Translations under genes and position numbers: made by a program
Source: a virus
DNA length: 50,405 nt
Direction: 5' to 3' (one strand)
Virus genome (UHGV): UHGV-0169486
The notes under the pieces: generated by a model
Told to the model about the DNA's origin: nothing
Database searches by the model: none
What the model saw: only the letters and a program-made list of their open reading frames with translations
Shown here: one piece after another, positions 1-50,405 of the stretch
How positions within the stretch are numbered: the stretch's first letter is position 1
How the letters are laid out: each line of letters begins with the position of its first letter

Positions 1-95
1 TTGCTTGGCTTAATGCGTTTTCTTCGTTATAGAGCGTTTAAGGGCTTTTCACGAAATTAACCAAAACTGAGCGTAAAGTTTACGATCTGCTGGCT

Positions 96-284
96 GTGCA
101 TTGCCGGACGGGAGGTTATCAAATATCACTTATCATGCTTGCTGACAGGTTGGGAGTGAGTCGGCAAAGTGTTAAGCTAGCGATCCGATCTCTGGAACAG
201 GCCGGAGTAATAGCCATTTGCAGGAGTAAATTGCATGGACGCCAACAAGCTAACGTTTATGTCATCTTAAAAATCAAAAAATAG
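96..284 (+). CDS. small winged-helix DNA-binding protein (start uncertain, possibly truncated)
   Basis: ORF track; HTH-like segment LADRLGVSRQSVKLAIRSLEQAGVI; in-frame stop at 39-41, no in-frame ATG before GTG at 96. Confidence 0.3.
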   Translation: MHCRTGGYQISLIMLADRLGVSRQSVKLAIRSLEQAGVIAICRSKLHGRQQANVYVILKIKK

Positions 285-413
285 CCACCTGATAGCGCCT
301 CTGACGCAAGAAAGACACTGCACTCTTATAAGTGGGTTACGCGGTGGGATTTTGCGTTGTAGCGCGTTTTACGGGAAATAAATATACATTCTGTAAACAT
401 GAGGAATAACGTT

Positions 414-1532
414 ATGTCACAAAGAAAGATCAGCGATGAGGAATTAATCGCTGAACATAACAGCGGCCTGACGTATAAACAGATCGCTGAGAAGTACGGC
501 ATGGCAAAACGCAACGTCGAGCGCCTGGGCGCACGGCTGGCGAAACGCGGTTTAATATCCACGCGCCGCGCGCCGGGTTTTGGTGTCAATGGTGAATCAT
601 TGCTCGTTGATAAAGATGGCAATGTAATCATGCGCTGGATTAAAACGGCCCGTGACCGTGAGGAAATGGAAAGGCTAATGCAGGCAGCTTGTGACGCATT
701 TACGGAAGAAATGCCGCGCGAGGAAGCCGTGCCAGTGCCGGAAATTGATTTTCAGAAAAGCCTGGCCCTTTATCCGGTATTCGATCTGCATATCGGGGCG
801 CTTGCGCATAAAGCTGAATGCGGAGAAAGCTACGACACCGGGATCGCTGAACGCGTGTTAAATGACTTCTTTGACTACGCTGTAGGCGCTGCACCAACGT
901 CTGAAAAAGCTGTATTGCTTCTCGGCGGTGATGTGCTTCACACGGACGGGCTATTACCAGTGACGCCATCAAGTAATCACGTCTTAGATTGCGATTCACG
1001 CTACGCAAAACTTGTTTATGTGGCGATCCGGTCGGTCCGGCGTGCGGTGGGGAAAATGTTGTTAAACCATAAGGACGTCGAGATCCAGGTGTTATCCGGC
1101 AATCACGATCAGTCGGGGATGATTTGGCTACGTGCGGCGCTGGCGGCTTTTTACGAAGATGAACCGCGCGTAACGGTTGATGTGTCCCCTGCTATCGTCC
1201 ACCACACACAATACGGAAAAACATTCCTTGCTTACCACCACGGACACACCATCAAAAAACCAGAAACCTTACTTGCTGCCTGTGTTTCTGACTGGCGGGA
1301 GGATTTCGGTAAATCGTCGTCAGTTTACGCTCATTGCGGACACTGGCATCACCAGCGGCTGATTGAATCATCGTTAGGCGTTGTCGAGTATCACGGAACG
1401 TTAGCTGGCAAAGATGCTTACTCGACGAATGGCGGCTGGCGTTCACGGCGGCTGGCGGCGGTGATTATTTACAGCCCGGCTCATGGAGAAATTGGGCGCT
1501 TTGTTTATTACCCTGAATATTCCATTTTGTAA
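414..1532 (+). CDS. HTH domain fused to calcineurin-like metallophosphoesterase
   Basis: Motifs DLHIG, GGDVLHTDG, GNHD, HHGH, GHWHH in canonical order; N-terminal HTH LTYKQIAEKYGMAKRNVERL; ATG 414 has GAGGAA RBS (track start 399 lacks one). Confidence 0.75.
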   Translation: MSQRKISDEELIAEHNSGLTYKQIAEKYGMAKRNVERLGARLAKRGLISTRRAPGFGVNGESLLVDKDGNVIMRWIKTARDREEMERLMQAACDAFTEEMPREEAVPVPEIDFQKSLALYPVFDLHIGALAHKAECGESYDTGIAERVLNDFFDYAVGAAPTSEKAVLLLGGDVLHTDGLLPVTPSSNHVLDCDSRYAKLVYVAIRSVRRAVGKMLLNHKDVEIQVLSGNHDQSGMIWLRAALAAFYEDEPRVTVDVSPAIVHHTQYGKTFLAYHHGHTIKKPETLLAACVSDWREDFGKSSSVYAHCGHWHHQRLIESSLGVVEYHGTLAGKDAYSTNGGWRSRRLAAVIIYSPAHGEIGRFVYYPEYSIL

Positions 1533-1550
1533 ACATGAGGTAATGCCATA

Positions 1551-2972
1551 ATGATAACTGACCAAGTAAACTCATTGCGGCAGGAGCGCGAAGCGGCTGT
1601 TATAGGTGGCCTCCTGTTAGGCGGGCTTACTCCTAACGCGCAAGATGTTCTTGCTACACTCGATCCTGATGTATTCACTATTCCTCTGTACAGGCGCGCG
1701 TTCGAAATCATCAGGGCGCAAGCCAGAAACAGAAATCTTATCGACGCGTTATTGGTTGGTGATGAAATCGGTAACGAAAATTTCATACCGCTAATGCAAA
1801 CGGCGCGATCGTGTCCTTCTGCTGCCAACCTGAAAGGGTACGCGCAGCTACTACAGGAAGAACACCAGCGGCGGCAAATGCTGGAGCTAATGGAAGACGT
1901 TCGCTACAAGCTGGAAACGGGGACGCTTGAAGTTGTCAAAGAGACGATGAAAGATTTTGATTCCCGGTATTCAAAATTAAAGGTAACAAAAGATCAGATT
2001 ATCCCGGTGCTGTTGCGCGATGCTGTCCAGGAATACACGGAAGTGCTAAGTAAACGCATGGAGTGTGGCGTGAACTCTGACAACATCAAAACAGGGATTG
2101 ACCCACTCGACGAAATGTTAGGCGGCATTAACGCTACTGATCTGGTGCTTATCGCCGGACGCCCGGGGTCTGGTAAATCGGCGTTGGCGTTGGCAATTGC
2201 CCGCGCGGCGGCTGGACGCCAATACCCTGGCGGAGAAGGTCAGCGGGTCGGCGTTTTGCTGTTCACGCTTGAAATGTCGCTCGATCAGATGACTGAACGA
2301 GCTATCGCTGGCGCTGGGAATTTATCAACGGATTGCCTACGTAATCCGGTAAAACTGGATGACGAAGGATGGGCGCACGTTGCCCGGGGGATGAGCGCCC
2401 TTGCCGATCTCGATGTGTGGATTGTTGACGCATCGCAGTTAACGGTTGAGGAAATACGCGCCACCGTCGAACGGATGAAACAGGACCATCCTAATCTTGG
2501 AATGGTGATGATTGACTACATCGGGTTAATGAAACTGGCTAAGGCCGAACGTCATGATCTCGCCGTAGGGCAATTGTCGTGGTCATTGAAAATGATGGCG
2601 AAAGAGTTGCGCGTGCCAGTGGCGGCGCTGGCGCAATTATCCCGCCGCGTTGAAGAACGACCGAACAAGCGCCCGAACAATTCTGATCTGCGTGATTCCG
2701 GTAATCTTGAACAAGACGCAGACCGGATCATCATGGTCTACCGCGACGGCTACTACAACGAACAATCAGTTGCCCGCGAATACATGGAGATCATCGTTTC
2801 AAAAAACCGTTACGGGAAAACGGGGACTGTTTACCAGCGGTTTGACGATAACGGCAACATCATTCCATGCAACCAGGCTCGCGCGGCGTCCGCCTGCATC
2901 CAGTCAATGCAACAACGTCCGGCAGCAAGCCGATTCTCCACACGAAATAACCAGAATAACGCATCCTTTTAA
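1551..2972 (+). CDS. DnaB-family replicative helicase
   Basis: Walker A GRPGSGKS, DnaB-like N-terminal domain, RecA-like C-terminal domain; GAGG RBS. Confidence 0.85.
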   Translation: MITDQVNSLRQEREAAVIGGLLLGGLTPNAQDVLATLDPDVFTIPLYRRAFEIIRAQARNRNLIDALLVGDEIGNENFIPLMQTARSCPSAANLKGYAQLLQEEHQRRQMLELMEDVRYKLETGTLEVVKETMKDFDSRYSKLKVTKDQIIPVLLRDAVQEYTEVLSKRMECGVNSDNIKTGIDPLDEMLGGINATDLVLIAGRPGSGKSALALAIARAAAGRQYPGGEGQRVGVLLFTLEMSLDQMTERAIAGAGNLSTDCLRNPVKLDDEGWAHVARGMSALADLDVWIVDASQLTVEEIRATVERMKQDHPNLGMVMIDYIGLMKLAKAERHDLAVGQLSWSLKMMAKELRVPVAALAQLSRRVEERPNKRPNNSDLRDSGNLEQDADRIIMVYRDGYYNEQSVAREYMEIIVSKNRYGKTGTVYQRFDDNGNIIPCNQARAASACIQSMQQRPAASRFSTRNNQNNASF

Positions 2973-3051
2973 TTAACTTGAGCAAACGGCTTACCGGAAA
3001 GTTGATCTCTTTCTGGTGGCTGTTTTCGCGCTTAAAACGAGACGAAAAACA

Positions 3052-3609
3052 ATGAGCATTGAACTTGAAACAAAAGTTATCAATATCCTTGAACTGGACT
3101 GCATCGCAACAATGCACCAGCTACGCCAGAAAACCGGATTATCAGCGAAATATGACGAAGCCGGATGTTTGCCTGAGACAATTAAACACTTGATTGATAC
3201 TGGTATTGTCGAGCGTGTATATACATATTTCGGACCGCGCCGCAGATTATTGGGGTATCGAATTAAATATTTGTATGCACAACGTCGTGATCGTGTGGCG
3301 GCGTTATTTAGTGACTACAGCGTTAAGAAGCGTATGCGTGACATTAGCGCGGAAACTGGTATCCCGTGGAATTACCTGTCGCGCACGCTGCGTTTAATGG
3401 TACTTGATGAAACGCTTTGCATAGACACCAAAAAACACGGCCTTAACTTTTACTCACTGTTTAAACCTGGGCGCTTTGGTCACGCTAATGATCTCGCGTT
3501 TGATTTTGACAGCCGCCTGAATGAATACCGGAAAAATAACGGCCTGTTACCGGATAAACCAGTATTTGAGATCGAAAAACTTAACGGTGAAACGGGGTTA
3601 GAATTATGA
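3052..3609 (+). CDS. hypothetical protein
   Basis: ORF track (3016..3609); ATG 3052 preferred over upstream GTG; same operon as helicase. Confidence 0.5.
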   Translation: MSIELETKVINILELDCIATMHQLRQKTGLSAKYDEAGCLPETIKHLIDTGIVERVYTYFGPRRRLLGYRIKYLYAQRRDRVAALFSDYSVKKRMRDISAETGIPWNYLSRTLRLMVLDETLCIDTKKHGLNFYSLFKPGRFGHANDLAFDFDSRLNEYRKNNGLLPDKPVFEIEKLNGETGLEL

Positions 3610-3812
3610 GACGGGTAATCTTTTATTCAGTTGAAACGTTTGTCGACGATACGCGCGTTTATTATCCGTGGGAAGTATACGACGCAAAGGTGTATACACC
3701 GCCACTGATGCGGAAATATAAACACGTAAAATTTAACCGGGTTTTTGTGCCAATGCACGATGCATTGCGGGCGCTGCGTGGGGAATTGCGAAACACAATG
3801 CGGATTGTGTAA
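3606..3812 (+). CDS. hypothetical protein
   Basis: ORF track; ATGA start/stop overlap with upstream gene. Confidence 0.5.
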   Translation: MRRVIFYSVETFVDDTRVYYPWEVYDAKVYTPPLMRKYKHVKFNRVFVPMHDALRALRGELRNTMRIV

Positions 3813-3821
3813 GGGGGAATT

Positions 3822-4019
3822 ATGGACAAGGATTTAGAATTGACCGTGGAGGATTTAAGCACGATCGCGGAATACATGCGCGGCGATGATCCTGATAAGC
3901 CTGTCACGGTTGATATGAAAAGATTAAAGGAAAAATACATGACAAGCTCGCGGCTAATTTCTTTGCAGGCGATTATGTATGCGCGTGCTATATGGCGAAA
4001 TAGTAACGGTGTATCATGA
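3822..4019 (+). CDS. hypothetical protein
   Basis: ORF track; RBS AAGGGGG upstream of ATG. Confidence 0.5.
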   Translation: MDKDLELTVEDLSTIAEYMRGDDPDKPVTVDMKRLKEKYMTSSRLISLQAIMYARAIWRNSNGVS

Positions 4020-4447
4020 GGCAAATTAGATTTGAGATAGTCAACGACGCAGTGAAAGAAAATGCTATCAGGCAGATAAGAGAGATCCAGCCTGATAGCA
4101 AAAGCCCGCTGATAATCACCATTCAGGAGAAAACCCGCTCGCTAAGCCAAAATGCGTTGCTTTGGGCGCTGTTGACCGACATTAGCGATCAGGTTAATTG
4201 GTACGGTAAGAAGCTGTCGCCGGAAGACTGGAAAGCGGTATTCACTGCCGGACTTAAGAAATATGGCGTAGTCCCTAACCTGGATAAATCAGGCTTCGTT
4301 GTATTGGGAACGTCTACAAGTCGAATGAGTAAATCAGAATTCAGCGAACTAATCGAATTGATTTACTCGTTCGGCGCGGAACATGATGTTCAATGGTCGG
4401 GTGATACGAAATTAAACGAGGAATTTATAAAACGCTGGGGGCAATAA
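4016..4447 (+). CDS. ninB: NinB-like recombination protein
   Basis: Recalled similarity to lambda NinB (QERNRSLDQN / VFTAALK / GFVVIGQSTSRM equivalents); ATGA overlap with upstream gene. Confidence 0.8.
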   Translation: MRQIRFEIVNDAVKENAIRQIREIQPDSKSPLIITIQEKTRSLSQNALLWALLTDISDQVNWYGKKLSPEDWKAVFTAGLKKYGVVPNLDKSGFVVLGTSTSRMSKSEFSELIELIYSFGAEHDVQWSGDTKLNEEFIKRWGQ

Positions 4448-4623
4448 TGGCGCGTTATTACATGGCTAAACCTACCGGAATTTTGTATAAGGTTGATGGC
4501 GAATATGTTTATTACTTCCACAACCAGGCGCGGGAGTGGCGATTGTGTCACGCTCACTTTCAGCACGAAATAGAAAATCACCCTGAATATTTTATCAAAG
4601 TTGACAACGTAACTGTGGCGTAA
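4447..4623 (+). CDS. hypothetical small protein (58 aa, below track cutoff)
   Basis: Own translation MARYYMAKPTGILYKVDGEYVYYFHNQAREW...; start overlaps NinB stop (TAATG). Confidence 0.4.
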   Translation: MARYYMAKPTGILYKVDGEYVYYFHNQAREWRLCHAHFQHEIENHPEYFIKVDNVTVA

Positions 4624-4638
4624 TTGAGGATAAGCAAA

Positions 4639-5292
4639 ATGAATAAACTAAAAGCAATTGGCGTGATTAGCCATCGCACTAACCCTGAATGTTACCCATC
4701 GTTTGAGGTAACAACATGCCGCACAGAATATAATTTTGGATCATACTATTTATTGGGTGTCCGCGCTGACACTGGCGGCACTTATTCGGTTATGGCTGCA
4801 AGCTGGAAATTTGATAAATACGCTAATTTATCGAATAAGGATGATGACGGCATGAATAAAGAAAGTGAAATCATTGATGAATTAATCGAAGATGAACGCC
4901 ATGATTGCGAAACACAACAAGAAAAAACAGAATGGAAGCCAGGAGAAAAGCCGCCGTGCGGCGTGTGGCTTGATTGTTATTATCCTGATGGCTATTACAT
5001 TGGGATTGTAATGTTTAAGTTTATCGGTGATAAATACGGGGTATACACAGAAAAAGGCAGTATACAGAAAGAAAATGCTATTGAATGGGGTTTTTATAAT
5101 TATTATTTATACGTTGATCCGAAAGAAAAAGCACTGGCGCAAATTGCGTTTGCTCTGGCTACGAAGGTTATTGGTGAGGATGCGGCAGGAGAAATAAATT
5201 TCAATCGTGATAATGATTATTCGCGTGATTATCGCAATATGGCGCAAGCTATTATTGACGGATGTATCGGACACGTTGAATACACGGAATAA
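4639..5292 (+). CDS. hypothetical protein, AT-rich accessory gene
   Basis: ORF track (4624..5292); ATG 4639 with GAGGA RBS; AT-rich codon usage by eye; Cys-containing, no recognised domain. Confidence 0.55.
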   Translation: MNKLKAIGVISHRTNPECYPSFEVTTCRTEYNFGSYYLLGVRADTGGTYSVMAASWKFDKYANLSNKDDDGMNKESEIIDELIEDERHDCETQQEKTEWKPGEKPPCGVWLDCYYPDGYYIGIVMFKFIGDKYGVYTEKGSIQKENAIEWGFYNYYLYVDPKEKALAQIAFALATKVIGEDAAGEINFNRDNDYSRDYRNMAQAIIDGCIGHVEYTE

Positions 5293-5426
5293 TGGATAAA
5301 ACAGGGACAATCCTTCTTAGTCGCCCTGCCATCTGCCGGATGCTTGGTGGAATTAGCAGGGGAACATTTTATTTATGGCGTAAAAAATGGGAACGGAACG
5401 GAACTCCGTTCCCCTGTCTGGAATGA
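5292..5426 (+). CDS. AlpA-like small HTH protein (44 aa)
   Basis: Own translation MDKTGTILLSRPAICRMLGGISRGTFYLWRKKWERNGTPFPCLE; GISRGTFY..W....FP pattern typical of AlpA/excisionase-like HTH; TAATG coupling to upstream gene. Confidence 0.4.
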   Translation: MDKTGTILLSRPAICRMLGGISRGTFYLWRKKWERNGTPFPCLE

Positions 5427-5511
5427 TTAACGACATGAATAATCATTTGTAAAACAGCATGTTATGTTATCTTTGCTTTGGATTTTTGATATTTGGTCAC
5501 TATTTGGTACA

Positions 5512-5541
5512 CAAAAAGAAACGAGGAGTTAGCCTCGTTTC
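5512..5541 (-). terminator. rho-independent terminator at end of minus-strand late block
   Basis: Stem GAAACGAGG/CCTCGTTTC, 6-nt loop, T-run on minus strand; immediately downstream of 5585..5851 gene. Confidence 0.6.
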
Positions 5542-5584
5542 GCGGCGATGTCTTCAACATCACCATGCTGTTGCTGTCGCACCA

Positions 5585-5851
5585 TCAAGCCCATGCGCGG
5601 ACGCCTGGATCTAGAACGATGAATTTTTCCAGCGGCGACAAATCAACATCGTCGCCAGTAATGCGCATGTTGACGTAATAGCCCTTTTTCTCAATCAGTA
5701 CAGGTGTCTCACTTTCTGGATCATCGAATACAGGCACAAAACCAATTTCATCAACAAATACGGTTGACCAGTTGGCGTCCAGCCAGCCGCTCTTAATCAC
5801 AATATCGTTGTATTGCTGTTTATCAGTAAATTGCAAGCTAACATCTTTCAT
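5585..5851 (-). CDS. hypothetical protein downstream of tail fiber (possible fiber accessory/assembly protein)
   Basis: ORF track (5585..5869); ATG 5851 with AAGGTGG RBS. Confidence 0.5.
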   Translation of the reverse strand: MKDVSLQFTDKQQYNDIVIKSGWLDANWSTVFVDEIGFVPVFDDPESETPVLIEKKGYYVNMRITGDDVDLSPLEKFIVLDPGVRAWA

Positions 5852-5861
5852 ATTCACCACC

Positions 5862-7625
5862 TTAAACAATCTCGCTCAATTGCGCATCGGTCAATGCTTT
5901 GTGCCATACCCTGAAATTTCTAATGTGTCCAAAAAGATGTCGCACCCCCGACGTGGCTTGCCCGCCAAAACGGATTGACGTAGCACTGACTGCGAATACA
6001 TTGCCGCTTGGTTTGGTTGTATATTTACCGTTGCACACGGCATCGACCGAAAGATTCTGCTGCGCGCGAACACCAGCAATAAAGTGACGGCTTTCGGGCT
6101 GAATTAACGGTTGCACCATTCCTACGTTAGCCGCAATCTCACCCGTGCTAACAAATCCAAGCGATAAGTAATTATCATTACTCCTATTACCTCCAACATC
6201 AAAAATTCGAGGCGATTGGTTTGGCGGCGTACCCCAGTTTACGTGCACCTCGACCAGTGATGTGAACGGTAGGGATGATAGATTGTTTTCTGCGAAGATA
6301 TTGACCATATCGCTGGCGCGCGTTGTCGGTAATGTGCCGGAGATGATATATGAGGACGCCCCTATTCCTAGCTCAACTTGCGGTGTGGTTAGTTCGATAT
6401 AATCCCCGGCAGCATAACTACTCACTGGCGAGATCTGGAACTGTGCGTTAACCAATGCCGTGGTGGATTGCAGCATCACCACCGCGCGATTCCATCCGGT
6501 GACCTCGTCTCTCTCAACTTCTACCGTGATACGTTTCGCAGCGCCACCAGTTTTAGACACTGACAAGTCGCTAAGTTTAATGTATGCGTCGCCGGAGAAA
6601 GTCATACTACTCTGATCCGCACCCTCTGCAAAACGCACGCGCAGACGTACATCCTTGTCGGACCGGAATCGGCATGATGCCGTTACATATTTCTCGTCAC
6701 CAGACGTATCAAGACTGTTAGCCGCAGTTACGGAAGCCATATTAAACGCCGTATTTTTTCCTACACCATCGGCCACGATCACGCACTTACCGTACAGGAA
6801 GCCGAAGGCATCCGTGTTTGCAGTTGTCGTAACTGACGGCGAGCACCCCCAGCTTGATGGAGTGTTACCGTTTATAATGTAGTTAGTTCTGGTCCCTTCA
6901 ACCAGCAGCCCTTCTCGTTCAAAACGTGGTTCGTCAATGGCTGCTTCCTTAAACACACCGGATTTGTTTATATAAGTTGCTTTTGACGCGCGTTTAAATT
7001 TAACGATCTTGTCACCTGGTACTGTTGTTTCTTCTTCACCAATAACAATCTTTTTATAGGAAGGGGAAAACCCGGTAATCATGTCGAGAGAGTCGTTAAA
7101 CGGTATCCATACGTCCGGCAGCGGCTGCAAAACATACGCGTAAGGCTGCGCTGTCTGATTGGCGTATTCGCGGGCCTCGTCTCTGTATGTCTTAGCTGAA
7201 TCGGCGGCGCTTGTCGCTGTTGTTGCAGCGTTGGTTGCAGTGGTAGCTGATTGTGACGCTAATTTTGATGCTGAAATCACATCTTTGTTGTCGCTGAAAA
7301 ATTCGACGGCGTCAGCTATTTCTGATTCCTTGCCTTGATAGTAACGCAGTGTTTCGGCGACATCCTGAGCAAGACCATCTACAGAGATCGAGTCTGAAAG
7401 CAGGATGCTAAATTTAGTGCCAGCCGGAATAGCAGGACTTGCCGAGGGGGTTACTGATAAACTTGTTGCGCTTTTTACCTCTGTAATTGAAAAAATCTGC
7501 ACCGGATCGCTAATGGCAATAAGAGTGCAACCAACCCTGATCAGAGATAATGCGGCGTTGAATTCAGTCCCTGTCCCGGTAACTGTTTTTCCGCTAACGG
7601 CTATCGTGCCTGTTGTGTAAATCAT
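5862..7625 (-). CDS. side tail fiber / receptor-binding protein
   Basis: ORF track (5862..7679); ATG 7625 with AAGGAG RBS lies downstream of a TATAAT promoter; Thr/Gly-rich N-terminus, Ala/Thr/Ser-rich central segment, C-terminal lectin-like region. Confidence 0.8.
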   Translation of the reverse strand: MIYTTGTIAVSGKTVTGTGTEFNAALSLIRVGCTLIAISDPVQIFSITEVKSATSLSVTPSASPAIPAGTKFSILLSDSISVDGLAQDVAETLRYYQGKESEIADAVEFFSDNKDVISASKLASQSATTATNAATTATSAADSAKTYRDEAREYANQTAQPYAYVLQPLPDVWIPFNDSLDMITGFSPSYKKIVIGEEETTVPGDKIVKFKRASKATYINKSGVFKEAAIDEPRFEREGLLVEGTRTNYIINGNTPSSWGCSPSVTTTANTDAFGFLYGKCVIVADGVGKNTAFNMASVTAANSLDTSGDEKYVTASCRFRSDKDVRLRVRFAEGADQSSMTFSGDAYIKLSDLSVSKTGGAAKRITVEVERDEVTGWNRAVVMLQSTTALVNAQFQISPVSSYAAGDYIELTTPQVELGIGASSYIISGTLPTTRASDMVNIFAENNLSSLPFTSLVEVHVNWGTPPNQSPRIFDVGGNRSNDNYLSLGFVSTGEIAANVGMVQPLIQPESRHFIAGVRAQQNLSVDAVCNGKYTTKPSGNVFAVSATSIRFGGQATSGVRHLFGHIRNFRVWHKALTDAQLSEIV

Positions 7626-7655
7626 CGCAATGACTCCTTTGTTATTAGTTATAAT

Positions 7656-7684
7656 ATTATACCAACTGTATTTGCTCACACAAA
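7656..7684 (-). promoter_or_regulatory. sigma70-like promoter for side tail fiber gene
   Basis: Perfect -10 TATAAT with TTTGTG 17 nt upstream, read on minus strand. Confidence 0.4.
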
Positions 7685-7732
7685 ATATGCATATTATTAT
7701 TTCTATAAGATATTAAATGTTGGGGGAATATC

Positions 7733-8695
7733 ATGGGGCAAGGTTTATACATAGATCTTAATGATGGCCGTCCGGCGATGGAAATTACTTCAGGATTAAG
7801 AGCGCCGTCATATTGCGGATCGTTTGGGTCAATTCCCGCCGAAACCACAAGCTATACATTCACAATGCCAACCTGCTTCCCTGGTGGTAGTGACGGTTTT
7901 TTCTTTTCATTAAAGCCTGCAACTATAAAAGAAGTTTATCCAACTACTAATGTATGCTGGATCAGCAATGTTACTAAGTTAAACTCTACTCAATGGAAGG
8001 TAGATTTTGGTTATGCAAACGGGCCCGGATGGGAAGGTGATACCGTACTGGTTAGCGGTTTGTTTTTTGAAATAGGATACCCAAGCAATAGCGGAGCTGG
8101 TTTATATATAAGAGATTCAACTGATTTCACTACGATAACAACGAATTCTAATTTATTATGTTGCACTTACGCTGGGAACATTACGTTTACTGGGACTTAT
8201 AATTTGCCGTCTGGAACTGTGGTGGCGTTTGGTAGATGGGATGATCCTAATGTTGTTGTTGAAAGATCAGGGAACACCATAAAGTGTACAAGAGTCGCGC
8301 TAGGGAGTGATTACATCACCGTTGACGCAACTGTTAACATGGATTTAGTTGTATTTAGAAGGCAGACTCCTGCTGCTGGCAATGCTGGATTGGTAATGAG
8401 GAATGCATCCGGTCAGGTTGTGTTCTCAACGGCACAAAGGCCGTTTGTTTTTGGTGGTACATTTAACATGGCTAATGGTAATCAATATATAGGCAATGCA
8501 TTCGTTCCTATAGCAAGATACGGCGCGTTAACTGAGAAAAACATAAATATGTACTATTATTACTATTACGGCGCAATAAGATCAGGTGGATACATTAGAC
8601 CAAGCAGGGGGAGTCTGATAGTTGCAAGGACAAATGGGAGGCATGTAAACGCTATCGCTAACATTAATTACCCGCTGTTACCAGCAATGTATTGA
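7733..8695 (+). CDS. hypothetical beta-rich protein with three internal repeats; AT-rich opposite-strand accessory gene
   Basis: ORF track; GGGGGAA RBS; AT-rich with AGA/AGG codons; convergent with J; followed by bidirectional terminator. Confidence 0.6.
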   Translation: MGQGLYIDLNDGRPAMEITSGLRAPSYCGSFGSIPAETTSYTFTMPTCFPGGSDGFFFSLKPATIKEVYPTTNVCWISNVTKLNSTQWKVDFGYANGPGWEGDTVLVSGLFFEIGYPSNSGAGLYIRDSTDFTTITTNSNLLCCTYAGNITFTGTYNLPSGTVVAFGRWDDPNVVVERSGNTIKCTRVALGSDYITVDATVNMDLVVFRRQTPAAGNAGLVMRNASGQVVFSTAQRPFVFGGTFNMANGNQYIGNAFVPIARYGALTEKNINMYYYYYYGAIRSGGYIRPSRGSLIVARTNGRHVNAIANINYPLLPAMY

Positions 8696-8728
8696 AAAAT
8701 AAAGCCCCTATGTAGGGGCTTTTTATTA
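8695..8728. terminator. bidirectional rho-independent terminator between J and the 7733..8695 gene
   Basis: Hairpin AAAGCCCC..GGGGCTTT flanked by A-run and T-run. Confidence 0.7.
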
Positions 8729-11700
8729 CCAGTATCCAAGTATTATCACGCCACCATTCGGCAGATTAACTCTAACACCGTTATTATTAAGAATTACGCG
8801 CCCGTCGCTCCTCGTCATGCTAAATGTTCCGCCGCCTTGAACAATAACACTACCTCTCACGGTAACGTTGTTAAATTCAGCTCTACCATCTTTATTAATC
8901 ATCCACCCTGCGGATCCTGACGCGTAGTTAGATGATTGTATCTGCTGTGCGATCTTAGCACTTGTGATTGTTGCGTCTTTGATCCATGCGTCGCGTATAT
9001 AGCAAGAGCCATTTTGAACGTAGAAAGGCGTTTGATATGTACCGTTTGCGGCAGTCATTAACACAAAGCGATCAACAAGGAAAATACACTGTGACTGAAA
9101 GTTAGTCCCGTCTCCAGTCAATCCAAGCGACATACCTGTAGCGTATTTCATGCCGTTGTTATCGGTGGCGAGCTTGATTGAATATGACGCATCAACGTTG
9201 CCTTTGAAATCGGTTAACGCTTTCGATGTTGTCTCGATCGCTGTTGTGTTCCCGTTAACGGTCACTTTCAGCTGATCAATTTTGGTTGATAATGCCTCGT
9301 CCGCCGTTGTCATGGCCTGCGACCATTCAGTGATGCTTGAGTTTACATCGTCGAAAGATGCCGATATTTGGACAAATTTTTCAGCACTTGATGCCTCGTG
9401 AGTAGCGAGCGCCGTTGATATATCTGTTATTTTTGCTGAAATATTTTCATTAATATTGGCTTCAAGTGATGCTATAGCTTCCGCGCGGGCCTGGGTTTCG
9501 TCCGCTATTGCTGTGTCGACCCTTGCTATTTCTGCTTTTGTTTTTGTCTGGCCTTTCCTGTATTTTGCCTCAATAACAGTGCTCATTTTACTTTGCGCTA
9601 TTGAGTTGTTGATAAGTGCAATCGAGGCGTTTTGCAGACTTGCTTTCGCCTGATCTATTTCGTCGCTGTTTTTATCAACCTCATTTTCAACAAGACCAAG
9701 CTCCGCACTGATACCTGATATTGCCTGAGCGCGCGCACTTGATTCGTCAGCGATAGCTTGATCCAGGCGGCTAACACTGGCATTTGTGCTATTTTCAAGC
9801 GTTGTTAAATCAGCTTTAACCTCTGTTATTGCGTCGCTTCTTGCCTGCATTTCATCTGATATTGCTTTATCGAGACGAGAAACGCTCGCATCAGTTTTGT
9901 TTTCCAGGCTGCTGATACTGGCGTTAACGTTGCTTATAGCCTCCGTTCTCGCCTGCGTTTCGGTTGCCATTGCTTTGTCTACTCGGGCTATTTCTCCTTT
10001 GATGTTTGAGTCCATCGTATTTATTTCGGCTGTGATGGTTTCCAGTGATTCCGCTGTCGCTTTTTTCTCCTCTGCGATAACGTTGTCGATGCGGTCAATC
10101 TGTGCCTTCGTTTCGTTGCGACCTTTCTTATATTGAGCGGTAAGAGTAACCCGCGTGTTAGTTTGAGCAAGCGAGTTATTGATCAGAGCAAGCGAAGCGT
10201 TTTGTAAACTTGCTTTTGTCTGTGCCAGTTCGTTGTTAACGTTTTCGTTTGATACCTCTAATGAGTCTATTCTTACCTCATGTTTGCCTATTCCATCGGC
10301 GTTTTCTTCGACTTTTTTATAAAGGTCTTCGGTGTCTTTTTTAAGTGTATCTGTGTCAGCTTTAAGGTCGTCGGTGGCTGCCTTAAGGTCGTCAGTAGCG
10401 GATTTAAGGTCGTTGGTCGCACTTTCTATAATATCAGTGCGATCGCCAAGATCTTTAATATCGCTAATCATCTCTTTGAATTGCTCTGATTCCATTACAT
10501 CCTTTGTAACGTAATCAGTGATTTCGTCAAAATCCTCTGTTGGCTTACCTGATGCCTCGACGAAATCAGACACACCAAAAGCATTACGAGTGCGAACATA
10601 AACGTAATAAGTGTGGCCCGTGTTCATGCCGCCAAAAGTCCACTGATAACCGCGCCCGGTAAACTGTGCCGACGTGGTTATTTTTGCCGGATCTGTGATC
10701 TGGTTTTCCCCTGCATAGTAGAATTCGTATGACGTATCGGTAGTAAGTGTGGTTTTGCTTATCGGGTACACGGTCGCCTGAAATACGCCGGGAACCCAAT
10801 TAACGCCGATCGGTGCTGCTGGCGCACCGATAACAAGGTCAACGATACTTTCTGCACCCTTCATGCCAGTATCATTTCTTCCGCGAACGCCTAAAGAATA
10901 CACGCCAGCTTCAATACCATAAAAATCATAACTATATTTCGTGGTTTCATAGCTTTTAACCACCGCACCATCTGCATTGTATATGCGGATCTCGAAGGTC
11001 ATGCGATGCGTAGTTGTCTGTGTTTCCCATGTAGCGCGGCATTGAACAGTCTCTGACGCAATGTTTATTACTTTCAGGTTTTCTATGTTCGGAACGCGGA
11101 AATGATTAAGCGTGTCGTTGTTGATTTCAAATATTGCGCCTTCATCGACTACCGCTTGTTTGTTCGGGTCGTGCTGCGCGGCCTCGATGGTGTACACGCT
11201 GTTGTTTTCAGTTTCGGCTACGCTGGTGATCCTGCATAAAACGGGTTTTGCTGCTTCGGTTGATACAGCAAAAACAGTCCCGTTCCGAATCCATGCCGGG
11301 GCCGCTGCCAGTGTGATTTTGTTCCCGTTAACACCAGTGATCTGATGTTTTTTAAATTTTCCATCGCTATCAAGAAGACTTATAGTGTCGCCAGCCGCAA
11401 TATATTCTGAATCGACCTTATCTACCGTTATCACTTTACCATTGTTCGCCACGATGCGACCGCCTAAGCGAGCGCCAGCGCGGTTATTGTCGAGGATCTC
11501 GATTATATCCCCTGGCGTAAAGTGAATTGCGTCACGCGCCATTTTAAACGTGAATTTTGACGGCTCGCGTTTTGCTGTTTCTATCAGCCATTTGCCCGCG
11601 CGGTGCGCTTGCCCGCGTGACGTACAGCCGAACGCCTCCATCGTGGTTTCGTTGTAACCATCGCGGGCGATTAGCTCATCATCTGCTACATACTCTTTTG

Positions 11701-12943
11701 ATTGCTCCCAGCCGTTTTCCGGGTCAGTCCAGGACACAATCACGGCGTTGTAGCATTCCGCGCGGGAGATACTCGATCGAGTGAACGCCCCGTCAACGAC
11801 GTTTGCGTTTGTAATGGTGGCGATCGGGTCTTGTGGTGCATCAATCATCACGGTGAGGCGTTGCCCGTCCCATAACGCGATGCCTCGGAACATCCCGGCG
11901 ATATTGTCCAGTAAGTCGCGGGCGCTCATCTGCTCCGTAATGTAAGCATTAAGCGTCATGCGAGGCTCAAGGCCGCCATAACCATCATCGACCAGCTGAT
12001 CGCAGTATTGAGAAAGCGTATATAATGCGCCGTCGTCAACGTCAATATAGCCAGCATGACGGGCAAGGCCGAAACGCCTGTTTTTAACCAGATAGCGGAA
12101 TATCCAGGCGGGGTTATTACTGTATGCCTGTTTGAATCCGCCAAGCCATAAACCGGAATAAGTGCGAGTTTCCGGGTTATAGTTATCAGGAACATCAACA
12201 ATCAGCCCGCGCAGGTGATAAGTGCGGGTAGGCGTGTCAGCGTACTGATCATGATCAATCACCGCGCCAGCTACAGCGGTGTGAGGATAAGACAAATTAT
12301 CGTCGATTATTTCGCTGTAACTACTCCATCTCGTATCATTCTGCAATAGATCGCTTGTGCTATCGGCTGTTACACGGCGAACGCGAATATCGAAAGGTCT
12401 TTCATTTGGAGCGTTAATGACATGAGATTCGAGATATTCGCCGCTCTGCTTACCCGGGCCGATGGTTACGCTTTTAGCCAGCGACCATGCCGAAAATGAG
12501 GATGGTTTAACTTCAATCGCCATCATTACGGATGTGTTATGTTGATTGCTTTGCTCGTCAGACTGCACAAGCGAATCCACGCCGATATTCAGGCGAACGC
12601 GGTTTACGTTAGGATCGGAAACAGTCCTGATTATTGGCGTGTCGTGAGTTACCTTAGCGTTAACAATAGTGGTTGATTCAATGCCGTTAAAACCGTTAAT
12701 CGGAGATTGATCTAACGTGCCGTTACGCCACGCCACACTAACACCATGAACGCTTGTATTTCCGTTTGCGTCAGTAACAGGCGTGTCATTAAGCATCACG
12801 CTATTTAATGGCGCTTTTGTATTGACAGGGCCATAAATCGGCCCTTCTGAAATAATATCGAGTACACGATAAAACTGTTTGTGATAAAGGTTATCGTTTA
12901 TTAATGTTGGTGTTTTTGCTTTACCACCGCCGCCGCTACTCAT
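8726..12943 (-). CDS. J: tail tip / central tail fiber protein (lambda J-like)
   Basis: N-terminal 400 aa recalled as similar to lambda J (ISEGPI, YHLRG, CTSRGQAHRAG); long coiled-coil middle; 1405 aa. Confidence 0.9.
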   Translation of the reverse strand: MSSGGGGKAKTPTLINDNLYHKQFYRVLDIISEGPIYGPVNTKAPLNSVMLNDTPVTDANGNTSVHGVSVAWRNGTLDQSPINGFNGIESTTIVNAKVTHDTPIIRTVSDPNVNRVRLNIGVDSLVQSDEQSNQHNTSVMMAIEVKPSSFSAWSLAKSVTIGPGKQSGEYLESHVINAPNERPFDIRVRRVTADSTSDLLQNDTRWSSYSEIIDDNLSYPHTAVAGAVIDHDQYADTPTRTYHLRGLIVDVPDNYNPETRTYSGLWLGGFKQAYSNNPAWIFRYLVKNRRFGLARHAGYIDVDDGALYTLSQYCDQLVDDGYGGLEPRMTLNAYITEQMSARDLLDNIAGMFRGIALWDGQRLTVMIDAPQDPIATITNANVVDGAFTRSSISRAECYNAVIVSWTDPENGWEQSKEYVADDELIARDGYNETTMEAFGCTSRGQAHRAGKWLIETAKREPSKFTFKMARDAIHFTPGDIIEILDNNRAGARLGGRIVANNGKVITVDKVDSEYIAAGDTISLLDSDGKFKKHQITGVNGNKITLAAAPAWIRNGTVFAVSTEAAKPVLCRITSVAETENNSVYTIEAAQHDPNKQAVVDEGAIFEINNDTLNHFRVPNIENLKVINIASETVQCRATWETQTTTHRMTFEIRIYNADGAVVKSYETTKYSYDFYGIEAGVYSLGVRGRNDTGMKGAESIVDLVIGAPAAPIGVNWVPGVFQATVYPISKTTLTTDTSYEFYYAGENQITDPAKITTSAQFTGRGYQWTFGGMNTGHTYYVYVRTRNAFGVSDFVEASGKPTEDFDEITDYVTKDVMESEQFKEMISDIKDLGDRTDIIESATNDLKSATDDLKAATDDLKADTDTLKKDTEDLYKKVEENADGIGKHEVRIDSLEVSNENVNNELAQTKASLQNASLALINNSLAQTNTRVTLTAQYKKGRNETKAQIDRIDNVIAEEKKATAESLETITAEINTMDSNIKGEIARVDKAMATETQARTEAISNVNASISSLENKTDASVSRLDKAISDEMQARSDAITEVKADLTTLENSTNASVSRLDQAIADESSARAQAISGISAELGLVENEVDKNSDEIDQAKASLQNASIALINNSIAQSKMSTVIEAKYRKGQTKTKAEIARVDTAIADETQARAEAIASLEANINENISAKITDISTALATHEASSAEKFVQISASFDDVNSSITEWSQAMTTADEALSTKIDQLKVTVNGNTTAIETTSKALTDFKGNVDASYSIKLATDNNGMKYATGMSLGLTGDGTNFQSQCIFLVDRFVLMTAANGTYQTPFYVQNGSCYIRDAWIKDATITSAKIAQQIQSSNYASGSAGWMINKDGRAEFNNVTVRGSVIVQGGGTFSMTRSDGRVILNNNGVRVNLPNGGVIILGYW
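9520..10240 (-). repeat. internal duplicated coiled-coil module within J gene
   Basis: Two protein segments KASLQNAS[LI]ALINNS[LI]AQ...AKY[KR]KG...TKA[QE]I about 185 aa apart, with matching nucleotide segments near 9540-9660 and 10100-10240; boundaries approximate. Confidence 0.5.
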
Positions 12944-12957
12944 GGTTGATTCTCCTG

Positions 12958-13488
12958 TTAACTTACAACGTCTAAGGCGTCTTTATTGTTGGTTGTGTCT
13001 ATACCTAACGATCCGACGTTTGAACCAACTTTCATTTCACCCAATAAGATAGGAACTGGTCTTCCCTGGCCCACCCTGTTTTCTACACTGGTGTAAGAAT
13101 TGTTTGTGATGGTGTTATCCTGTGCGCTTTCAGACGATGTTTTCACTTTCATGTTGCGAGACATAAAAATAGAAAAAGCGACACTGACAACTGATATCCC
13201 AATCATAATCCAGCCGATCACGCCAATACCTGCAATACCACCTTCGACTATTGGCGCAATAATAACCGTAGTTCCATCTGGATATTTGCTATTGACCGCC
13301 GCTGGCGCGGTTTTTTCGTCGTAATCTTTCCCGGCAATTCGTAAGCGCAAAGGAGTGTTTAAAAATGCCTTTTTGAATTCCTGATTCTGCGCCGTCAATA
13401 AGCGAAGTCCTTGCGCTGGCGTTTCAACGTTTAAACACACTTTGCTGTAATATCTTCGAAGATTGCCCGTAAATCTAAATTTGAGCAT
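12958..13488 (-). CDS. I: tail assembly protein (lambda I-like)
   Basis: Position after K; hydrophobic Gly-rich middle and C-terminal GEMKVGS similar to lambda gpI GEMRVGS. Confidence 0.7.
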   Translation of the reverse strand: MLKFRFTGNLRRYYSKVCLNVETPAQGLRLLTAQNQEFKKAFLNTPLRLRIAGKDYDEKTAPAAVNSKYPDGTTVIIAPIVEGGIAGIGVIGWIMIGISVVSVAFSIFMSRNMKVKTSSESAQDNTITNNSYTSVENRVGQGRPVPILLGEMKVGSNVGSLGIDTTNNKDALDVVS

Positions 13489-14237
13489 TTATCAGATCTC
13501 CATATTGAATGCGTTTGTCGAACATAAGCAGGCCGCATTTGCTCGCGGCGGCTTAATAGTCCGGCATGGTCATGATGCAAAACCGTGTTATCACCCAGGT
13601 AAATCATTGCGTGGCATGGATCCGCACCTTTAAACGGCTGTCTGATGATTACGTCACCTGGCTGGATGCTTTGCGCATCAACCTGATAAAACCCGTTTTG
13701 CGGCAAGTTTTTTAAATACAGGTTTTCACCGCGCAGCCACCAGCCATCAAGGCGCTCGAAGTCCGGCAGGTCTACACCACAAAGGTGATAGGCGTCACGG
13801 AAAAGCGCGTAGCAGTCAGTTACCCCGTGCACAAACTTACGGCCTAGCAGGTGCGCCACCGGGCGAAATTTTCTTATCTTGCCGCCGGAATATAAAAACC
13901 ACGGCAGACCGGAAATAACCTGCTGTTGTCGATCCCGCGCAGACAATACCGAAATATCATCAACGTGGGAGTGGAAAACGGCGGTTATAACGCCCAATTC
14001 GTCCGCTTTGATGTAATCGTCCGGCGAAATCTTGAAGCTGTTGTGAGGCGTTTCAGACACGTTAGCGCACGGGTAAAAATACTCGTTATCTATTACAAGT
14101 CCGCAAACTTCCTCAAACGGATGCGCGGCGGCATAACGCGACATTTTGTCTTCCATCCCCATGATTAACCTACCTTGCTGGAACCAGGGAAACAGGAGAT
14201 CGGCAGTGCTGCCGGGCGCGGGAAACGCAAACGGCAA
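13431..14237 (-). CDS. K: tail assembly protein K (MPN/JAMM plus NlpC/P60 domains)
   Basis: JAMM motif HSHVDDISVLSARD and NlpC/P60 Cys in TDCYAL; position between L and I. Confidence 0.85.
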   Translation of the reverse strand: MPFAFPAPGSTADLLFPWFQQGRLIMGMEDKMSRYAAAHPFEEVCGLVIDNEYFYPCANVSETPHNSFKISPDDYIKADELGVITAVFHSHVDDISVLSARDRQQQVISGLPWFLYSGGKIRKFRPVAHLLGRKFVHGVTDCYALFRDAYHLCGVDLPDFERLDGWWLRGENLYLKNLPQNGFYQVDAQSIQPGDVIIRQPFKGADPCHAMIYLGDNTVLHHDHAGLLSRREQMRPAYVRQTHSIWRSDKCSNLDLRAIFEDITAKCV

Positions 14238-14869
14238 CCGCTAAGGCGGTGACTGCACTTGTCTAACGTTGGGTCACTTGTTGGTGAATCTTTATCCGTT
14301 GCGACCGGGCCGCCAGAATACATGCACCCGTCGCCTCTGTATTGCCACTGGCAAACGTCAGCAAGGATGGTGCGCCCAGGAATAACAGCCTTATCTGCAT
14401 CAATTGGCGTTGACAGTTCATATTGCACCTGATCCGCTGTTTCTTCGCTCATGGACTCCACGACGTAAAAAGACACAGCTTCAATAGATGGATCTGCGTC
14501 GGGGTTTCCGTTAGGGAAGTTAACAGCGTCAAGATATTTCACCTCCACCTGGCGGCGCGTAACCTTCATGCCTCTTAGGTCGTTGAAATCGTTATTCATC
14601 CCCGTAATTAGCCCGCCGATGTTGGCTACAACCATTTGAGGGCGCGAATAAACGCCTTCGTTTTTCATTTCGAAGCCAGTAGCCTCGATGGGGTAACTGT
14701 TGTAAGCCGCCCCCTTCCAGATAACCGGGCCGTAATAGCCGTTTGCGCCGGAATGGAAGCGGATAACCTCGCCACCCAGGGGCGTAAGGTCCAGTTCGAA
14801 CAAGTCAATTACCGCGCCGACTCCGGCATCGACGGAATCAATAATCATCTCTGTAGGTATATTGCGCAT
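14165..14869 (-). CDS. L: minor tail protein L
   Basis: Recalled similarity to lambda L (YLDAVNFPNGN, CQWQYRGDGC, DKCSHRLSGC). Confidence 0.85.
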   Translation of the reverse strand: MRNIPTEMIIDSVDAGVGAVIDLFELDLTPLGGEVIRFHSGANGYYGPVIWKGAAYNSYPIEATGFEMKNEGVYSRPQMVVANIGGLITGMNNDFNDLRGMKVTRRQVEVKYLDAVNFPNGNPDADPSIEAVSFYVVESMSEETADQVQYELSTPIDADKAVIPGRTILADVCQWQYRGDGCMYSGGPVATDKDSPTSDPTLDKCSHRLSGCRLRFPRPAALPISCFPGSSKVG

Positions 14870-14923
14870 TTTCTCACCTTGTCATTTTGTGATCTGCATC
14901 ACGCAAGATCATGCCAAAATGGA

Positions 14924-14952
14924 TTGATCCATATTTTTACAATATGTATATT
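14924..14952 (+). promoter_or_regulatory. sigma70-like promoter for plus-strand gene island A
   Basis: TTGATC - 17 nt - TATATT; overlaps conserved 14-mer TTTACAATATGTAT. Confidence 0.4.
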
Positions 14953-15216
14953 TTACTCAAACGAAGGGGAGTCAACAAAATGGCACAACTTTGAACAAGG
15001 TAGAACACTATGAGACCCGCAAAATACGCAGAGAAAGTTTTTGTTGAAGTGAAAGGCGACATGAAAAAATTTATGGATGTTCTTATCAAAGAGATGGGAA
15101 AACCGTTCCATATAGCCGAACGTCAGTATTACGCTTGCAAGGCTAATAGCTACAACAGATACGCATGACAATAAACACAAAGGTAACACCATGCAAAATA
15201 TCGTCTCGATGTATGG

Positions 15217-15543
15217 ATGGCAGGAAGTAAGGATTGGGAAGGTTACGGCTTGTATGATAGTCACGAAATGGCGATCGAGGAAGGTGAAAAACTTGTTCGA
15301 TTCTTCGGACGCGCCAGGGAATTTAAAATCATTCCAGTACAAATAGCGGATAAGGTGGAAGATATGAACCCGAAAGATATTAATGTTAACTTCAATGTTA
15401 ATTTTGCCAACTCTATGGATCAGGCTTGTCCTAGTGAAATACACGTAAAAGGTTTCCCGGCAGATGATCCGCAAGCAAAACGTGAATACGAAAAAGCGGC
15501 AAAAGATTTCTGTATCGACAACCTGGGAGCGTTCGGCAAATAA
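15217..15543 (+). CDS. hypothetical acidic protein (island A)
   Basis: ORF track; protein-like composition unlike the overlapping 224-aa antisense ORF; weak RBS. Confidence 0.4.
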   Translation: MAGSKDWEGYGLYDSHEMAIEEGEKLVRFFGRAREFKIIPVQIADKVEDMNPKDINVNFNVNFANSMDQACPSEIHVKGFPADDPQAKREYEKAAKDFCIDNLGAFGK

Positions 15544-15552
15544 GGTGGCAAT

Positions 15553-15801
15553 ATGACGCGGCGCAATCACGGTGACTATGTGTACACGTTGAAACAGGCC
15601 GCCCGCCTTATCGGTTATCATGAGCACGAATTTATTGATTTGCTGATTGAGCGCGGGGTTTTGTACCAGGTCTGTTTAACGCTGTACCCAAAAGCGAAAT
15701 ACCTACAGGAAAAGTTATTCATCATCATGACGGATGAAAACCAGGTAAACCATTCATTCGTCACTGATAAGGGATTGACATATTTGAAGGGGGCGTTATG
15801 A
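15553..15801 (+). CDS. hypothetical HTH-like small protein (island A)
   Basis: ORF track; AAGGTGG RBS; segment YTLKQAARLIGYHEHEFIDLLIERGVLY resembles a DNA-binding HTH. Confidence 0.5.
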   Translation: MTRRNHGDYVYTLKQAARLIGYHEHEFIDLLIERGVLYQVCLTLYPKAKYLQEKLFIIMTDENQVNHSFVTDKGLTYLKGAL

Positions 15802-15870
15802 GATGTGCGAACATTACGTTCTGGAGGTGATTATTATCATTATTGGATTGTTATGCATTCTGCTATCGAC

Positions 15871-15900
15871 ACTATAAACCCCGCTTCGCGCGGGGTCGTG
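15871..15900. terminator. hairpin terminator between island A and the convergent minus-strand gene
   Basis: CCCCGC-ttcgc-GCGGGG hairpin with flanking T-rich runs on both strands. Confidence 0.45.
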
Positions 15901-15901
15901 T

Positions 15902-16087
15902 TTATACCCTATCAACCAAAAATAAAACTCCCCTTCCCTCTCTCGACCTGCACCCAACATACCCGTCACCAACGTCATGAAGATACCAGATCTCGCCATT
16001 GTCATCCTTTACGGTAAGATCTTTGATTTCATAGTCGTCAAATAATGTAAAAGCGCCCGTGCGGTCAACTACACAAATAGCATACAT
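15902..16087 (-). CDS. hypothetical protein downstream of M
   Basis: ORF track (15902..16129); ATG 16087 with GGAGAAG RBS. Confidence 0.4.
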   Translation of the reverse strand: MYAICVVDRTGAFTLFDDYEIKDLTVKDDNGEIWYLHDVGDGYVGCRSREGRGVLFLVDRV

Positions 16088-16100
16088 ATTGACTTCTCCA

Positions 16101-16454
16101 TTAATTGATAACTTGTTCAAACGTTGCATTCAGAGTGCATACCGGGCCGTCTTTCGCCATGCTCCACTTTCGGCATACAAAAAGCCTTTTCACTCCGTCT
16201 GTAGATGGCGTCCAGTAAAACGCCTCGACCGCGCAACGTGCTCTTAAAAATGCGTCAACCTGGAGCGCCACGTTTCCGGCGTCACCGCATCCGGCGCTCG
16301 TACCTTTAAAGACCAGCGTATAGCTGTCAAGTAGTGGATTAATCCCTTTTGTCTGGCGCTGTTCATAGCCATCGCCCAGCTTGATAACGGACACGTTAGG
16401 CTCACTGTTTACGCTGTAGCTTCTCTGTGGTGTCCATCTGAACACTTCCGGCAT
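16101..16454 (-). CDS. M: minor tail protein M
   Basis: Recalled similarity to lambda M (FRW..., GDGY.QR, FEQV.N C-terminus); GGAGG RBS. Confidence 0.8.
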   Translation of the reverse strand: MPEVFRWTPQRSYSVNSEPNVSVIKLGDGYEQRQTKGINPLLDSYTLVFKGTSAGCGDAGNVALQVDAFLRARCAVEAFYWTPSTDGVKRLFVCRKWSMAKDGPVCTLNATFEQVIN

Positions 16455-16624
16455 ACCCCCTCCTGTAAGTTACATTTTGTATATATCTTTACGCACTTCT
16501 ACGCGAAAAATGAGATATTCGACACAAGAATTATAGCCAATTTACAATATGTATTCACACACGAAGCAACAAGCTGTATACAGGAAGCAAGAAGAAAAGC
16601 GGTACCAGCAAGTGAGGCCCAAAA

Positions 16625-16780
16625 ATGAGTAGCTATGTAGTAGTGATGCTAAACAACGCATTCGAGCAAGTGGAAGTAGCAATTGTTAAGGGTTTCGACG
16701 ACGCATTCAAATACGGTCAATTCATGATGAACGCGAAGAATGATGAATACCGGGATTTCTTCCTGAGGGCGCTTAACTAA
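16625..16780 (+). CDS. hypothetical small protein (51 aa, island B)
   Basis: Own translation MSSYVVVMLNNAFEQVEVAIVKGFDDAFKYGQFMMNAKNDEYRDFFLRALN; GTGAGG RBS. Confidence 0.3.
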   Translation: MSSYVVVMLNNAFEQVEVAIVKGFDDAFKYGQFMMNAKNDEYRDFFLRALN

Positions 16781-16790
16781 GGACGATGGG

Positions 16791-17051
16791 GTGAGTTATG
16801 AAACTGGTAACTATCGAAAAAACCTGAAAGCACAAAAGAATGCACAGGAACGGGTAATCAAGAAAGGCAAGAAGTTGCTTAACGCCTTCCTGAAAAAAGA
16901 AGCCCGCCCCAAAAAATTACGTGATGGTTATGGCTTTAAATTCGATATCAATCCTGACTGGCGGCTGTTCAGTGAAGATTTGAATATTTGGTTAATTATC
17001 GATCACCTGGAATACAACTGTCATTGCGGAGTGAAAGGCGCTCATAAGTGA
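16791..17051 (+). CDS. hypothetical basic protein (island B)
   Basis: ORF track; GTG start with AGGA RBS; Lys-rich. Confidence 0.4.
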   Translation: MSYETGNYRKNLKAQKNAQERVIKKGKKLLNAFLKKEARPKKLRDGYGFKFDINPDWRLFSEDLNIWLIIDHLEYNCHCGVKGAHK

Positions 17052-17160
17052 GGTGGAATATGGAGGAGGAGAAATATACCTAGCGGGAGATCTGGAACAT
17101 CTGGTTAGTGATGTTCGGCAGGGGTTACGTCGCACGTAACGGAAGATTATAGGAGGAAAA

Positions 17161-17346
17161 ATGATTATTGACGAAACAGAGTTATGTTACGGAGTTAGGT
17201 TAGATCTTGATGAGGATGGTCGGCTGTGGATAACCGAACTTATGGGGACTGAAACCATAGTAATTGAAAAATCGCAGGCAACACAACTTATCGCCGGGCT
17301 GCAAAAATTTGTAGATGGCACATTTGAGAACGATCGGGAGGATTAA
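17161..17346 (+). CDS. hypothetical acidic small protein (island B)
   Basis: ORF track; strong AGGAGG RBS. Confidence 0.5.
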   Translation: MIIDETELCYGVRLDLDEDGRLWITELMGTETIVIEKSQATQLIAGLQKFVDGTFENDRED

Positions 17347-17348
17347 CG

Positions 17349-17636
17349 ATGGATTTAACCGTTATTGGTCACGCACTGGCTGCGGCGACTATACAGGTTG
17401 TTATCGGCCTGCTTACTGGTGATTATCTCACTGGCGGCCTGATTGGATGTACATTCTTTTTTGCGCGGGAACACACACAGGCTGAATATCGTTACATAGC
17501 GGAATTTTGCGGAGGGAAACGAGAAAGAATGCCGTGGTATGGTGGTTTTTTACCAAAAGCATGGAATATGGCTAGCGTTTGCGACTTCGCCGCGCCCGCA
17601 TTCCTGTGCTGTTTAATTTATATCCTTACCATGTAA
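17349..17636 (+). CDS. hypothetical membrane protein (island B)
   Basis: ORF track; GGGAGGA RBS; hydrophobic N- and C-terminal segments; followed by terminator. Confidence 0.5.
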   Translation: MDLTVIGHALAAATIQVVIGLLTGDYLTGGLIGCTFFFAREHTQAEYRYIAEFCGGKRERMPWYGGFLPKAWNMASVCDFAAPAFLCCLIYILTM

Positions 17637-17640
17637 AATA

Positions 17641-17661
17641 AAGGCCGCTTATAGCGGCCTT
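17641..17661. terminator. bidirectional rho-independent terminator between tape measure gene and island B
   Basis: Hairpin AAGGCCGCT-tat-AGCGGCCTT with flanking T-rich runs on both strands. Confidence 0.65.
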
Positions 17662-17665
17662 AGTG

Positions 17666-20014
17666 TTATTTGCGGCGCGGTTGCAACATCCCGCCAGGTC
17701 TTTGCGATTCCCTTGTTATCATTTTCATTGCTACACGTTCCATTGTCTGTTCAAGTCTGCGGCTGTCTTCGTCACTAAATCCGTTTGTGGTTTGAATGTC
17801 GATGTAAACAGGCATACTGATACCGCCGCCGCCGCCGCCAATATCACGCCCCGGGATAACCCTGCCATTCTCGCCGGGGATCATGTATTGGTTGCCGTTA
17901 GACGTCTGGAATAGCTCCGGCCTGTTATGTTCCCCGACGCGGTACATATTGCCACCAATTACGCTACCACCATTAAAGCGCCCGCCGCCGAAAATGGATG
18001 TTGCCAGCGACGTGATCGCAGTAAGCGCCGCCGAACCAGCCGCCGCCCAGCTACCGCCAGTTGATGCAGCCGTTGCCGCCGCCGCCGGGGCCGCCGCCGC
18101 CGCGATGCTTCCCTGAGCGGCAACCGCGCTTGCCGTTGTACTTGCTTGAGTTGCCTTGCTTTGTGTTTCCATCATGATCTGATCTGCTATCCAGTCGGCT
18201 GCTATATCAGAAAGTCTGTTGCCAATATTCCCTAGTATATTGCTCCCTAAGTTAGCAAAAACATCGCTCAATGATTGAGTACCGTTAAGCAGGCCGACAA
18301 GCGCATTGCTCATACCACCTTTAAGGCCATTAACGCAATCACCGATCAGGCCGTTTGTCTGGCTTTGCGCCTGCCATTGCTCCCATTTCAGATCGCGGAT
18401 CTGTTGCTCATAGGCTAACAATGCCTGTTTCTGTTGCGCTTCGGTAGCGCCCAGGTCGATAAGCTTTTGCTTACGGACGGCCCATTCATCTTGTACCTGC
18501 TTAATAGGGTCAACCTCGCCTTTAAGCTGATTCATCGGGCTTACTATTTGCGCCCATTTATCACGCAATTCATCTACCTGAATTTGGGCTAATTCTTCAT
18601 CCCGTTCCTTAACTATCCCTTTTTGCGCGGCGCGGTACTCAAGGAGGGTGATTTTACCCTGGGCGAATGCAGCATCAATGGCCTTGCCGTTCTCTAACGC
18701 TTTGCGCATGGCGGCGGTGTCTTTATTGTACTGGTCAGAAACGCTTATACCCTTGTCACCAAGCGTATCCTCTTTGCTTTTCTTGCTGCCAGTCTTCTTA
18801 CCCTTTTTAGGCTTATCAACTGGCTTGTCGAATCCGGTGATCTTGCCGTCGTTGGCTTCTGCCTGTTTCTGCATAAACTCATCATAAGCGGCAGTCGCGT
18901 TTTTAATGTCGTTTGCAAAAGTCATGACTTTACCGACTGTAGGGCCGAATTTCTTCTCATTGTTGCTATTTAGTTCTTCCTTGCGCTTATCTACAACCTC
19001 CTTCATCCATTTGTAGGCGTCCATAAGTGCCTTGATTGGCGTCACCATTGCGATGATCTTCTCTGCCACCTCGCCAGCCTTCACAGCCACATCATCAAAC
19101 ATGTCGATGAATTCGCCACCAGCCGTTTTGAGTGTATCGAAGCAGGTTTTAGCGAATTTAGCGCCCTCACCTAACCCCTTAACGCCTTTTGTGATTAAGT
19201 CGATAGCTGAGACTACGCCATCTGATACGCCGAAAAGATCATCAAGCTGTTCAACAAGCCCCATGATTTCGACTTTAAGCTCATTGATAGCCATGCCGGA
19301 TGTGCGCGGCAACTGAGCAAACTGCTCGTTTGTTTCCTGCGTAGCCGCCTGGATTGCGTTAACCATCCTTTCTGCCGTGATCTTGCCGTCCAGCATTTCG
19401 GCGCGGAACTTGCCCATAGATAACCCCATCTGACGGGCCATTGTCTGTACGATGGTCGGGGTGTTTTCAAGTAGGCTGTTAAATTCTTCAGCACGCAGCA
19501 CGCCGCCGTCTATAGACTGGCGGAACTGGCGCATAGAGTTAGACATCTGTTCCGCTGATGCGCCGCCTAACGCCCCCATTTTCTGAATAGTGCCAACCAG
19601 GTTAAGTAATTGCCCTTCCGTAGCTGACGTGTTCTTCAGTGAGATGGCAAGACCTTGCCATAACTCGCCAGTATCCTTCAGGCTTTGCCCTGTTTCCCTG
19701 GATATTGCTTTCAGGCCGTCGAAAACCCGTCCGGCGGACTCCGCATCGCCCGTAAGCATTTTGATTTTTACGCGAAGCATTTTGGCCTGCTCTGCCATTT
19801 CCATAAACTGTCTAACGGCCTCGGCAGCAATTAGCAGATAGATAACCTTGGTCAGTGCTTTGATTGATGTTTTCAGTGTGTTTACCTGGCGATCTGCCTG
19901 TTTAGCACCGCGCTCTATACGGTCAAAGGCCTGGTCTGCCTGTCGTTGTGCTACAAGAAGTTGTCCTGTTTTTGCGTCAACTTCGTAATAAATTGTGCCT
20001 ACACTGGTAGCCAT
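17666..20014 (-). CDS. tail tape measure protein
   Basis: 782 aa, helical/coiled-coil composition, Ala/Gly-rich C-terminal region; located between chaperone and M; GAGG RBS. Confidence 0.9.
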   Translation of the reverse strand: MATSVGTIYYEVDAKTGQLLVAQRQADQAFDRIERGAKQADRQVNTLKTSIKALTKVIYLLIAAEAVRQFMEMAEQAKMLRVKIKMLTGDAESAGRVFDGLKAISRETGQSLKDTGELWQGLAISLKNTSATEGQLLNLVGTIQKMGALGGASAEQMSNSMRQFRQSIDGGVLRAEEFNSLLENTPTIVQTMARQMGLSMGKFRAEMLDGKITAERMVNAIQAATQETNEQFAQLPRTSGMAINELKVEIMGLVEQLDDLFGVSDGVVSAIDLITKGVKGLGEGAKFAKTCFDTLKTAGGEFIDMFDDVAVKAGEVAEKIIAMVTPIKALMDAYKWMKEVVDKRKEELNSNNEKKFGPTVGKVMTFANDIKNATAAYDEFMQKQAEANDGKITGFDKPVDKPKKGKKTGSKKSKEDTLGDKGISVSDQYNKDTAAMRKALENGKAIDAAFAQGKITLLEYRAAQKGIVKERDEELAQIQVDELRDKWAQIVSPMNQLKGEVDPIKQVQDEWAVRKQKLIDLGATEAQQKQALLAYEQQIRDLKWEQWQAQSQTNGLIGDCVNGLKGGMSNALVGLLNGTQSLSDVFANLGSNILGNIGNRLSDIAADWIADQIMMETQSKATQASTTASAVAAQGSIAAAAAPAAAATAASTGGSWAAAGSAALTAITSLATSIFGGGRFNGGSVIGGNMYRVGEHNRPELFQTSNGNQYMIPGENGRVIPGRDIGGGGGGISMPVYIDIQTTNGFSDEDSRRLEQTMERVAMKMITRESQRPGGMLQPRRK

Positions 20015-20164
20015 GATTTAACCTCATGCAAATGTGATCTATGCATCTATTTTATACAAAATGTCTTTACTTTAACGATACCGTTTTGTATAAATGATGT
20101 AGGGAAAGATAGAAGAGATGCAGGAAGGACGGATGTCCCGGAGGAAGTGAAAGAGGATAAGGAA

Positions 20165-20248
20165 ATGAGAAACGTAAACTACCGTCCCAACGAATATGAA
20201 CGCTATGCGGACCTTATCGAAGAAATGTTAAAAGCACTTAAAAAATAA
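20165..20248 (+). CDS. possible micro-ORF (27 aa)
   Basis: Own translation MRNVNYRPNEYERYADLIEEMLKALKK; GAGGATAAGGAA RBS. Confidence 0.25.
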   Translation: MRNVNYRPNEYERYADLIEEMLKALKK

Positions 20249-20315
20249 ACAATATGCGTGTATAACTAAGTTAAATGAAGCATTTAGCAAATCAGAATAA
20301 TTACGGGGGTTAATT

Positions 20316-20729
20316 ATGAAACGGTTAGCAAAAATGGTACTTGCTGTGATTGCTGCACTGGCATTTAACGCGAACGCTAACGAGGCCATAAACATTAACT
20401 GTGAAGAAGTGGCAAACCATGTAGCCGCATATCACGACATGATCAAAAAAGAACCAGCCGCACCCAAAATTCTTTTTAAGGTAATTGATAAAATTTTTGA
20501 AGGTAAACCAGTTTATGCTCGTTGGTTTAATTATGGCCTTGTAATCGAGGCTGCTGCAAGCGTAGGCTTTGAAAACAACAGCGAAATAAAAAACAGGATA
20601 GCTAACGAGTGTAAAGCAAATAAAATTGCTTTCGCTGAAAGAATTTTTAATAAAGGCGGCGCTGGCGCAAAAAATCACGCAATTGTCAATTTAGGTAACG
20701 GTTTTATTGATATTGTTAGAATCAAATAA
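20316..20729 (+). CDS. secreted/periplasmic hypothetical protein with signal peptide (opposite-strand accessory gene)
   Basis: N-terminal signal peptide MKRLAKMVLAVIAALAFNANA; GGGGG RBS; AT-rich; own terminator. Confidence 0.6.
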   Translation: MKRLAKMVLAVIAALAFNANANEAININCEEVANHVAAYHDMIKKEPAAPKILFKVIDKIFEGKPVYARWFNYGLVIEAAASVGFENNSEIKNRIANECKANKIAFAERIFNKGGAGAKNHAIVNLGNGFIDIVRIK

Positions 20730-20736
20730 GACAAAC

Positions 20737-20758
20737 GCCCGGATCTACCGGGCTTTTT
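20737..20758 (+). terminator. rho-independent terminator after secreted-protein gene
   Basis: GCCCGG-atcta-CCGGGC followed by TTTTT. Confidence 0.6.
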
Positions 20759-21422
20759 CTTGCTTGCGATTTTCCATTCTTTTTAGCGCCTTTTTAGCGG
20801 CCTCCATTTGCTCGTCATAAGCACGTTTATTTATGTGAACGTTTGGCTTACTTCTTTCGCTTCTTTCGTCTGGCGGCGTTTTAGCGCGTACAGTGGCCCT
20901 ATATCCGGTCATTGTCATATTCCATGCTTCCGATTCTGACAAGCCCAGGTGAGCAACGGCAGAATAGACGAATTCAAGGACGTTAAAAGTCGGCTTATAT
21001 TCCCCTTCCGGGATTTCTCCGGCATCTTCTTCCGGCCCATCACCGATTAAGCCGTGGTACACGCAATGCTGCGCCAGCGTGATAACGTCGTCAGTAGGCA
21101 TCAAGCCTGGTTTTAGTCGCAACTTGCCCGAAGGAGTAAACCTACACTCGCCCAATAACGGGCCTATTTCATCGTCTGAGCAACATTTCAGGATGTGCAT
21201 TGATGTCTGCACTATTTCACCATAACACCGCGCCAGAATGCGATTGCGTAAGTCTGGGTCTGCTGGCAAGCGTGATGGATATTTGCCGCCGTGGATTGTT
21301 GCAAAATATTCGACCAGTTCTCTGTCACTGCCTATTTTTGCCATCGCGGCGAAGCAGGGATTAAACACATACCGCCTACCGTCTACCACCGCCGCAAATT
21401 GCCCGGTCCGAACATGAATCAT
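20745..21422 (-). CDS. tail assembly chaperone (by position between major tail and tape measure genes)
   Basis: ORF track (20745..21431); ATG 21422 with AGGGTGA RBS; synteny. Confidence 0.55.
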   Translation of the reverse strand: MIHVRTGQFAAVVDGRRYVFNPCFAAMAKIGSDRELVEYFATIHGGKYPSRLPADPDLRNRILARCYGEIVQTSMHILKCCSDDEIGPLLGECRFTPSGKLRLKPGLMPTDDVITLAQHCVYHGLIGDGPEEDAGEIPEGEYKPTFNVLEFVYSAVAHLGLSESEAWNMTMTGYRATVRAKTPPDERSERSKPNVHINKRAYDEQMEAAKKALKRMENRKQEKAR

Positions 21423-21432
21423 AGTTATCACC

Positions 21433-21459
21433 CTAAAAGAAAGGGGCCAAATGGCCCCG
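21433..21459 (-). terminator. rho-independent terminator after major tail protein gene
   Basis: GGGGCC-aaat-GGCCCC hairpin followed by T-run on minus strand. Confidence 0.55.
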
Positions 21460-21476
21460 ATTGTTAATCTGAGTTG

Positions 21477-21953
21477 TTATTCCGATGGGATATCGCCTAC
21501 CGTTACCTGTCCAGCGCTTTCGCACTCAATAGACCAGGTAGAAACATCATCGTGCGGATCTTCTTCTTTAAAGGAAGTGCAAAGGAATGGGCCTTCGGTT
21601 ACGTCTACAGGAGAAACGATCTTTAGCCATACATAAGGTTGTGATCCAGTGGTTTTGTCTGGCGTAATTACGTGGCGTTTCAGCACTTTCTGATTATGGA
21701 TTCCCTCAGTACGGGATACACCGTCGCCGGAGAAAGAAACGGATTTGTAAGTAACCATTGATTCCTTCGTGTAATCGGCTGATTTATCGGCGGTGGCGTC
21801 TGCGGTTTCCCATTCGACGGAAAGCGTTTTTCCGCGCATCATGCCTAACTCTTTATAATCGCTAGCTACCGGCTTCGCATTTGGACAAGCGATAGCGAAG
21901 AATACAGCAACGTCACGGCCTAAAAACGCGCCTTTTTCGCAAGTCTGAGACAT
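21477..21953 (-). CDS. major tail (tube) protein
   Basis: Size and position upstream of chaperone/tape measure; followed by terminator. Confidence 0.6.
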   Translation of the reverse strand: MSQTCEKGAFLGRDVAVFFAIACPNAKPVASDYKELGMMRGKTLSVEWETADATADKSADYTKESMVTYKSVSFSGDGVSRTEGIHNQKVLKRHVITPDKTTGSQPYVWLKIVSPVDVTEGPFLCTSFKEEDPHDDVSTWSIECESAGQVTVGDIPSE

Positions 21954-21965
21954 GTTAATTACCTC

Positions 21966-22352
21966 TTATCTGGATATGATGGTTTGAAAAGCTACGGTAA
22001 AAATAAAGCGCCCTTCTCTCGTTTGCATTGCAGGAATAGCGCCAACTGGCTTCATGTGTGTAATTTTATCAGTTTTATATTCTGTTAACATGCTTTGACG
22101 GATGGCATCTGCCAGGTCTTCCACCTCACTGATATTTGCATCATTACGCGCCGAAATAACCAGGATGCGGAAATAATCACGGGTTATTGCTTCTTCACCA
22201 GCCGCGCCGCCGTTTTGCTGGATCACGATGTATCTGTCGTTATTCGAATTGCTTCGCTCATTCCAGAAACGGGCTTGTAAAATATAGCCTTCATCGTATC
22301 CGTGGGATTGAATCCAATCCCTTATTTCGTCATAAACTTCGCTGCGTTTCAT
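21966..22352 (-). CDS. tail completion / terminator protein (by synteny)
   Basis: ORF track; position in head-tail joining cluster. Confidence 0.5.
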   Translation of the reverse strand: MKRSEVYDEIRDWIQSHGYDEGYILQARFWNERSNSNNDRYIVIQQNGGAAGEEAITRDYFRILVISARNDANISEVEDLADAIRQSMLTEYKTDKITHMKPVGAIPAMQTREGRFIFTVAFQTIISR

Positions 22353-22789
22353 ACTTTGTAACCTTCTACAATCTCTTTATAAATATCATCGGCGTGGTTA
22401 GGATCTTCGAATGCCTTGCGCAAGAATCCCGGCTCCGCGTTTGGATCCCAATATTCACCCTTGCCAGTACCGCCGCCGAATTCAGATAGGTTATTGGTTT
22501 TGCCGAAATGTTCGCGAGGCTGGCCTTTTAATGTACCTGGCATATTGTGCACCCATTCAGCATAGCGGGCCGTATATCCCAGGCGTAATTGCATACCGTC
22601 AGCCGTGTTCCCTATATACTGAAACTGGCTGTTAATTAAAAAACCCGTATCAACCGGGGTCATGTTCGCAGCAAAGCCACCAGCCAGCATACCTACGCGC
22701 CATAAAACTTCGTGCGTCTTTTTATCTGTGATTTCCTTTAGCTCCTGCTTTAATCGTTCCCTTACGCGTTTAACGCCCTTAATCGGCAT
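22349..22789 (-). CDS. head-tail joining protein (HK97 gp10-like)
   Basis: ORF track; TPVDTGFL motif resembling gp10 family; overlaps neighbouring gene ends. Confidence 0.55.
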   Translation of the reverse strand: MPIKGVKRVRERLKQELKEITDKKTHEVLWRVGMLAGGFAANMTPVDTGFLINSQFQYIGNTADGMQLRLGYTARYAEWVHNMPGTLKGQPREHFGKTNNLSEFGGGTGKGEYWDPNAEPGFLRKAFEDPNHADDIYKEIVEGYKV

Positions 22790-22791
22790 AA

Positions 22792-23160
22792 TTAACCCCC
22801 TGTCACGATCTTATAATCCGGCGCGTCGTTGAACATGCTCATATCCCATTCAACGATCCCGGTTATAACGTTCGCCCCAGCCGCCAGCGGGTCGGAAATA
22901 TTAGTGGTGTCGCCAGTGGCAATCATCCAACCTTTTTCCGGGCGCTGCACTGGCTGCATATTATGAAGCAGTTCGGTAAATACGGTTATTGTATTGCTAA
23001 CCTCATTGCCGTTTGTGTCTGTTGCCGTGCCGTCGGTGCGCTCCCACGCGCAATTAATCAGGTATGGTGCACCGTATACGTCGGCGTTTGTCCAGTCGTC
23101 ATGCGTTACGGGGTAGATGGTGGCTAATGCCTTGTAACTGAATCGCGCAATCTTACTCAT
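22792..23160 (-). CDS. head-tail joining/structural protein
   Basis: ORF track; synteny. Confidence 0.5.
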   Translation of the reverse strand: MSKIARFSYKALATIYPVTHDDWTNADVYGAPYLINCAWERTDGTATDTNGNEVSNTITVFTELLHNMQPVQRPEKGWMIATGDTTNISDPLAAGANVITGIVEWDMSMFNDAPDYKIVTGG

Positions 23161-23338
23161 AGCCGTAACTCCAGCTAATGATTTTGGGATGTGTTTTCGC
23201 CACGCGCGGGCAAAGAATTACCCATTCACCAGCATCATTGAGGTAGGCCGCCACCTGGCGTCCGGTATCCGTTTTTACCCACACACGGGTAAACAGTTTC
23301 GGCAATACTGGATTTGGTAGTGTCAGGTCGTTCCACAT
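23153..23338 (-). CDS. hypothetical small structural-module protein
   Basis: ORF track; overlaps neighbours in operon. Confidence 0.4.
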   Translation of the reverse strand: MWNDLTLPNPVLPKLFTRVWVKTDTGRQVAAYLNDAGEWVILCPRVAKTHPKIISWSYGYE

Positions 23339-23340
23339 TG

Positions 23341-23727
23341 TTACATCCTCCTGATCTTACCAATCCACAGCCCGACGTGCGCGGTGGCTTCGGGATCCGC
23401 CGGGATTAGTTCGGCTGTGCAATTATGTTTATCAATTGAGCGAAGCAGAGAACAAGCTGCCTTCCATCTTTTATTAAAATCGACATAGCGGTAAGACTGG
23501 CTTGCGCCGTTCGGCCCTGTCTGTGAGGAAATGTATTTATCAGCCTGGGTTAGCCCTAACAGGCCAATGAGATAAAGCTGAATTAATGTTGCAGTGGAGG
23601 CCGGATAATTAGCATCAAGGCATTCGTTTACGCTATTAGCCTGCTCCACCAGCAAAGATAAGATAATGTCTGGCAGGTCAATACCCTGGCTTTCAAGATA
23701 TTCCCGCGCCTGTTCTGTAGTGACCAT
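23341..23727 (-). CDS. head-tail connector/adaptor protein
   Basis: ORF track (23341..23763); ATG 23727 with GGAG RBS; position after major capsid gene. Confidence 0.5.
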   Translation of the reverse strand: MVTTEQAREYLESQGIDLPDIILSLLVEQANSVNECLDANYPASTATLIQLYLIGLLGLTQADKYISSQTGPNGASQSYRYVDFNKRWKAACSLLRSIDKHNCTAELIPADPEATAHVGLWIGKIRRM

Positions 23728-23744
23728 TTTGTTTGCTCCACATA

Positions 23745-23774
23745 CAAAAAAAATCCCCGGCATTGCGCCGGGGA
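23745..23774 (-). terminator. rho-independent terminator after major capsid gene
   Basis: CCCCGGC-gcaat-GCCGGGG followed by TTTTTTTT on minus strand. Confidence 0.7.
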
Positions 23775-23789
23775 GTTACAGGAAACGTT

Positions 23790-24845
23790 TTAATTAAGAT
23801 TTTTACCGTAAACTACACCGGAACGGCCCAGCATGTCACAGGTGATCTGTAAACCTTCGGCTGACATGATGCGGAAATTGTAGTTATCAGTTGGCATAAA
23901 GCGCGGTAACGGGACTACACCAGTAGTCATGCCAACCAGCGGGGAAATGACGTCACGGCGGCGCTGATAAGCAATAATCTCATTGCCTTTCAGTGCGAAG
24001 GTCTGACGAATTTCACCAACCGGGGCGAACGGCATAACCGTTTGCAGTACGCTACCAACCACAGCACCGTTAACGATGTGCGGACGTGCCAGGTTAGCCA
24101 TGATTTCAGGAGATACCCACATAATATCGTATTTTGCAACGAAGTTATTGCGGGCCAGTACACCGAATTCACCAATGGTGAAGAAGTTGATCAGCGCCTC
24201 GAAATCTGCGGTAGTAAGGTTAGTGGTCAGGGTAAGCTGCTGAGTGTTTTTATGGTTTTTAATACCCATAGCTTTGTGACCATCTACCACGATATTGTCG
24301 TTACCGCTAAGATAGAATTTAACGCGGGCTTTGTTGAATTTTTTCAGTTTCAGGCGCTGGCTATCCAGAGCAAGGTCGATGCCTACAGTATTCAGACCCT
24401 GAGCAAGACGCCAGTTCACACCATAACCAGCGGCGAACATCGGGATCGGGTCGCCATCGCTGCCGTATTCGGTGTGATCAAAGCCGTGTGGCGCTTGACC
24501 ATCCATAGACATTACGACCTCATCGTTGATGTCGCCAGATACGTTGTACATTTTCAGCGTTTTACCGATTGGTAATACGGTCTGCACACCCATCAGGTCG
24601 TTTACGATCTCGATACCGATTTCTTCGGTGTTCAGTTCGATGATCTGGTTATCAATTTCTTTCCAGAATTCTTTTGCGAAGCCGCCAACGGCGTTACAGG
24701 CCAACATTTCAGCGGTCATGTTTGCCTTGTTTGCTGCAATCATAGCGTCATGCTGATCGTTGAAGATGTTGCGTTGCGCCCACAGTTCGTTCCAGTGCGC
24801 CCGCATCCTGCTGTTTGTGGCTAAATTTTGTTTTGTAAAGTACAT
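23790..24845 (-). CDS. major capsid protein
   Basis: 351 aa; position after scaffold and small head protein; strong terminator downstream. Confidence 0.7.
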   Translation of the reverse strand: MYFTKQNLATNSRMRAHWNELWAQRNIFNDQHDAMIAANKANMTAEMLACNAVGGFAKEFWKEIDNQIIELNTEEIGIEIVNDLMGVQTVLPIGKTLKMYNVSGDINDEVVMSMDGQAPHGFDHTEYGSDGDPIPMFAAGYGVNWRLAQGLNTVGIDLALDSQRLKLKKFNKARVKFYLSGNDNIVVDGHKAMGIKNHKNTQQLTLTTNLTTADFEALINFFTIGEFGVLARNNFVAKYDIMWVSPEIMANLARPHIVNGAVVGSVLQTVMPFAPVGEIRQTFALKGNEIIAYQRRRDVISPLVGMTTGVVPLPRFMPTDNYNFRIMSAEGLQITCDMLGRSGVVYGKNLN

Positions 24846-24862
24846 GTTATTCCCCTTTTAAA

Positions 24863-25243
24863 TTAAGCGACGCGAACGCGAATAAAGTCTTCTGCGTCCA
24901 GGGTTACATCTTCCTGGCAGTATGCAACGGTTACTTCACCCAGCTTGATGGCCTGGTCTTTGGTGTAGGCAGCCGCCGTCGCGCGATAAGCAAACTCGCG
25001 ACCTTCTTCCACGTAGTCAGCAACAACGGTTTCACCTTGCGCGATTGCATCGGCAATGGTTTTGCCTTCATGGAATGCAGGGTTAACGATATACAAGCGA
25101 GCAACCCCAGCATCACCATCCACCGCCTTCACAAACTTGCTATCTTCCAGTTTCACCAGTTCGCCGGGTTTTAATTCAGCACCAGCGAGGCGGGTTTCGG
25201 TAATGGATTTACCATCAATATTTACACGACGAAAACGAAACAT
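24863..25243 (-). CDS. small head protein (possible decoration/structural)
   Basis: ORF track; position between scaffold and capsid genes. Confidence 0.5.
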   Translation of the reverse strand: MFRFRRVNIDGKSITETRLAGAELKPGELVKLEDSKFVKAVDGDAGVARLYIVNPAFHEGKTIADAIAQGETVVADYVEEGREFAYRATAAAYTKDQAIKLGEVTVAYCQEDVTLDAEDFIRVRVA

Positions 25244-25259
25244 TGTGATCCCCTTTTAA

Positions 25260-26543
25260 TTAGAAATAGGTGTTAAAGTCCGGGACTTCGCCTTTTTTAC
25301 CTTCGTTTGCTGCGTTGGTAGCCATCGGCGCTGCTTTGCCCAGGGATTTAAACATTGCATCGAGCGCATCACCGCTTAATGCGTTAGCAACAATTTCGCC
25401 GTGTACTTTCGCAACTGCGGCGCGTTTTTCTGCTTCTTCTTTATTTGCGTTTGCTGCAATTTCTTCTTTAATTGCTTTCTGGTTGGTCTGTAATTCTTCC
25501 ACGCTTGCCTGCACTGGTTTTAATGCCTCTGCTACTGCATTAGCGATATTGGCGGATAAGCCTTCGTTAATTTCTTTTACCAGTTCGGCGCGTTCTTCTT
25601 TGGTCAAAGGCATGGGATCGTCCTCCGATTTATTGGCCTTAATTTTTTCATTCAGTGAGAAAAGATTAGAAAGGTGTTCAGCGAACTGAGTAAACCAAGA
25701 TTTACTTTCCTCGTTGGTTGTAAGCTCGCCATTATTGAGAATAATTTTATCAGCCTGTTTTTCATATGCGCAAACTTGAGCACTTTCGGTATTAGTGGCG
25801 ATCGTCACTTCTTTATCAGTGAAGTCCACCACATACACATAATCAGCGTCAGGGAATAATTCCCGCGCCGCGTCGGTTAATTGTTTCTCAAGCGTGCGGT
25901 AGCTGTTTTCTTTCATTGCCACCGCCATTAACGGTTTCGCCTGGTCAGTATTAACCATCAACCCTACACCCTGTTCAGGTGATGCGGCTGGCGGCTCATG
26001 CAGCAAAATAGCGTCATGGTCGATCGACATAATTCTTACTACATAGTCAGCGCCCTGGGCTTTCATCTCTTCAGTAGCTGGCATACGTTTACGATATACA
26101 GCGACGGACGACCAGATAGGATCTTTGCGTTCTCCTTTCTCCAGTGCTTCCAGTCGGGTTAATAATTCGCGCCCCTGTTCTGAATGGCTGGCTGTTTCAA
26201 TATCCACCCATTTTTCCACATAAACACGATTGCCGCGTAATTCAACGTTTCTGTTCCACGCTCCACAAAACCCGGTGTTCAATCCTTCCGGGCTAAATGC
26301 GGAAACAAACTCACCGTCTACGGTTGGATGGCCCAGCGGGGCAAGTGTACCCTCCAGCGACTGATAATTAGCGATAATTTCAGCTTCCGGGTAATATTCC
26401 CGATTCATTACGATGTTAAAGGGTAGTGTATATGACGGGACAACAATATGCTCGCGACCGTTATATGTTTCACGGCGGATTGTATTAGCGGTTAATTTGG
26501 TATTAACCTGAATCAATTCTTTACTCACGGTTACTACTCCCAA
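25260..26543 (-). CDS. head scaffolding-like protein with helical Ala/Glu/Lys-rich C-terminus
   Basis: ORF track; composition and position between head morphogenesis and capsid genes. Confidence 0.55.
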   Translation of the reverse strand: MGVVTVSKELIQVNTKLTANTIRRETYNGREHIVVPSYTLPFNIVMNREYYPEAEIIANYQSLEGTLAPLGHPTVDGEFVSAFSPEGLNTGFCGAWNRNVELRGNRVYVEKWVDIETASHSEQGRELLTRLEALEKGERKDPIWSSVAVYRKRMPATEEMKAQGADYVVRIMSIDHDAILLHEPPAASPEQGVGLMVNTDQAKPLMAVAMKENSYRTLEKQLTDAARELFPDADYVYVVDFTDKEVTIATNTESAQVCAYEKQADKIILNNGELTTNEESKSWFTQFAEHLSNLFSLNEKIKANKSEDDPMPLTKEERAELVKEINEGLSANIANAVAEALKPVQASVEELQTNQKAIKEEIAANANKEEAEKRAAVAKVHGEIVANALSGDALDAMFKSLGKAAPMATNAANEGKKGEVPDFNTYF

Positions 26544-27475
26544 TCATTACCATATTTGGCGTGCGCAACCTTATAGTTTTCTTGCGCCCGATCTAATATT
26601 CGTTCGTTTAATATATTACCGTCTTCGTCAACTAATACGGTAATCGTGGTGCATTTGCAGTTAATAGAATTAGGGGATCTACTCCACCATTCTCGCTGTT
26701 CTTCTATGGTGTATGTTTTCCCGTGCCGCTGCGCGTGTGACAGCCTGGTAGTCGGTGATAATGCCGAAATGTGCATTTGCATGGTGCGGAGGTTGAATTC
26801 CTCCGTAGCCGCTTCGGCCTCATCCATACGTGCTGTGCGTAACGCTGTGCATATTTCAGTTCGGGCAATGCGTTTGCACCTGTATAGAGGTAATTGCGTT
26901 TCCTGATTCAATGTGCGCGCTATTTCCAGTGGATTTAAACCACGGGCCATACCTTCGGTTAATCGCCGGGCCATATCCTTTTTGATCTGTGCCGTTAGCC
27001 CGCGCATTTCCTCAAATACACGGGTACGGACAAGGGCAAGGCGCGTGCGGTAAGTCGTACTGGATAGCACGGCGGATACATCAGGATAAGCGCTTGAGTA
27101 CGTGACCGACTGGTTAGCGATGTTGGCGTATTCCTGGGCCGTGCCGCGCTGATAGGCCACCTTCACGTAATTCTGCCAAAACCAAAAACTTTCCGGGTCG
27201 GTTAGCTCGAATATCTCATCAATCATGTCGCTGGCGTCCTCCAGCATGTCATGCAGTTCATCCATGTAAATCTGAAAGGTATATTTCTTATTAACAGCCA
27301 GGCTATATTGTATTCTGTCAAGTATGGAGAGATATGGATCGGCTATTTTATTCAGGCAGGATTTGAAGCGCTTAATAGCCCCCGATCGTAACTTCCCTGT
27401 CATAGTCGGGTCTTCGGTGTTAGATGGCATTATCGCGGCTGGAGGTATTCGCCTGATTATTTTCTTCACCTTCAT
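26534..27475 (-). CDS. head morphogenesis protein (Mu F / SPP1 gp7-like)
   Basis: Position after portal; ARTE-containing region typical of F-like minor head proteins. Confidence 0.65.
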   Translation of the reverse strand: MKVKKIIRRIPPAAIMPSNTEDPTMTGKLRSGAIKRFKSCLNKIADPYLSILDRIQYSLAVNKKYTFQIYMDELHDMLEDASDMIDEIFELTDPESFWFWQNYVKVAYQRGTAQEYANIANQSVTYSSAYPDVSAVLSSTTYRTRLALVRTRVFEEMRGLTAQIKKDMARRLTEGMARGLNPLEIARTLNQETQLPLYRCKRIARTEICTALRTARMDEAEAATEEFNLRTMQMHISALSPTTRLSHAQRHGKTYTIEEQREWWSRSPNSINCKCTTITVLVDEDGNILNERILDRAQENYKVAHAKYGNDWE

Positions 27476-28793
27476 TGTTGTTTTCCTCGTCGTCCAGTTC
27501 TACTTCCTGCGTTGGCCCTTCATACCCGGCAGCTTCGCGAATCTCGTCACCGTCGAATACTTGTTCACCTGTGGCGAGACATGCCTGATTGATTTGCGCC
27601 ATTTTGTATGCCGCGTCGAGTAGCTCGGCTTTCGTCATGGCGTTAAGGTCGTCCCACAGTACCGACACGTCGACTGGCATACTGATAAGGCGGAGATCTG
27701 CCATCTTGCGGAATAGTTCCTCAAGCTCGCCTCCTATTTCCTCCCGGCGGGTCATACAGCGGTTATTGAAGTAGCGGAGGTCTTCGGTTGATGCACGCTC
27801 ACCCTGCTGATTCCCAACCAGGATACGCGTTGGAATGTCGATGCCAGCGGCGGCGGTTTGCAGGTTGACGTCATAGGTAGCGGACGGATCGGCTACGGCA
27901 GTGACCAGCGGGCTAACGGTAGCTCCCTGCAATGCCATCATCACATCATTGCCCTTGTTTATATCCTCTGCCGCCTCATTGAATTTTTCGCGTAGCTCTG
28001 TAACGTCGCAACCGTATGTTGCAGCCAGGGAACGGAAATCAATTTCTTTATCGAACGAGATAGCCAGTTGACGCGCGGCGTTTTTCAGGAATGACTCACC
28101 GCTACCGCCTTCCACTTTCTCCAGCGAAACGAATGCGTTATAGGGCGGCTCAAGGAAAGCGATGGCATCATCAGAATAATCACCGAAGATAAATATGCGA
28201 TCGGGATGTATCTTTCTTGCTATGGTCTTACTGTTAATGCGCTCCTTGTATTCCCACCATGTCGGCAGGCCATAGTTTTCATTATCCGGGTTTTCTTCGA
28301 AGTCCTTCGGTGTAAGAGCACCAGCCCATACAGGGGTAAATTTGGCAATGCCTACACCTTTCGTCACTGGCCGATCCCACGGCTGGTTATCCCTGACGTG
28401 AATTAACAGGCCAGCATAACGACCAATGAGGCGGCGGCGATCGCATTCAGCTATGACGCGCCAGAAACGATTATCAAATCGTTTTTTGATTTCTCTTTCC
28501 CACGGCGTTTCCTTTTCTGCTTTCTCGTCTTCCGTACCTTCGATCAGCGTTGGCCTGGTGCGCCAGCACGTAGTGATGATCTTCTCAATAGCACCGTGAG
28601 CGATACCACCGCGACGATACAGTTTGTATAAATCGTCATAGGTGATTTCTTCTTTGAATCCGTATTCACTCCACGCAGCATCACGTTTTGCATCAATACC
28701 CATTGAGAATGGGTTAGCGGCTGCATAGCGGGCAAAGGCCGCCTGGCGTTGTGACAAGGCAGCATTAACCGCCAATTCTAAATTGGATGGCAT
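27420..28793 (-). CDS. portal protein
   Basis: ORF track (27420..28814); ATG 28793 with AGGAG RBS; size and position after large terminase; acidic C-terminus. Confidence 0.65.
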   Translation of the reverse strand: MPSNLELAVNAALSQRQAAFARYAAANPFSMGIDAKRDAAWSEYGFKEEITYDDLYKLYRRGGIAHGAIEKIITTCWRTRPTLIEGTEDEKAEKETPWEREIKKRFDNRFWRVIAECDRRRLIGRYAGLLIHVRDNQPWDRPVTKGVGIAKFTPVWAGALTPKDFEENPDNENYGLPTWWEYKERINSKTIARKIHPDRIFIFGDYSDDAIAFLEPPYNAFVSLEKVEGGSGESFLKNAARQLAISFDKEIDFRSLAATYGCDVTELREKFNEAAEDINKGNDVMMALQGATVSPLVTAVADPSATYDVNLQTAAAGIDIPTRILVGNQQGERASTEDLRYFNNRCMTRREEIGGELEELFRKMADLRLISMPVDVSVLWDDLNAMTKAELLDAAYKMAQINQACLATGEQVFDGDEIREAAGYEGPTQEVELDDEENNNEGEENNQANTSSRDNAI

Positions 28794-28871
28794 AATGTTT
28801 ACTCCTGAATACATGTTTACGCGTTGCTACGCGAAAAATGGAAAAACTTATGGGGGATTGTGAGATGGTTT

Positions 28872-30356
28872 TTAAAATCCGCGCAGGCGCTTAGGTAACA
28901 TGAGGCCCACAGCCTGTGGCTGGCTTAATTCAGTGATACCCCATACCATCGCGTCGAGGCGGTCGGGTGATTTTTTAGCGGTAGCTGGCACGTATTCCAT
29001 CATTTGATTTTCCAGCGTGTACAGGCTGCCAGTGTGGGCTACCCTTCCCTGTGCATACAGTGCCGATATTGGCTCGGCGCGGGCGAATTTACCTTTGCTT
29101 GCGTGCACCTTAACAATGCGGCCTTTGAATCCGGCATTACGCAACGTGGCCACTGCCATTTCGCCGCCCTGGTTGGTTTCGATAACTATCGCATCAGCCT
29201 CATGGATGTTATAAGCGTTCATTGAGGCTTGCGCCCAATCGTTAGGAGACATGCGGCCTGAGTAGTCACCGTCTACTGAATACTGTGCGTACTTGCCGCC
29301 ACCATAGGCGGAACATGCCACGATCCCGGTTTCGTCCGATTCATCAGATGATGTTGTAGCCGGGTCGATGGCTATTACCGTGCGAATCTTGTCCTGCGTT
29401 ATCTGCATCCGGTGCGCAGCGGTTATCATCGCTTCCGTCCACAATGCGCCTTCCTCGTCGAATTTACGCGGGCGCTGCATATATTGGGCTTCGAATGACC
29501 TGCGGTGCGCCTTTAGTCCGGCTTCGTGGCTGTCATTGTGCTTTTTAGGCCATAGCCAGCCGTCCGGCAGGTTGTGAGCAATAGGAATAGCGAATTCATT
29601 TTCCGGGTACAGATCCCAATAGTCGACGCTGTTATCAATCTTCACAGGCAGGTTGAGGTGATACCATTTCTCACCGCTTCCACCGCGTAACAGGTAGCCG
29701 GACAAATCATCGTAGTGGATGCGTTGCATGATAACGATCACTGGCGTTGTTTGTACTGCCAGACGTGAAGCCAGCGTGTCGTTGTAGTTGGTCTTTACCT
29801 TCTCACGCATCACATCAGAGTAAGCGTCAGCGGGCTTTAATGGGTCGTCGATAATCATCGCGCCGTTGAAGCCCGGCTCCATGTAACCAGCACGGAAGCC
29901 TGTTATCTGGCCCTGTGAAGATGCGGCATATATCCCGCCTCCCTGTTCCGTCCACCACATTGATTTACTGTTGGCATCATTGCGGATCTTCATAGGCCAT
30001 AACTTCTGGTATTCCTGCGAGCAAATCATGTTTCTGACTGTCGAGGAATTGAGTAACGCAAGATTGTCGGAATAGGAAACGTGAAGGAAACGTGTGCGGG
30101 GATTTATTGCGAGGGACCGCGCCATCATGTTAATGGTCGCAATCATGGTTTTACCGTACCCTGGGGGAATGTTAATGATGAGACGGGTAATCTCACCATT
30201 GATAACGCGTTGTAGCGCATCGCGTATGGCTATGTGATGGCCTGAGATTAACATCTTCGTGCCGTTGGCCTGCTTATAGAAATAACGGTTGAAGAACAAG
30301 CCATCGTTTTCACATTTGGATTGAATAACCCTTTCTTTGATGGACAACATAATCAC
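28872..30356 (-). CDS. terminase large subunit
   Basis: Walker A-like PPGYGKT; nuclease-type C-terminal region; ATGA overlap with small subunit gene. Confidence 0.85.
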   Translation of the reverse strand: MIMLSIKERVIQSKCENDGLFFNRYFYKQANGTKMLISGHHIAIRDALQRVINGEITRLIINIPPGYGKTMIATINMMARSLAINPRTRFLHVSYSDNLALLNSSTVRNMICSQEYQKLWPMKIRNDANSKSMWWTEQGGGIYAASSQGQITGFRAGYMEPGFNGAMIIDDPLKPADAYSDVMREKVKTNYNDTLASRLAVQTTPVIVIMQRIHYDDLSGYLLRGGSGEKWYHLNLPVKIDNSVDYWDLYPENEFAIPIAHNLPDGWLWPKKHNDSHEAGLKAHRRSFEAQYMQRPRKFDEEGALWTEAMITAAHRMQITQDKIRTVIAIDPATTSSDESDETGIVACSAYGGGKYAQYSVDGDYSGRMSPNDWAQASMNAYNIHEADAIVIETNQGGEMAVATLRNAGFKGRIVKVHASKGKFARAEPISALYAQGRVAHTGSLYTLENQMMEYVPATAKKSPDRLDAMVWGITELSQPQAVGLMLPKRLRGF

Positions 30357-30838
30357 ACCTCGTCTTCTACTTCCTGGACGATGCGGGCGATCTCTTCTTT
30401 CGTGACTTCAACCTGGACGGGTGCTTCTTCCTTGTTGCCGACGATCTCCTGTGTGACGCGTTCGCCATATTTACGCGGTTGCAGTTTTGCCAGTAACCAT
30501 TTACGCGTTTCAATCATTAGTTGGTGGCGGCGTAGTTGGTCTTTATCAACGTTCTTAGCATCATCAGCTATATCGAGGATCTCATCAGCTAATACCTCGA
30601 AGCCGATTTCCTTCGCGTGCATGTACATGTCCGAGAATTCCGGCACGTCTCTAAACCATTTCAGGATTGTGGAACGGGTAGGCATACCAGGCATTTTCGA
30701 AATTTTGTTAACACTCTGACCGTCCGCCACCAGCTCACAGATTTCTAATGCTTTTTCTTCGGTATAACCATGCGGACGGCCCACCTTTTTAGCGGCTGGC
30801 TTTTTGTCGTCAGCTTTTGCATTTTTAGTGCGGGCCAT
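30353..30838 (-). CDS. terminase small subunit
   Basis: Basic N-terminus with HTH; GAGAGGTGA RBS; immediately upstream of large subunit. Confidence 0.7.
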   Translation of the reverse strand: MARTKNAKADDKKPAAKKVGRPHGYTEEKALEICELVADGQSVNKISKMPGMPTRSTILKWFRDVPEFSDMYMHAKEIGFEVLADEILDIADDAKNVDKDQLRRHQLMIETRKWLLAKLQPRKYGERVTQEIVGNKEEAPVQVEVTKEEIARIVQEVEDEV

Positions 30839-30928
30839 AATTCACCTCTCAATATTTATTGATGATATATACGCAAGCAACAAAACTTGCACAGTATGTT
30901 AATACTTCCAACCAGTCGAATAGCTTTT

Positions 30929-31072
30929 TCATTGTTTAACCTTAAATCTCTGTTTTGCTTCTCTGTAAATAAGCGCGGTAATCATTACAATCACGTATAC
31001 GCATAACATTAATGCGGCAATAAGCAGACCAGCGCAAAGCAAGAACGTTAGCAGATTGAGGAATTCAGACAT
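30929..31072 (-). CDS. micro-ORF A, 47 aa single-TM peptide
   Basis: Own translation MSEFLNLLTFLLCAGLLIAALMLCVYVIVMITALIYREAKQRFKVKQ; start 3 codons after stop of preceding micro-ORF. Confidence 0.4.
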   Translation of the reverse strand: MSEFLNLLTFLLCAGLLIAALMLCVYVIVMITALIYREAKQRFKVKQ

Positions 31073-31081
31073 GATGCTTTC

Positions 31082-31150
31082 TCACGCAAAAAAAACGATA
31101 ACGGCTAACAGTGTGCATATAGCCATAATTAAGAAATCACCGTCAGACAT
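31082..31150 (-). CDS. micro-ORF B2, 22 aa hydrophobic peptide
   Basis: Own translation MSDGDFLIMAICTLLAVIVFFA; ATG overlaps stop region of B1. Confidence 0.3.
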   Translation of the reverse strand: MSDGDFLIMAICTLLAVIVFFA

Positions 31151-31217
31151 TGATAATAAACCCCACAATAACAGCCGCTGCAATACATACGAATAATACA
31201 GCCTCGATGGTTTCCAT
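31143..31217 (-). CDS. micro-ORF B1, 24 aa hydrophobic peptide
   Basis: Own translation METIEAVLFVCIAAAVIVGFIINV; AGGTGA RBS. Confidence 0.4.
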   Translation of the reverse strand: METIEAVLFVCIAAAVIVGFIINV

Positions 31218-31225
31218 ATATTCAC

Positions 31226-31294
31226 CTATTGAGTCAACGCGGTCATGGTAAGAACAATCGCAACGGTCAGGAAAAATAAATCAAGCCATTTCAT
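31226..31294 (-). CDS. micro-ORF C, 22 aa hydrophobic peptide
   Basis: Own translation MKWLDLFFLTVAIVLTMTALTQ; GGGAGA RBS; ATGA overlap with micro-ORF D. Confidence 0.4.
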   Translation of the reverse strand: MKWLDLFFLTVAIVLTMTALTQ

Positions 31295-31371
31295 TTTTTA
31301 GTCTCCCGGTATACGTCCACGGCAATAACTGCAACGGCAGCCACCAGCAATAGCATTTCGTAGGCGTTCAT
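31291..31371 (-). CDS. micro-ORF D, 26 aa hydrophobic peptide (MNAY family)
   Basis: Own translation MNAYEMLLLVAAVAVIAVDVYRETKK; ATGA overlap with micro-ORF E. Confidence 0.4.
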   Translation of the reverse strand: MNAYEMLLLVAAVAVIAVDVYRETKK

Positions 31372-31466
31372 TTGATACTACCTACAACCAGACCGATGAT
31401 GATGATTATGGCGACAATGCCTAACATCATGCCGCACATAATCGCCAGTAATTCGAATATATCCAT
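31368..31466 (-). CDS. micro-ORF E, 32 aa hydrophobic peptide
   Basis: Own translation MDIFELLAIMCGMMLGIVAIIIIIGLVVGSIK; AGGTGA RBS. Confidence 0.4.
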   Translation of the reverse strand: MDIFELLAIMCGMMLGIVAIIIIIGLVVGSIK

Positions 31467-31474
31467 GCCGTCAC

Positions 31475-31549
31475 CTATACAACATTCTTTAACCACAGAT
31501 ACATAATGACGGCGAGTGATGAGCACCAGATGAGATCGTAAATATTCAT
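31475..31549 (-). CDS. micro-ORF F, 24 aa hydrophobic peptide (MNIY, paralog of H)
   Basis: Own translation MNIYDLIWCSSLAVIMYLWLKNVV; AAGGTA RBS; shares TACGATCTCATCTGGT with H. Confidence 0.4.
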   Translation of the reverse strand: MNIYDLIWCSSLAVIMYLWLKNVV

Positions 31550-31559
31550 GTTGATACCT

Positions 31560-31634
31560 TTAGCTTTCGATGAATATCATGACCGCCAGCCATACAGCGA
31601 CGCATGCAGAAAGGATAACGACCGGGTCAATCAT
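31560..31634 (-). CDS. micro-ORF G, 24 aa hydrophobic peptide
   Basis: Own translation MIDPVVILSACVAVWLAVMIFIES; GGTGA RBS. Confidence 0.4.
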   Translation of the reverse strand: MIDPVVILSACVAVWLAVMIFIES

Positions 31635-31639
31635 ATTTT

Positions 31640-31714
31640 TCACCACAGCCTGTAAATGTTCACGCAAATACCTACGATGAGCACCAATAACCAGATGAGA
31701 TCGTAGGCGTTCAT
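31640..31714 (-). CDS. micro-ORF H, 24 aa hydrophobic peptide (MNAY family)
   Basis: Own translation MNAYDLIWLLVLIVGICVNIYRLW; ATGA overlap with micro-ORF I. Confidence 0.4.
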   Translation of the reverse strand: MNAYDLIWLLVLIVGICVNIYRLW

Positions 31715-31806
31715 AATTTACTCTTTACGGTTATCAGCACGGCAATGACAAAACACACCAGAAATACAGAAACACCGATTAGTCCGGCGATGATGTTCTC
31801 ATCCAT
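31711..31806 (-). CDS. micro-ORF I, 31 aa hydrophobic peptide
   Basis: Own translation MDENIIAGLIGVSVFLVCFVIAVLITVKSKL; weak RBS. Confidence 0.35.
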   Translation of the reverse strand: MDENIIAGLIGVSVFLVCFVIAVLITVKSKL

Positions 31807-31810
31807 AATA

Positions 31811-31879
31811 TTAATGCCCGTATATCAAGATCACAGCGGCAGCAATACCAACAAATACGCCTAACAGAAAAGTAAACAT
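31811..31879 (-). CDS. micro-ORF J, 22 aa hydrophobic peptide
   Basis: Own translation MFTFLLGVFVGIAAAVILIYGH; GAGGGTGA RBS; ATG 2 nt after stop of the HExxH protein gene. Confidence 0.4.
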   Translation of the reverse strand: MFTFLLGVFVGIAAAVILIYGH

Positions 31880-31881
31880 AA

Positions 31882-32424
31882 TCACCCTCGTTTAAAGCTC
31901 ATTACGCGCGGCACATATGCCTCTTTTGATTTCGGCTTACGTTTACCTTTCTTCGCTGGCTTTTCTTCTTCCTTCGGCTGTTCTGCCTGTTCCAGCGCCT
32001 GATCGACGACTTCTGCCGCCTGCATTGCTGCAACCTGTGCTTCGTTTGATTCTGCCAGGATAGGGGAAAACGCATCGAAGATACGGCCTACCATGTAAGC
32101 GTAAGTCTCATTCGCCGGATGGGTAGGATCCGTGGTAGCCACGACGCCTACATCACTTAAAACGTGGAATGTAGTGTGGGCGCATTCATGGACCAGCGTT
32201 CCCAACTCATTGTTGAATACTGCGATCACGTAGAAGTTACCACCATTCTCGCCAGTGCAAGTAAGCGTTAATCCTTCAGCCAACTCGAAATCAGGTTCAA
32301 TCGGAATTCCTGCCTTTTCGCAAAATTCATAGAACATCTCGCTGGTCGGGCAAAAGAAAACAGTGGTATGCTCAAAAAGCGGGATCTTGAAGTGAGGCAA
32401 CTTAATGCCTTTAGCCTTAGCCAT
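31882..32424 (-). CDS. HExxH-motif protein (putative zinc metallopeptidase-like) with Lys-rich C-terminal tail
   Basis: ORF track; HECAH motif; AGGAG RBS; between lysis cassette and micro-ORF array. Confidence 0.6.
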   Translation of the reverse strand: MAKAKGIKLPHFKIPLFEHTTVFFCPTSEMFYEFCEKAGIPIEPDFELAEGLTLTCTGENGGNFYVIAVFNNELGTLVHECAHTTFHVLSDVGVVATTDPTHPANETYAYMVGRIFDAFSPILAESNEAQVAAMQAAEVVDQALEQAEQPKEEEKPAKKGKRKPKSKEAYVPRVMSFKRG

Positions 32425-32702
32425 CAGAATAATCTCCTATTCTGAAAAATATAACCCCCGCAAAACTCGACACCGCAGGGAGTGAAAACAGCTATAAAAC
32501 ACTGAAAACGGCGCTTCATCAGTACCGTTTCCAGAATTTTATAAAATTGGTGGATGGCGCTTTCTTCTACCCAGGTAGCGCCGACCTGTTAATGGGATGG
32601 ATGATCCGGTATTACGTGTTTTTGACTATTCCGCAGTCGCTCGCGGGAAGGATTGACCCGGTTATGGCTGGCTGGCGAAAACGGCGACACGTCCACGCGC
32701 TG

Positions 32703-33173
32703 TTATTTTTTGCGTAAGCACTGCGTTTTGATGTAGTCCTGCAATCCGGTGATCTTCGCGTCTTTCTCTTTTAGTTGTTCTCTGAGGGATAGATAAGCCG
32801 ATTCAGCGTCGGCAGTGAGTCTACAGGTGGCTCCATCAATGCGGCTGGCGGTTCCGGTATTGTCGAGCAATCGCACTGGCTCGGCGTTGACGTGCAACCT
32901 GATAGCGCCGCTATCAATGCCAGCGCGAAGATCGGCAATGTCAGATCTGATAGCTTTAATTTCATCGTGATACCTCTTATCAAGTTTTGATAGCTCTGCG
33001 TTTCGCTCCTTCATCTGCTGAATAGTGTTACTTGCTGTTTTTAGTGCGCCTTGCGTCACCGTGACTTCTTCCTGTAACCTTGCCGCCTCACCCTGGTAAT
33101 AACATGTAACGGCAGTTAGTCCGGCAATAATGCAAACAACAACGGCAATAACTAACGCCTTTACCTTGTCCAT
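32703..33173 (-). CDS. Rz: i-spanin (Rz-like)
   Basis: N-terminal TM segment, coiled-coil body; downstream of endolysin; contains embedded Rz1-like ORF. Confidence 0.75.
32771..32965 (-). CDS. Rz1: o-spanin (Rz1-like lipoprotein) embedded in Rz in +1 frame
   Basis: Signal peptide with lipobox LSGC; Pro-rich mature part; fully embedded in Rz. Confidence 0.6.
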   Translation of the reverse strand: MKLKLSDLTLPIFALALIAALSGCTSTPSQCDCSTIPEPPAALMEPPVDSLPTLNRLIYPSENN

Positions 33174-33652
33174 GTTTCACCCCATTCGCAAACGGCATAT
33201 TCAATATCACGACGGTTAATTAACCCTTGCCACTGCTTACCACCAGCATAGATCCAGCGTTTAAGCTGTGCGCACGCTTCCGATTTCTTGCCGTCATTGA
33301 GTAGCTTCAATAATGTTGATGTTTTAAAGTTGGTAGCGCCTACGTTATAGGCGAATGAATAAAGCGCCGCGCGGGTAAAATCTGATATTTCGACTTTAAT
33401 ATAGGGGTCGATCGCTTTTGCGGTTTTGTGGAGATCTTTATTTAACAAAGCATCGCATTCTGATTGCGTGTAAGTCTTACCAAGCATGATGTCTTTTCCG
33501 GTATGACCATAACATACAGTCCATACACCGATAACATCACGATACGGATCGTACTCCACGCCTTCTAATGATTTAACCATCACAGCCGCAATAGAGATCG
33601 CCCCACCAGCCGCCGCAGCAATAATCTTGTTCTTCAGCGATTGGCTAATCAT
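33161..33652 (-). CDS. SAR endolysin (lysozyme, phage 21 R-like)
   Basis: N-terminal SAR-like hydrophobic segment [15 protein letters not shown] followed by lysozyme catalytic region [10 protein letters not shown]...[11 protein letters not shown]; recalled similarity to phage 21 lysozyme. Confidence 0.85.
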
Positions 33653-33853
33653 TTACTTATTCCCCATTCGCGCGTCGTGTTCCTCTTGCGCTCGCTTGTT
33701 CTCCTGTGATTTGAAGTAATAGTTAACGGCAAATGTACCTGCGGTTGATAAGATACCCACAAAGACAGCAACATCATTGATGGTTATCGCACCGAAAAAG
33801 GCCGTTACGGCCCCTACTGCATACGCGCACGTCTCCCGTATTTTGTCGAGCAT
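33653..33853 (-). CDS. holin (class II / pinholin-like)
   Basis: 66 aa, two TM segments, charged C-terminus; GGAGG RBS; immediately upstream of endolysin. Confidence 0.7.
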   Translation of the reverse strand: MLDKIRETCAYAVGAVTAFFGAITINDVAVFVGILSTAGTFAVNYYFKSQENKRAQEEHDARMGNK

Positions 33854-33869
33854 AGATTTACCTCCAACA

Positions 33870-33896
33870 AAGCAAAAACCCGGCGCTGGGCCGGGT
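33870..33896 (-). terminator. rho-independent terminator just upstream of holin RBS (tR'-like, candidate target of Q antitermination)
   Basis: CCCGGC-ccagc-GCCGGG followed by TTTTTGCTTTGTT on minus strand, then holin RBS. Confidence 0.55.
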
Positions 33897-33961
33897 AATT
33901 ACAATTTCGCATTGTTAGGAAGTATTTTAATCTATTTGTTTTTTATGCGCGATCATGGCTT

Positions 33962-34135
33962 CTATTTCTTCTTTATCAGGCCATTATCAAGCAATATTTG
34001 CATCTGTTCACGATCCATGTTTACGCCAGTCCAGAAAGGATGCTCACTCGACATAACAAAAACCTTTTCCTCTTTCAGCAAGTAAGCAATATCAAATAAG
34101 TTATGCACATATACACCGTCTTCGATCTCATTCAT
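33962..34135 (-). CDS. possible small protein (57 aa)
   Basis: Own translation MNEIEDGVYVHNLFDIAYLLKEEKVFVMSSEHPFWTGVNMDREQMQILLDNGLIKKK; AAGG RBS. Confidence 0.3.
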   Translation of the reverse strand: MNEIEDGVYVHNLFDIAYLLKEEKVFVMSSEHPFWTGVNMDREQMQILLDNGLIKKK

Positions 34136-34318
34136 AAATCACCAACCTTGCGCCAGTACCCATGATTAACCATCGTAATAATTTCTTTCGCTGTCATAGG
34201 TAAAAATGGCTCATGTCACCGATCAAGTCTACCCAGGCGCATCAAAACGCTTTCGCCTTCAAGGCGGTAATAAGCGCGTGATGCTAACGACTGATAAACG
34301 CCGTCATATTCATGGTCG

Positions 34319-34519
34319 CTATTTCCCATTTTTGCGCTCCTTAATAGCTCGCATGATCTGTATGCGCGTAGCGTCTACAAAAGCGTAAAAGACTGCTACA
34401 GGCCAGAAAGTAATCTCAAGACCACCACGATCGAGATCGTTAGATTTGATGAAACAAGACATCAGGATAGCGCCAGCGATATAAAGGAGAACCACCGCAA
34501 GGATAAGACATTCAATCAT
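34319..34519 (-). CDS. small membrane protein
   Basis: ORF track; hydrophobic N-terminal segments. Confidence 0.45.
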   Translation of the reverse strand: MIECLILAVVLLYIAGAILMSCFIKSNDLDRGGLEITFWPVAVFYAFVDATRIQIMRAIKERKNGK

Positions 34520-34652
34520 CTTCTTTCTCCCCGCCTAAATATTGATAAATTTCTTCAGCGTTTTCCCCTCGCTCAAAACAATAATGTTCAAACATGCGCC
34601 AATGTTCACTAAGAAACATAACAATAAAATTATTAACGTATTCGTCATTCAT
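34512..34652 (-). CDS. possible acidic small protein (46 aa)
   Basis: Own translation MNDEYVNNFIVMFLSEHWRMFEHYCFERGENAEEIYQYLGGEKEDD; AGAGGA RBS. Confidence 0.35.
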   Translation of the reverse strand: MNDEYVNNFIVMFLSEHWRMFEHYCFERGENAEEIYQYLGGEKEDD

Positions 34653-34654
34653 CG

Positions 34655-34909
34655 TTAATCGTCCTCTTCATCGTCTTCTTGTTCTGCCAGGAATTCATCG
34701 ACGGCGCGGGAAGTGACTGGCGGGATGTATTCGAAATCATCATCCGTATCAAGATCAAGCGTCCTGCTGTCGCCGTCGTCGTCAATCGTAATCATCCCTA
34801 AGTTACCGAAAGGGCCATAACCAATATGGCCCAGGTATTCACAACCAGGTGTAAATCCGATATATTTATTTTTACACCGGATTTTGTAAGGTTTATTTGA
34901 TGCGCTCAA
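34655..34909 (-). CDS. hypothetical acidic protein
   Basis: ORF track; TTG start with GGAG RBS. Confidence 0.45.
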   Translation of the reverse strand: MSASNKPYKIRCKNKYIGFTPGCEYLGHIGYGPFGNLGMITIDDDGDSRTLDLDTDDDFEYIPPVTSRAVDEFLAEQEDDEEDD

Positions 34910-35216
34910 TTTTAGAATCTCCGCTTTCTGTTTCGGTTATTTTGTATTCCGCGACCACTTCCGCGCCAACCAATTCGACATCAGCATCAGGGCAAGGATT
35001 AATCATCAGTGAAGCGAAAACGAACATTTTAATTTTATCAGGGTGTTCAAGATGCTCTGGATTAAAAGGCGGCTCCGATACGTGGAAGCATTTAACATGT
35101 TCTTCGTCTTCCGTTGCTACACGGAAACATGCGCCAGGCATCCCACCGAATTCGCCGTATTTCTCACCTTCTGGAATAGTGCCACGGAAAACTTTAACGC
35201 TGATAAATTTAGTCAT
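34893..35216 (-). CDS. hypothetical protein
   Basis: ORF track; strong GAAGGAGA RBS. Confidence 0.55.
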   Translation of the reverse strand: MTKFISVKVFRGTIPEGEKYGEFGGMPGACFRVATEDEEHVKCFHVSEPPFNPEHLEHPDKIKMFVFASLMINPCPDADVELVGAEVVAEYKITETESGDSKIERIK

Positions 35217-35219
35217 TGT

Positions 35220-35474
35220 TTATTCTCCTTCGTAAAAAACAGCTACCAGTTCAGGATTGTTTAATGGGTTAGGGCAAGAATAAAAACCACTTCGCAATAA
35301 TCCTCTAAGCGCCTTCATTTTTCTGTGCACCGGGATTGATTCGCTTAAATAGAAATCATCTTTCCTTTTGTCATAAGGTAGCTCGTAAAACCTACCGTAA
35401 TTGACGAATTGAACGACGCGACAAAACTCACCATCAGCCTTACTATTGCCGCGCCATATTTTGATTATCTCCAT
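35220..35474 (-). CDS. hypothetical protein
   Basis: ORF track; GGAG RBS. Confidence 0.5.
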   Translation of the reverse strand: MEIIKIWRGNSKADGEFCRVVQFVNYGRFYELPYDKRKDDFYLSESIPVHRKMKALRGLLRSGFYSCPNPLNNPELVAVFYEGE

Positions 35475-35632
35475 AATTAATACTCCACACCTGGTAAGCT
35501 ACGCGCCTTATGAACTGCGTCCTTTGCGTCAACCAATGCCGCGCCAAACTCGTAGATCTTGCCATTCTTAAAAAACGCGCTGCATCGTGAGTATGTACAC
35601 TGGTATCTATGTTTCCTACTCATAACCATCAC

Positions 35633-35887
35633 CTATTCCGGTTTACTGCCTTCGCGGTCACAAAATACAGCTACGCCGTGGAAGTCATGCACGATGCGAT
35701 AATAAACCTTGTCAGTGTGTGGAAAGCGTGTGACATAAGCAAAATAAACCTTATCATCATCACCAGTTATCGCCATTGCGCCATCACCGCCCGGTGCGCC
35801 GTGGAGTTGAACGCCGCAGTAAATTTTCCCGTCTTCGAATATATCGCGGTCACGCGTCTGCACTACCTCAAAATATAAATGTTTCAT
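35633..35887 (-). CDS. hypothetical protein
   Basis: ORF track (35633..35992); internal ATG 35887 with AAGGGG RBS preferred. Confidence 0.45.
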   Translation of the reverse strand: MKHLYFEVVQTRDRDIFEDGKIYCGVQLHGAPGGDGAMAITGDDDKVYFAYVTRFPHTDKVYYRIVHDFHGVAVFCDREGSKPE

Positions 35888-35897
35888 GTCTACCCCT

Positions 35898-36110
35898 TTA
35901 ATAACGTTCAAAGCTGGCAGCAAAACCCACGCCGGATATTTCACCGCCACTGTAGCTCGGCCTGAATATCCAGATCTCATCTTGATTGTCAATCAAGGCA
36001 AGGCAGTTATTCATTGTGTGATTTTCGTTGCCATAAACGATGTGAACGTCATAAATACGTCCAGTCGTGAAAACGCCGTCATTGCTTGAGTATGAGCATT
36101 TAACTTGCAT
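35898..36110 (-). CDS. hypothetical protein
   Basis: ORF track; AAAGGGG RBS. Confidence 0.5.
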   Translation of the reverse strand: MQVKCSYSSNDGVFTTGRIYDVHIVYGNENHTMNNCLALIDNQDEIWIFRPSYSGGEISGVGFAASFERY

Positions 36111-36361
36111 TAGAAAACCCCTTTATAATCGACCGTATATTTTGCTATCAGATTCCAGTCGCAATAGTTGAGCATGTCGCGCGGTTGCCAGCCTTTCATC
36201 CCGACCGCCCGCCGCGCGGCGTGACGGCGATAATCATCGTTATAATCAGCCATGCACCACGGCTGGAGGACAAACATATAATTTGCTTCATTAACCAGGA
36301 TAGCTACACGCTTTCCTGTCACCTTGTCTTTCGCCCTGAAATAATTCACTTTCATTTTCAT
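36110..36361 (-). CDS. hypothetical protein
   Basis: ORF track; operon packing. Confidence 0.5.
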   Translation of the reverse strand: MKMKVNYFRAKDKVTGKRVAILVNEANYMFVLQPWCMADYNDDYRRHAARRAVGMKGWQPRDMLNYCDWNLIAKYTVDYKGVF

Positions 36362-36573
36362 TTCAATACCTCGTCGATCAGCATTTCTTCTTCCAGGTTA
36401 GCCGGATGTTTACGGAATATCCCGGCAAAAACCAGATCATCAAGTAGGTCTTTACGCTTAAATAACCACTCTTTCATTATCACCCCGTCGTCGCTGCGAT
36501 ATACGACGCCACTTTTCAGAAAATAAAAAGTGCGGCTATTTGTCTGGAGGTATAAATCCTCGTAAACGTCCAT
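36358..36573 (-). CDS. hypothetical protein
   Basis: ORF track; GAGGG RBS. Confidence 0.5.
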   Translation of the reverse strand: MDVYEDLYLQTNSRTFYFLKSGVVYRSDDGVIMKEWLFKRKDLLDDLVFAGIFRKHPANLEEEMLIDEVLK

Positions 36574-36577
36574 GATA

Positions 36578-36805
36578 TTAACCCTCGACTACTTGCAAGC
36601 CGCGCCCCTTATCGCCTACGAAGTCGCCCAGGCTAAACGTATATGACCACGCCGGGTTAATGTAGTGATCATCAGCACCGTGAGCGATAAGGTCTTTACC
36701 CATAATGACGCAGGTCACATCATCAGAATGAACGACGTCTACCGTTTCCCCTACCACGCGTTTTAATGACGGGTATCCGTGATCGTGCAAGAATTTAACT
36801 TTCAT
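36578..36805 (-). CDS. hypothetical protein
   Basis: ORF track (36578..36838); ATG 36805 with AAGGG RBS. Confidence 0.45.
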   Translation of the reverse strand: MKVKFLHDHGYPSLKRVVGETVDVVHSDDVTCVIMGKDLIAHGADDHYINPAWSYTFSLGDFVGDKGRGLQVVEG

Positions 36806-37088
36806 ATTTTTTACCCTTATAAGTAACAGCATCAGCAATCAACAATACCGCCAGCATTTCACCGTCATGCAACGGATCTGGAATAGAAAAAAATATGTCG
36901 CTGTTTTTGTCAGGCACTACTACGCGCATATTGCCTTGTTTGTCTTCATGAACAAACCACGGCTTTTCGTGTGGCTCAAACATACCGAAAAGCAATTTAA
37001 GATCTATTTCTTCGCCCTTCGTGAATAACGATACGTCCGTTGTAGCGATAACTAACGCTTTCTGATCTGCCACTTTCTTCGTTCTCAT
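36795..37088 (-). CDS. hypothetical protein
   Basis: ORF track. Confidence 0.5.
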   Translation of the reverse strand: MRTKKVADQKALVIATTDVSLFTKGEEIDLKLLFGMFEPHEKPWFVHEDKQGNMRVVVPDKNSDIFFSIPDPLHDGEMLAVLLIADAVTYKGKKYES

Positions 37089-37318
37089 TCTTCTGCCTCC
37101 CAGCGGTCAATGCTGATTAGAAAATCACGGATAGCGTGGCGCTCGTCGCGCGTTGGCTTGCGCTTCCGGTAAATCTTAAAGTCAAACCATTCTTTTTCTT
37201 GTTCGAAATCCAGGTCGTAAGCAAGCGCCTCAATATATCCACATTCGTGATACTGGTACGCCACGCCAGCACGAACAAAAAAGCGGGTTTTATCCCGCTT
37301 GTGTTCATAGATACGCAT
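37085..37318 (-). CDS. hypothetical protein
   Basis: ORF track; overlaps neighbour by 4 nt. Confidence 0.5.
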   Translation of the reverse strand: MRIYEHKRDKTRFFVRAGVAYQYHECGYIEALAYDLDFEQEKEWFDFKIYRKRKPTRDERHAIRDFLISIDRWEAEE

Positions 37319-37328
37319 ATTTACCCCG

Positions 37329-37559
37329 CTATGCAGTTGTGTAGCTGTCTACCAGCTTTTCATCCTTCATTCTGGCAAGCTGGGCGATGTTCATCGTGTA
37401 GCCGCCATCAGAGAAAAGCCACTCCGCAGCCTTGCGACGAAAAGCGATATCATCATGGTTACGCGTCCATGTGGCGATCACCGCGCGCTTTCCGTCAGTG
37501 GCAAACATACTTAACTCATTATCAACTACGTCGATAGCCTGCCAAATTTTTAGCTCCAT
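37329..37559 (-). CDS. hypothetical protein
   Basis: ORF track. Confidence 0.5.
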   Translation of the reverse strand: MELKIWQAIDVVDNELSMFATDGKRAVIATWTRNHDDIAFRRKAAEWLFSDGGYTMNIAQLARMKDEKLVDSYTTA

Positions 37560-37915
37560 GATTTATCTCCGTAGATCTTGAATAGTTCCCGTGCTTCCTG
37601 GTCTTCAAATAGATTCATATGCAGGTTATGTAGTCGGCGCATTGTGCGGAAGCGCGGTCTGAATTCCTGGTTTCTTTTAATGAACTTACCACCAATTGAA
37701 TAAATATGACCGTATGAATACCATCTATTACCCACCCAAATTTGATATTCTTCACCTTCATAATTAATTTTGATTGTAAGCTCGTCAACCTCCATTATTA
37801 ATCCTTTGTCGAGGATATCGTTTAACATCGAATCCCACTCTTTAAGGAAAGGTTGTTGATAAAAACCGAAAAGTGTATTTGCTGCATGGCAAAGGTAATC
37901 AATGATTATTTGCAT
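37550..37915 (-). CDS. hypothetical protein
   Basis: ORF track; GGTGA RBS. Confidence 0.5.
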   Translation of the reverse strand: MQIIIDYLCHAANTLFGFYQQPFLKEWDSMLNDILDKGLIMEVDELTIKINYEGEEYQIWVGNRWYSYGHIYSIGGKFIKRNQEFRPRFRTMRRLHNLHMNLFEDQEARELFKIYGDKSWS

Positions 37916-37919
37916 GTTG

Positions 37920-38120
37920 TCACCACATCATATAATAAACGTTATCGTCAGCTAATTCGTCAGCGTCTTTTTGACAGTCGATTGTCGCATCGTCTTCGTG
38001 CCATTCTTTCGCGAATAAACGCGCCCATTTACGACGCTCACGCTTATTGCGTCGCAAATCATCAAAAACCATTAAAGCCTTATCGTAAGCTCTTACCATG
38101 CGTTTCATTCTACTTTTCAT
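37920..38120 (-). CDS. hypothetical basic small protein
   Basis: ORF track; strong AAGGAAGGTGA RBS. Confidence 0.5.
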   Translation of the reverse strand: MKSRMKRMVRAYDKALMVFDDLRRNKRERRKWARLFAKEWHEDDATIDCQKDADELADDNVYYMMW

Positions 38121-38325
38121 CTTTCACCTTCCTTAATTCCTTAATTTCAATATTGCGCAACCGGACGTCGCACGGCGTTTCAGATTTACCAGTAAGCGCC
38201 AGCGTCAGGTTTTCAGGTGTCGTGTAAAGGATTATCTCTTTACCTGTGCTAAATTTAATTTCTATGCGGATCTCGTTTTCGTCACCGCACAATACACGGC
38301 TAATTGATAGGCCAGCTTTTTTCAT
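38110..38325 (-). CDS. hypothetical protein
   Basis: ORF track. Confidence 0.5.
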   Translation of the reverse strand: MKKAGLSISRVLCGDENEIRIEIKFSTGKEIILYTTPENLTLALTGKSETPCDVRLRNIEIKELRKVKDEK

Positions 38326-38630
38326 TGCTCACCCCACCTTAACATCCAATTCACATCACACTTAATTGCGAATACCTTAACAGGATCAGGGCCGAATAAT
38401 GGATGCGTGATAGTTTTTACTTCGTACCCGAAATAAGGCAGGTTTATAATCCGGTGCGCTTCGTGGCTGGCTGGATACCCCAGCTTAATGATCAGGCGTT
38501 CATATTTCCGCCCTTCCAGGCGTTTACGCCAATAGTCATTGTAAAGCCTGTATTCTTCCACCTTCTTTCCCGCCCGGATGGCGTAAAAGTATTCTCCTTT
38601 CAGGTTTAAATGTAGATCTTTACTTGCCAT
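38322..38630 (-). CDS. hypothetical protein (possibly ASCH/PUA-like)
   Basis: ORF track (38322..38666); ATG 38630 with AGGAG RBS; domain guess is weak. Confidence 0.45.
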   Translation of the reverse strand: MASKDLHLNLKGEYFYAIRAGKKVEEYRLYNDYWRKRLEGRKYERLIIKLGYPASHEAHRIINLPYFGYEVKTITHPLFGPDPVKVFAIKCDVNWMLRWGEQ

Positions 38631-38892
38631 CGCTATGCTCCTGTAAAAAGTCGTTATAGCCTTCAATGTATCCGGTCAATCCGGTGTTACTAACTGACCA
38701 TTCAGCCGTCCGTCGCTTGATGGCTTCATCCATTATAATTTCACCTTTGCGATGGCATCCGGCATCAATATAGCGGTTAACAACCGAAGATAGCCGCCCG
38801 CGTAGCTGTTGTGTCCCGGCGTAATATCGTGCTGTATCCGCAAGCGCGTTAACCAACTGGCGGTAAATATGTTCTTTTAATTTAGGCTTCAT
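38620..38892 (-). CDS. hypothetical protein
   Basis: ORF track (38620..38943); ATG 38892 with GAGGGTGA RBS. Confidence 0.5.
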   Translation of the reverse strand: MKPKLKEHIYRQLVNALADTARYYAGTQQLRGRLSSVVNRYIDAGCHRKGEIIMDEAIKRRTAEWSVSNTGLTGYIEGYNDFLQEHSDGK

Positions 38893-39232
38893 TATCATCA
38901 CCCTCGAAATACTGCTCAATCGCACGTTTGACGTTAATTTCACGCTGATAATTGTTATTGCTGTAGATTGCTGCTGCCGATACGTGATCGATAATTTGCT
39001 GTAATAAATCAGGATGAATTTTTATTTTTTCGTCAAGGACAATGCGCTCTGGTTCTGGCGCTTCGGCGTTATCTTCAATAATTTCTATCTCACCACTACC
39101 ACCGCATCGCGGACAAACAAACTTATCGCCTTGATACAGAAAGAGGCCACAACCTTTTTCAGTCTTAACGACCATGCCGTCTTCGTAGCAGTTTTCGCAA
39201 TATAACCACCCGATATTAATTATTTTCATCAT
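38882..39232 (-). CDS. zinc-ribbon protein (CxxC...CxxC)
   Basis: ORF track (38882..39289); ATG 39232; CENC and CPRC pairs. Confidence 0.5.
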   Translation of the reverse strand: MMKIINIGWLYCENCYEDGMVVKTEKGCGLFLYQGDKFVCPRCGGSGEIEIIEDNAEAPEPERIVLDEKIKIHPDLLQQIIDHVSAAAIYSNNNYQREINVKRAIEQYFEGDDNEA

Positions 39233-39416
39233 CGCCCCGCTTATAGATATGCACTGGCTTAACAGGAATGGCAGGCAATTCGCCTTCATTTAACGCGCTT
39301 GCCATACCTAATATTAAACGCGCTTCCGCACCAGTAACTTTCTTACACCATGCGCCGCCTGTTTTGTCTTCAAATAAGATAACAGCGAACTGATCGTTTA
39401 TTTCCAGCTTATCCAT
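39216..39416 (-). CDS. hypothetical protein
   Basis: ORF track; directly downstream of Q. Confidence 0.5.
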   Translation of the reverse strand: MDKLEINDQFAVILFEDKTGGAWCKKVTGAEARLILGMASALNEGELPAIPVKPVHIYKRGDDENN

Positions 39417-40138
39417 TATTCACCCCGTGTCACTCGCTTGATTTCGCTTTCCGCGCGGGCTTCTTCTTTGAATAGCTCCGCTATGGCGTCCTCATAGAAA
39501 ACCCTGTATTTCTTCCACCATGTTGATCGGCTTACCGGGAAAACAAGCTGGTTAACAGCCTGCCGGACAAGATCTACAGGGAAACGCGAGTAGCCTCGCC
39601 CGCCGCAGTGCTGGCACGTTTTGAATACTGGCATTTCCGCCGCTTCGCTGGCTGTTTTATCCGGTATCTCGCCACTCCCCTTGCATTGTTTACAATGATT
39701 GCGAACCTTTCCATGCCCCTTGCATTTTTTGCAAAGATGTTTTTCTCCGTAGTCGTCAAACGTAAATTTATATCCGCCGCACTCCATACAAGTTTTTTCC
39801 GTCGCGGCGCTTTGGCAATAATCCCGAAACGCGAAAACGGCAACAAGAATAATAAGATCATTGCGTTGTTCTTCATTTAATTCCATCACATATTCGTAAT
39901 CTTTCGCCATAGCTCTTAAACGCTCTGTAAGCAATACTACAGCCCTGTGTTTTTCGGCTTGCGATAGCTCCATCTTCCCTAAAAAAGCACTATAGCCAAG
40001 CTCTACGCGCGATTGCGCCATACCCGCAGCGGTTAGCGCATCAGTCGTATTAAGCGCATCCGGGGATGTGCCCCGGCTTTCGTCTGATAATCGCGGTGAT
40101 TTGGGAAAGTGGAATTTCAGAATGGATTCTAAATTCAT
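39416..40138 (-). CDS. Q: late-gene antiterminator Q-like protein with Cys-rich insertion
   Basis: N-terminus MNLESILKFHFPKSPRLSDESRG...AAGMAQS recalled as similar to lambda Q; multiple CxxC pairs; GGGGGGA RBS. Confidence 0.75.
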   Translation of the reverse strand: MNLESILKFHFPKSPRLSDESRGTSPDALNTTDALTAAGMAQSRVELGYSAFLGKMELSQAEKHRAVVLLTERLRAMAKDYEYVMELNEEQRNDLIILVAVFAFRDYCQSAATEKTCMECGGYKFTFDDYGEKHLCKKCKGHGKVRNHCKQCKGSGEIPDKTASEAAEMPVFKTCQHCGGRGYSRFPVDLVRQAVNQLVFPVSRSTWWKKYRVFYEDAIAELFKEEARAESEIKRVTRGE

Positions 40139-40320
40139 TATTTCCCCCCGTAACGAGCAATAAGTTGTTTACGATCAGAAATAGACTGGACTAACTTTTT
40201 CTCAAGCTCTTTCAATGCAAGCAATTCGCGCATATGAAAAGCCTGGATTTGTCGGACTGTAGCTAAATCATGCTCATCGCGCTGAATATCTATTTGCAGA
40301 TCTTTAACTTCGTTTTTCAT
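40138..40320 (-). CDS. hypothetical coiled-coil small protein
   Basis: ORF track; TAATG coupling with Q start. Confidence 0.45.
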   Translation of the reverse strand: MKNEVKDLQIDIQRDEHDLATVRQIQAFHMRELLALKELEKKLVQSISDRKQLIARYGGK

Positions 40321-40724
40321 TGCTCACCCCACATATTAGTCGCGTATTCGTCAATATCCGGTAGTAGGTCGCCGCGTTCGCGGATCTTAATAAACAAGCG
40401 TCCGCCTTTTACCTTCCGGCAGCGGACAATTTTTATTGAGTCAATTTGTCCATCATCTTTCCAAAATCCGGCATAAGTAAGGCTGTCAAATAGGCATTTA
40501 GGGATATTATCAAGATCCCTGGTCCGGTTATCAGGCGGCGCGGCATAAATGGCGATTGCCAGTCGGCAAGACAGGTTAATGTCTAGATTTAATAATTCGA
40601 TGATGTCTTTTACTTGTTCCCGGTATTCCTTCCCCACTTCGCTGATATAGTGAAAACCCCGTGAATGTCGGTAATAGCGGTTATTCGATGGCGGGTAAGG
40701 CAGGCTAAAGGTATATTCATTCAT
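40317..40724 (-). CDS. rusA: RusA-family Holliday junction resolvase
   Basis: N-terminus SLPYPPSNNRYYRHSRG and DLDN motif recalled as matching RusA; ATGA overlap with NinG stop. Confidence 0.85.
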   Translation of the reverse strand: MNEYTFSLPYPPSNNRYYRHSRGFHYISEVGKEYREQVKDIIELLNLDINLSCRLAIAIYAAPPDNRTRDLDNIPKCLFDSLTYAGFWKDDGQIDSIKIVRCRKVKGGRLFIKIRERGDLLPDIDEYATNMWGEQ

Positions 40725-41326
40725 GCTGCCTTTCTCCTTAAGGCGTCCAATTTCGCCTGATAGATGTTTATTAGCTCCTTACATTCTGCGATCGTCCATT
40801 TGTGTGTATCGTTGTTGTTCTCCAGCGCAACCACCATTGCGAGGCCAATTTTTCGAATCAGCGCAGGGCGATACCCTCCGGTGTTTCCGTCTAATGTCTG
40901 GTTGCAGTGCCTGCATTGTTTATGGCAATTATCCTCGTTAAAGCGAAGGTGTCCGGCGGCGGCTACCGTCCTGTAATGGCCCGCATCCCACCCGCATTGC
41001 TCACCGTAGTAAGTCCCGCAAGATATACACGGCAATCGCGCGTCACGCTCGCGTATATAAGCGTTAAAAACGTTTTGCGCCTGTTTAATCCAGTAGCTAC
41101 GCGGATTTAACTGCTTCCGCTTCCGGTTTCGTTCTTCCCGCTGGCTATCACGGCGTTTCTTCCGTTCCATAGCCTTCATAGCCTTCTCACGGTCGCGGCA
41201 TAGCTGATCAAACTTCAGTTCTTCCAGACATTCATCGCTGCACCACGTCTGGTTGTGATATTTAGGCTCAAAAAAAACGCCGCAGCATTTGCAACGGCGT
41301 CTTATGGTTTTTTTAGGGTTCTGCAT
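40721..41326 (-). CDS. ninG: NinG/Rap-like recombination protein
   Basis: Recalled similarity to lambda NinG (RRCK..C, PRSYWIKQAQ, CISCGT, WDAGHYRT, FNE.N.HKQC); ATG 41326 with GGGGTGG RBS (track start 41416 is in an overlapping region). Confidence 0.8.
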   Translation of the reverse strand: MQNPKKTIRRRCKCCGVFFEPKYHNQTWCSDECLEELKFDQLCRDREKAMKAMERKKRRDSQREERNRKRKQLNPRSYWIKQAQNVFNAYIRERDARLPCISCGTYYGEQCGWDAGHYRTVAAAGHLRFNEDNCHKQCRHCNQTLDGNTGGYRPALIRKIGLAMVVALENNNDTHKWTIAECKELINIYQAKLDALRRKAA

Positions 41327-41340
41327 AAAAACCACCCCGA

Positions 41341-41517
41341 TTATTTTTGATTCTCTGTTTCGTTCCGCCTTTCGGCGTGTCCGGCCCTTAGCCAATGTTC
41401 TAAGCATTCGTTGCACTCGTTACAGCCTCCTTTCTTCGTGCTGCATACATTGCACATTGCACGCATGACGCTTTCTCTTTCATAGTCGTCATGCCATTGG
41501 TAATCATCAAAAGACAT
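41341..41517 (-). CDS. small Cys-rich (zinc ribbon-like) protein, 58 aa
   Basis: Own translation MSFDDYQWHDDYERESVMRAMCNVCSTKKGGCNECNECLEHW...; strong AAAAGGAGAGAG RBS. Confidence 0.4.
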   Translation of the reverse strand: MSFDDYQWHDDYERESVMRAMCNVCSTKKGGCNECNECLEHWLRAGHAERRNETENQK

Positions 41518-41543
41518 AATGCTCTCTCCTTTTCAGGTTATTT

Positions 41544-41579
41544 CTACGCATTTCAGCGATGCCGGATTTTTAAAGAGTA
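41544..41579 (-). promoter_or_regulatory. third boxA/boxB-like element (CTCTTTAAAAATCCGG plus short hairpin)
   Basis: 16-mer identical to the nutR-like boxA at 48877-48892, in sense orientation on minus strand; preceded by TTGTTC-16-TATACT promoter-like sequence. Confidence 0.4.
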
Positions 41580-41676
41580 TTTTGTTTGCTTGAAGTATAC
41601 AAAACGGATGCGCCAGAACAAGGCGAAAAGCGCCATTATGTGATGCATATCACGCTATGACGCCATTTTGTAAACT

Positions 41677-42441
41677 TTAGTCCGGTAAAACGCGGTTAAG
41701 CGTAGTCCGCGTGATGGCCCTGTCGTTAGCCAGGAATACAGCTCGTGCGAAGCCGCGCGGCGTTAGTGAGCGGATCATCTTAGTGCGCTTCGACTTTCCG
41801 CCTAACTTCGCGTGCTGCTTACTGTCTTCCCATTCATCCGGCATTGGTACAGGCCGGAATAGCGGCTGCTTAAATCCATTACCACACCAAATACATGTTT
41901 TCTTCGTGTAGGCATCGCGGTCGGCAATGTATTCCGGGAAAGCAGGATGTTTGTCATCTTCAGGCAGGTAGCCACCGTAAACGCAAGGATTGAAGATAAA
42001 ATCCGGTTTACGCCATAACGTTGACAGTGCGCCAACTGGATTTTCCACCATCCACGGCACGTTATACATATTCGCCAGTTTTTCTACAATTTTTGCGTTA
42101 TACGCCGCCTTTACCTGGAAGCCAGGATCTTTTTTCCGTTTATCAGCGAACCAACGAGCGCCTGATACGGCAAGATCATCACACGGAGGAAAGCCCAAGA
42201 TAATGTCAGGATCTGGATAAACAGACAATTCAGGGGAGAACATTACCAGGAAATGGCTGTCAATCCATACGTTAACATATTCAATATTTGGATGAATTAT
42301 TTTTACCCCGTCATAATCCCCGTGATTAGCGCCGTCATAGTTGAAGCAATAGCATTTATAACCAGCTTCCGCCCAATCTTTAACGGCGTACCCGCTTCCG
42401 TCGTACAGCGACCAGATAACCCAATTTCTAAGCCCGCTCAT
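41677..42441 (-). CDS. DNA methyltransferase, C5-cytosine-like motifs
   Basis: Motif I-like SLYDGSG, motif IV-like GFPPCDDLAVSGAR, motif VI ENV (WMVENPVG). Confidence 0.6.
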   Translation of the reverse strand: MSGLRNWVIWSLYDGSGYAVKDWAEAGYKCYCFNYDGANHGDYDGVKIIHPNIEYVNVWIDSHFLVMFSPELSVYPDPDIILGFPPCDDLAVSGARWFADKRKKDPGFQVKAAYNAKIVEKLANMYNVPWMVENPVGALSTLWRKPDFIFNPCVYGGYLPEDDKHPAFPEYIADRDAYTKKTCIWCGNGFKQPLFRPVPMPDEWEDSKQHAKLGGKSKRTKMIRSLTPRGFARAVFLANDRAITRTTLNRVLPD

Positions 42442-42785
42442 TTTCCACCCTCAAACGTGAAATAGCGGCGCATGATGATAGTGATCACCGTTACCGCTGC
42501 CATTTTTGAGATGAATTGAATAGCTGATATTTCCGGCATAAATGCCATAAACGATAGCGTGGGAAAAATTAACGCATCGCCAATGGCGGACGCTATATTT
42601 GCAGGCCAGCGTTTGGAATCGAAATCACCAGGTAGAACCCGGTAAACGCCGCCAGAAATAAGCGCACCGGAAACAACCGCGACGAATTCGAATTCCCGAT
42701 CCATTCCTCTAAAAACAGGTTTCGGCGTCTGCCATAGGTCTTTTATTTCTTTCGGCGTATGACTGCCGCCGTAATCATTTTTCAT
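42438..42785 (-). CDS. hypothetical protein (hydrophobic C-terminal half)
   Basis: ORF track; 4-nt overlap with downstream gene. Confidence 0.5.
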   Translation of the reverse strand: MKNDYGGSHTPKEIKDLWQTPKPVFRGMDREFEFVAVVSGALISGGVYRVLPGDFDSKRWPANIASAIGDALIFPTLSFMAFMPEISAIQFISKMAAVTVITIIMRRYFTFEGGK

Positions 42786-42794
42786 TGCGCCCCC

Positions 42795-43028
42795 TTAGAA
42801 ATAATCCTGCTCCGTCCCCCAGCGGTTATTCAGATACCCCACCAACCACACAAAACGCTCAATGCTGATTAGCGGGGCGACCTTGCGATAATGCTTGTCG
42901 AGTATCAGCCGCGTGGCTTTATCGCTATATCCGTTTCTTTCCACCTCTGTCTTGCAGGCAGAAAGCGCCGCCCGCGCGGCAGTTTTAACGGCATTAAATT
43001 GCGGCTCTGACAGGTTGAATAAAGCCAT
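42795..43028 (-). CDS. hypothetical protein
   Basis: ORF track. Confidence 0.5.
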   Translation of the reverse strand: MALFNLSEPQFNAVKTAARAALSACKTEVERNGYSDKATRLILDKHYRKVAPLISIERFVWLVGYLNNRWGTEQDYF

Positions 43029-43030
43029 AA

Positions 43031-43267
43031 CTAAAACGGATCATCCCAATCTGGCGCGGCAGTCCAGCAAAACCCGACAAATGCGCTAACCGCCAATAAA
43101 GCGCGGGCGACAAAAAGAATATTCCCAATGTCGTTAAATTCAGGCATCGACCACGTAATAAAAATCGCCCCCAGCATAATAACGACGATAACAGCCGCTG
43201 CCGCCAGGAAAACAAAAAGCGTAGCTAAAAGCCACGCTCCCAACCAGTTTAAAAAGCTCTTAAACAT
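43031..43267 (-). CDS. small membrane protein (two predicted TM segments)
   Basis: ORF track; hydrophobic segments. Confidence 0.5.
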   Translation of the reverse strand: MFKSFLNWLGAWLLATLFVFLAAAAVIVVIMLGAIFITWSMPEFNDIGNILFVARALLAVSAFVGFCWTAAPDWDDPF

Positions 43268-43269
43268 TT

Positions 43270-43473
43270 TTAAACGTCCTCAATCACTCCGTCTTTCACG
43301 CGTTCTTTAATATCCCATACGTGGGGCTTGCATACTTCATGGTAATAGTGATCCGGCCTGCTGCCGAAATACCATTCGCCATCCATATAAAAATAAACGC
43401 CAGAAAAATCACCTGGCGCTGCCTTTGTTGCTGCTTCTGGAATTTTCCATTCCCTGTAATGTTTAAACTTCAT
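43270..43473 (-). CDS. hypothetical protein
   Basis: ORF track. Confidence 0.5.
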   Translation of the reverse strand: MKFKHYREWKIPEAATKAAPGDFSGVYFYMDGEWYFGSRPDHYYHEVCKPHVWDIKERVKDGVIEDV

Positions 43474-43515
43474 GCATTAATACCGCCTGTTTAAGCGCGC
43501 TCAATCTATAAGGCA

Positions 43516-43653
43516 TTAAACGAAAATGCTGTACACCATCAATAATGTTAACTCTGTAAATATCACCGACCGCGTTATAGTAATAACAGCCAGCATAACC
43601 GACCCAGCTAATTTAGCGTTATCCGGTAGCCTATAGTCTCCAACGCATTTCAT
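43516..43653 (-). CDS. possible hydrophobic micro-protein (45 aa)
   Basis: Own translation MKCVGDYRLPDNAKLAGSVMLAVITITRSVIFTELTLLMVYSIFV; GAGGTGA RBS. Confidence 0.35.
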   Translation of the reverse strand: MKCVGDYRLPDNAKLAGSVMLAVITITRSVIFTELTLLMVYSIFV

Positions 43654-43681
43654 AAAATCACCTCATATGGTATTCAATAAA

Positions 43682-43750
43682 TCATCTAACAAATAAACAG
43701 AAAGCAACAAATCTCCAGCAAATGCACATGAATAACAATGCGTCGTCCAT
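43682..43750 (-). CDS. possible hydrophobic micro-ORF (22 aa)
   Basis: Own translation MDDALLFMCICWRFVAFCLFVR; GGAGG RBS; starts next to stop of upstream gene. Confidence 0.3.
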   Translation of the reverse strand: MDDALLFMCICWRFVAFCLFVR

Positions 43751-43752
43751 AA

Positions 43753-43971
43753 TCAAGCCTCCATTAATCCGTAGTCGAATTTACCTAAATATCTTTCAAG
43801 GCTAGCAACTTCAACACCATCAACGCACCGCTTCCACACGGATATCTGGTATTCGTTTTCTCTCAAGTGCATATTAAAAAGCACTTCATCGGCTGGATAG
43901 CTTTTCCCGGCGACGTAGGCATCGTGACCTACACCACCTTCTACACAGTAGAGCATCAATTCGCGCTCCAT
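43753..43971 (-). CDS. hypothetical protein
   Basis: ORF track (43753..44031); internal ATG 43971 with GGAGAAA RBS preferred. Confidence 0.45.
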   Translation of the reverse strand: MERELMLYCVEGGVGHDAYVAGKSYPADEVLFNMHLRENEYQISVWKRCVDGVEVASLERYLGKFDYGLMEA

Positions 43972-44069
43972 CTTGTTTTCTCCGCGCCGTAAACCTTTCG
44001 ATTTCTTCTTACAAAACGGATATGCGATCACAGCACAAAATGTATATTTATGTGATCGCGATCACCCTG

Positions 44070-44690
44070 TTAATGTAGTACACGTTTTTCCTGTTTCGGC
44101 ATTGGCTGTGCACGTTTTCTGGCATCATTCAGCGTCGCCAGAACACACTGGACGCCAAAATCATTAGCCCGCATATTATCGCCGACCATATCACCATAAA
44201 TAACAGGCATGAATTTTTTCACTTCTTCCGCGTCGCGCCCTTCTTCTACCGCTTTCTTAAGCACTTCAGCTTCAAGGCTATCTCGCATCAGTTCACGGAT
44301 TGTATGCAATGAAGCACTACCCATCACCCCGTCGCCCAGCGGGACCATTATCGCACTACCATACGCAAGCGGGTCCAGTTCTTCCGGCACTGGTACACGT
44401 CCGAATTCCTCCTCCATGCGTCTTACGAAAGTGAGGCAGAACACATAACGCGCTACCGATGTTTTTTCTTCCATATTTAGAGACACGTAATCGCGGATTG
44501 ACGCATCCATCACAATGTCAACAACCTGTAGCGCCAGGTTTAAATCACCGTCATACGCGCCAGCGTTCATATCTTTTAATACTTCGTGATAATCCTTAGT
44601 TACCACTTCGTGAAAGCTCGCGTCTTCTGTGTAGCGAGTAATTAACATGCCTTCGCTGCCGAGTGAATAAGCCGTTTTGATATTGTTCAT
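44070..44690 (-). CDS. hypothetical protein (about 206 aa)
   Basis: ORF track (44070..44720); ATG 44690 with AAGGG RBS. Confidence 0.55.
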   Translation of the reverse strand: MNNIKTAYSLGSEGMLITRYTEDASFHEVVTKDYHEVLKDMNAGAYDGDLNLALQVVDIVMDASIRDYVSLNMEEKTSVARYVFCLTFVRRMEEEFGRVPVPEELDPLAYGSAIMVPLGDGVMGSASLHTIRELMRDSLEAEVLKKAVEEGRDAEEVKKFMPVIYGDMVGDNMRANDFGVQCVLATLNDARKRAQPMPKQEKRVLH

Positions 44691-44701
44691 AATATTTACC
44701 C

Positions 44702-45034
44702 TTATAGTGGATGATGCCATTTCATTTCAGTTTCTGAATTAAACGGGTTTTCTTCGCTTGAAAGGAATAAATCACGCTCCCGTTTCAGTTCTTCCGGGCT
44801 TATTTCTATTTCATCAATCTGACCGAACGATCCCGGCATCATTCGTTTTAAGTCAGATAGCGGTCGCATAAGGCCGCAGCCGCGTAACAGCATATCAACC
44901 GCGAATTTTCGCCGCCCGCCAGCGTCATTGAAGCGGCGCGACCAGGGCGCTACCACGATCCGGCGTTCGAATTCGATAAATAGTGATAGCTTGTTTGTGT
45001 TAGCGTCATACGCTTTGTGGAATTTAATTTTCAT
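44702..45034 (-). CDS. hypothetical protein
   Basis: ORF track; GAGGTG RBS. Confidence 0.5.
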   Translation of the reverse strand: MKIKFHKAYDANTNKLSLFIEFERRIVVAPWSRRFNDAGGRRKFAVDMLLRGCGLMRPLSDLKRMMPGSFGQIDEIEISPEELKRERDLFLSSEENPFNSETEMKWHHPL

Positions 45035-45215
45035 TTAACACCTCGACATATTGCTCAAGATGCCATTGCCCCACCTCGTCGTAATCTTCATCAAATATTG
45101 TTACTTGACCACCCGGGCCGAAATGAAAGGCAGTAGCAATAAATTCATGTCCCCACCATGACATTAATCTTTCACCGCCTTTCAGGTGTTTAACCTTCAC
45201 TAATTTTATAGCCAT
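45024..45215 (-). CDS. hypothetical protein (start uncertain)
   Basis: ORF track; internal ATG with GGTGAAAG RBS also possible. Confidence 0.4.
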   Translation of the reverse strand: MAIKLVKVKHLKGGERLMSWWGHEFIATAFHFGPGGQVTIFDEDYDEVGQWHLEQYVEVLNEN

Positions 45216-45478
45216 ACGCCGAACATCCCATCCAGTCCGGCGAACAATTTACGCCAGTGGTTTTCAACATAAGCCCGGAACGGCTTAACGCGAACATTGC
45301 GGGCCTTCAGTTCAATCTTGTCGAAGAAACGCGGCTCTATAATTGTTCCGTCCAGATATTTAACCAGGATTGGGCGCTCAAGATCGTTATATGTCTTGTT
45401 CAGCACAACCAGACCAGGGTCACTACGATATTCAGGCAAAACAACAAGATCGCCCTCTTTTACATTCCAAGTAACCAT
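45206..45478 (-). CDS. hypothetical protein
   Basis: ORF track (45206..45481); AAGGGG RBS. Confidence 0.5.
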   Translation of the reverse strand: MVTWNVKEGDLVVLPEYRSDPGLVVLNKTYNDLERPILVKYLDGTIIEPRFFDKIELKARNVRVKPFRAYVENHWRKLFAGLDGMFGVWL

Positions 45479-45597
45479 CACATCAACCCCTTACCAATAA
45501 AAGCCAATACCGCAGCAAGTGCTCCGCAAAATGCAATCGTAAACAGGAAACAAATAACGCAAAACGCGACCGTCACAATATCCTTACCGACTTTCAT
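45478..45597 (-). CDS. hydrophobic micro-protein (39 aa)
   Basis: Own translation MKVGKDIVTVAFCVICFLFTIAFCGALAAVLAFIGKGLM; coupled to neighbours. Confidence 0.4.
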   Translation of the reverse strand: MKVGKDIVTVAFCVICFLFTIAFCGALAAVLAFIGKGLM

Positions 45598-45599
45598 GA

Positions 45600-45719
45600 T
45601 TAACCCCACATATTAGTAATCAGTTTTATGATCGCTATCGTGATATAAAGCGAAGCGGCAAGATAAGCAACCGCTATTGCAACCCCTGCGGATAACGCTG
45701 CTATTTTGATTATGTTCAT
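45600..45719 (-). CDS. hydrophobic micro-protein (39 aa)
   Basis: Own translation MNIIKIAALSAGVAIAVAYLAASLYITIAIIKLITNMWG; GGAGG RBS; ATGA overlap with upstream stop. Confidence 0.4.
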   Translation of the reverse strand: MNIIKIAALSAGVAIAVAYLAASLYITIAIIKLITNMWG

Positions 45720-45967
45720 TTTTCAGCCTCCGCAATAAATTTATCCAGCCATTTATTATTCGCCAGGCGTTCGGCATCTTCGCCAAATGATTTACGATCG
45801 CTTAATTCCTGTCGAGTAGGGAAAGGCCATTTATCACTCCAGCCCGCAGACGTTTCGAATTCATAGTTGCCGCCGCCGAAATCAACAAATACATCACTAT
45901 CATCAAGGCTTTCCGCAGTTCTCTGAAAACCTCTACAGTTATTTTCGCTTAATGTTGTAGCTGTCAT
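45716..45967 (-). CDS. hypothetical protein
   Basis: ORF track (45716..46195); ATG 45967 with GAGGAG RBS; upstream part of track ORF overlaps another gene. Confidence 0.5.
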   Translation of the reverse strand: MTATTLSENNCRGFQRTAESLDDSDVFVDFGGGNYEFETSAGWSDKWPFPTRQELSDRKSFGEDAERLANNKWLDKFIAEAEK

Positions 45968-45980
45968 GATTAACTCCTCA

Positions 45981-46259
45981 TTAATCGTTAATAACCTGGC
46001 CCATACGCCCGCGATATTTGCGCATACGTGGATCGACATATTCAGGCCAATGCATATCATCAGTTTTCTGTAGTGGGTAAAAACTTGCCTGCCAGTTGTC
46101 GAACCATATTTGCTTTGCGTACAGGTCACTAAATCTTTTTGCCATCCGATCCGCTGCCGTGCCGCATAAAAAAAGCTCATGATCGATTTGATCACGGGCT
46201 TCTTTTAATACTTGCTCTTTTGTTCGTGGTGGCGGTGGCGCTTTTAAATAATCACCCAT
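45981..46259 (-). CDS. hypothetical protein
   Basis: ORF track. Confidence 0.5.
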   Translation of the reverse strand: MGDYLKAPPPPRTKEQVLKEARDQIDHELFLCGTAADRMAKRFSDLYAKQIWFDNWQASFYPLQKTDDMHWPEYVDPRMRKYRGRMGQVIND

Positions 46260-46274
46260 CGCTAACCTATTTAA

Positions 46275-46694
46275 TCAGAACGGGATATCGTCATCGAAGT
46301 CCATCGGCGGCGGATTATTCCCGTTATTATTCTGCTGCTGCGGCGGCGCTTTCTGCTGCTGGCCTTGCTGCTGGCCTTGTTGGTTAACGTTCATGAATTC
46401 AAATTCGTTAACCGCCACTTCTACCGCCGTCCCCTTAGTGCCGTCGTTCCGGTCATATTGCCGAACATCCAGGCGACCACTTACAACTATCTTTCCACCC
46501 TTGCGGATATGTGACGCTAATTTTTCCGCTCGCTCACCGAATACCAGGCAAGTGATCCACATCGTCCGCTTATTATCGCCGTAGCCATTCGTTACAGCTA
46601 ACGGAAAACTACCAATCGCCTTCCCGTTTTGCGTATAGCGTACTTCCATGTCGTTTCCGATATTCCCGCCAAGCGTGATTGAATTTAAACTCAT
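46275..46694 (-). CDS. ssb: single-stranded DNA-binding protein
   Basis: OB-fold-like N-terminus, Gln/Gly-rich linker, acidic C-terminal tail DFDDDIPF; TAATG coupling with erf. Confidence 0.85.
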   Translation of the reverse strand: MSLNSITLGGNIGNDMEVRYTQNGKAIGSFPLAVTNGYGDNKRTMWITCLVFGERAEKLASHIRKGGKIVVSGRLDVRQYDRNDGTKGTAVEVAVNEFEFMNVNQQGQQQGQQQKAPPQQQNNNGNNPPPMDFDDDIPF

Positions 46695-47335
46695 TAGCTC
46701 ATCTCCACATTAAGCTCTGCGATCCGGATGTCATAAACATCTTTTGCTTTAACTCGATGTTCCGATCCTTCCGGCAGTAATTTCCAGCATTTACCGAATA
46801 TTTCACGCAACTTGTTAGCGTCCGGCGCTTTCGCTGCTGCATCACAGAAACGCGCTAACACTTCATCAGGATTTGGCGGCGCTTTCTGCTGCTGCTGTTG
46901 TTGTTTTGGCTGGTTTTTCTGCTGTCTAGGCTGCTGGCCTGTCTGCTTACTGTAAGCATCAGTATCCGCGTCTTTTGCATCGTCTATGCAGAATAAACCG
47001 TTCAAAGCATATTTCCGCGCGTAACTTGATGTTGCTCCTGTTAGCTGGCTTGCATCCATTCCCTTCTTATTATCTTCCTCCCTTGCGTAAGCAGTTACCG
47101 CTATCGCGTCCTCACCGTCACTTAGTGTCGCCGTAGCTTTCACGTAATAGCGTTCGCCAATTAAGACGATTTCATCACTTACCGTCAGAGTGATATTTTG
47201 AAGCAGTGGTTTAACAGCCTCTAAAATATCTTCTGCCGAACGATAATTATAACCGCCAAAATTATTGCGCTGACTTTTCGGCGCATTCAGCGTCTGCTGA
47301 ATAGTCCACAGCTTTTTATGTAATTCTGTTTTCAC
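46694..47335 (-). CDS. erf: ERF-family single-strand annealing recombinase
   Basis: Recalled similarity to P22 Erf (LNAPK, YRS.EDILE.VKPLL, DEIVLIG.RYYVKATAT, GATSSYARKY, DDAKDADT); GTG start with GAGGGAGA RBS. Confidence 0.85.
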   Translation of the reverse strand: MKTELHKKLWTIQQTLNAPKSQRNNFGGYNYRSAEDILEAVKPLLQNITLTVSDEIVLIGERYYVKATATLSDGEDAIAVTAYAREEDNKKGMDASQLTGATSSYARKYALNGLFCIDDAKDADTDAYSKQTGQQPRQQKNQPKQQQQQQKAPPNPDEVLARFCDAAAKAPDANKLREIFGKCWKLLPEGSEHRVKAKDVYDIRIAELNVEMS

Positions 47336-47454
47336 CCTTTAATCTCCCTCGCTGTTAACACTACATATAAAGCTTTATTCGCGGTGCTCCACATTTCGGC
47401 ATCGTGAAGCATTTCCGCTACAGCCAGTTTGAATTGAAGCGCCTGAACAACCAT
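47332..47454 (-). CDS. possible small protein (40 aa) coupled to erf
   Basis: Own translation MVVQALQFKLAVAEMLHDAEMWSTANKALYVVLTAREIKG; AAGGTGA RBS; stop overlaps erf start. Confidence 0.35.
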   Translation of the reverse strand: MVVQALQFKLAVAEMLHDAEMWSTANKALYVVLTAREIKG

Positions 47455-47484
47455 AATGTCACCTTTGAAAGTTTACATTTTGTA

Positions 47485-47775
47485 TTATCTGTAGCGTACT
47501 TTATCCAGGGGTTTTTCCCCTAGACTACGCGGTTGTGTTGCGTGGTAGTAATTGCCGCTTTCGTTTTCCGCATACCATTTTGCCGCACCTTTGCGATGCT
47601 CTTTAATGCCATTCGGTTTGCATCTTTCTACGTTTGCAAAACGAATAGCTTTATCAACATTGTCAGTTTTATTGATTGCAGGTGATGATTTTCTTTCGTT
47701 TTCTCTTTTTATTCTTCTGCGTTCCCTGGCATTTATTTTGCTATCACATTTGCCATACATAATTGTTACGGTCAT
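47485..47775 (-). CDS. N-like transcription antitermination protein (arginine-rich motif)
   Basis: First gene downstream of PL-like promoter and boxA/boxB; ARM-like NARERRRIKRENERK; AAGGAG RBS. Confidence 0.55.
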   Translation of the reverse strand: MTVTIMYGKCDSKINARERRRIKRENERKSSPAINKTDNVDKAIRFANVERCKPNGIKEHRKGAAKWYAENESGNYYHATQPRSLGEKPLDKVRYR

Positions 47776-47831
47776 AATCTGATCTCCTTATATCCCATGA
47801 TGATACTTAATAAAAATCATCTTCATTAATT

Positions 47832-47869
47832 GCCGCACTTCCAGCGGCTGACCAGATTGTTAAAGAGCA
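47832..47869 (-). promoter_or_regulatory. nutL-like site (boxA TGCTCTTTAACAA plus boxB-like hairpin)
   Basis: boxA matches recalled rrn/lambda boxA consensus; hairpin GCCGC-TGGAAGT-GCGGC; between PL-like promoter and N-like gene. Confidence 0.6.
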
Positions 47870-47911
47870 AGTAACCTTCTTTCCCCTGCCTTGCTACCTC
47901 CTTTGCCTCGA

Positions 47912-47940
47912 AATATACGCCCCGTGATACACCGAGTCAA
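47912..47940 (-). promoter_or_regulatory. PL-like sigma70 promoter
   Basis: TTGACT - 17 nt - TATATT on minus strand; TATCACG operator-like half-site within spacer. Confidence 0.65.
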
Positions 47941-48029
47941 TCCATTTTGTATACTTTTTTAAATATTTTATATGTCATTGATATTTAAATAATAAAACAC
48001 GTTTTATGTTTACGTTTTGGTGTTTTCAG

Positions 48030-48058
48030 GGCAAAGAAAAGCCGCCATTCGGCGGCTA
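48030..48058 (-). terminator. rho-independent terminator downstream of repressor gene
   Basis: GCCGCC-attc-GGCGGC hairpin with T-run on minus strand. Confidence 0.55.
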
Positions 48059-48063
48059 ATTTT

Positions 48064-48675
48064 TTATGGCAGGTTTACGATCTTCGCGTCCACCACCACG
48101 CCTATGATTTTCGATTCAGGATTCATGGGGATTGGTGGATACAGCGGGTTAAGCGAACGTAAAAGCCTTTGACCTCCATCAATAATCAACTGTTTAAACG
48201 TCGGTATTTGCCCTTCCTCAAGCTGTGCTATAACCAGCTTTCCATCGATAGCTGGCGCGTGTGGGTCAACAAGTATCATCGTCCCGGCAGGGATGCTCAA
48301 CCCCTGCGGCGCGTTCATTGATTCACCTTTAGCAACCAGCCAGTAACTATCATCTGAACAAATAACGCTAGTCGTAACGTGTGGTAATGTTGATCGCCTT
48401 GTATCTTCCATATTGTTTACTGTGTCCTTCCAGTCAACAACCGGGTAACTGCCTAAATCACGCTGCGGCGCTCCCGGTAACGTGTTAGAAACAGAATCAT
48501 CAATGACCATTCCATCATGGGTAACAGTGAACTGCCGACGACCAAGTGCCCGCATAATCCGCGCAATATCTTCAAGATTTGGCTCGCGGCGACCGTTAAG
48601 CCAGTGTGACAGGCCGCCTTTAGTTATCCCCATGAGATCCGCGAGTGAATCCTGGCTCATGCCTTGCGCTCGCAT
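48064..48675 (-). CDS. CI-like repressor (HTH plus LexA/S24 peptidase domain); 5' end possibly frameshifted
   Basis: HTH SQDSLADLMGITKGGLSHWLNG; S24 region with GESM and Lys; annotated ATG lacks RBS and truncates helix 1. Confidence 0.7.
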   Translation of the reverse strand: MRAQGMSQDSLADLMGITKGGLSHWLNGRREPNLEDIARIMRALGRRQFTVTHDGMVIDDSVSNTLPGAPQRDLGSYPVVDWKDTVNNMEDTRRSTLPHVTTSVICSDDSYWLVAKGESMNAPQGLSIPAGTMILVDPHAPAIDGKLVIAQLEEGQIPTFKQLIIDGGQRLLRSLNPLYPPIPMNPESKIIGVVVDAKIVNLP

Positions 48676-48874
48676 GAGCTGCTTTGCTAAGTCATACCAT
48701 TTGTTTTCATGTCGCTACCCTATAACCTCAAAAGTTTGATACAAGTCACAAAATGTATTTTTCAAAGCCTTGATTTAAAAACTCCATTCTGTAAACTTGC
48801 AGACAAGGTAAGGCCATAGTTGCAAAGACGCAAAAAAAAAGATAACGGAATAGCACAAAAAGGCGCATACCTCA

Positions 48875-48908
48875 TGCTCTTTAAAAATCCGGTGTCGCTG
48901 CGAAGCGA
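48875..48908 (+). promoter_or_regulatory. nutR-like site (boxA TGCTCTTTAAAAA plus hairpin TCGCT-GCGA-AGCGA)
   Basis: boxA-like sequence and tetraloop hairpin in PR leader, upstream of first rightward gene. Confidence 0.5.
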
Positions 48909-49017
48909 AAAACAAATATCACGCAACGGCGGGATCTGTTGAGCGGTCAGTCACTGCTATCTAATGCTAATGGGATGCCCGCCCGCGCGTTCACTCTAAC
49001 CATAGGAGAAAAACAAG

Positions 49018-49272
49018 ATGAGTATGCACATGATGAATGAAGCATGGAACGTAAAACTTAACAGCCCGATCCAAAAACTTGTCTTAATTGCGTTTGCAGA
49101 AAAGGCAGACAACAAAGGCCGCGCACATGCTTCACGCGAAGAGATCGCAAAAGTGTGCGAACTGCCACTGCATACTACTGTTGACGCATTAAATTCATTG
49201 ATCCGCAAAGGATTCATTAAACGCGCTGACGAATACGGCGACATTTATGACATTGCATTGCCGGAGGAATGA
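49018..49272 (+). CDS. winged-helix DNA-binding protein, first gene of rightward operon
   Basis: ORF track; AGGAG RBS; winged-helix-like segment. Confidence 0.6.
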   Translation: MSMHMMNEAWNVKLNSPIQKLVLIAFAEKADNKGRAHASREEIAKVCELPLHTTVDALNSLIRKGFIKRADEYGDIYDIALPEE

Positions 49273-49275
49273 TCT

Positions 49276-50328
49276 ATGAAATGGTTTAAGCATGATAGCG
49301 ATGCAAACCGCGATGAAAAACTTCAAAACGTTTTATTAGATTATGGCCTGGAAGGGTACGGGCTTTATTGGTATTGCCTAGAACTAATAACTTATGACGT
49401 AGATCAGCACAATCTAACTTTTGACCTACGACATGACGCAAGAATAATTGCGCGAAACGTCGGATCTACTGAAAAACGTATAGAAGAAATGATGAAATAC
49501 TTCATCGAAATTGGTTTGTTTGAATGTTCTCAAGGCCACATAACTTGTTTAAAGTTATTGAAAAGGCTGGACCAATCAATGACTTCTAAAAGCGCTTACA
49601 GGGCCGCCATAAACACAGCGAAGGAGCAATTAACATTAGAAAAGTTAATCAATCCAACACAAAAAGGTCATGACCGGGTCATGACCAGGTCAGGAAAGGG
49701 TCATGAATTAGAATTAGAAGTAGAAAAAGAAAGAGAAAAAGATATATACACTTCGTGTATTGTCGAAAATGAACAAAAAATGGTCAATCAGGATGGCGTA
49801 AACGAAGCGGCATTGCGTTGCCTGGCCTTCTACAACGACAAGGCAGGATGCAAATGTCGTGATGCTAAGCCATTCGTAGAACTACTGACAGAAACAAAAA
49901 CACGTAAAGCGTATACGGAGGATGAGATCACATTAGTGATTGAGTGGGCTTTAACGCAATGGCGTAGCCGTGGTGGAACACCTAAGCCTATCAACATTTG
50001 CCGGGTAACTAAGTTTGATGGGTATTTGGCTGATGCTGAACAATGGCGCAAGCTATCAGCTACTGTAAACGCCGCCGACGTAGTGGAAGCATTTAACAGC
50101 ACGTTTGATGGCCTGTTACCACCTGCTGAACTTGATCGGGATCTGGAACGTAAAATTTATGCGTTCTCTGACTACCTGAAAGATAAAAGCGTCAAAGGCT
50201 TTATCAGCTACTTCGAAGCGTTCAAAAATACGGCCTCAGATTTTTACTTCGGCAATGGCTTCACTGCGACACTAGATTTCTTACTAAAACCAAAAACGCT
50301 ACGCGACACCCGCGCTGGCGCTCTTTGA
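49276..50328 (+). CDS. replication initiator / replisome organizer
   Basis: N-terminal WFKHD...GLEGYGLYWYCLEL motif typical of phage replisome-organizer N-domain; iterons plus AT-rich tract inside gene. Confidence 0.75.
   Translation: MKWFKHDSDANRDEKLQNVLLDYGLEGYGLYWYCLELITYDVDQHNLTFDLRHDARIIARNVGSTEKRIEEMMKYFIEIGLFECSQGHITCLKLLKRLDQSMTSKSAYRAAINTAKEQLTLEKLINPTQKGHDRVMTRSGKGHELELEVEKEREKDIYTSCIVENEQKMVNQDGVNEAALRCLAFYNDKAGCKCRDAKPFVELLTETKTRKAYTEDEITLVIEWALTQWRSRGGTPKPINICRVTKFDGYLADAEQWRKLSATVNAADVVEAFNSTFDGLLPPAELDRDLERKIYAFSDYLKDKSVKGFISYFEAFKNTASDFYFGNGFTATLDFLLKPKTLRDTRAGAL
49666..49755 (+). other. putative origin of replication (iterons plus AT-rich region)
   Basis: Four GGTCATGA-type repeats at exact 11-bp spacing (49666, 49677, 49688, 49699) followed by AT-rich tract, inside initiator gene. 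Confidence 0.6.
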
Positions 50329-50405
50329 CTACCAAGCTTCACAAAAACCCAAAATAACCCACTTAAACGCTCCCCTAACGCGATAAAACATATCAAGTGC
50401 TATAC

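Follow-up and report, generated by a model that had tools for sequence, protein, structure and literature searches.

The moron concept reportedly comes from Juhala et al. in 2000. As for promoters, rrnB P1 is a sigma-70 promoter with a proximal UP-element subsite, for which Estrem et al. in 1999 are said to have given the consensus AAAAAARNR at -46 to -38, and lac P1 carries a class I CRP site, TGTGA-N6-TCACA, centred at -61.5. Morons have been defined along with the 'ant moron' in the late operon of P22 and epsilon34, and the P22-like phages carry their moron at just one place in the morphogenetic cluster (PMC2629481). Bacterial bidirectional promoters with overlapping -10 elements were described by Warman et al. 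2021, as related in PMC10268837.

The stretch analysed here, called the window, is the whole 50,405 nucleotides of the virus genome UHGV-0169486. The window region is 84–87% identical to Escherichia phage MagusPhagus and to mEp021, mEp010, mEp044 and other mEp phages, and runs in the reverse orientation of the mEp021 record. The phage belongs to the temperate coliphages of the mEp021 (mEpimmI, mEp immunity-I) group.

The mEpimmI phages are Nus-dependent, non-lambdoid temperate coliphages, reported to be as frequent as the lambdoid phages in human gut isolates (PMC11893012). The published description of the group provides the gene order around the early promoter PR in the mEp021 nomenclature, makes no mention of the island promoters presented below and gives no start sites for their regions (PMC11893012). 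The present result is a testable promoter map for the mEpimmI accessory cassettes, in a group whose regulatory sites outside the nut sites are undescribed.

Gene islands in the tail cluster

The minus strand of the window codes for the antiterminator Q (PF03589), the tape-measure protein (PF20155) and the minor tail proteins M (PF05939) and L (PF05100). Three plus-strand islands break successive junctions of the minus-strand tail genes, namely DUF6246/tape-measure gene, tape-measure gene/M and M/L, and the same places are interrupted in MagusPhagus and mEp021. The island products (Table 1) are small accessory proteins, several of them from PHROG families without assigned function. The islands have a GC content of 0.37–0.45, that of the tail genes on either side being about 0.5, and the GC skew flips its sign. 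Rfam searched over the whole window at the gathering thresholds gave no match to an RNA family.

For comparison we took from IMG/VR the gene M region of about 30 members of the group, and added 12 loci around island 3, two E. coli prophages and the complete mEp021 genome; the number of E. coli prophages found was 35. Lambdoid relatives with an M protein of about 65% identity were compared as well (50 loci, about 300 kb).

Table 1. Features of the window discussed in the text. Promoters, starts and terminator-like hairpins are predictions. The boxes followed by a hyphen are the 9-mer ending in ATG, and the two bases after the hyphen fill the 1–2 nt before the -35 hexamer; where two hexamers are separated by a slash, both occur among the window and its relatives.
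Feature	Position	Strand	Box	-35	Spacer (nt)	-10	Remarks
P_isl1, predicted sigma-70-type promoter of island 1	14914..14952	+	CCAAAATGG, 14914-14922; window GCCAAAATG-GA, relatives ACCAAAATG-GA	TTGATC, 14924-14929	17	TATATT, 14947-14952	start predicted near 14959
P_isl2, predicted promoter of island 2	16544..16582	+	ACAATATGT (relatives ACAAAATGG); window TACAATATG-TA, relatives TACAAAATG-GC	TTCACA, 16554-16559	17	TATACA, 16577-16582 / TATATA	start predicted near 16589
P_isl3, predicted promoter of island 3	20055..20094	+	TACAAAATG, 20055-20063; window TACAAAATG-TC, relatives TACAAAATG-GC	TTTACT, 20066-20071 / TTCACT	17	TATAAA, 20089-20094	start predicted near 20101
PR, early promoter (predicted hexamers)	47912..47951	-	TACAAAATG, 47951-47943; window TACAAAATG-GA, relatives same	TTGACT, 47940-47935	17	TATATT, 47917-47912	between repressor terminator and nutR1
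Candidate divergent promoter toward tail gene L	14950..14978	-		TTGTTG	17	TAAAAT	score 9.0
Candidate divergent promoter toward tail gene M	16530..16558	-		GTGAAT	17	TATAAT	score 10.4
CRP-like dyad TGTGATCTGCATCACG	14888..14903	.					between L start and P_isl1
Third word copy AACAAAATGG	14974..14983	+					3' edge of conserved island-1 promoter module
Island 1 cargo	15010..15801	+					52-aa ORF, 108-aa ORF (phrog_38567), 82-aa KilAC-domain protein (PF03374)
Terminator-like hairpin of island 1	15878..15896	+					
Island 2 cargo	16625..17636	+					51-aa ORF, 86-aa ParE-like toxin (PF24732), 61-aa and 95-aa ORFs
Two-way terminator-like hairpin	17641..17661	.					between island 2 and tape-measure gene
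Island 3 cargo	20164..20729	+					conserved 28-codon ORF 20164-20250, 137-aa ORF 20316-20729
Two-way terminator-like hairpin	20737..20753	.					closes island 3
CI-like repressor	48064..48675						

The islands look like classic morons, with a predicted promoter and terminator, low GC and exchangeable cargo. They are inserted in an operon, variable and apparently independently expressed, as in the sequence-level definition of a moron (PMC2629481). Like the lambdoid and P22-like morons, they are gene groups of variable content and deviating composition in a morphogenetic operon with a promoter and a terminator of their own, both predicted here from sequence and conservation. The closest analogue is the ant moron of P22 and epsilon34, and here too one island codes for a protein with an antirepressor-type (KilAC) domain.

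Unlike the P22-type morons, the present cassettes are three, interrupt three successive tail-gene junctions and are all antisense to the late operon. Their promoter modules also differ in being paralogous, among themselves as well as to PR. No new principle is needed; phage textbooks already cover morons that have sigma-70 promoters and terminators.

The cargo alleles differ between relatives behind a constant promoter module, and at least six different cargo sequences begin right after 14983 in the relatives. Hence, the promoter modules appear to be stable fixtures of the whole mEpimmI group with the cargo behind them exchanged, which contradicts acquisition as a set, one of the two options named by the sequence-only reading for the accessory genes. 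In lambdoid relatives with about 65% identical M, such as L033, L034 and L061, the coding sequence of the upstream gene runs apparently uninterrupted up to the M start and the promoter module is lacking. The cassettes include a ParE-like toxin pair and a KilAC-domain protein behind constant promoter 'docks' with swapped cargo, and these docks are therefore where to search for lysogen-expressed genes.

Predicted promoter design at the islands and PR

The sequence-only reading had started from an identical 14-mer, TTTACAATATGTAT, upstream of two islands. Both exact copies are indeed there on the plus strand, at 14936–14949 and 16541–16554, with the ATGs 74 nt (at 15010) and 84 nt (at 16625) downstream. 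Each lies within a divergent intergenic gap that separates a tail gene on the minus strand from an island on the plus strand, extending from the start of the gene at 14165..14869 to the ORF at 15010..15168 for copy 1 and from the start of the gene at 16101..16454 to the ORF at 16625..16780 for copy 2.

One composite design recurs at PR and at all three island promoters. It consists of an A-rich box like (T)ACAAAATGG, 1–2 nt, a -35 hexamer, a 17-nt spacer and a TATAxx -10 hexamer. Written as a regular expression, the design matches the window five times vs a mean of 0.01 and a maximum of 1 in 300 shuffles. The boxes start at 14914, 16544 and 20056 in the tail islands, at 47950 on the minus strand for PR, and at 5965. 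The complete mEp021 genome has exactly four matches, which are PR and the three syntenic tail islands. The match at 5965 in the window falls within a gene of the minus strand and is without an obvious role.

Related boxes had also been suggested upstream of the opposite-strand genes at 20251 and 7685, and neither belongs to the conserved design. The former (at 20249) comes after the stop of a small island-3 ORF and is absent in the mEp021-type relatives, and the latter has an extra AT (ACAAAATATG) and no promoter design in register. The true third member is TACAAAATG at 20055.

The -35 hexamers match TTGACA at four (TTGATC and TTTACT) or five (TTCACA and TTGACT) of the six positions and are conserved in the relatives. 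The -10 hexamer of P_isl1 and PR, TATATT, matches TATAAT at five of six with both the A at -11 and the T at -7, whereas those of P_isl2 (TATACA or TATATA) and P_isl3 (TATAAA) have the A but lack the T. Because this highly conserved T is missing, P_isl2 and P_isl3 were omitted by the consensus scan of the window, which gives P_isl1 a match of 9/12.

A position-weight matrix based on literature values for the hexamer frequencies, which is no curated model, gives PR the top score in the window (13.0) and P_isl1 rank 8 (11.2). The mean score of P_isl1 is 11.3 over 24 distinct sequences, and the conservation-averaged mean of P_isl2 is 8.6. When the scores are averaged over relatives, the hexamer pairs of the design are the best plus-strand candidates at all three islands.

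The 17-nt spacer is kept in 30 of the 31 sequences at island 1, in all 22 at island 2 and in all six distinct versions at island 3. The -35 TTGAT[C/A] and the -10 TATATT are invariant in the island-1 alignment, where the mEp021-type relatives have the box shifted by 1 nt, reading CCAAAACGG. At island 2 nearly all relatives read TTTACAAAATGGCTTCACA and a few TTTACAATATGG(C/A)TTCACA, and the first 10 nt or so of the spacer vary freely between the conserved TTCACA and TATAYA among the 22 distinct versions. Such a conservation footprint is as would be expected of a promoter.

In all four promoters the box keeps one register at about -46 to -37, next to the -35 hexamer. When ACAAAATGG is set at -45 to -37, it fits the UP-subsite consensus at seven of the eight comparable positions. 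Like the rrnB P1-type UP promoters, the predicted ones have an A-tract 9-mer directly upstream of -35, a 17-nt spacer and recognisable hexamers. Unlike a UP A-tract, the word is more specific, with a conserved C at position 3 and TGG at its 3′ end, and unlike a UP element it recurs in other registers.

Our best explanation, with a probability of roughly 60%, is that this coliphage of the mEp021 group carries three antisense morons under host sigma-70-type promoters that share the UP-like-box design of PR, the core of the 14-mer being a copy of the box word. From the observed architecture, its conservation and its statistics we infer promoter activity and start sites. Each island would then behave as a moron, a handful of small accessory genes with a host sigma-70-type promoter and a terminator of its own. 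The box would occupy the position of the proximal UP-element subsite, at which the C-terminal domain of the RNA polymerase alpha subunit makes its contact, and most likely it would raise the promoter strength.

The islands would be transcribed by the host sigma-70 RNA polymerase from these autonomous, UP-assisted promoters. The Q-modified polymerase of the late operon is assumed to pass the island terminators on the other strand from the presence of Q and from how Q proteins generally behave.

In the best-conserved promoter models the two copies of the 14-mer are placed differently. Copy 1 makes up the last 11 nt of the 17-nt spacer of P_isl1 and the TAT at the beginning of its -10 hexamer, 25 nt downstream of the in-register box CCAAAATGG. 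Copy 2 takes up the box position of P_isl2 and also supplies the first base of the -35 hexamer that follows. Because of this placement, spacer and -10 vs upstream of -35, the two copies appear to hold non-equivalent positions and not to be the same functional element. Mechanistically, the word copy at island 2 would serve as the in-register box abutting -35, and that at island 1 would fill the 3′ part of the spacer, provide the TAT and overlap the predicted divergent start toward L.

A promoter or regulator-binding site shared by the accessory genes had been proposed. What stands of it is that the island promoters are of one design, so that a common mode of control is plausible, whereas the two 14-mer copies are apparently not one element and the design is found also at PR, so it would not be specific to the accessory genes.

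Spacer conservation, candidate divergent promoters and a possible regulator

Of the 17 nt of the island-1 spacer, 13 are near-invariant, and it is the four at the 5′ end that vary. The region of copy 1, TTTTTACAATATG, is nearly invariant in 24 distinct relatives, and the stretch TTTTTACAATATGTATATT is almost invariant at island 1 of the relatives. This is unexpected for a plain sigma-70 promoter. The candidate reasons are a divergent minus-strand promoter or an operator.

The candidate divergent promoter toward L reads TTGTTA-18-TAAAAT or TACAAT in the relatives, with a mean score of 9.5 and a minimum of 9.0 over 24 sequences. Its predicted start near 14943 falls inside copy 1. As in the bidirectional promoters of PMC10268837, its -10 hexamer (TAAAAT, 14955–50, minus) overlaps that of P_isl1 (TATATT, 14947–52, plus), and the two predicted starts, about 16 bp apart, are within the 7–25 bp given there for the class. 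Most often the spacing in that class is 18 bp and -7T pairs reciprocally with -11A (PMC10268837), whereas the offset at island 1 is 2 bp. Unlike that class, both predicted arms at island 1 have their own -35 hexamers.

Toward M, the candidate GTGAA(G/T)-17-TATAAT has its consensus -10 conserved in all relatives, with a mean score of 10.6 over 27 sequences. It is the best-scoring candidate of the island-2 gap, and copy 2 of the 14-mer lies within its spacer; its start would be near 16523.

An operator would mean that a dedicated phage or host regulator binds the dyad TACA-N3-TGTA or the word ACAAAATG, co-regulating the island promoters with other sites of the genome. It would occlude the spacer and -10 of P_isl1 and, in the case of P_isl2, the -35. 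Exact TACAWWWTGTA occurs four times in the window vs 0.18 expected and in no shuffle, and all four sites (14938, 16471, 16543 and 47474) are intergenic. The first, TACA-ATA-TGTA, lies in copy 1 within the almost invariant spacer segment of the 24 distinct relatives and keeps its symmetry there, and the one at 47474 is conserved in mEp021. Moreover, in the relatives the word forms a perfect inverted repeat of 13 bp at island 3, TTTATACAAAATG-N19-CATTTTGTATAAA, bracketing the -35 hexamer and the spacer.

The symmetry is, however, not conserved at each site. Every relative lacks the right half at 16543, with TGGC in place of TGTA, and at 16471 the dyad decays in the mEp021-type relatives (TACATATTGCA and TACATATCGAA). 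The sites also differ in their position relative to the promoters, and no candidate DNA-binding protein was identified. In the immunity region, the repeats of 47780–49020 are limited to a boxA-like nut-site pair and the word, with no operator recurring at PR, PL and the islands; the operators of the repressor Rep021 are not described in PMC11893012. A 434-type operator, ACAA-N6-TTGT, prompted by the half-site ACAATAT, is at chance level with one match vs 1.29 expected, and that match is outside the regulatory regions. We consider the operator unlikely, though it deserves to be kept in mind.

The word also stands directly before -10 hexamers, as ACAATATG before TATATT, ACAAGATG before TATATA and ACATTTTG before TATAAA. 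It is found as well about 20 nt upstream of where the coding sequences of L, M and one small early ORF start.

Its recurrence before -10 hexamers and start codons hints at a function other than or beyond that of a UP element. In a more specific form, (T)ACAAAATG(G/T) would be the recognition element of a specific phage core protein or host regulator rather than a generic UP element, tying PR and the three antisense tail cassettes into one regulon. The overlapping divergent promoters could then re-start or throttle L, M and the tape measure inside the late operon, and the CRP-like dyads could add nutritional control. This specific-factor reading is kept alive by the spacer invariance, the extra registers of the word and the inverted repeat at island 3, and we regard it as speculative, with the odds clearly against it.

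The UP-like design is preferred here. Neither TACAAWATG nor the composite promoter is present in the 50 lambdoid loci (about 300 kb) with about 65% identical M, and the word is specific to the mEpimmI group. Compared with the textbook consensus sequences of the host factors IHF, Fis, DnaA, TyrR, LexA and FNR, the word appears to fit none.

Origin of the 14-mer repeat

The 14-mer could alternatively hold the same element in the same role at both islands if its TACAAT were the -10 hexamer of both promoters. At island 2 of the window this has some merit, as the consensus scan finds TCGACA-18-TACAAT at 16519–16548 with 10/12 and its matrix score of 10.4 exceeds that of TTCACA-17-TATACA. The relatives, however, read TACAAA, TACGAA or TTCAAA there and so lack either the -7 T or the -11 A, and the upstream hexamer drifts to TCATCA, TCAGTA or TAATCA, so the pair is not among the top conservation-averaged candidates. 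At island 1 no -35-like hexamer is located 16–18 nt upstream (CAAAAT, CCAAAA and AAAATG). This makes a common TACAAT -10 very unlikely. If a further plus-strand promoter were placed in register with copy 1 at island 1, its hexamers would be TATTTT (-35) and TCAACA (-10), which are too poor.

An exact 14-mer repeat is not rare in the window. It has 25 distinct exact direct repeats of at least 14 nt, with 51 14-mer pairs vs 7.6 in Markov shuffles, and TTTACAATATGTAT itself has four matches at up to two mismatches vs 0.71 expected. It is the matching genomic context alone that makes TTTACAATATGTAT notable. By a rough estimate, two specified gaps of about 150 nt share a 14-mer by chance with a probability of the order of 10^-3 to 10^-4.

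None of about 34 loci of the relatives has the 14-mer twice, and the island-2 version of the window, TTTACAATATGTATTCACA, has no exact match in IMG/VR. The island-2 site reads TTTACAAAATGGCT in the relatives, and a single G-to-T at 16552 vs the nearest ones (L003 and L097) lengthens an 11-nt match to 14 nt. The full 14-nt identity is private to this phage and came from one or a few substitutions.

These points would suit a chance match in AT-rich intergenic DNA without shared function, and so would the many other repeats. Against it, the 11-nt core TTTACAAWATG is kept at both sites across the group, TACAAWATG occurs nine times, mainly in intergenic DNA, vs 1.35 expected, and the composite design exceeds its expectation and is syntenic in mEp021. 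Conservation thus appears to have largely refuted the chance reading for the 11-nt core, leaving it only the last three bases, and for the repeat as a whole we rate it about as improbable as the common -10.

The 14-mer is an accidental extension of an 11-base word in the predicted host-type promoters of the three cassettes. It is probably not a unit, and its conserved 11-nt core would be a copy of the promoter-box word. Positional conservation of the motif in relatives is divided, with the core present at both sites in about 30 relatives and the full 14-mer duplicated nowhere else. The ACGAAG reported after both copies is present at 14960 and 16561 but is not conserved in the relatives, and at island 2 it falls within the most variable stretch of their alignment.

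Least probable of all is that the word copies are short homology patches conserved for cassette exchange by recombination and not for transcription: they do flank the promoter module, and the homology to nearly all relatives stops at 14981–14988, right after AACAAAATGG, the word that at least six different sequences follow, but such a break is expected anyway at the edge of any conserved regulatory module, 8–10 nt are too short for efficient homologous recombination, and the cargo junctions of islands 2 and 3 are not at a word copy.

The dyad TGTGATCTGCATCACG upstream of P_isl1 resembles a lac P1-type CRP site at nine of ten consensus positions. Unlike at lac P1, its centre is at about -63.5, and that of the island-3 half-dyad at about -60.5, both counted from the predicted starts. 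A phage protein could just as well bind the dyad. Its half-sites are invariant in the relatives with a variable centre, and the window has six CRP-like sites vs 1.1 expected.

Putative regulatory sites near the islands

Six CRP-like dyads with the pattern TGTGA-N6-TCAC(G/A/C) occur in the window, against 1.1 expected, and a half-dyad lies near one of the islands, the plus-strand moron-like cassettes set between the minus-strand tail genes (table below). At the dyad starting at 14888, the half-sites are unchanged in 31 relatives and the central 4–5 bases take at least 11 forms. Fixed half-sites around a free centre are the signature of a dimer binding site. Relative to the predicted transcription starts, the dyad centres lie at about −63.5 for island 1 and about −60.5 for island 3. 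The putative ligand could be either the host CRP or a phage protein. The dyad at 41639 sits within a more extended hairpin, which is a terminator according to the annotation of the mEp021 record.

Three GATC sites fall within 40 bp at island 1 (14891, 14906 and 14926). One is within the −35 hexamer TTGATC and another within the CRP-like dyad. With several DNA methyltransferases among the genes of the phage group, it is conceivable that the island-1 promoter activity is sensitive to methylation at these sites.

Features located in the window
Feature	Coordinates	Strand	Remarks
Fifth composite-design promoter match	5965–6002	+	CCAAAACGGA-TTGACG-16-TACATT
CRP-like dyad	14888–14903		TGTGA-N6-TCAC(G/A/C)
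Island 2 first ORF	from 16625	+	51 aa, phrog_29810
Island 2 second ORF	within 16625–17051	+	86-aa ParE-like toxin, PF24732
CRP-like half-dyad	20033–20048		near island 3
28-codon ORF MRNVNYRPNEYERYADLIEEMLKALKK	20164–20250	+	first gene behind P_isl3, the predicted island-3 promoter; conserved; Shine-Dalgarno sequence
CRP-like dyad	41639–41654		TGTGA-N6-TCAC(G/A/C)
CRP-like dyad	44051–44066		TGTGA-N6-TCAC(G/A/C)
CRP-like dyad	48735–48750		TGTGA-N6-TCAC(G/A/C)

Cargo and structure of the islands

At island 1, homology to almost all relatives breaks sharply at 14981–14988, directly 3′ of AACAAAATGG, and at least six distinct cargo sequences begin past this breakpoint across the group. Only a few prophages of E. 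coli, STEC308 and Ecol_244 among them, share the first island-1 gene of the window. At island 2, the two ORFs are possibly a toxin-antitoxin pair carried as moron cargo, and some relatives have another first gene behind the same promoter.

At island 3, the small ORF keeps its frame in relatives through a 3-nt indel; it is unannotated in mEp021, and MagusPhagus has a minus-strand ORF annotated there. A perfect 13-bp inverted repeat, TTTATACAAAATG-N19-CATTTTGTATAAA, is found at this island in relatives (L001 and L084–L095), flanking the P_isl3 −35 hexamer and spacer on both sides. One arm is the A-rich box and the other includes the −10 hexamer. The window version (20052–20064 and 20082–20094) matches at 12 of 13 positions.

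Promoter words elsewhere, window ends and putative nut sites

The composite match at 5965–6002 falls in the 3′ part of 5862..7679, a gene on the minus strand, and no plus-strand gene is evident downstream of the match. In mEp021, the promoter words are shared by the divergent gap between gp81 (lipoprotein) and gp82 (tail tip), at 52895–53028 of its record (about 6896–7029 in L098), which contains ATATACATTTTGTATAAG and GATCACAAAATGGTAGAAT. TGG-TAGAAT within the latter reads as a candidate extended −10 promoter.

The gene order continues across the window ends, from a replication-protein homologue (49276..50328) to a gp11-like gene and DnaB (399..2972), and 5292–5862, the position of the mEp021 integrase, lacks an integrase-sized ORF. 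Together these suggest a circularly permuted or circular assembly without int.

A 19-nt inverted pair at 47851–47869 and 48875–48893 includes the boxA-like TGCTCTTTAA. Short hairpins come after it on each side, and these elements fit the nutR1 and nutL sites reported for mEp021.

Follow-up and report, generated by a model that had tools for sequence, protein, structure and literature searches.

The DNA analyzed here is a stretch of 50,405 nucleotides (UHGV virus genome UHGV-0169486; hereafter, the window) from a temperate coliphage of the mEpimmI group. The closest records to it are mEp010, mEp021, mEp044, mEp515, mEp554 and MagusPhagus. Members of this group are temperate phages with N-like and Q-like antitermination, and their late genes are Q-dependent (PMC11893012). 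In the window, the tape measure gene and the M-L-K-I-J genes are all located on the minus strand, and a set of small plus-strand genes, designated island B, is nested between the tape measure gene and M. The features of the locus are collected in Table 1. An earlier note on this DNA had described an opposite-strand gene insert at this site with four ORFs of 51, 86, 61 and 95 residues. That description was borne out: all four ORFs are present, each matches a PHROG family, and the insert, which occupies a conserved position, is made up of accessory genes followed by a terminator of its own. The note had also pointed to strong RBSs, and these are found as AGGAGG (17151-17156) preceding ORF3 and GGGAGGA (17336-17342) preceding ORF4. 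No Rfam family and no tRNA was detected anywhere in the window.

Table 1. Island B and flanking genes, in window coordinates.
Feature	Position	Strand	Description	Evidence
Tail gene M	16101..16454	-	minor tail protein	Pfam Phage_min_tail, 2e-28
Slot leader	16455..16624	+	conserved, non-coding	conservation similar to that of coding parts across 26 relatives
TCGACA-18-TACAAT	16519..16548	+	lineage-specific sigma-70-like site	10/12 consensus positions match
TTCACA-17-TATACA	16554..16582	+	candidate promoter; hexamers at 16554-16559 and 16577-16582, 17 nt apart	conservation in relatives
ORF1	16625..16780	+	51 aa, mildly acidic, pI 4.66	phrog_29810, 5e-36
ORF2	16791..17051	+	86 aa, GTG start; RelE/ParE-fold, 'ParE family toxin-like'	Pfam, Foldseek
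c2	17060..17152	+	conserved gene for a 30-aa peptide, here a pseudogene	in-frame TAG at 17081-17083 (TGG>TAG)
ORF3	17161..17346	+	61 aa, strongly acidic, pI 4.05, 15 acidic residues; variable cargo	phrog_13627, 1.5e-9
ORF4	17349..17636	+	95-aa membrane protein, three helices; variable cargo	phrog_1443, 2.6e-36
Hairpin	17641..17661	both	GC-rich, common to the convergent ORF4 and tape measure genes	9-bp stem, 6 G-C pairs
Tape measure gene	17666..20014	-		Pfam TMP_3, 1.5e-49; phrog_1538, 5e-149

An antisense slot with small plus-strand genes lies between M and the tape measure gene in 26/26 relatives compared. The head of the slot is fixed, with ORF2 present in all 26 relatives and ORF1 in 24, and the remaining cargo is exchangeable: c2 occurs in 17 relatives, ORF3 in 15, c4 in 14 and ORF4 in 7. 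The cargo of one relative, mEp515, includes an HNH endonuclease gene, and in strain 2017C-4173W12 the slot is empty 3′ of ORF2. Presence or absence at a syntenic site, which is characteristic of morons, is thus a property of the cargo genes and not of ORF1 or ORF2; since these two are nearly universal in the group, we regard them as a soft-core pair rather than as classical morons. All six gene families of the slot are under purifying selection across relatives (pN/pS 0.11-0.23). The PHROG match of each ORF and these per-family values together indicate that the slot ORFs are real genes.

The slot leader contains, on the minus strand, the RBS of tail gene M (16457-16465), and it carries an invariant direct repeat with 10-bp spacing (TACGCA at 16490-16495, TACGCG at 16500-16505). 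TTCACA-17-TATACA is the only invariant promoter candidate in the leader: the relatives that were scored preserve its two hexamers and the distance between them, including L025, in which the spacer has diverged. Its -10 hexamer is missing the usual final T, and because shuffled sequences on average reach the same best PWM score, 7.3 bits, it is conservation that speaks for this site. With 10.9 bits, TCGACA-18-TACAAT scores near the 95th percentile of shuffled sequences, and at this position most relatives have TACAAA together with a different -35 hexamer. A strong conserved sigma-70 promoter was not found in the leader among the relatives. The TACAAT hexamer sits within a 14-mer (16541-16554) that the earlier note had reported as shared with another insert in the window, island A. 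The exact 14-mer does occur in both islands, at 14936 and 16541, and nowhere else in the window; when up to 2 mismatches are allowed, there are 4 matches versus 0.71 expected. In relatives, however, it is not a conserved common element. Of 24 relatives, 20 have the island A copy unchanged and 4 have it with a single-base difference, whereas the island B counterpart in most relatives is TTTACAAAATGGCT and the exact 14-mer is specific to the window. A regulatory element common to the two islands was rejected on these grounds.

At its 3′ end the slot is closed by the hairpin, which is separated by 4 nt from the ORF4 stop codon and by 4 nt from the tape measure stop codon (17666-17668). The claim that a bidirectional terminator abuts the latter was confirmed by terminator scores on both strands and by folding. 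The hairpin is terminator-like by score in either orientation, with the better U-tract on the minus strand, and folds at -15 to -17 kcal/mol (z -3.0 and -3.7). A GC hairpin directly precedes the tape measure stop codon in 26/26 relatives, in at least two sequence types, and ARNold terminators are annotated at the equivalent place in mEp010 and mEp515. The hairpin is predicted to give the slot a downstream factor-independent terminator of its own, as is the case for morons.

ORF2 matches Pfam entry PF24732 (ParE_like) with 40.8 bits (cut-off 24.4; E 2.2e-10) over profile positions 2-66 of 67, and precomputed PF24732 matches are on record for its homologues. The structural model has the topology beta-alpha-beta3-alpha, and the first 16 Foldseek matches, as well as most of the top 50, are toxins of the RelE/ParE superfamily. 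It has this topology in common with YafQ, RelE, HigB, YoeB and ParE, members of the superfamily whose Pfam clan includes PF24732. Ribosome-dependent RNases are the best structural match to the ORF2 fold, and on the basis of the model ORF2 would be a toxin-fold effector closer to the RNase members than to ParE itself. Residues N54, D56, W57, R58, H72, H85 and K86 are invariant in the family, giving an N..DWR motif and a C-terminal His-Lys. Profile alignment of the ORF2 family with hhalign to approximate YoeB and YafQ sequences was not significant. A word-indexed protein search recovered close relatives only, and distant ORF2 relatives were not found in bacteria represented by one genome per species.

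The 86-aa ORF2 of the window is an N-terminally displaced version of a native 84-aa gene, represented by gp67 in mEp021, whose ATG lies at 16798. The closest relatives have a run of seven adenines where the window has six (16817-16822), and as a result of this 1-nt deletion the native frame stops after 9 codons. The displaced variant retains all of the conserved body and occurs on 5 contigs, and its GTG start lies 7 nt after an AAGGA. The slot also contains a fifth gene, c2, in addition to the four ORFs first listed. It is intact in 17 relatives (pN/pS 0.11), and the TGG>TAG change is shared by the window and L013. Further lesions are found in the closest relatives: ORF4 is frameshifted in L013, ORF2 is broken in L004, and a deletion spans ORF3-ORF4 in L014. 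The sub-lineage to which the window belongs may be decaying.

As had been claimed, the third ORF is strongly acidic and the last, which is hydrophobic, encodes a membrane protein. Alleles of ORF3 in the relatives are 46-92% identical; outside the mEpimmI group there is one match, in Citrobacter phage K1M, and no match was found in PDB or Pfam. The earlier note had viewed ORF3 and ORF4 as a possible acidic/membrane immunity or exclusion module and had suggested that an acidic/basic pair might behave as a toxin-antitoxin system. Each proposal held in part. An exclusion-type role is plausible for ORF4, but the two genes do not form a module. At least 9 relatives have an ORF3-family gene but no ORF4, and ORF4-family genes that are not accompanied by ORF3 were found in 62 phage records and in 54 bacterial species; a two-gene immunity module was rejected because each is widespread without the other. 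Likewise, the basic ORF2 does have a RelE/ParE toxin fold, but ORF3 is not its partner, since 11 of the 26 relatives have ORF2 and lack ORF3. PADLOC identified no known defence protein among the four slot proteins, and comparison with solved structures gave no significant sequence or profile match for ORF1, ORF2, ORF3 or ORF4.

The ORF4 model is of high AF2 pLDDT (92.8), and six of six K/R residues are located in loop 39-73. A conserved polar loop reads GREHxQAEYRWI...MPW.GF, and the invariant family motif is H...REHxQAE...W...D...P. The family is represented on 479 viral contigs and forms 435 clusters at 50% identity, with no Pfam entry and no relatives in PDB, and a search of the model against a viral-structure library returned nothing informative. 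Two of the copies in the seven relatives with ORF4 are broken. A holin was considered and appears unlikely, as the protein has no charged C-terminal tail, there are no lysis genes nearby, and Phage_holin matches among 41 family members were at chance level.

In other phages, ORF4 homologues adjoin receptor-binding genes. They are found directly 3′ of a P2-like fibre with an S74 domain, of a P22-like tailspike at a prophage end, and of a Uetakevirus tail fibre. The two lambdoid phages inspected have the order side tail fibre, 92-aa gene, ORF4 homologue, and in other lambdoid records fibre and ORF4 matches are 0.3-1.4 kb apart. Several of the upstream neighbours of ORF4 homologues in other species match tail or tail-fibre PHROG families. 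These homologues are on the strand of the fibre gene and often abut it, which would allow for late expression and a role in the lytic cycle. The window carries the same fibre type and a 94-aa gene, but its ORF4 lies ∼10 kb from the fibre gene (5862-7679). The fibre type, phrog_1419, is present in 205 phage records, many of them virulent, and ORF4-like genes in 62; no recognised virulent phage of the 60 fibre records listed recurs among the 60 ORF4 records listed. In many cases the ORF4-like gene is the final one before the end of a prophage, a position typical of conversion genes. The absence of ORF4 from listed virulent phages with the same fibre favours an exclusion or conversion role expressed by the prophage. 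Most likely, ORF4 is a prophage-state inner-membrane protein for receptor or entry functions, acting in superinfection exclusion or surface conversion.

We consider it probable (about 0.6) that the window has, in island B, its own version of a conserved, moron-type accessory slot of mEpimmI coliphages, antisense to the late operon between M and H. The slot consists of the conserved leader, a fixed head formed by ORF1 and ORF2, an exchangeable tail that here comprises the dead c2, ORF3 and ORF4, and the hairpin, which would block plus-strand slot transcription from entering the tape measure gene. During lytic growth, an antiterminated late transcript, probably carrying both M and H, would pass the hairpin and cross the slot in antisense. 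Read-through of this kind would supply M-L-K-I-J while damping the slot genes, as in a noncontiguous operon. Antisense defence genes that interrupt late or lysogeny operons, with reciprocal control, have been described (PMC11364771; PMC11087260), and the slot resembles Tai/Ati of phi80 (PMC11364771) and Tha/Ith of 80alpha (PMC11087260) in having opposite-orientation genes nested in a phage operon. From this nesting we expect transcription of the operon and of the slot to be mutually exclusive and slot expression to be coupled to the life cycle. The slot genes are not homologous to Tai, Ati, Tha or Ith, and no counter-defence partner was identified for them.

The slot can also be compared with the morons of lambdoid phages. 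HK97 gp15 is referred to as a moron in the tail-gene region of a lambdoid phage (Cumby et al. 2012, as cited in PMC11364771; review, PMC3594210). As with lambdoid morons such as this one, small accessory genes with their own terminator are placed between tail genes and vary among syntenic relatives, and, as with HK97 gp15, a small inner-membrane protein adjoins the tape measure gene. The likeness is one of position and gene type. In contrast to the single gene of the HK97 gp15 moron, the slot holds up to seven small genes, the first two of which are nearly universal in the group.

The fold of ORF2 raises the question of whether ORF1 and ORF2 are instead a classical type II toxin-antitoxin system of the RelE/ParE superfamily, with ORF1 as a labile antitoxin, a role in prophage stabilisation or abortive infection, and ORF3 and ORF4 as unrelated passengers. 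ORF2 has both the fold and the ParE_like domain, a small acidic ORF lies 10-20 nt upstream of it in the antitoxin-first order, and the pair is retained in 24/26 relatives. The invariant leader repeat could be an operator, and strain PAR has a broken ORF2 next to a retained ORF1, as would be expected if a toxin-antitoxin locus decayed. The arrangement also recalls PaaR2-PaaA2-ParE2 of E. coli O157:H7 cryptic prophages, in which a prophage-borne ParE-fold toxin has a very small partner and whose structures (5czf/5cw7) are among the ORF2 matches; that match, however, is weaker than those to RNase members, and the slot has no regulator gene. ORF1 is not strictly co-inherited with ORF2. It is precisely missing from two relatives (L025 and L027), where ORF2 is intact with its own RBS. 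Nor does an ORF1 homologue accompany the ORF2 homologue of L041, or lie near the 51%-identical ORF2 homologue P0050, which is part of an array of small genes on one strand. The two do not co-diverge, as ORF1 is 84-90% identical where ORF2 identity falls to 56-60%. ORF1 itself (pN/pS 0.12) has no match, by single sequence or profile, to an antitoxin, a DNA-binding family or any other entry in Pfam, NCBIfam, PADLOC or PDB and, unlike PaaA2, is unrelated to any solved antitoxin and dispensable in two relatives. A classical pair is therefore not supported and we judge it unlikely; ORF2 is probably not under the control of a classical, obligate antitoxin. Each locus does retain at least one of ORF1 and the c2 peptide, and an alternative neutraliser of ORF2 is consequently possible.

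The apparent freedom of ORF2 from an obligate antitoxin, together with its closeness in fold to ribosome-dependent RNases, would also suit lytic-cycle functions expressed early or in mid-infection. ORF2 would then remodel the transcripts of host or phage as an mRNA endonuclease of the RegB type, and ORF4 would shield new virions or the infected cell, for example against re-adsorption or injection. T4 RegB has a RelE/YoeB-like fold, the array that contains P0050 is of a kind seen in early regions, and the frequent abutment of ORF4 homologues on same-strand fibre genes is consistent with late co-expression. Against this, the virulent phages listed with the same fibre type have no ORF4-like genes, many ORF4-like genes occupy the terminal conversion-gene position in prophages, and the antisense placement of the slot within the late operon argues against late expression here. 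We find such a lytic role improbable. The lesions described above bear on yet another reading, in which the island in this genome is mostly decaying cargo with no current function. The displaced ORF2 N-terminus, the c2 nonsense codon and the damage to ORF4, ORF2 and ORF3-ORF4 in the nearest relatives point in this direction, but ORF1, ORF3 and ORF4 of the window are intact, the 86-aa ORF2 retains its body and a suitably placed AAGGA on 5 contigs, purifying selection acts on all families group-wide, and a homopolymer sequencing error could explain the A-run difference. Loss of function on this scale is very improbable, and the moron-type accessory slot remains our preferred interpretation of island B.

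As a moron-type slot, island B is unremarkable among phage moron arrays, and it offers two testable leads, ORF2 and ORF4. It shows that gut coliphages of this prevalent and only recently described group have, in their tail operon, a fixed antisense slot in which small genes are swapped, lost and broken. ORF2, kept throughout the group with no obligate antitoxin, may provide a simple system for phage control of toxin-fold proteins. It would be surprising if both leads together proved new, with the ORF4 family an undescribed, widespread class of prophage inner-membrane proteins and ORF2 an antitoxin-less RelE-fold effector. If that were so, the ORF4 family would provide phage exclusion or a change of the cell surface matched to the fibre or tailspike gene that usually precedes it, and the antisense late transcript would gate ORF2 activity, such that life-cycle transcription takes the place of a labile antitoxin as the switch. 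By the databases, the ORF4 family is without a Pfam entry, a family name or a solved relative, which makes it a candidate for a cheap screen for exclusion or surface conversion, and it follows receptor-binding genes across lambdoid, P2-like, P22-like and epsilon15-like temperate phages.

Exclusion and conversion genes linked to receptors are known beside receptor-binding genes, among them Cor, T5 Llp, P22 gtrABC and the epsilon15 conversion genes. The ORF4 family resembles them in that its members immediately follow fibre or tailspike genes and are often the final gene of the prophage, and it resembles conversion genes in being temperate-only among the listed carriers of one fibre type. It differs in that the window ORF4 is not next to the fibre gene. 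ORF4 is no lipoprotein, and neither a glycosyltransferase nor an acetyltransferase domain is present in it. The Lpp exclusion lipoproteins of mEpimmI phages, which belong to the same category of receptor-linked genes, are gp81 and gp116 (PMC11893012). They were considered as occupants of the slot and rejected: no slot protein has a lipobox, and by gene number both are encoded outside it, gp116 just past J (mEp010_115).

The interval between tail gene M and the tape-measure gene (the slot) is an accessory array of the moron type at a known kind of place, conserved among relatives, in which a fixed head is followed by an exchangeable tail. In the window it holds the four plus-strand genes of island B (ORF1–ORF4). 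Since each has a PHROG family match and pN/pS among relatives is 0.11–0.23 in every slot gene family, these are genes rather than chance frames. The architecture described in the earlier note was borne out: four ORFs lie between M and the tape-measure gene, the strong ribosome-binding sites AGGAGG and GGGAGGA precede ORF3 and ORF4, respectively, and the island ends at a hairpin, located 4 nt from both the ORF4 and the tape-measure stop codons, that is terminator-like on each strand and has its better U-tract on the minus strand. The 14-mer common to island B and the first insert, island A (TTTACAATATGTAT), has exact copies at 14936 and 16541 only in the window.

Features of the slot and of the surrounding tail region (window coordinates)
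Feature	Position	Strand	Description
94-aa gene	5585–5869	minus	accompanies side tail fibre
Side tail fibre	5862–7679	minus	phrog_1419/5939; ConA-like C-terminus; 48% identical to phage 21 Stf
DUF6453 gene	7733–8695	plus	320-aa membrane protein; phrog_1265
J	8726–12943	minus	late tail gene
Island A	14870–15900		first insert
Island A promoter-like site	14924–14952		TTGATC-17-TATATT
Island A third ORF	15553–15801		KilAC/ANT antirepressor domain
Island A hairpin	15878–15896		terminator-like
75-aa ORF	15902–16129	minus	phrog_3249
Tail gene M	16101–16454	minus	Pfam Phage_min_tail, 2e-28
Direct repeat	16490–16505		TACGCA/TACGCG, 10-bp spacing; island B leader
Sigma-70-like site	16519–16548		TCGACA-18-TACAAT
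Candidate promoter	16554–16582		TTCACA-17-TATACA
ORF1	16625–16780	plus	51 aa
ORF2	16791–17051	plus	86 aa; GTG start; basic (pI 9.73)
ORF3	17161–17346	plus	61 aa; strongly acidic (pI 4.05)
ORF4	17349–17636	plus	95 aa; hydrophobic
Island B hairpin	17641–17661	both	9-bp GC-rich stem
Tape-measure gene	17666–20014	minus	TMP_3, 1.5e-49
Island C	20316–20729	plus	137 aa; signal-peptide-like N-terminus; no family match
Island C hairpin	20737–20753		bidirectional

The window is closest to Escherichia phages MagusPhagus, mEp021, mEp010, mEp013, mEp044, mEp515 and mEp554 (83–88% over structural genes); together these make up the mEpimmI group, which is temperate, non-lambdoid in sequence and equipped with N-like and Q-like antitermination (PMC11893012). 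Among 5,426 complete E. coli genomes searched by megablast, the left half of island B was found in 31, in a chromosomal position every time, and the full island in 4.

We compared the slot across 26 relatives, a non-redundant set of phage records, prophages in E. coli genomes and IMG/VR contigs. Small plus-strand genes were present in all 26, in intervals of 685–1,775 bp. ORF2 is in 26/26 relatives, split into two pieces in strain PAR, and ORF1 in 24/26. Downstream of ORF2 the content varies, comprising c2, a 30-aa peptide gene (17/26), the ORF3 family (15/26, with alleles just 46–92% identical), c4, a gene of 56–66 aa (14/26), the ORF4 family (7/26) and a 49-aa gene; in strain 2017C-4173W12 the slot is empty after ORF2. 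A GC hairpin closes every version just before the tape-measure stop, using at least two unrelated sequences across the group. The slot has both the terminator and the variable cargo of a moron, but ORF1 and ORF2 at its head are soft-core genes, not sporadic ones, and its promoter is a candidate only. None of the four ORF proteins matched a defence system catalogued in PADLOC.

Between close relatives the terminal hairpin differs by an inversion of its loop (GCTTATAGC in one form, GCTATAAGC in the other). In mEp515, an inserted HNH endonuclease gene (L003, 4630–5136) comes immediately after the ORF2 homologue, which suggests that the slot also takes in mobile or homing genes.

The 170-nt slot leader is conserved on a par with the slot genes. 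Its best sigma-70-like site in the window overlaps the 14-mer and is lineage-specific, and the sole candidate promoter kept in all relatives scored, TTCACA-17-TATACA, scores like shuffled sequence. The island B 14-mer is exact in the window only, whereas the copy in the island A leader, within a promoter-like site, is unchanged in 20 of 24 relatives and differs by one base in the other four. The direct repeat, present as TACGCG-N4-TACGCG in nearly all relatives, is a possible operator. Because the tape-measure gene and M-L-K-I-J are all on the minus strand, late transcription would have to run through the hairpin and through 1.2 kb of slot in antisense. The late transcript would pass both by Q-like antitermination, in keeping with its report in the mEpimmI group (PMC11893012). 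In phi80 (PMC11364771) and 80alpha (PMC11087260), experiments showed that the same layout, a noncontiguous operon, makes prophage defence genes follow the phage life cycle; expression and control of the slot are predicted here from sequence.

ORF2 passes the gathering cut-off of Pfam PF24732 (ParE_like), and NCBI's pipeline names its homologues 'ParE family toxin-like protein'. An AlphaFold model built with 16 family members (pLDDT 80.8) has a strand, a long helix, three strands and a helix. In a Foldseek search of the PDB, the first 16 matches and most of the top 50 are RelE/ParE-superfamily toxins, the best being S. aureus YoeB (probability 0.97, E 0.056). On the Pfam match, model topology and structural matches, a predicted RelE/ParE-superfamily fold is reasonably secure; the model looks slightly nearer the RNase members than ParE, by modest scores. 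Sequence and profile searches against solved toxins gave no sequence-level link. Invariant residues in the family alignment include N54, D56, W57, R58, H72 and the C-terminal H85-K86.

Gene order, spacing and charge would fit ORF1 and ORF2 as a classical toxin–antitoxin pair, but ORF1 is cleanly missing from two relatives whose ORF2 is intact with its own ribosome-binding site, and ORF1 is likewise missing from the vicinity of a 51%-identical ORF2 homologue on an unrelated phage-like contig. ORF1 also remains 84–90% identical where ORF2 has fallen to 56–60%, and it matched no antitoxin or DNA-binding family in Pfam, NCBIfam, PADLOC or PDB searches. The two are not co-inherited as a classical module would be, and we consider the pairing unlikely, although every locus retains ORF1 or c2, so that a replaceable neutraliser is conceivable. 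Of the acidic/basic pair that the earlier note put forward for toxin–antitoxin behaviour, the basic ORF2 has the predicted toxin fold; the acidic ORF3 is not tied to ORF2 across the 26 relatives. ORF2 as a RelE-fold gene without an obligate antitoxin is one of two leads from the slot.

The window's copy carries lesions. In relatives ORF2 starts at ATG (MKLVAID...) and encodes 84 aa; here A6 at 16817–16822 replaces the A7 of the closest relatives, so the ATG frame (16798) ends after 9 codons and the conserved body is accessible solely from the upstream GTG. This 86-aa variant, recorded on 5 contigs, may be genuine or a recurrent homopolymer error. The ORF2–ORF3 gap is occupied by a c2 gene in which codon 8 (17081–17083) reads TAG instead of TGG, as it does in the window's closest relative. 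Further lesions seen among close relatives are a frameshifted ORF4, a broken ORF2, and a deletion reaching from ORF2 as far as the last 24 codons of ORF4.

The earlier note's pairing of acidic ORF3 with membrane protein ORF4 did not hold, as ORF3 is not tied to ORF4 across the 26 relatives. ORF3, small, acidic and allelically diverse, gave no family or structure match in Pfam and PDB searches. Citrobacter phage K1M supplies its one match beyond the mEpimmI group; a role in anti-defence or as a DNA mimic would be speculation.

The second lead is the ORF4 family of fibre-associated membrane proteins. The ORF4 model (pLDDT 92.8) has three helices, and hydrophobic segments span residues 4–38 and 74–95; because the 39–73 loop contains all six K/R residues, this loop is probably cytoplasmic. 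A full HMMER scan yielded 435 clusters at 50% identity, made up entirely of small stand-alone proteins, with the motif H8, G29, R40-E41-x-x-Q44-A45-E46, W72, D79, P83. Members were found on 479 viral contigs and, among bacteria, in 54 species belonging to the Gamma-, Beta-, Alpha- and Deltaproteobacteria. It has no Pfam entry and no solved relative in the PDB, and viral structure models offered no informative neighbour. Homologues adjoin a P2-like tail fibre that carries a Peptidase_S74 domain and a P22-like tailspike at a prophage end, and one follows the tail fibre in a Uetakevirus. In phage 21 and PhiR40_1 the order is side tail fibre, 92-aa gene, ORF4 homologue; in other lambdoid records 0.3–1.4 kb separates the fibre match from the ORF4-like match. 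In other species, the 31 upstream neighbours most commonly match tail and tail-fibre PHROGs, and the remainder belong to the host, which is expected where a prophage ends. The window's fibre type (phrog_1419) occurs in 205 phage records, many of them presumably virulent siphoviruses, and ORF4-like genes in just 62; of the 60 records listed for the fibre, those of virulent phages are all missing from the 60 listed for ORF4. Fibre linkage and this non-overlap support a prophage-state role tied to receptor or entry, which by position would be exclusion or surface conversion.

The window's own fibre and 94-aa gene form a two-gene unit (5585–7679) matching Stf and the 92-aa gene of phage 21 and other lambdoids. 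The third gene there is the ORF4-like membrane protein; in the window ORF4 lies about 10 kb off, in island B. A further antisense accessory gene of the tail region is the DUF6453 gene, located between J and the side fibre; its PHROG category is 'moron, auxiliary metabolic gene and host takeover'. A third antisense insert, island C, separates the tape-measure gene from the tail gene upstream of it; some E. coli relatives have a TagO-like (T6SS-associated) gene at its position. The 75-aa ORF, which is on the late strand and immediately precedes island A, overlaps the 3′ end of M by 29 nt, where relatives are annotated with a 61-aa hypothetical gene.

What the first reader, a model, noticed from the sequence alone, without database searches (positions are those of the whole stretch)
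28817..28840. Conserved direct-repeat element upstream of portal and tail M genes
A roughly 25-nt block (plus strand TTTACGC-N4-CTACGCGAAAAATG; two TACGCR units 10 bp apart) occurs upstream of the portal start (28817-28840) and upstream of the M gene start (16488-16512), in the same orientation relative to the gene in both cases. This could be a late promoter or activator site, or a translational operator, used by at least two late genes.
Basis: seen in the sequence. Interest (0 to 1): 0.4.

Follow-up and report, generated by a model that had tools for sequence, protein, structure and literature searches.

The report
Conserved two-copy late-gene leader element
A short DNA motif sits just upstream of the portal gene and the tail-tip gene M in every sampled relative of this mEp021-like E. 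coli phage and is clearly under selection, but it is not an ordinary promoter and how it works is still open.

Summary
The repeat is real. On the late-gene (minus) strand it reads ATTTTT-CGCGTAG-NNN-CGCGTAA-A. Copy A is at 28816-28839, 22 nt before the portal ATG (28793). Copy B is at 16488-16511, 33 nt before the M ATG.

A 21/25 match in 50 kb is about what chance gives. The evidence is conservation. The window is an mEpimmI (mEp021-like) coliphage. Every relative retrieved independently of the motif has exactly these two copies, in the same orientation. Diversity in the core is 0.002-0.013, against 0.07-0.16 in the flanks.

It is not a sigma-70 promoter, an intrinsic terminator, a nut site or an Rfam family. 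A canonical Q plus pR'-like late promoter lies elsewhere, at about 33.9 kb. The one paper on this phage family does not mention the element.

The mechanism is unresolved:
- **Best guess (0.35):** an operator for an unidentified sequence-specific protein that binds two CGCGTAR repeats one helical turn apart and gates transcription into the head and tail-tip gene blocks.
- **Near-equal rival (0.3):** a hairpin in the mRNA leader.

The "late promoter" reading does not.

The parts
28816..28839 (-). Copy A core: ATTTTTCGCGTAGCAACGCGTAAA on the late-gene strand. It lies between the TerL stop codon and the portal gene.
   Evidence: Identical in 8 phage genomes. Diversity (pi) 0.002 over 39 distinct relatives. 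Intact in 22 of 22 metagenome loci that were anchored on the portal ribosome-binding site.
16488..16511 (-). Copy B core: ATTTTTCGCGTAGAAGTGCGTAAA. The second repeat begins with T here; relatives have C.
   Evidence: Diversity (pi) 0.013 against 0.12-0.16 in the flanks over 35 distinct relatives.
28792..28849 (-). Block around copy A that is invariant in 8 phages. It contains a second T5 run, the core, the Shine-Dalgarno AGGAG (28802-28806) and reaches the portal ATG (28791-28793).
   Evidence: Alignment A1. The flanking coding DNA is 88-91% identical.
28872..28874 (-). TerL stop codon. In some relatives a different TerL allele joins the conserved spacer at this point.
16452..16463 (-). M start codon (16452-16454) and its Shine-Dalgarno GGAGGGGG (16456-16463).
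   Evidence: M matches PF05939.
16478..16512 (.). Extended gapless similarity between the two copies (35 nt, 83%); the partner stretch is 28806-28840.
   Evidence: family D11.
16530..16535 (-). TATAAT hexamer, invariant in relatives, 18 nt upstream of copy B. It is a candidate -10 of a local promoter for M, with a weak -35 (GTGAAT here, GTGAAG in relatives). It could equally be A/T-rich DNA upstream of the divergent + strand promoter.
   Evidence: Inference only.
16511..16526 (.). CRP-consensus-like palindrome next to copy B. Relatives have TGTGATGAAGATCTCA; the copy in this window is degraded.
16554..16582 (+). Predicted promoter (TTCACA, 17-nt spacer, TATACA) of the opposite-strand cassette at 16625-17636.
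   Evidence: Conserved blocks. Manual reading, not tested.
17641..17661 (.). Bidirectional intrinsic terminator between the tape-measure gene and the opposite-strand cassette. Late transcripts must read through it to reach M.
33874..33929 (-). pR'-like late promoter region: TAAAAT at 33929-33924, a short leader, then a terminator (stem 33895-33879, T run 33878-33874) immediately before the holin gene.
   Evidence: Corresponds to TERM_5/t5 of mEp021.
39416..40138 (-). Q-type late antiterminator gene.
   Evidence: PF03589, E = 5e-29. Annotated as late gene regulator Q in mEp021.

Best explanation
The block is the core of a family-specific cis-element of mEpimmI (mEp021-like) coliphages. It consists of two CGCGTAR heptamers exactly 10 bp apart, flanked by a T5 run and an A3 run. 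It is present exactly twice per genome, in one orientation. The copies sit at the entrances of the head block (portal onward) and the tail-tip block (M onward) of the Q-dependent late operon.

I think it is most likely the operator of an unidentified, probably phage-encoded, sequence-specific DNA-binding protein. On this view two head-to-tail protomers bind one face of the helix. The bound protein would gate RNA polymerase entering these two blocks, as an orientation-dependent roadblock or gate rather than a promoter.

**Shown:** existence, copy number, orientation, position, purifying selection, and the absence of promoter, terminator, nut or Rfam signatures.

**Inferred:** that the ligand is a protein, that it acts on DNA rather than on the mRNA, and whether it represses or activates.
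For: - **Present in every relative.** Relatives were fetched through capsid-protein homology alone (78-97% amino-acid identity). Every one that spans both positions has exactly two copies, with at most 2 mismatches in 21 specified positions. They have the same orientation, lie 11.8-13.4 kb apart, and no third copy occurs within 10 kb.
- **No copy elsewhere.** There is none in the window at up to 5 mismatches, and none in the early half of mEp021.
- **Low diversity in the core.** Pi is 0.002 and 0.013, against 0.07-0.16 in the flanks.
- **Internal control.** A chance half-copy inside the portal gene varies like ordinary coding DNA in the same genomes.
- **The sequence itself is fixed, not just pairing potential.** 20 of 36 aligned columns are invariant. 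Only the 3-nt spacer after repeat 1 and two positions after repeat 2 vary freely. This is the pattern expected for tandem protein contacts one helical turn apart.
- **No RNA covariation.** The hairpin reading gains nothing from covariation: 469 of 500 shuffles score at least as high, and the RNAalifold covariation term is -0.19.
- **Conservation runs past the hairpin.** T33 (over 90% conserved) and A34 (invariant) of the alignment lie 3' of the possible hairpin.
- **Copy B lies about +11 to +35 from a candidate start site.** That start site would follow the conserved TATAAT, and this is a classic operator position.
- **Known analogue.** Asymmetric, orientation-specific sites in intergenic spaces of phage operons that stop elongation are known as stoperators (PMC9283540).
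Against: - No binding protein was identified. Twenty small ORFs between Q and the holin gene have no Pfam hit. The 51-aa protein encoded next to copy B is acidic and does not look DNA-binding.
- Unlike stoperators, there is no copy in the immunity region, so the CI-like repressor is probably not the ligand.
- The element is also a quasi-palindrome that folds into a 12-bp bulged hairpin. 93.5% of cells pair, and most one-sided changes are G-U compatible on the late-gene strand.
- At copy A the invariant block runs on through the ribosome-binding site, which suits an RNA leader.
- Copy A has no conserved promoter upstream of it to be controlled.
- Whether Q-modified polymerase can be blocked by a bound protein is not known.
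Confidence: 0.35

Rival explanations
1. It acts as RNA. On the late transcript the element folds into a bulged hairpin (AUUUUU-CGCG-U / loop / R-CGCG-U-AAASAU). This hairpin would serve as a processing, stability or protein-binding determinant in the leaders of portal and M. One version: it forms a protective 5' hairpin after cleavage in the U-rich tract and marks the start of two mRNA segments, each ending at a strong terminator (after the capsid gene at 23774-23754, after J at 8722-8701).
For: - Predicted hairpins of -8.0 and -6.2 kcal/mol.
- RNAalifold recovers the hairpin in 21 copy-B sequences.
- 93.5% of cells pair, against 22-74% in the slid controls.
- Four independent one-sided substitutions keep pairing as G-U on the late-gene strand only.
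- The element lies in the same orientation, 22-34 nt upstream of the start codons.
- At copy A the invariant block includes the ribosome-binding site.
- M is preceded by about 1.2 kb of untranslated RNA antisense to the cassette, where an insulating or stabilising hairpin would make sense.
- Terminators follow the capsid gene and J.
Against: - There is no covariation.
- Stem bases are invariant rather than co-varying, whereas this phage's own boxB stems differ between nutR1 and nutR2.
- Folding z-scores are only -2.5 and -1.2.
- One stem position is a mismatch in all copy-A sequences, and the slid-control advantage is partly built in because the structure was derived from these sequences.
- The UAG half of the loop is invariant without explanation.
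- The element does not overlap the ribosome-binding site, so simple occlusion of the ribosome is unlikely.
- No Rfam match.
Confidence: 0.3
2. It is an internal late promoter, or an activator site for one. The two repeats would recruit a phage activator or an alternative sigma factor so that portal and M receive extra transcription.
For: - Direct repeats 10 bp apart resemble lambda CII sites and response-regulator sites (established knowledge).
- M lies downstream of a terminator and a 1.2-kb opposite-strand cassette, and could use its own promoter.
- A short conserved TRTAY motif follows the element in both copies.
Against: - No sigma-70 pair on either strand.
- The candidate -10 hexamers lack either A-11 or T-7.
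- At copy A any start site downstream of the repeats falls within or after the Shine-Dalgarno sequence.
- L is in the same situation as M, downstream of an opposite-strand cassette, yet has no copy.
- The phage already has Q-dependent read-through.
- No sigma factor or RNA polymerase gene was found.
Confidence: 0.1
3. The similarity is a remnant of a duplicated gene leader that is kept uniform by recombination. It would be a module-boundary linker with no regulatory role of its own.
For: - Weaker similarity extends beyond the core towards the genes.
- The spacer types are swapped between copy A and copy B in some genomes, which indicates gene conversion.
- Different TerL alleles, and in one relative an inserted HNH endonuclease gene, join right next to the elements.
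- The phage encodes Erf and SSB.
Against: - Gene conversion within a genome cannot explain invariance between phages whose flanks differ by 12-20%.
- A sharply bounded 24-nt invariant core inside a variable spacer points to direct selection on the sequence.
Confidence: 0.07
4. Copy B belongs to the regulation of the divergent + strand cassette promoter as an upstream factor site, and copy A is an unrelated look-alike.
For: - Copy B lies 77-101 bp upstream of the predicted start site of the cassette promoter.
- It sits next to a CRP-like site centred at about -70.5.
Against: - Copy A is equally invariant, yet it has no + strand gene or conserved + strand promoter beside it.
- Conservation and the A/B similarity extend towards portal and M, not towards the cassette.
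Confidence: 0.05

Closest known systems
Stoperators of Cluster A mycobacteriophages (L5 gp71 type)
   Same: Short asymmetric sites in intergenic spaces of phage operons, all in one orientation relative to transcription and strongly conserved. They act on elongating polymerase rather than at a promoter (PMC9283540).
   Different: Stoperators are 13 bp, number about 20-30 per genome, and have the same sequence as the immunity operator bound by the repressor. Here there are only two 24-bp sites built from tandem repeats, and none lies in the immunity region. Binding and roadblock activity are untested.
Start-associated sequences (SAS/ESAS) of Cluster K mycobacteriophages
   Same: Family-specific repeats upstream of start codons in one orientation, conserved across genera, function unknown. 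ESAS are inverted repeats with a variable spacer and without RNA covariation (PMC3203893).
   Different: SAS sit 3-7 bp from the start codon, contain the Shine-Dalgarno sequence, occur before roughly 10-20 non-structural genes, and are GC-rich 13-mers. Here there are two copies, 22-34 nt upstream of structural genes and separate from the Shine-Dalgarno sequence.
Lambda CII-dependent promoters (TTGC-N6-TTGC)
   Same: Two short direct repeats one helical turn apart, occurring at a few places inside a phage genome (established knowledge).
   Different: CII repeats straddle the -35 of promoters that have a recognisable -10 about 12 nt further on, and they fire against late or lytic transcription. 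No such geometry exists here on either strand.
Phage T7 RNase III processing sites
   Same: Repeated intercistronic elements in one orientation within long late transcripts, upstream of genes, with similar sequence between copies (established knowledge).
   Different: T7 sites are irregular hairpins of about 50-60 nt with two stems. Here the hairpin has at most 12 bp, and no conserved outer stem was found.
N-utilisation (nut) sites of this phage family
   Same: Small hairpins in transcripts of the same phage that act on gene expression in cis (PMC11893012).
   Different: nutR1 and nutR2 have a boxA (TGCTCTTTAACAA, TACTCTTTAAAAA) followed by a boxB with a GAA-rich loop. The element has no boxA, and its loop is variable in the 3' half.

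Membership tests
Sigma-70 promoter | A -35-like and a -10-like hexamer 16-18 bp apart, with A at position 2 and T at position 6 of the -10 | tested here: not met
   The scans list no site at or overlapping either copy on the gene strand. The only nearby hit is on the + strand (16519-16548) and is not conserved in relatives. Manual hexamer checks reach at most 2-3 of 6 for the -35 and lack A-11 or T-7.
Sigma-70 promoter | The start site lies upstream of the ribosome-binding site of the gene served | tested here: not met
   At copy A only 9 nt separate the core from AGGAG. A -10 downstream of the repeats puts the start site within or after the Shine-Dalgarno sequence.
Intrinsic terminator | A GC-rich hairpin followed by a U run on the transcribed strand | tested here: not met
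   The T run precedes the hairpin on the gene strand, and an A run follows it on the other strand. It is not listed by the terminator scan.
nut site (N-type antitermination) | A boxA (CGCTCTTTA-like) followed by a boxB hairpin with a conserved purine-rich loop | tested here: not met
   There is no boxA near either copy, and the loop varies at 3 of 6 positions. Compare the window's own nutR1 and nutR2.
Q-binding/qut late promoter | Adjacent to a strong promoter with a promoter-proximal pause and a downstream terminator, once per genome, upstream of the lysis genes | tested here: not met
   That architecture is found at 33874-33929, before the holin gene, and contains no copy of the element.
Stoperator-type roadblock operator | An asymmetric site in intergenic spaces, in one orientation relative to transcription | tested here: met
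   Both copies are intergenic and in the same orientation in all relatives.
Stoperator-type roadblock operator | The same sequence serves as the operator at the early promoter and is bound by the immunity repressor | tested here: not met
   No copy at up to 5 mismatches anywhere else in the window or in the early half of mEp021.
Stoperator-type roadblock operator | Protein binding that stops elongating RNA polymerase | not testable with these tools
   This needs EMSA or footprinting and transcription assays.
Structured cis-regulatory RNA | Base pairs maintained by compensatory substitutions | tested here: inconclusive
   Of 12 pairs, 5 never vary, 4 vary on one side only, and 1 has changes on both sides. 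The covariation score is no better than shuffles (469/500). The family is too uniform, and outgroups lack the spacer.
Rfam families | A match at the gathering score to any of 4227 covariance models | tested here: not met
   No hit in the window at the gathering score, and nothing meaningful at E up to 10 around either copy.
SAS/ESAS (Cluster K mycobacteriophages) | A repeat 3-7 bp from the start codon that contains the Shine-Dalgarno core | tested here: not met
   The element ends 22 and 32-34 nt from the start codons and is separate from the Shine-Dalgarno sequence.
CRP, NagC/Mlc host-factor sites | TGTGA-N6-TCACA (CRP); TT and AA at positions 5 and 6 either side of a dyad centre (NagC/Mlc) | tested here: not met
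   The core matches neither pattern. A separate CRP-like palindrome lies next to copy B. The NagC/Mlc spacing does not fit.

The most novel reading that the evidence does not exclude
mEpimmI phages have a second, undescribed layer of late-gene control on top of Q antitermination. A dedicated factor would recognise a 24-nt box, as DNA or as an mRNA hairpin, at just two checkpoints: the entrance to the head genes and the entrance to the tail-tip genes. This would coordinate, or silence in lysogens, two blocks of a single operon. Because the box is invariant across the whole family, the same factor could also act on superinfecting relatives.
Probability: 0.25. Interest if true: 0.55.

Novelty: new member of a known kind. 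Interest (0 to 1): 0.35.

Why it matters
mEpimmI phages were about as common as lambdoid phages in the Mexican E. coli phage (mEp) collection isolated from human faeces, and were proposed as a new family only in 2025. Their late regulation beyond an inferred Q protein is unstudied. This element is among the most conserved non-coding sequences in the head and tail-gene region examined, and it gives a concrete, cheap experimental handle: two 24-bp sites and two reporter genes. It allows a test of whether a Q-dependent late operon carries internal checkpoints, at either the DNA or the RNA level. If the element is only a leader hairpin, it is an ordinary feature. Either way the portal start and the local annotation should be corrected.

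Tried and rejected
- **Chance.** The repeat alone is not significant. Conservation rules chance out.
- **Sigma-70 promoter, either strand.** Rejected (manual inspection).
- **Intrinsic terminator.** Rejected: the T run is on the wrong side of the hairpin.
- **Extra nut site.** Rejected after reading nutR1 and nutR2 in the window.
- **Q-binding site.** The pR'-like region has no copy.
- **Operator of the neighbouring toxin-antitoxin-like cassette.** The 51-aa protein is acidic, has no Pfam match, and falls in a PHROG of unknown function. Copy A has no such cassette.
- **Short peptide encoded on the + strand.** Rejected because there is no synonymous variation at any third position and no conserved start codon at copy B.
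- **Third copy inside the portal gene (27981-28004).** It varies like coding DNA, so it is chance.
- **Presence in other phage families.** The extra IMG/VR matches are coding-region coincidences or an RNA virus.
- **Diverged versions in distant relatives.** Portals with 60% identity belong to lambdoid prophages of Enterobacter and Citrobacter. These have a different terminase and a 14-nt TerL-portal gap, so there is no outgroup. The single genome-contig scan found nothing useful.
- **Long-range pairing of the ribosome-binding site with upstream sequence.** Not conserved at copy B.
- **RNase III-type double stem.** Not found.
- **Host factors.** The CRP and NagC/Mlc patterns were tested and do not fit. 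CpxR, OmpR, PhoP, IHF and the RfaH ops site were compared from memory only, and none fits the invariant CGCG.
- **Literature.** The one paper on this family does not mention the element.

Full report
**Observation**

The + strand pattern TTTACGC-N4-CTACGCGAAAAATG occurs exactly twice in the window, at 28816-28840 and 16488-16512. The TACGCR units are 10 bp apart. The gapless similarity extends to 35 nt at 83% identity (family D11).

All late genes lie on the minus strand, so I read the element on that strand: ATTTTT-CGCGTAG-NNN-CGCGTAA-A. Copy A (core 28816-28839) lies in the 57-nt spacer between the TerL stop codon (28872-28874) and the portal gene.

Six of seven phage annotations and PGAP start at ATG 28793, which has AGGAG at 28802-28806. 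The core therefore ends 22 nt before the start codon. Copy B (core 16488-16511) ends 33 nt before the ATG of M (PF05939), which has its own GGAGGGGG.

**Is it more than chance?**

The shuffle test is circular, because the pattern came from this same sequence. In first-order Markov random sequences of the same composition I find about 0.85 direct pairs with at least 21 of 25 matches per 50 kb. The repeat by itself proves nothing. The evidence is comparative.

**What the window is**

It is an mEpimmI-type coliphage, 88-91% identical over the portal junction to mEp021, mEp010, mEp013, mEp044, mEp515, mEp554 and MagusPhagus. This group was described in 2025 as a new family (PMC11893012). That paper does not mention the element.

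**Conservation**

- In the 8 phage genomes, a 58-nt block around copy A (28792-28849) is 100% identical. The first half of the spacer and the flanking genes vary.
- Copy B is conserved in three relatives whose surrounding DNA is only about 79-80% identical.
- An exact-pattern scan of IMG/VR gave 83 loci, at most two per contig.
- To remove ascertainment bias I fetched 48 loci through capsid-protein homology alone (78-97% amino-acid identity).
  - Every locus that spans the positions has copy A and copy B, with at most 2 mismatches in 21 specified positions.
  - The two copies have the same orientation and lie 11.8-13.4 kb apart.
  - There is no third copy at up to 4 mismatches.
- Nucleotide diversity in the core is 0.002 (A) and 0.013 (B), against 0.07-0.16 in the flanks.
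- Twenty-two metagenome loci anchored only on the portal ribosome-binding site all carry the intact element.
- A chance half-copy inside the portal gene varies at synonymous sites in the same genomes, which is a useful internal control.
- There is no copy elsewhere in the window at up to 5 mismatches, and none in the early half of mEp021.
- Only the 3-nt spacer varies freely (CAA, AAG, AAT, AGG, AAA, CTA, CGA), together with two positions after the second repeat.
- The A-type and B-type spacers are swapped in a few genomes, which points to gene conversion between the two copies.

The element is confined to this family. Other matches in IMG/VR are coincidences in coding regions or an RNA virus. 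Phages whose portals are about 60% identical are lambdoid prophages of Enterobacter and Citrobacter with a different terminase and a 14-nt TerL-portal gap. No outgroup is therefore available for covariation analysis.

**What it is not**

- *Not a sigma-70 promoter.* The scans find nothing at the element on the gene strand. Candidate -10 hexamers lack A-11 or T-7. At copy A there are only 9 nt between the core and the Shine-Dalgarno sequence, so a start site downstream of the repeats would lose the ribosome-binding site.
- *Not the family's late switch.* That switch is canonical and lies elsewhere. There is a Q protein (PF03589, 39416-40138). A TAAAAT hexamer with a short leader and a terminator sits immediately before the holin gene (33874-33929). 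This corresponds to the experimentally shown terminator t5 of mEp021.
- *Not a restart promoter after each interruption.* Several gene-strand terminators follow the capsid, tail-tube, tape-measure and J genes, so late transcription must be antiterminated. L also lies downstream of an opposite-strand cassette, like M, yet it has no copy.
- *Not a terminator.* The T run precedes the hairpin.
- *Not a nut site.* The window's nutR1 and nutR2 have a clear boxA and a boxB with a GAA-rich loop.
- *Not an Rfam family*.

**The surroundings of copy B**

These are complex and matter for interpretation. Between the tape-measure gene and M lies a 1.2-kb cassette on the opposite strand (16625-17636). It includes a ParE-like protein (PF24732) and is bounded by a bidirectional terminator (17641-17661). 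In the 170-nt divergent spacer, relatives conserve three features:

- a + strand promoter (TTCACA, 17-nt spacer, TATACA);
- a CRP-consensus-like palindrome (TGTGATGAAGATCTCA), centred about 70.5 bp upstream of that promoter's predicted start site;
- on the gene strand, an invariant TATAAT 18 nt upstream of the element.

If that TATAAT is a promoter for M, copy B lies at about +11 to +35, which is an operator position. Copy A has no equivalent conserved promoter. It has only a weak CACAAT at a similar distance, and this is lost in about a quarter of relatives.

**DNA or RNA?**

Two readings are embedded in the same sequence.

- *Direct repeats.* CGCGTAG and CGCGTAA lie 10 bp apart, each followed by about 3 less constrained bases. 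This suits tandem binding of a protein on one face of the helix.
- *Quasi-palindrome.* AUUUUU-CGCG ... CGCG-U-AAASAU folds into a bulged hairpin of up to 12 bp, at -8.0 and -6.2 kcal/mol with z-scores of -2.5 and -1.2.

On 28 distinct variants, 93.5% of cells pair. The covariation score is no better than shuffles (469 of 500 score at least as high). Five pairs never vary and only one has changes on both sides. The RNAalifold covariation term is -0.19.

Most one-sided changes are G-U compatible on the gene strand, which mildly favours RNA. Three observations favour sequence-specific recognition, most simply of duplex DNA:

- the stem bases are invariant, whereas this phage's own boxB stems differ between its nut sites;
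- the UAG half of the loop is invariant;
- conserved positions extend 3' of the hairpin.

I could not identify the ligand. The small cassette protein next to copy B is acidic, and 20 small ORFs between Q and the holin gene have no Pfam match.

**Verdict**

Its role as a shared cis-regulatory site for portal and M is well supported. The specific "late promoter" reading is not.

| Explanation | Weight |
|---|---|
| DNA operator or gate for an unidentified factor | 0.35 |
| mRNA leader hairpin | 0.30 |
| Activator-dependent promoter | 0.10 |
| Non-regulatory duplication or linker | 0.07 |
| Copy B serves the divergent cassette promoter | 0.05 |

The closest known analogues are mycobacteriophage stoperators and SAS/ESAS repeats. 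It fails defining features of both, so the resemblance is one of working principle and it is not a member of either family.

Noticed in passing
window 14888-14903, 41639-41654, 44051-44066 (also 48735-48750 and 16511-16526): Palindromes TGTGAT-N4-ATCAC(R), identical to the CRP consensus core, occur three times at up to 1 mismatch (about 0.1 expected), and all three are intergenic. Weaker copies lie in the immunity region and next to copy B; relatives have TGTGATGAAGATCTCA there. Two of them sit about 62-70 bp upstream of predicted promoters of the opposite-strand cassettes, as in class I CRP promoters. They could equally be operators of a phage protein.
   Followed up: partly
window 380-401, 1516-1537, 41663-41680, 48778-48799 (+ strand); minus strand upstream of copy B in relatives and near 14990 upstream of L: A second repeat family, CCATTYTGTAAAC, sits near regulatory regions: upstream of nutR2, in the immunity region, and in the divergent spacers before M and L. 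It contains a TTTACA -35-like hexamer on the opposite strand.
   Followed up: no
window 15217-16017 and 16625-17636 (+ strand): The tail gene cluster is interrupted twice by cassettes on the opposite strand. One encodes a ParE-like protein (16791-17051) preceded by a 51-aa acidic protein. The 16625-17636 cassette ends at a bidirectional terminator (17641-17661); a + strand terminator-like hairpin lies at 15878-15896 in the other.
   Followed up: partly
window 30880-31800 (minus strand): Between the lysis genes and TerS lies an array of about ten tiny ORFs that encode hydrophobic peptides of roughly 20-30 residues with similar N-termini (MNAYDLIW..., MNIYDLIW..., MNAYEMLL...).
   Followed up: no
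window 5292-5860: Compared with mEp021, the integrase gene is absent and the excisionase-like HTH gene is truncated to its first 41 codons (5292-5414). It is followed directly by the tail-fibre genes. This genome may be a variant that cannot integrate.
   Followed up: partly
window 28791-28814: The portal gene has two in-frame ATGs (28814 and 28793), and only the second has a Shine-Dalgarno sequence. mEp021 has ATA at the second position and is annotated from the first ATG, with its 'RBS' feature lying inside the annotated coding sequence. RefSeq names this portal 'anti-CBASS protein Acb1 family protein', which looks like a naming artefact.
   Followed up: partly
L106 18567-19466 (IMGVR_UViG_2695420423_000006): An HNH homing-endonuclease gene (157 aa) is inserted between copy B and M, about 25 nt downstream of the core. 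mEp515 carries an HNH gene in the cassette on the other side.
   Followed up: partly
L125, L130 (copy A) and L140 (copy B): The 3-nt spacer typical of copy B (AAG) appears in copy A, and the spacer typical of copy A (CAA) appears in copy B. This suggests gene conversion between the two copies, which lie 12 kb apart.
   Followed up: partly
window 33960-39416 (minus strand): About 20 small ORFs lie between Q and the pR'-like promoter, and none has a Pfam match. The stretch is more than twice as long as in mEp021.
   Followed up: partly
relatives of window 28872-28900 (several IMG/VR and metagenome loci): Some relatives carry an unrelated TerL 3' end (…GGCTACATAAAATCTG…) joined to the conserved spacer exactly at the stop codon. 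This is a sharp mosaic boundary just upstream of copy A.
   Followed up: no

Follow-up and report, generated by a model that had tools for sequence, protein, structure and literature searches.

A tandem array of candidate single-pass membrane micro-protein genes in the late operon of mEpimmI coliphages

The locus and its neighborhood

The window analyzed here is the 50,405-nt virus genome UHGV-0169486, a human-gut contig of a mEpimmI (mEp021-like) temperate coliphage. On its minus strand, a gap of 1,043 nt separates the gene of a 180-aa HExxH protein (31882..32424), located upstream, from the gene of the small terminase subunit, terS (30353..30838), located downstream. TerS matches the Pfam family Sf6_terminase (PF20901, E = 2e-37). 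The HExxH protein is characterized by H79ExxH83, E106 and a Lys-rich tail, and belongs to phrog_1365, whose function is listed as unknown. Its homologs are confined to the mEpimmI phage family; no match was found in Pfam, NCBIfam, PADLOC or PDB using single sequence or profile searches, and its AF2 model is poor (pLDDT 54). One homolog carries the source label ‘PolyVal metallopeptidase’, which is a lead only.

A lysis cassette composed of holin, endolysin and Rz/Rz1 is located 0.8-2 kb upstream of the gap in the same gene block. The class II holin adjoins the endolysin (33653-33853), and the N-terminus of the latter is a Gly/Ala-rich, hydrophobic segment that is SAR-like. Between the endolysin and the features described below, which start approximately 1.3 kb downstream of it, are located Rz/Rz1, a hairpin-bearing spacer of 278 nt and the HExxH gene. 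In mEp021, the hairpin at the corresponding position is annotated as a terminator.

Twelve micro-ORFs between the HExxH gene and terS

An ORF scan of the gap reveals 12 consecutive ATG-start ORFs of 22-47 codons on the minus strand (A to L, from the HExxH gene towards terS), which tile 94.6% of its length. A sequence-only reading of the same DNA had counted 11 ORFs of this size range; these correspond to A-K and were all retrieved, but the true count is 12, as L (30932-30849) lies beyond the range that it had considered. Nine products stay below 30 residues, and the other three are ≥ 30 aa long. All 12 reach a 15-residue Kyte-Doolittle maximum of at least 1.99 (range 1.99-3.34). Dinucleotide shuffles (n = 2,000) contain on average 1.7 and at most 6 such TM-type ORFs, so that none of the 2,000 reaches 12, and the same scan detects none on the opposite strand of the interval. 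A chain finder that searches for three or more adjacent TM micro-ORFs located no further array elsewhere in the window.

The junctions between neighboring micro-ORFs all measure between -8 and +10 nt, and stop codons sit inside the Shine-Dalgarno (SD) sequence of the next gene at some of them. ATGA start/stop overlaps, which had been noted earlier, are indeed present at four junctions (B/C, F/G, G/H and K/L), in addition to an 8-nt overlap of I and J. Codon position 2 is a T in 54% of the array codons. GC3 is 0.50 versus 0.44-0.59 in the neighboring genes, and codon use is alike.

Distribution among related phages and prophages

Approximately 100 related phage, prophage and metagenome loci bear the same peptides at the same site. 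They originate from phages (7), IMG/VR contigs (37), metagenome contigs (20) and prophages (35 matched, of which 14 were fetched), and the HExxH-array-TerS context is identical in every locus that reaches both flanks. At least 20 peptide families were distinguished, with 5-13 genes per genome arranged in 39 architectures without a single violation of gene order. Members D, G, H and L are near-universal, whereas about 16 families are accessory. From their distribution, D, G, H and L appear to behave as core genes of the mEpimmI family, and the accessory members appear to be modules that are gained and lost cleanly at gene boundaries. Single members are dispensable in nature, as seen from accessory families that are present or absent, from two lost start codons and from the nonsense codon in F.

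Micro-ORFs C, E and G, the third, fifth and seventh of the array, form a paralog family (MN[AI]Y[DE]). C and E share a 16-nt block (TACGATCTCATCTGGT) followed by a 6-nt indel, whereas the first 14 nt of C and G are identical; shuffle z-scores are 4.4 for C-E and 11.5 for C-G. The sequence-only reading had described the family, the block and the indel correctly, but had assigned them to D, F and H. Since several micro-ORFs are paralogous, duplication contributed to the array. The earlier view of an array growing by duplication stands for the past, but the genomes now differ by the presence or absence of families within a fixed order rather than through continuing tandem amplification.

Outside the mEpimmI family, no comparable array was detected in the phage records, genomes and terS loci searched. 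A tblastn search with the concatenated peptides against 50,697 phage records matched only the 7 mEpimmI phages, and degenerate DNA patterns for D and G gave no match in 100,044 species-representative genomes. The chain finder identified no array in 72 loci (490 kb) with a distantly related Sf6-type terS, nor in the Sf6 genome. In the flanks of related contigs, the sole other chain is a 3-member chain of dissimilar peptides in L032.

The individual micro-ORFs

All micro-ORFs are encoded on the minus strand. Family presence was counted over 53 distinct intervals, and intactness refers to copies found by DNA similarity. Micro-ORF A (31811..31879; 22 aa, MFTFLLGVFVGIAAAVILIYGH) starts 2 nt past the HExxH stop codon, behind GAGGGTGA, and this stop codon is located inside its SD; an alternative in-frame GTG at 31885 would yield 24 aa. 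Its family occurs in 26/53 intervals with a pN/pS of 0.19. B (31711..31806; 31 aa, MDENIIAGLIGVSVFLVCFVIAVLITVKSKL) is present in 40/53 intervals (pN/pS 0.29). C (31640..31714; 24 aa, MNAYDLIWLLVLIVGICVNIYRLW) is limited to 11/53 intervals, with 10/10 copies intact. D (31560..31634; 24 aa, MIDPVVILSACVAVWLAVMIFIES) is a core member found in 52/53 intervals and is intact in 60/60 copies. Its common form, MIDPLIILSACVAVWLAIMIFIES, is identical in L022, though the neighboring HExxH protein of L022 is only 59% identical. E (31475..31549; 24 aa, MNIYDLIWCSSLAVIMYLWLKNVV) occurs in 41/53 intervals and is intact in 42/44 copies; one disrupted copy has ATA for ATG.

F (31368..31466; 32 aa, MDIFELLAIMCGMMLGIVAIIIIIGLVVGSIK) is found in 28/53 intervals (pN/pS 0.19). 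The ORF listing also contains a GTG-start extension of F, a 52-aa ORF overlapping E; codon 5 is a nonsense codon in prophage L008, and a C-terminal length variant (...GSVNERI/V) exists among relatives. The core members G (31291..31371; 26 aa, MNAYEMLLLVAAVAVIAVDVYRETKK) and H (31226..31294; 22 aa, MKWLDLFFLTVAIVLTMTALTQ) are present in 53/53 and 52/53 intervals, with pN/pS values of 0.24 and 0.16, respectively. H is intact in 55/55 copies and has the best SD among the 12 (GGGAGA, -7.4 kcal/mol). I (31143..31217; 24 aa, METIEAVLFVCIAAAVIVGFIINV) occurs in 32/53 intervals, is intact in 32/32 copies and has the preceding stop codon embedded in its SD, TAGGTGA; in 7 other intervals its slot is taken by family X6 (MNAIDIML...). 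J (31082..31150; 22 aa, MSDGDFLIMAICTLLAVIVFFA) is present in 39/53 intervals and intact in 39/41 copies, with ACG for ATG in one copy. K (30929..31072; 47 aa), present in 15/53 intervals and intact in 13/13 copies, comprises an uncharged stretch of 33 residues and then a basic tail (REAKQRFKVKQ). The last member, L (30849..30932; 27 aa, MKKLFDWLEVLTYCASFVACVYIINKY), is again core: either L or its allele L2 is found in 53/53 intervals, although prophage L014 is without L. L is under strong constraint (pN 0.006 versus pS 0.194), and its stop codon is located 10 nt ahead of the terS ATG.

Annotation and selection on the reading frames

Of the 35 matching E. coli prophage loci, 14 complete ones were fetched from RefSeq; in these, PGAP annotates next to nothing over approximately 1 kb, except for stray calls in L013, L014 and L021, and in one genome an apparently spurious antisense ORF is called over the array. 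PHANOTATE merges neighboring micro-genes into longer, wrong-frame ORFs. A collection of 15 billion proteins contains only the three peptides of ≥ 30 aa, including the exact sequence of B, which is named once as ‘Membrane-associated protein’; K is carried in protein databases as ‘hypothetical protein’. The blank annotation is consistent with an interval that holds no genes at all, being either a non-coding element (a structured RNA or a packaging site) or what frameshifts have left of a single gene for a multi-pass membrane protein, and the twelve successive hydrophobic segments superficially resemble a decayed 12-TM transporter.

The variation among relatives argues against such an interval without genes, since codon-position pattern, pN/pS and ORF integrity all indicate selection on the frames. 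Variable sites across the related loci are distributed over codon positions 1, 2 and 3 as 105/77/197 (chi-square p = 3e-14). Pooled pN/pS is 0.25 in the proposed frames versus 0.96 and 1.54 in the shifted frames, and ranges from 0.16 to 0.55 in each of 14 families. An independent first-pass selection analysis also supports the proposed frames. Among 460 copies collected by DNA similarity alone, three are disrupted (one premature stop and two start-codon losses); the remaining differences are GTG starts or C-terminal length variants. The single-nucleotide indels between the window and L008 are all located at gene ends or junctions. DNA variants outnumber peptide variants for D (29 versus 16) and, in the first-pass set, for L (10 versus 2). 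The purifying selection is weaker than that on the neighboring HExxH domain (pN/pS 0.25 versus 0.11).

In addition, each segment possesses its own ATG and SD and is gained or lost at ORF boundaries. The concatenated peptides have no match in Pfam, and an Rfam search of the region (E ≤ 1) returned two sub-threshold chance matches only. A pseudogenized polytopic transporter was rejected on the missing Pfam match of the concatenated product and the strong selection on the frames, and we consider an interval without genes scarcely credible. Loss of the frames in related genomes and a structured RNA had been named earlier as observations that would speak against coding; instead, purifying selection maintains the frames in the relatives, and none of the Rfam families fits. 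In our judgment, the micro-ORFs are very probably genuine, translated genes under selection.

Translation signals and operon context

The SD duplex energy with the 16S 3' end averages -4.1 kcal/mol for the 12 ORFs versus -1.6 kcal/mol for 18 other ATGs in the region (Mann-Whitney p = 0.0013), with weak values for B, C and K (-2.4 to -2.8 kcal/mol). The SD-like pairing that the sequence-only reading had pointed out is thus real but modest. The minus strand is devoid of promoter-like sites both across the array and across the spacer that precedes the HExxH gene, and the only terminator-like match within the array is a weak 6-bp stem inside ORF B. The region as a whole has fewer promoter-like sites than expected (5 versus 8.9 in shuffles); on the plus strand, the best match (31551-31580) coincides with a junction that differs in sequence among relatives. 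The earlier placement of the array in the late operon agrees with these observations, as the ORFs are co-directional in the late gene block without an internal promoter-like or convincing terminator-like site. One late transcript would run from the HExxH gene through the array to terS, terL and the portal gene, and each peptide would be translated from its own ATG, aided by its modest SD and by termination-reinitiation.

The interval between the lysis and terminase genes is a classic accessory site in temperate coliphages, and the members of the array vary in presence, as morons do. However, morons have their own promoter and terminator and often an odd composition, whereas in the array neither a promoter-like site nor a convincing terminator was detected, GC3 is similar to that of the neighbors and four members are core-like. 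A moron with its own promoter was rejected given the absence of a promoter-like site, the GC3 and the last gene that ends 10 nt before terS.

The tight junctions, the stop codons within the SD of the following gene and the proximity of the last stop codon to terS could also indicate that translation itself is what matters. Coupled mini-cistrons would then relay ribosomes over approximately 1 kb to terS, or bring the late, U-rich mRNA to the membrane, with the peptides themselves as by-products. Such targeting, to SecY/YidC, can occur for transcripts of small membrane proteins (PMC12648545). Against this reading, the amino-acid sequence is under selection (pN/pS 0.25 in frame, ~1 or higher off frame), and particular peptides (D and L) are near-constant while their DNA varies. 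Arrays of 5 and of 13 genes both exist, thus length is not the conserved feature, and the 72 loci with a distantly related Sf6-type terS do without such an array. We regard a role of translation as such as very improbable.

Membrane character and comparison with known small proteins

In the peptides, an uncharged core of 13-33 residues lies between an acidic N-terminal side and a neutral or basic C-terminal side, and most peptides carry one or two acidic residues at positions 2-5. The description of the products as short hydrophobic helices with charged ends holds for every product in terms of hydropathy and flanking charges. With TM status assigned by hydropathy alone, they are probably single-pass inner-membrane micro-proteins. 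By the positive-inside rule, the charge distribution would place them N-out/C-in in the E. coli inner membrane, and insertion would follow translation and use SecYEG or YidC, a route described for other small membrane proteins of bacteria (PMC12648545). Since the peptides have no soluble domain, their action would be confined to the membrane, through contacts between helices or through effects on membrane integrity.

Bacterial small membrane proteins such as YohP, AcrZ, MgtR/MgtS and CydX (PMC12648545) are similar in size (≤ 50 aa), in their single helix with few flanking charges and in being missed by gene callers. Their expected mode of insertion and their binding of larger membrane proteins would fit the array as well. 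In contrast, they are solitary or single operon members with a partner complex, while the array packs 5-13 unrelated or paralogous genes head-to-tail in a phage late operon with no partner gene evident, and family searches revealed no sequence homology of the array peptides to them. None of the individual peptides gave a hit above threshold in Pfam, NCBIfam, PHROGs or PADLOC.

Genes VII and IX of filamentous phages are adjacent, overlapping and coupled, and their hydrophobic products of 32-33 aa enter the inner membrane without signal peptides. They differ from the array in being virion cap proteins of a membrane assembly process and only two in number, whereas the present phage is a tailed siphovirus, for whose assembly we know of no membrane step.

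Type I toxins (Ibs, Ldr, TisB, ShoB, Hok, Fst) are likewise hydrophobic, single-helix peptides of 19-50 aa, some of which occur as tandem paralogs in E. coli. Each of these, however, is transcribed from a promoter of its own and paired with an antisense RNA antitoxin, neither of which is apparent in the array, where the members are translationally chained. The best match to the type I toxin models is NF047374 (E = 0.29; 11.6 bits versus a cutoff of 60). Type I toxin-antitoxin modules were rejected for want of an own promoter, a conserved antisense element and a family model match. A broader possibility is that the peptides are generic, membrane-permeabilizing peptides, similar to type I toxins or viroporins, whose late build-up lowers the proton-motive force without a specific partner. 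Depolarization is a known trigger for holins and for SAR-endolysin release, and expression from a late operon would render toxicity harmless to the phage. Length (19-50 residues), single helix and short charged ends fit the description of type I toxins (PMC12648545). Nevertheless, NF047374 remains far below its cutoff, the coding strand has no separate promoter and the lone antisense promoter-like match is not conserved in relatives. Moreover, 20 distinct families in fixed order are hard to explain if any hydrophobic helix sufficed. Generic permeabilization is therefore unlikely.

Lysis tuning and host-directed effects

Tuning of the lysis pathway is our leading guess for the function, with targeting of host membrane proteins about equally plausible. 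The candidate roles offered by the sequence-only reading (lysis timing, membrane targeting, superinfection exclusion) are conjectural as well. The conjectured target is the phage's own class II holin and SAR-like endolysin, in which case the peptides would tune the timing of depolarization or endolysin release. Lysis-control proteins such as Mu releasin and LydC/LydD are larger (~70-150 aa), and to our knowledge 5-13 regulators far exceed what any known lysis system uses. Extra small membrane proteins are known to control SAR endolysin release, namely releasin gp25 of Mu (PMC9239132) and LydC/LydD of P1 (PMC9025707). The array peptides would resemble these proteins and antiholins in being phage-encoded, membrane-anchored, late and close to a holin/SAR-endolysin system. 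The known proteins differ in that they are single or few and have roles shown by genetics, and the array peptides match none of their families. Searches of the holin and antiholin families of Pfam, PHROGs and NCBIfam gave no peptide match; the array is located outside the lysis cassette, and a class II holin is already present beside the endolysin. Also against a role in lysis, the upstream cassette looks complete, so the array would not be essential lysis machinery, and the hairpin spacer and the HExxH gene set it apart from this cassette. An action on lysis timing is accordingly put forward as a tentative option, well short of even odds.

We give comparable, equally limited credence to host-directed effectors. 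Each peptide would bind a different host inner-membrane protein (a defense effector, a transporter, a DNA-entry factor exploited by other phages or a polymerase/flippase), resulting in a toolkit matched to hosts or competitors with possible roles in superinfection exclusion, anti-defense or host takeover. A precedent is Iap of phage D3, a peptide of ~31 residues that inhibits the host O-antigen polymerase. The combinatorial set of ~16 accessory families in 39 architectures is akin to accessory or counter-defense islands, paralog diversification is evident, and bacterial small membrane proteins are known to work by binding larger membrane proteins (PMC12648545). On the other hand, the selection is purifying rather than diversifying, four members are near-universal, and there is no match to PADLOC or other families. 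The array also has no promoter-like site for expression in the lysogen and no convincing terminator, and its composition is native, which makes exclusion by the prophage unlikely. In addition, the known exclusion factor of the mEpimmI phage group is a lipoprotein encoded elsewhere (PMC11893012).

Implications

On the evidence of sequence and its conservation, we propose that the array consists of late-operon genes, so far unannotated, for single-pass membrane micro-proteins. To this explanation as a whole, namely twelve coding micro-genes that would yield membrane peptides, with lysis-pathway tuning as the leading guess, we assign a probability of roughly 0.6. The description of the mEpimmI family reports at least 50 core genes (PMC11893012); the array is not mentioned in the text or in the supplements of that paper that were searched, and the relevant locus tags, sought as proteomic support, do not appear in its supplements. 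In the literature searched, phage arrays of tiny TM genes have no direct precedent.

A more speculative extension, which we rate as rather improbable, is a novel type of phage island: a cassette of fixed order but variable content that draws on at least 20 families of intramembrane binders (20-47 residues), each neutralizing or hijacking a different inner-membrane protein such as a transporter, a defense effector, the holin of the phage itself or a factor for DNA entry. If true, it would be a membrane-embedded counterpart of anti-defense islands with nearly all of its genes below the length cutoff of gene callers; four members would, in addition, belong to the core of the entire mEpimmI family without having been annotated.

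The array offers a compact natural system to study how 22-residue helices come to have specific functions, how genes of this kind originate by duplication and how phages affect the host membrane at late stages of infection, if the peptides are indeed produced. In that case, four or more core genes and some sixteen accessory ones would be added to the mEpimmI family, and few known runs of membrane micro-proteins would be as dense as this array. Experimental work is feasible, as E. coli K-12 supports growth of mEp021 and of five sister phages.

Twelve micro-ORFs between the HExxH gene and terS

Twelve ATG-initiated ORFs lie one after another on the minus strand, from the stop codon of the upstream HExxH-motif protein gene (31882-32424, minus strand, 180 aa) to the start of the downstream small terminase gene terS (30353-30838, minus strand). 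These are A (31879-31811, 22 aa), B (31806-31711, 31 aa), C (31714-31640, 24 aa), D (31634-31560, 24 aa), E (31549-31475, 24 aa), F (31466-31368, 32 aa), G (31371-31291, 26 aa), H (31294-31226, 22 aa), I (31217-31143, 24 aa), J (31150-31082, 22 aa), K (31072-30929, 47 aa) and L (30932-30849, 27 aa). The sequence-only reading had counted eleven; all of them (A to K) were found, and L, just past the range it gave, makes twelve. For D, F and J, ORF listing also yields longer TTG- or GTG-initiated versions; the ATG starts are those conserved in relatives. Each of the 12 products has a Kyte-Doolittle 15-residue maximum of ≥ 1.99. Together they fill 94.6% of the gap (1,043 nt). Dinucleotide-preserving shuffles (n = 2,000) gave a mean of 1.7 such ORFs and a maximum of 6, and the opposite strand of the gap has none. 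The array's low G+C (0.41) is due to T, which fills 54% of codon position 2; in GC3 (0.50) and in the choice among synonymous codons it resembles the adjoining phage genes.

Conservation of the reading frames

Orthologs for the integrity test were set by blastn alone, to avoid conditioning on the peptide. Disruption was found in 3 of 460 copies, two by loss of the ATG and one by a premature stop in F, where codon 5 changes from GAA to TAA in an otherwise 93.6% identical prophage of E. coli KKa019 (NZ_CP091664.1, ~1335-1350; window ~31452). Elsewhere the differences were limited to GTG starts and alterations of the final few codons. All single-nucleotide indels that separate the window from this 93.6% identical prophage lie at gene ends or junctions. 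Variable sites are distributed 105/77/197 over the codon positions (chi-square p = 3e-14), and, read in the proposed frames, the DNA has a pooled pN/pS of 0.25, versus 0.96 and 1.54 in its two shifted frames; each of 14 families falls within 0.16-0.55. An earlier, peptide-anchored analysis of selection agrees. The micro-genes are under constraint, though less tight than the adjoining HExxH domain, as the latter has a benchmark pN/pS of 0.11.

The frames are thus kept in relatives under purifying selection, and a structured ncRNA, which the sequence-only reading had named as an alternative, is not supported. Selection on the frames, together with the lack of any Rfam family at its threshold for the array region, rules out a non-coding element; non-coding explanations in general are unlikely because selection acts on the amino acid sequences. 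A decayed multi-pass gene was ruled out by the same selection and by the absence of a Pfam match for the concatenated product.

Architecture across related loci

The comparison set comprised 21 phage and prophage loci, 2 contigs with divergent HExxH homologs, 37 IMG/VR contigs picked up by a degenerate pattern for peptide D, and 20 metagenome contigs. Every locus reaching both flanks has the order HExxH gene, array, terS. At least 20 peptide families are recognizable (X1-X7 and L2, an allele of L, being further families from related loci), in one constant order: X3, X4, X5, A, B, X7, C, D, E, F, G, X1, H, I or X6, J, X2, K, L or L2. The 53 distinct complete intervals represent 39 architectures with 5-13 genes each (median 9), all in keeping with this order. 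G and L or L2 are present in 53/53 intervals, D and H in 52/53 each. The largest array seen has 13 micro-genes (A-B-C-D-E-F-G-X1-H-X6-J-X2-L; metagenome contig ERZ1026903 NODE-85, 53,726 nt). One further prophage, in E. coli strain FAH (NZ_CP116035.1), is without micro-ORF L; an unrelated 47-aa acidic, non-hydrophobic ORF (MNDEELKIADEIRK...; WP_021537953.1) stands in its place before terS (1726-1869 of that locus). One contig shares only 59% identity with the window in its HExxH protein, yet its peptide D is the same as in most other loci.

Several families are paralogous: scoring against composition-preserving shuffles gave z = 11.5 for C-G, 9.5 for X1-X2, 8.8 for G-X6, 8.6 for I-X6, 4.5 for H-X2 and 4.4 for C-E. 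C and E are also identical over 16 nt at a matching offset, beyond which they differ by a 6-nt indel, and C and G have their first 14 nt in common. Part of the array therefore arose by duplication and divergence, in agreement with the sequence-only reading. Variation between genomes today, however, consists of presence or absence of modules at gene boundaries.

Relatives and annotation status

The window is essentially human-gut metagenome contig OZWA01000012.1 (IMGVR_UViG_3300045988_049781, 50,460 nt). The records nearest to it are seven Escherichia phages assigned to the mEp021 group (mEp021, mEp010, mEp013, mEp044, mEp515, mEp554 and MagusPhagus); prophages that match were also detected in 35 of the 5,426 complete E. 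coli genomes. The group, recently described as mEpimmI, consists of Nus-dependent, non-lambdoid temperate siphoviruses; new-family status has been proposed for it, with a core of at least 50 genes (PMC11893012). In the text and the supplements searched, that study was not found to mention transmembrane or small ORFs, or the locus tags of the interval. PGAP left the array unannotated in the 14 prophages fetched, save single calls in L013, L014 (the FAH prophage) and L021. The call in L013 (E. coli O157:H7 LSU61, NZ_CP038336.1; 906-1295) is a 129-aa hypothetical protein (WP_171877280.1) antisense to A, B and D, probably an artefact that the lack of annotation over the array allowed. PHANOTATE-based records call some array ORFs, but often lengthened by merging or in the wrong frame. 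A collection of 15 billion proteins includes B, F and K (≥ 30 aa) but none of the shorter peptides tested.

Searches of Pfam, NCBIfam, PHROGs and PADLOC yielded no family match for any peptide. In 50,697 phage records, tblastn hit the seven relatives only, and degenerate patterns for D and G found nothing in 100,044 species-representative genomes; within these collections the peptides are confined to the mEpimmI family. The arrangement is not general among phages with an Sf6-type terminase: neither Sf6 nor any of 72 loci (490 kb) whose Sf6-type terS is a distant relative has a run of ≥ 3 adjacent TM micro-ORFs.

The HExxH protein carries the motif H79ExxH83, a conserved E106 and a Lys-rich C-terminal tail. 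It is a core gene product with homologs found in the mEpimmI family only. Pfam, NCBIfam, PADLOC and PDB gave no match; as its only match is PHROG 1365 (function unknown) and its AF2 model is poor (pLDDT 54), it gives no functional clue to the array. In one source, a homolog with 59% identity bears the label 'PolyVal metallopeptidase'. In mEp013 alone (PP180002.1; 1097-1582 of the locus), an HNH endonuclease gene lies between the HExxH gene and the array; this junction is therefore an insertion hotspot.

Probable translational coupling and expression context

Consecutive micro-genes are spaced by -8 to +10 nt, with four ATGA overlaps, and several stops sit within the Shine-Dalgarno sequence of the next gene (TAGGTGA, GGGTGA). 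In every genome examined, the HExxH stop codon lies within the Shine-Dalgarno sequence of the first micro-gene, whichever that is. Predicted pairing with the 16S 3' end averages -4.1 kcal/mol at the 12 starts versus -1.6 at the 18 other ATGs in the region (p = 0.0013), and is weak at B, C and K. That the micro-genes serve purely as a translational relay is unlikely, since selection acts on their amino acid sequences.

Upstream lie a class II holin (33653-33853, minus strand, 66 aa; Pfam Phage_holin_2_3 matched on the ortholog in related locus L022), an endolysin (33161-33652, minus strand) and Rz (32703-33173, minus strand) with an embedded Rz1 lipoprotein ORF (32771-32983, minus strand). The endolysin starts with a Gly/Ala-rich, weakly hydrophobic segment preceded by Lys7 and Lys9, which we read as putatively of the signal-anchor-release (SAR) type, so that holin and endolysin (33161-33853) look like a pinholin/SAR pair. 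After the lysis genes come a 278-nt spacer with a hairpin, annotated as a terminator at the homologous position of mEp021, then the HExxH gene and the array. A 31-aa candidate ORF (MKRRFQCFIAVFTPCGVEFCGGYIFQNRRLF; 32424-32519, minus strand) overlaps this hairpin and runs up to the HExxH start codon; PHANOTATE called an ORF of the same length at the corresponding place in MagusPhagus (482-577 of the locus).

The late transcript of mEpimmI phages is said to need N-like and Q-like antitermination (PMC11893012). Because a consensus scan found no minus-strand promoter-like site in the array or spacer and, within the array, only one terminator-like match, a weak 6-bp stem inside ORF B, and because L ends 10 nt before terS, the array is most simply read as part of this transcript. 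The array is unlikely to be expressed in lysogens. Across the L/terS junction (30810-30891, minus strand) there is a weak match to the Rfam model of the ribosomal S15 leader (E = 0.02; 22.9 bits against a gathering threshold of 39.5), which is taken as chance.

Predicted properties and function of the peptides

Each peptide is in essence one uncharged stretch of 13-33 residues. Asp or Glu occurs within positions 2-5 in 14 of 19 family representatives and the N-flank is net-negative in 13, whereas C-flanks are neutral or basic, most strongly so in K (REAKQRFKVKQ); the positive-inside rule therefore predicts an N-out/C-in orientation. Synthesis of a 22-32-residue chain would end while the chain is still inside the ribosome tunnel. 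Insertion would accordingly be post-translational, a mode reviewed for other small membrane proteins of bacteria (PMC12648545).

Since the peptides have no soluble domain, the membrane is the only place in which they can act; we rank three readings of their function. Foremost, at a probability of roughly 0.3, the peptides would modulate the phage's own lysis pathway, acting on the pinholin-type holin and SAR-type endolysin. Proximity, the presumed late co-expression and the precedents of Mu (PMC9239132) and P1 (PMC9025707), in which extra membrane proteins control SAR-endolysin release, argue for it; the gene count and the missing family match argue against it. Placed second, though about equally probable, is a role as effectors against inner-membrane proteins of the host or a competitor: the mix-and-match accessory content fits such a role, but purifying selection, the four core members (D, G, H and L) and the absence of any sign of lysogenic expression do not. 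Third, non-specific depolarization of the membrane is improbable.

The sequence-only observation is borne out and extended: the array is a real set of conserved, mostly unannotated genes for predicted single-helix membrane micro-proteins, arranged in a fixed-order cassette so far unique to mEpimmI phages. They are of the same kind as other phage and bacterial small membrane proteins, but the array differs in density, tiny size, core-plus-accessory structure and position. The function of its peptides is directly testable in phages growing on E. coli K-12.
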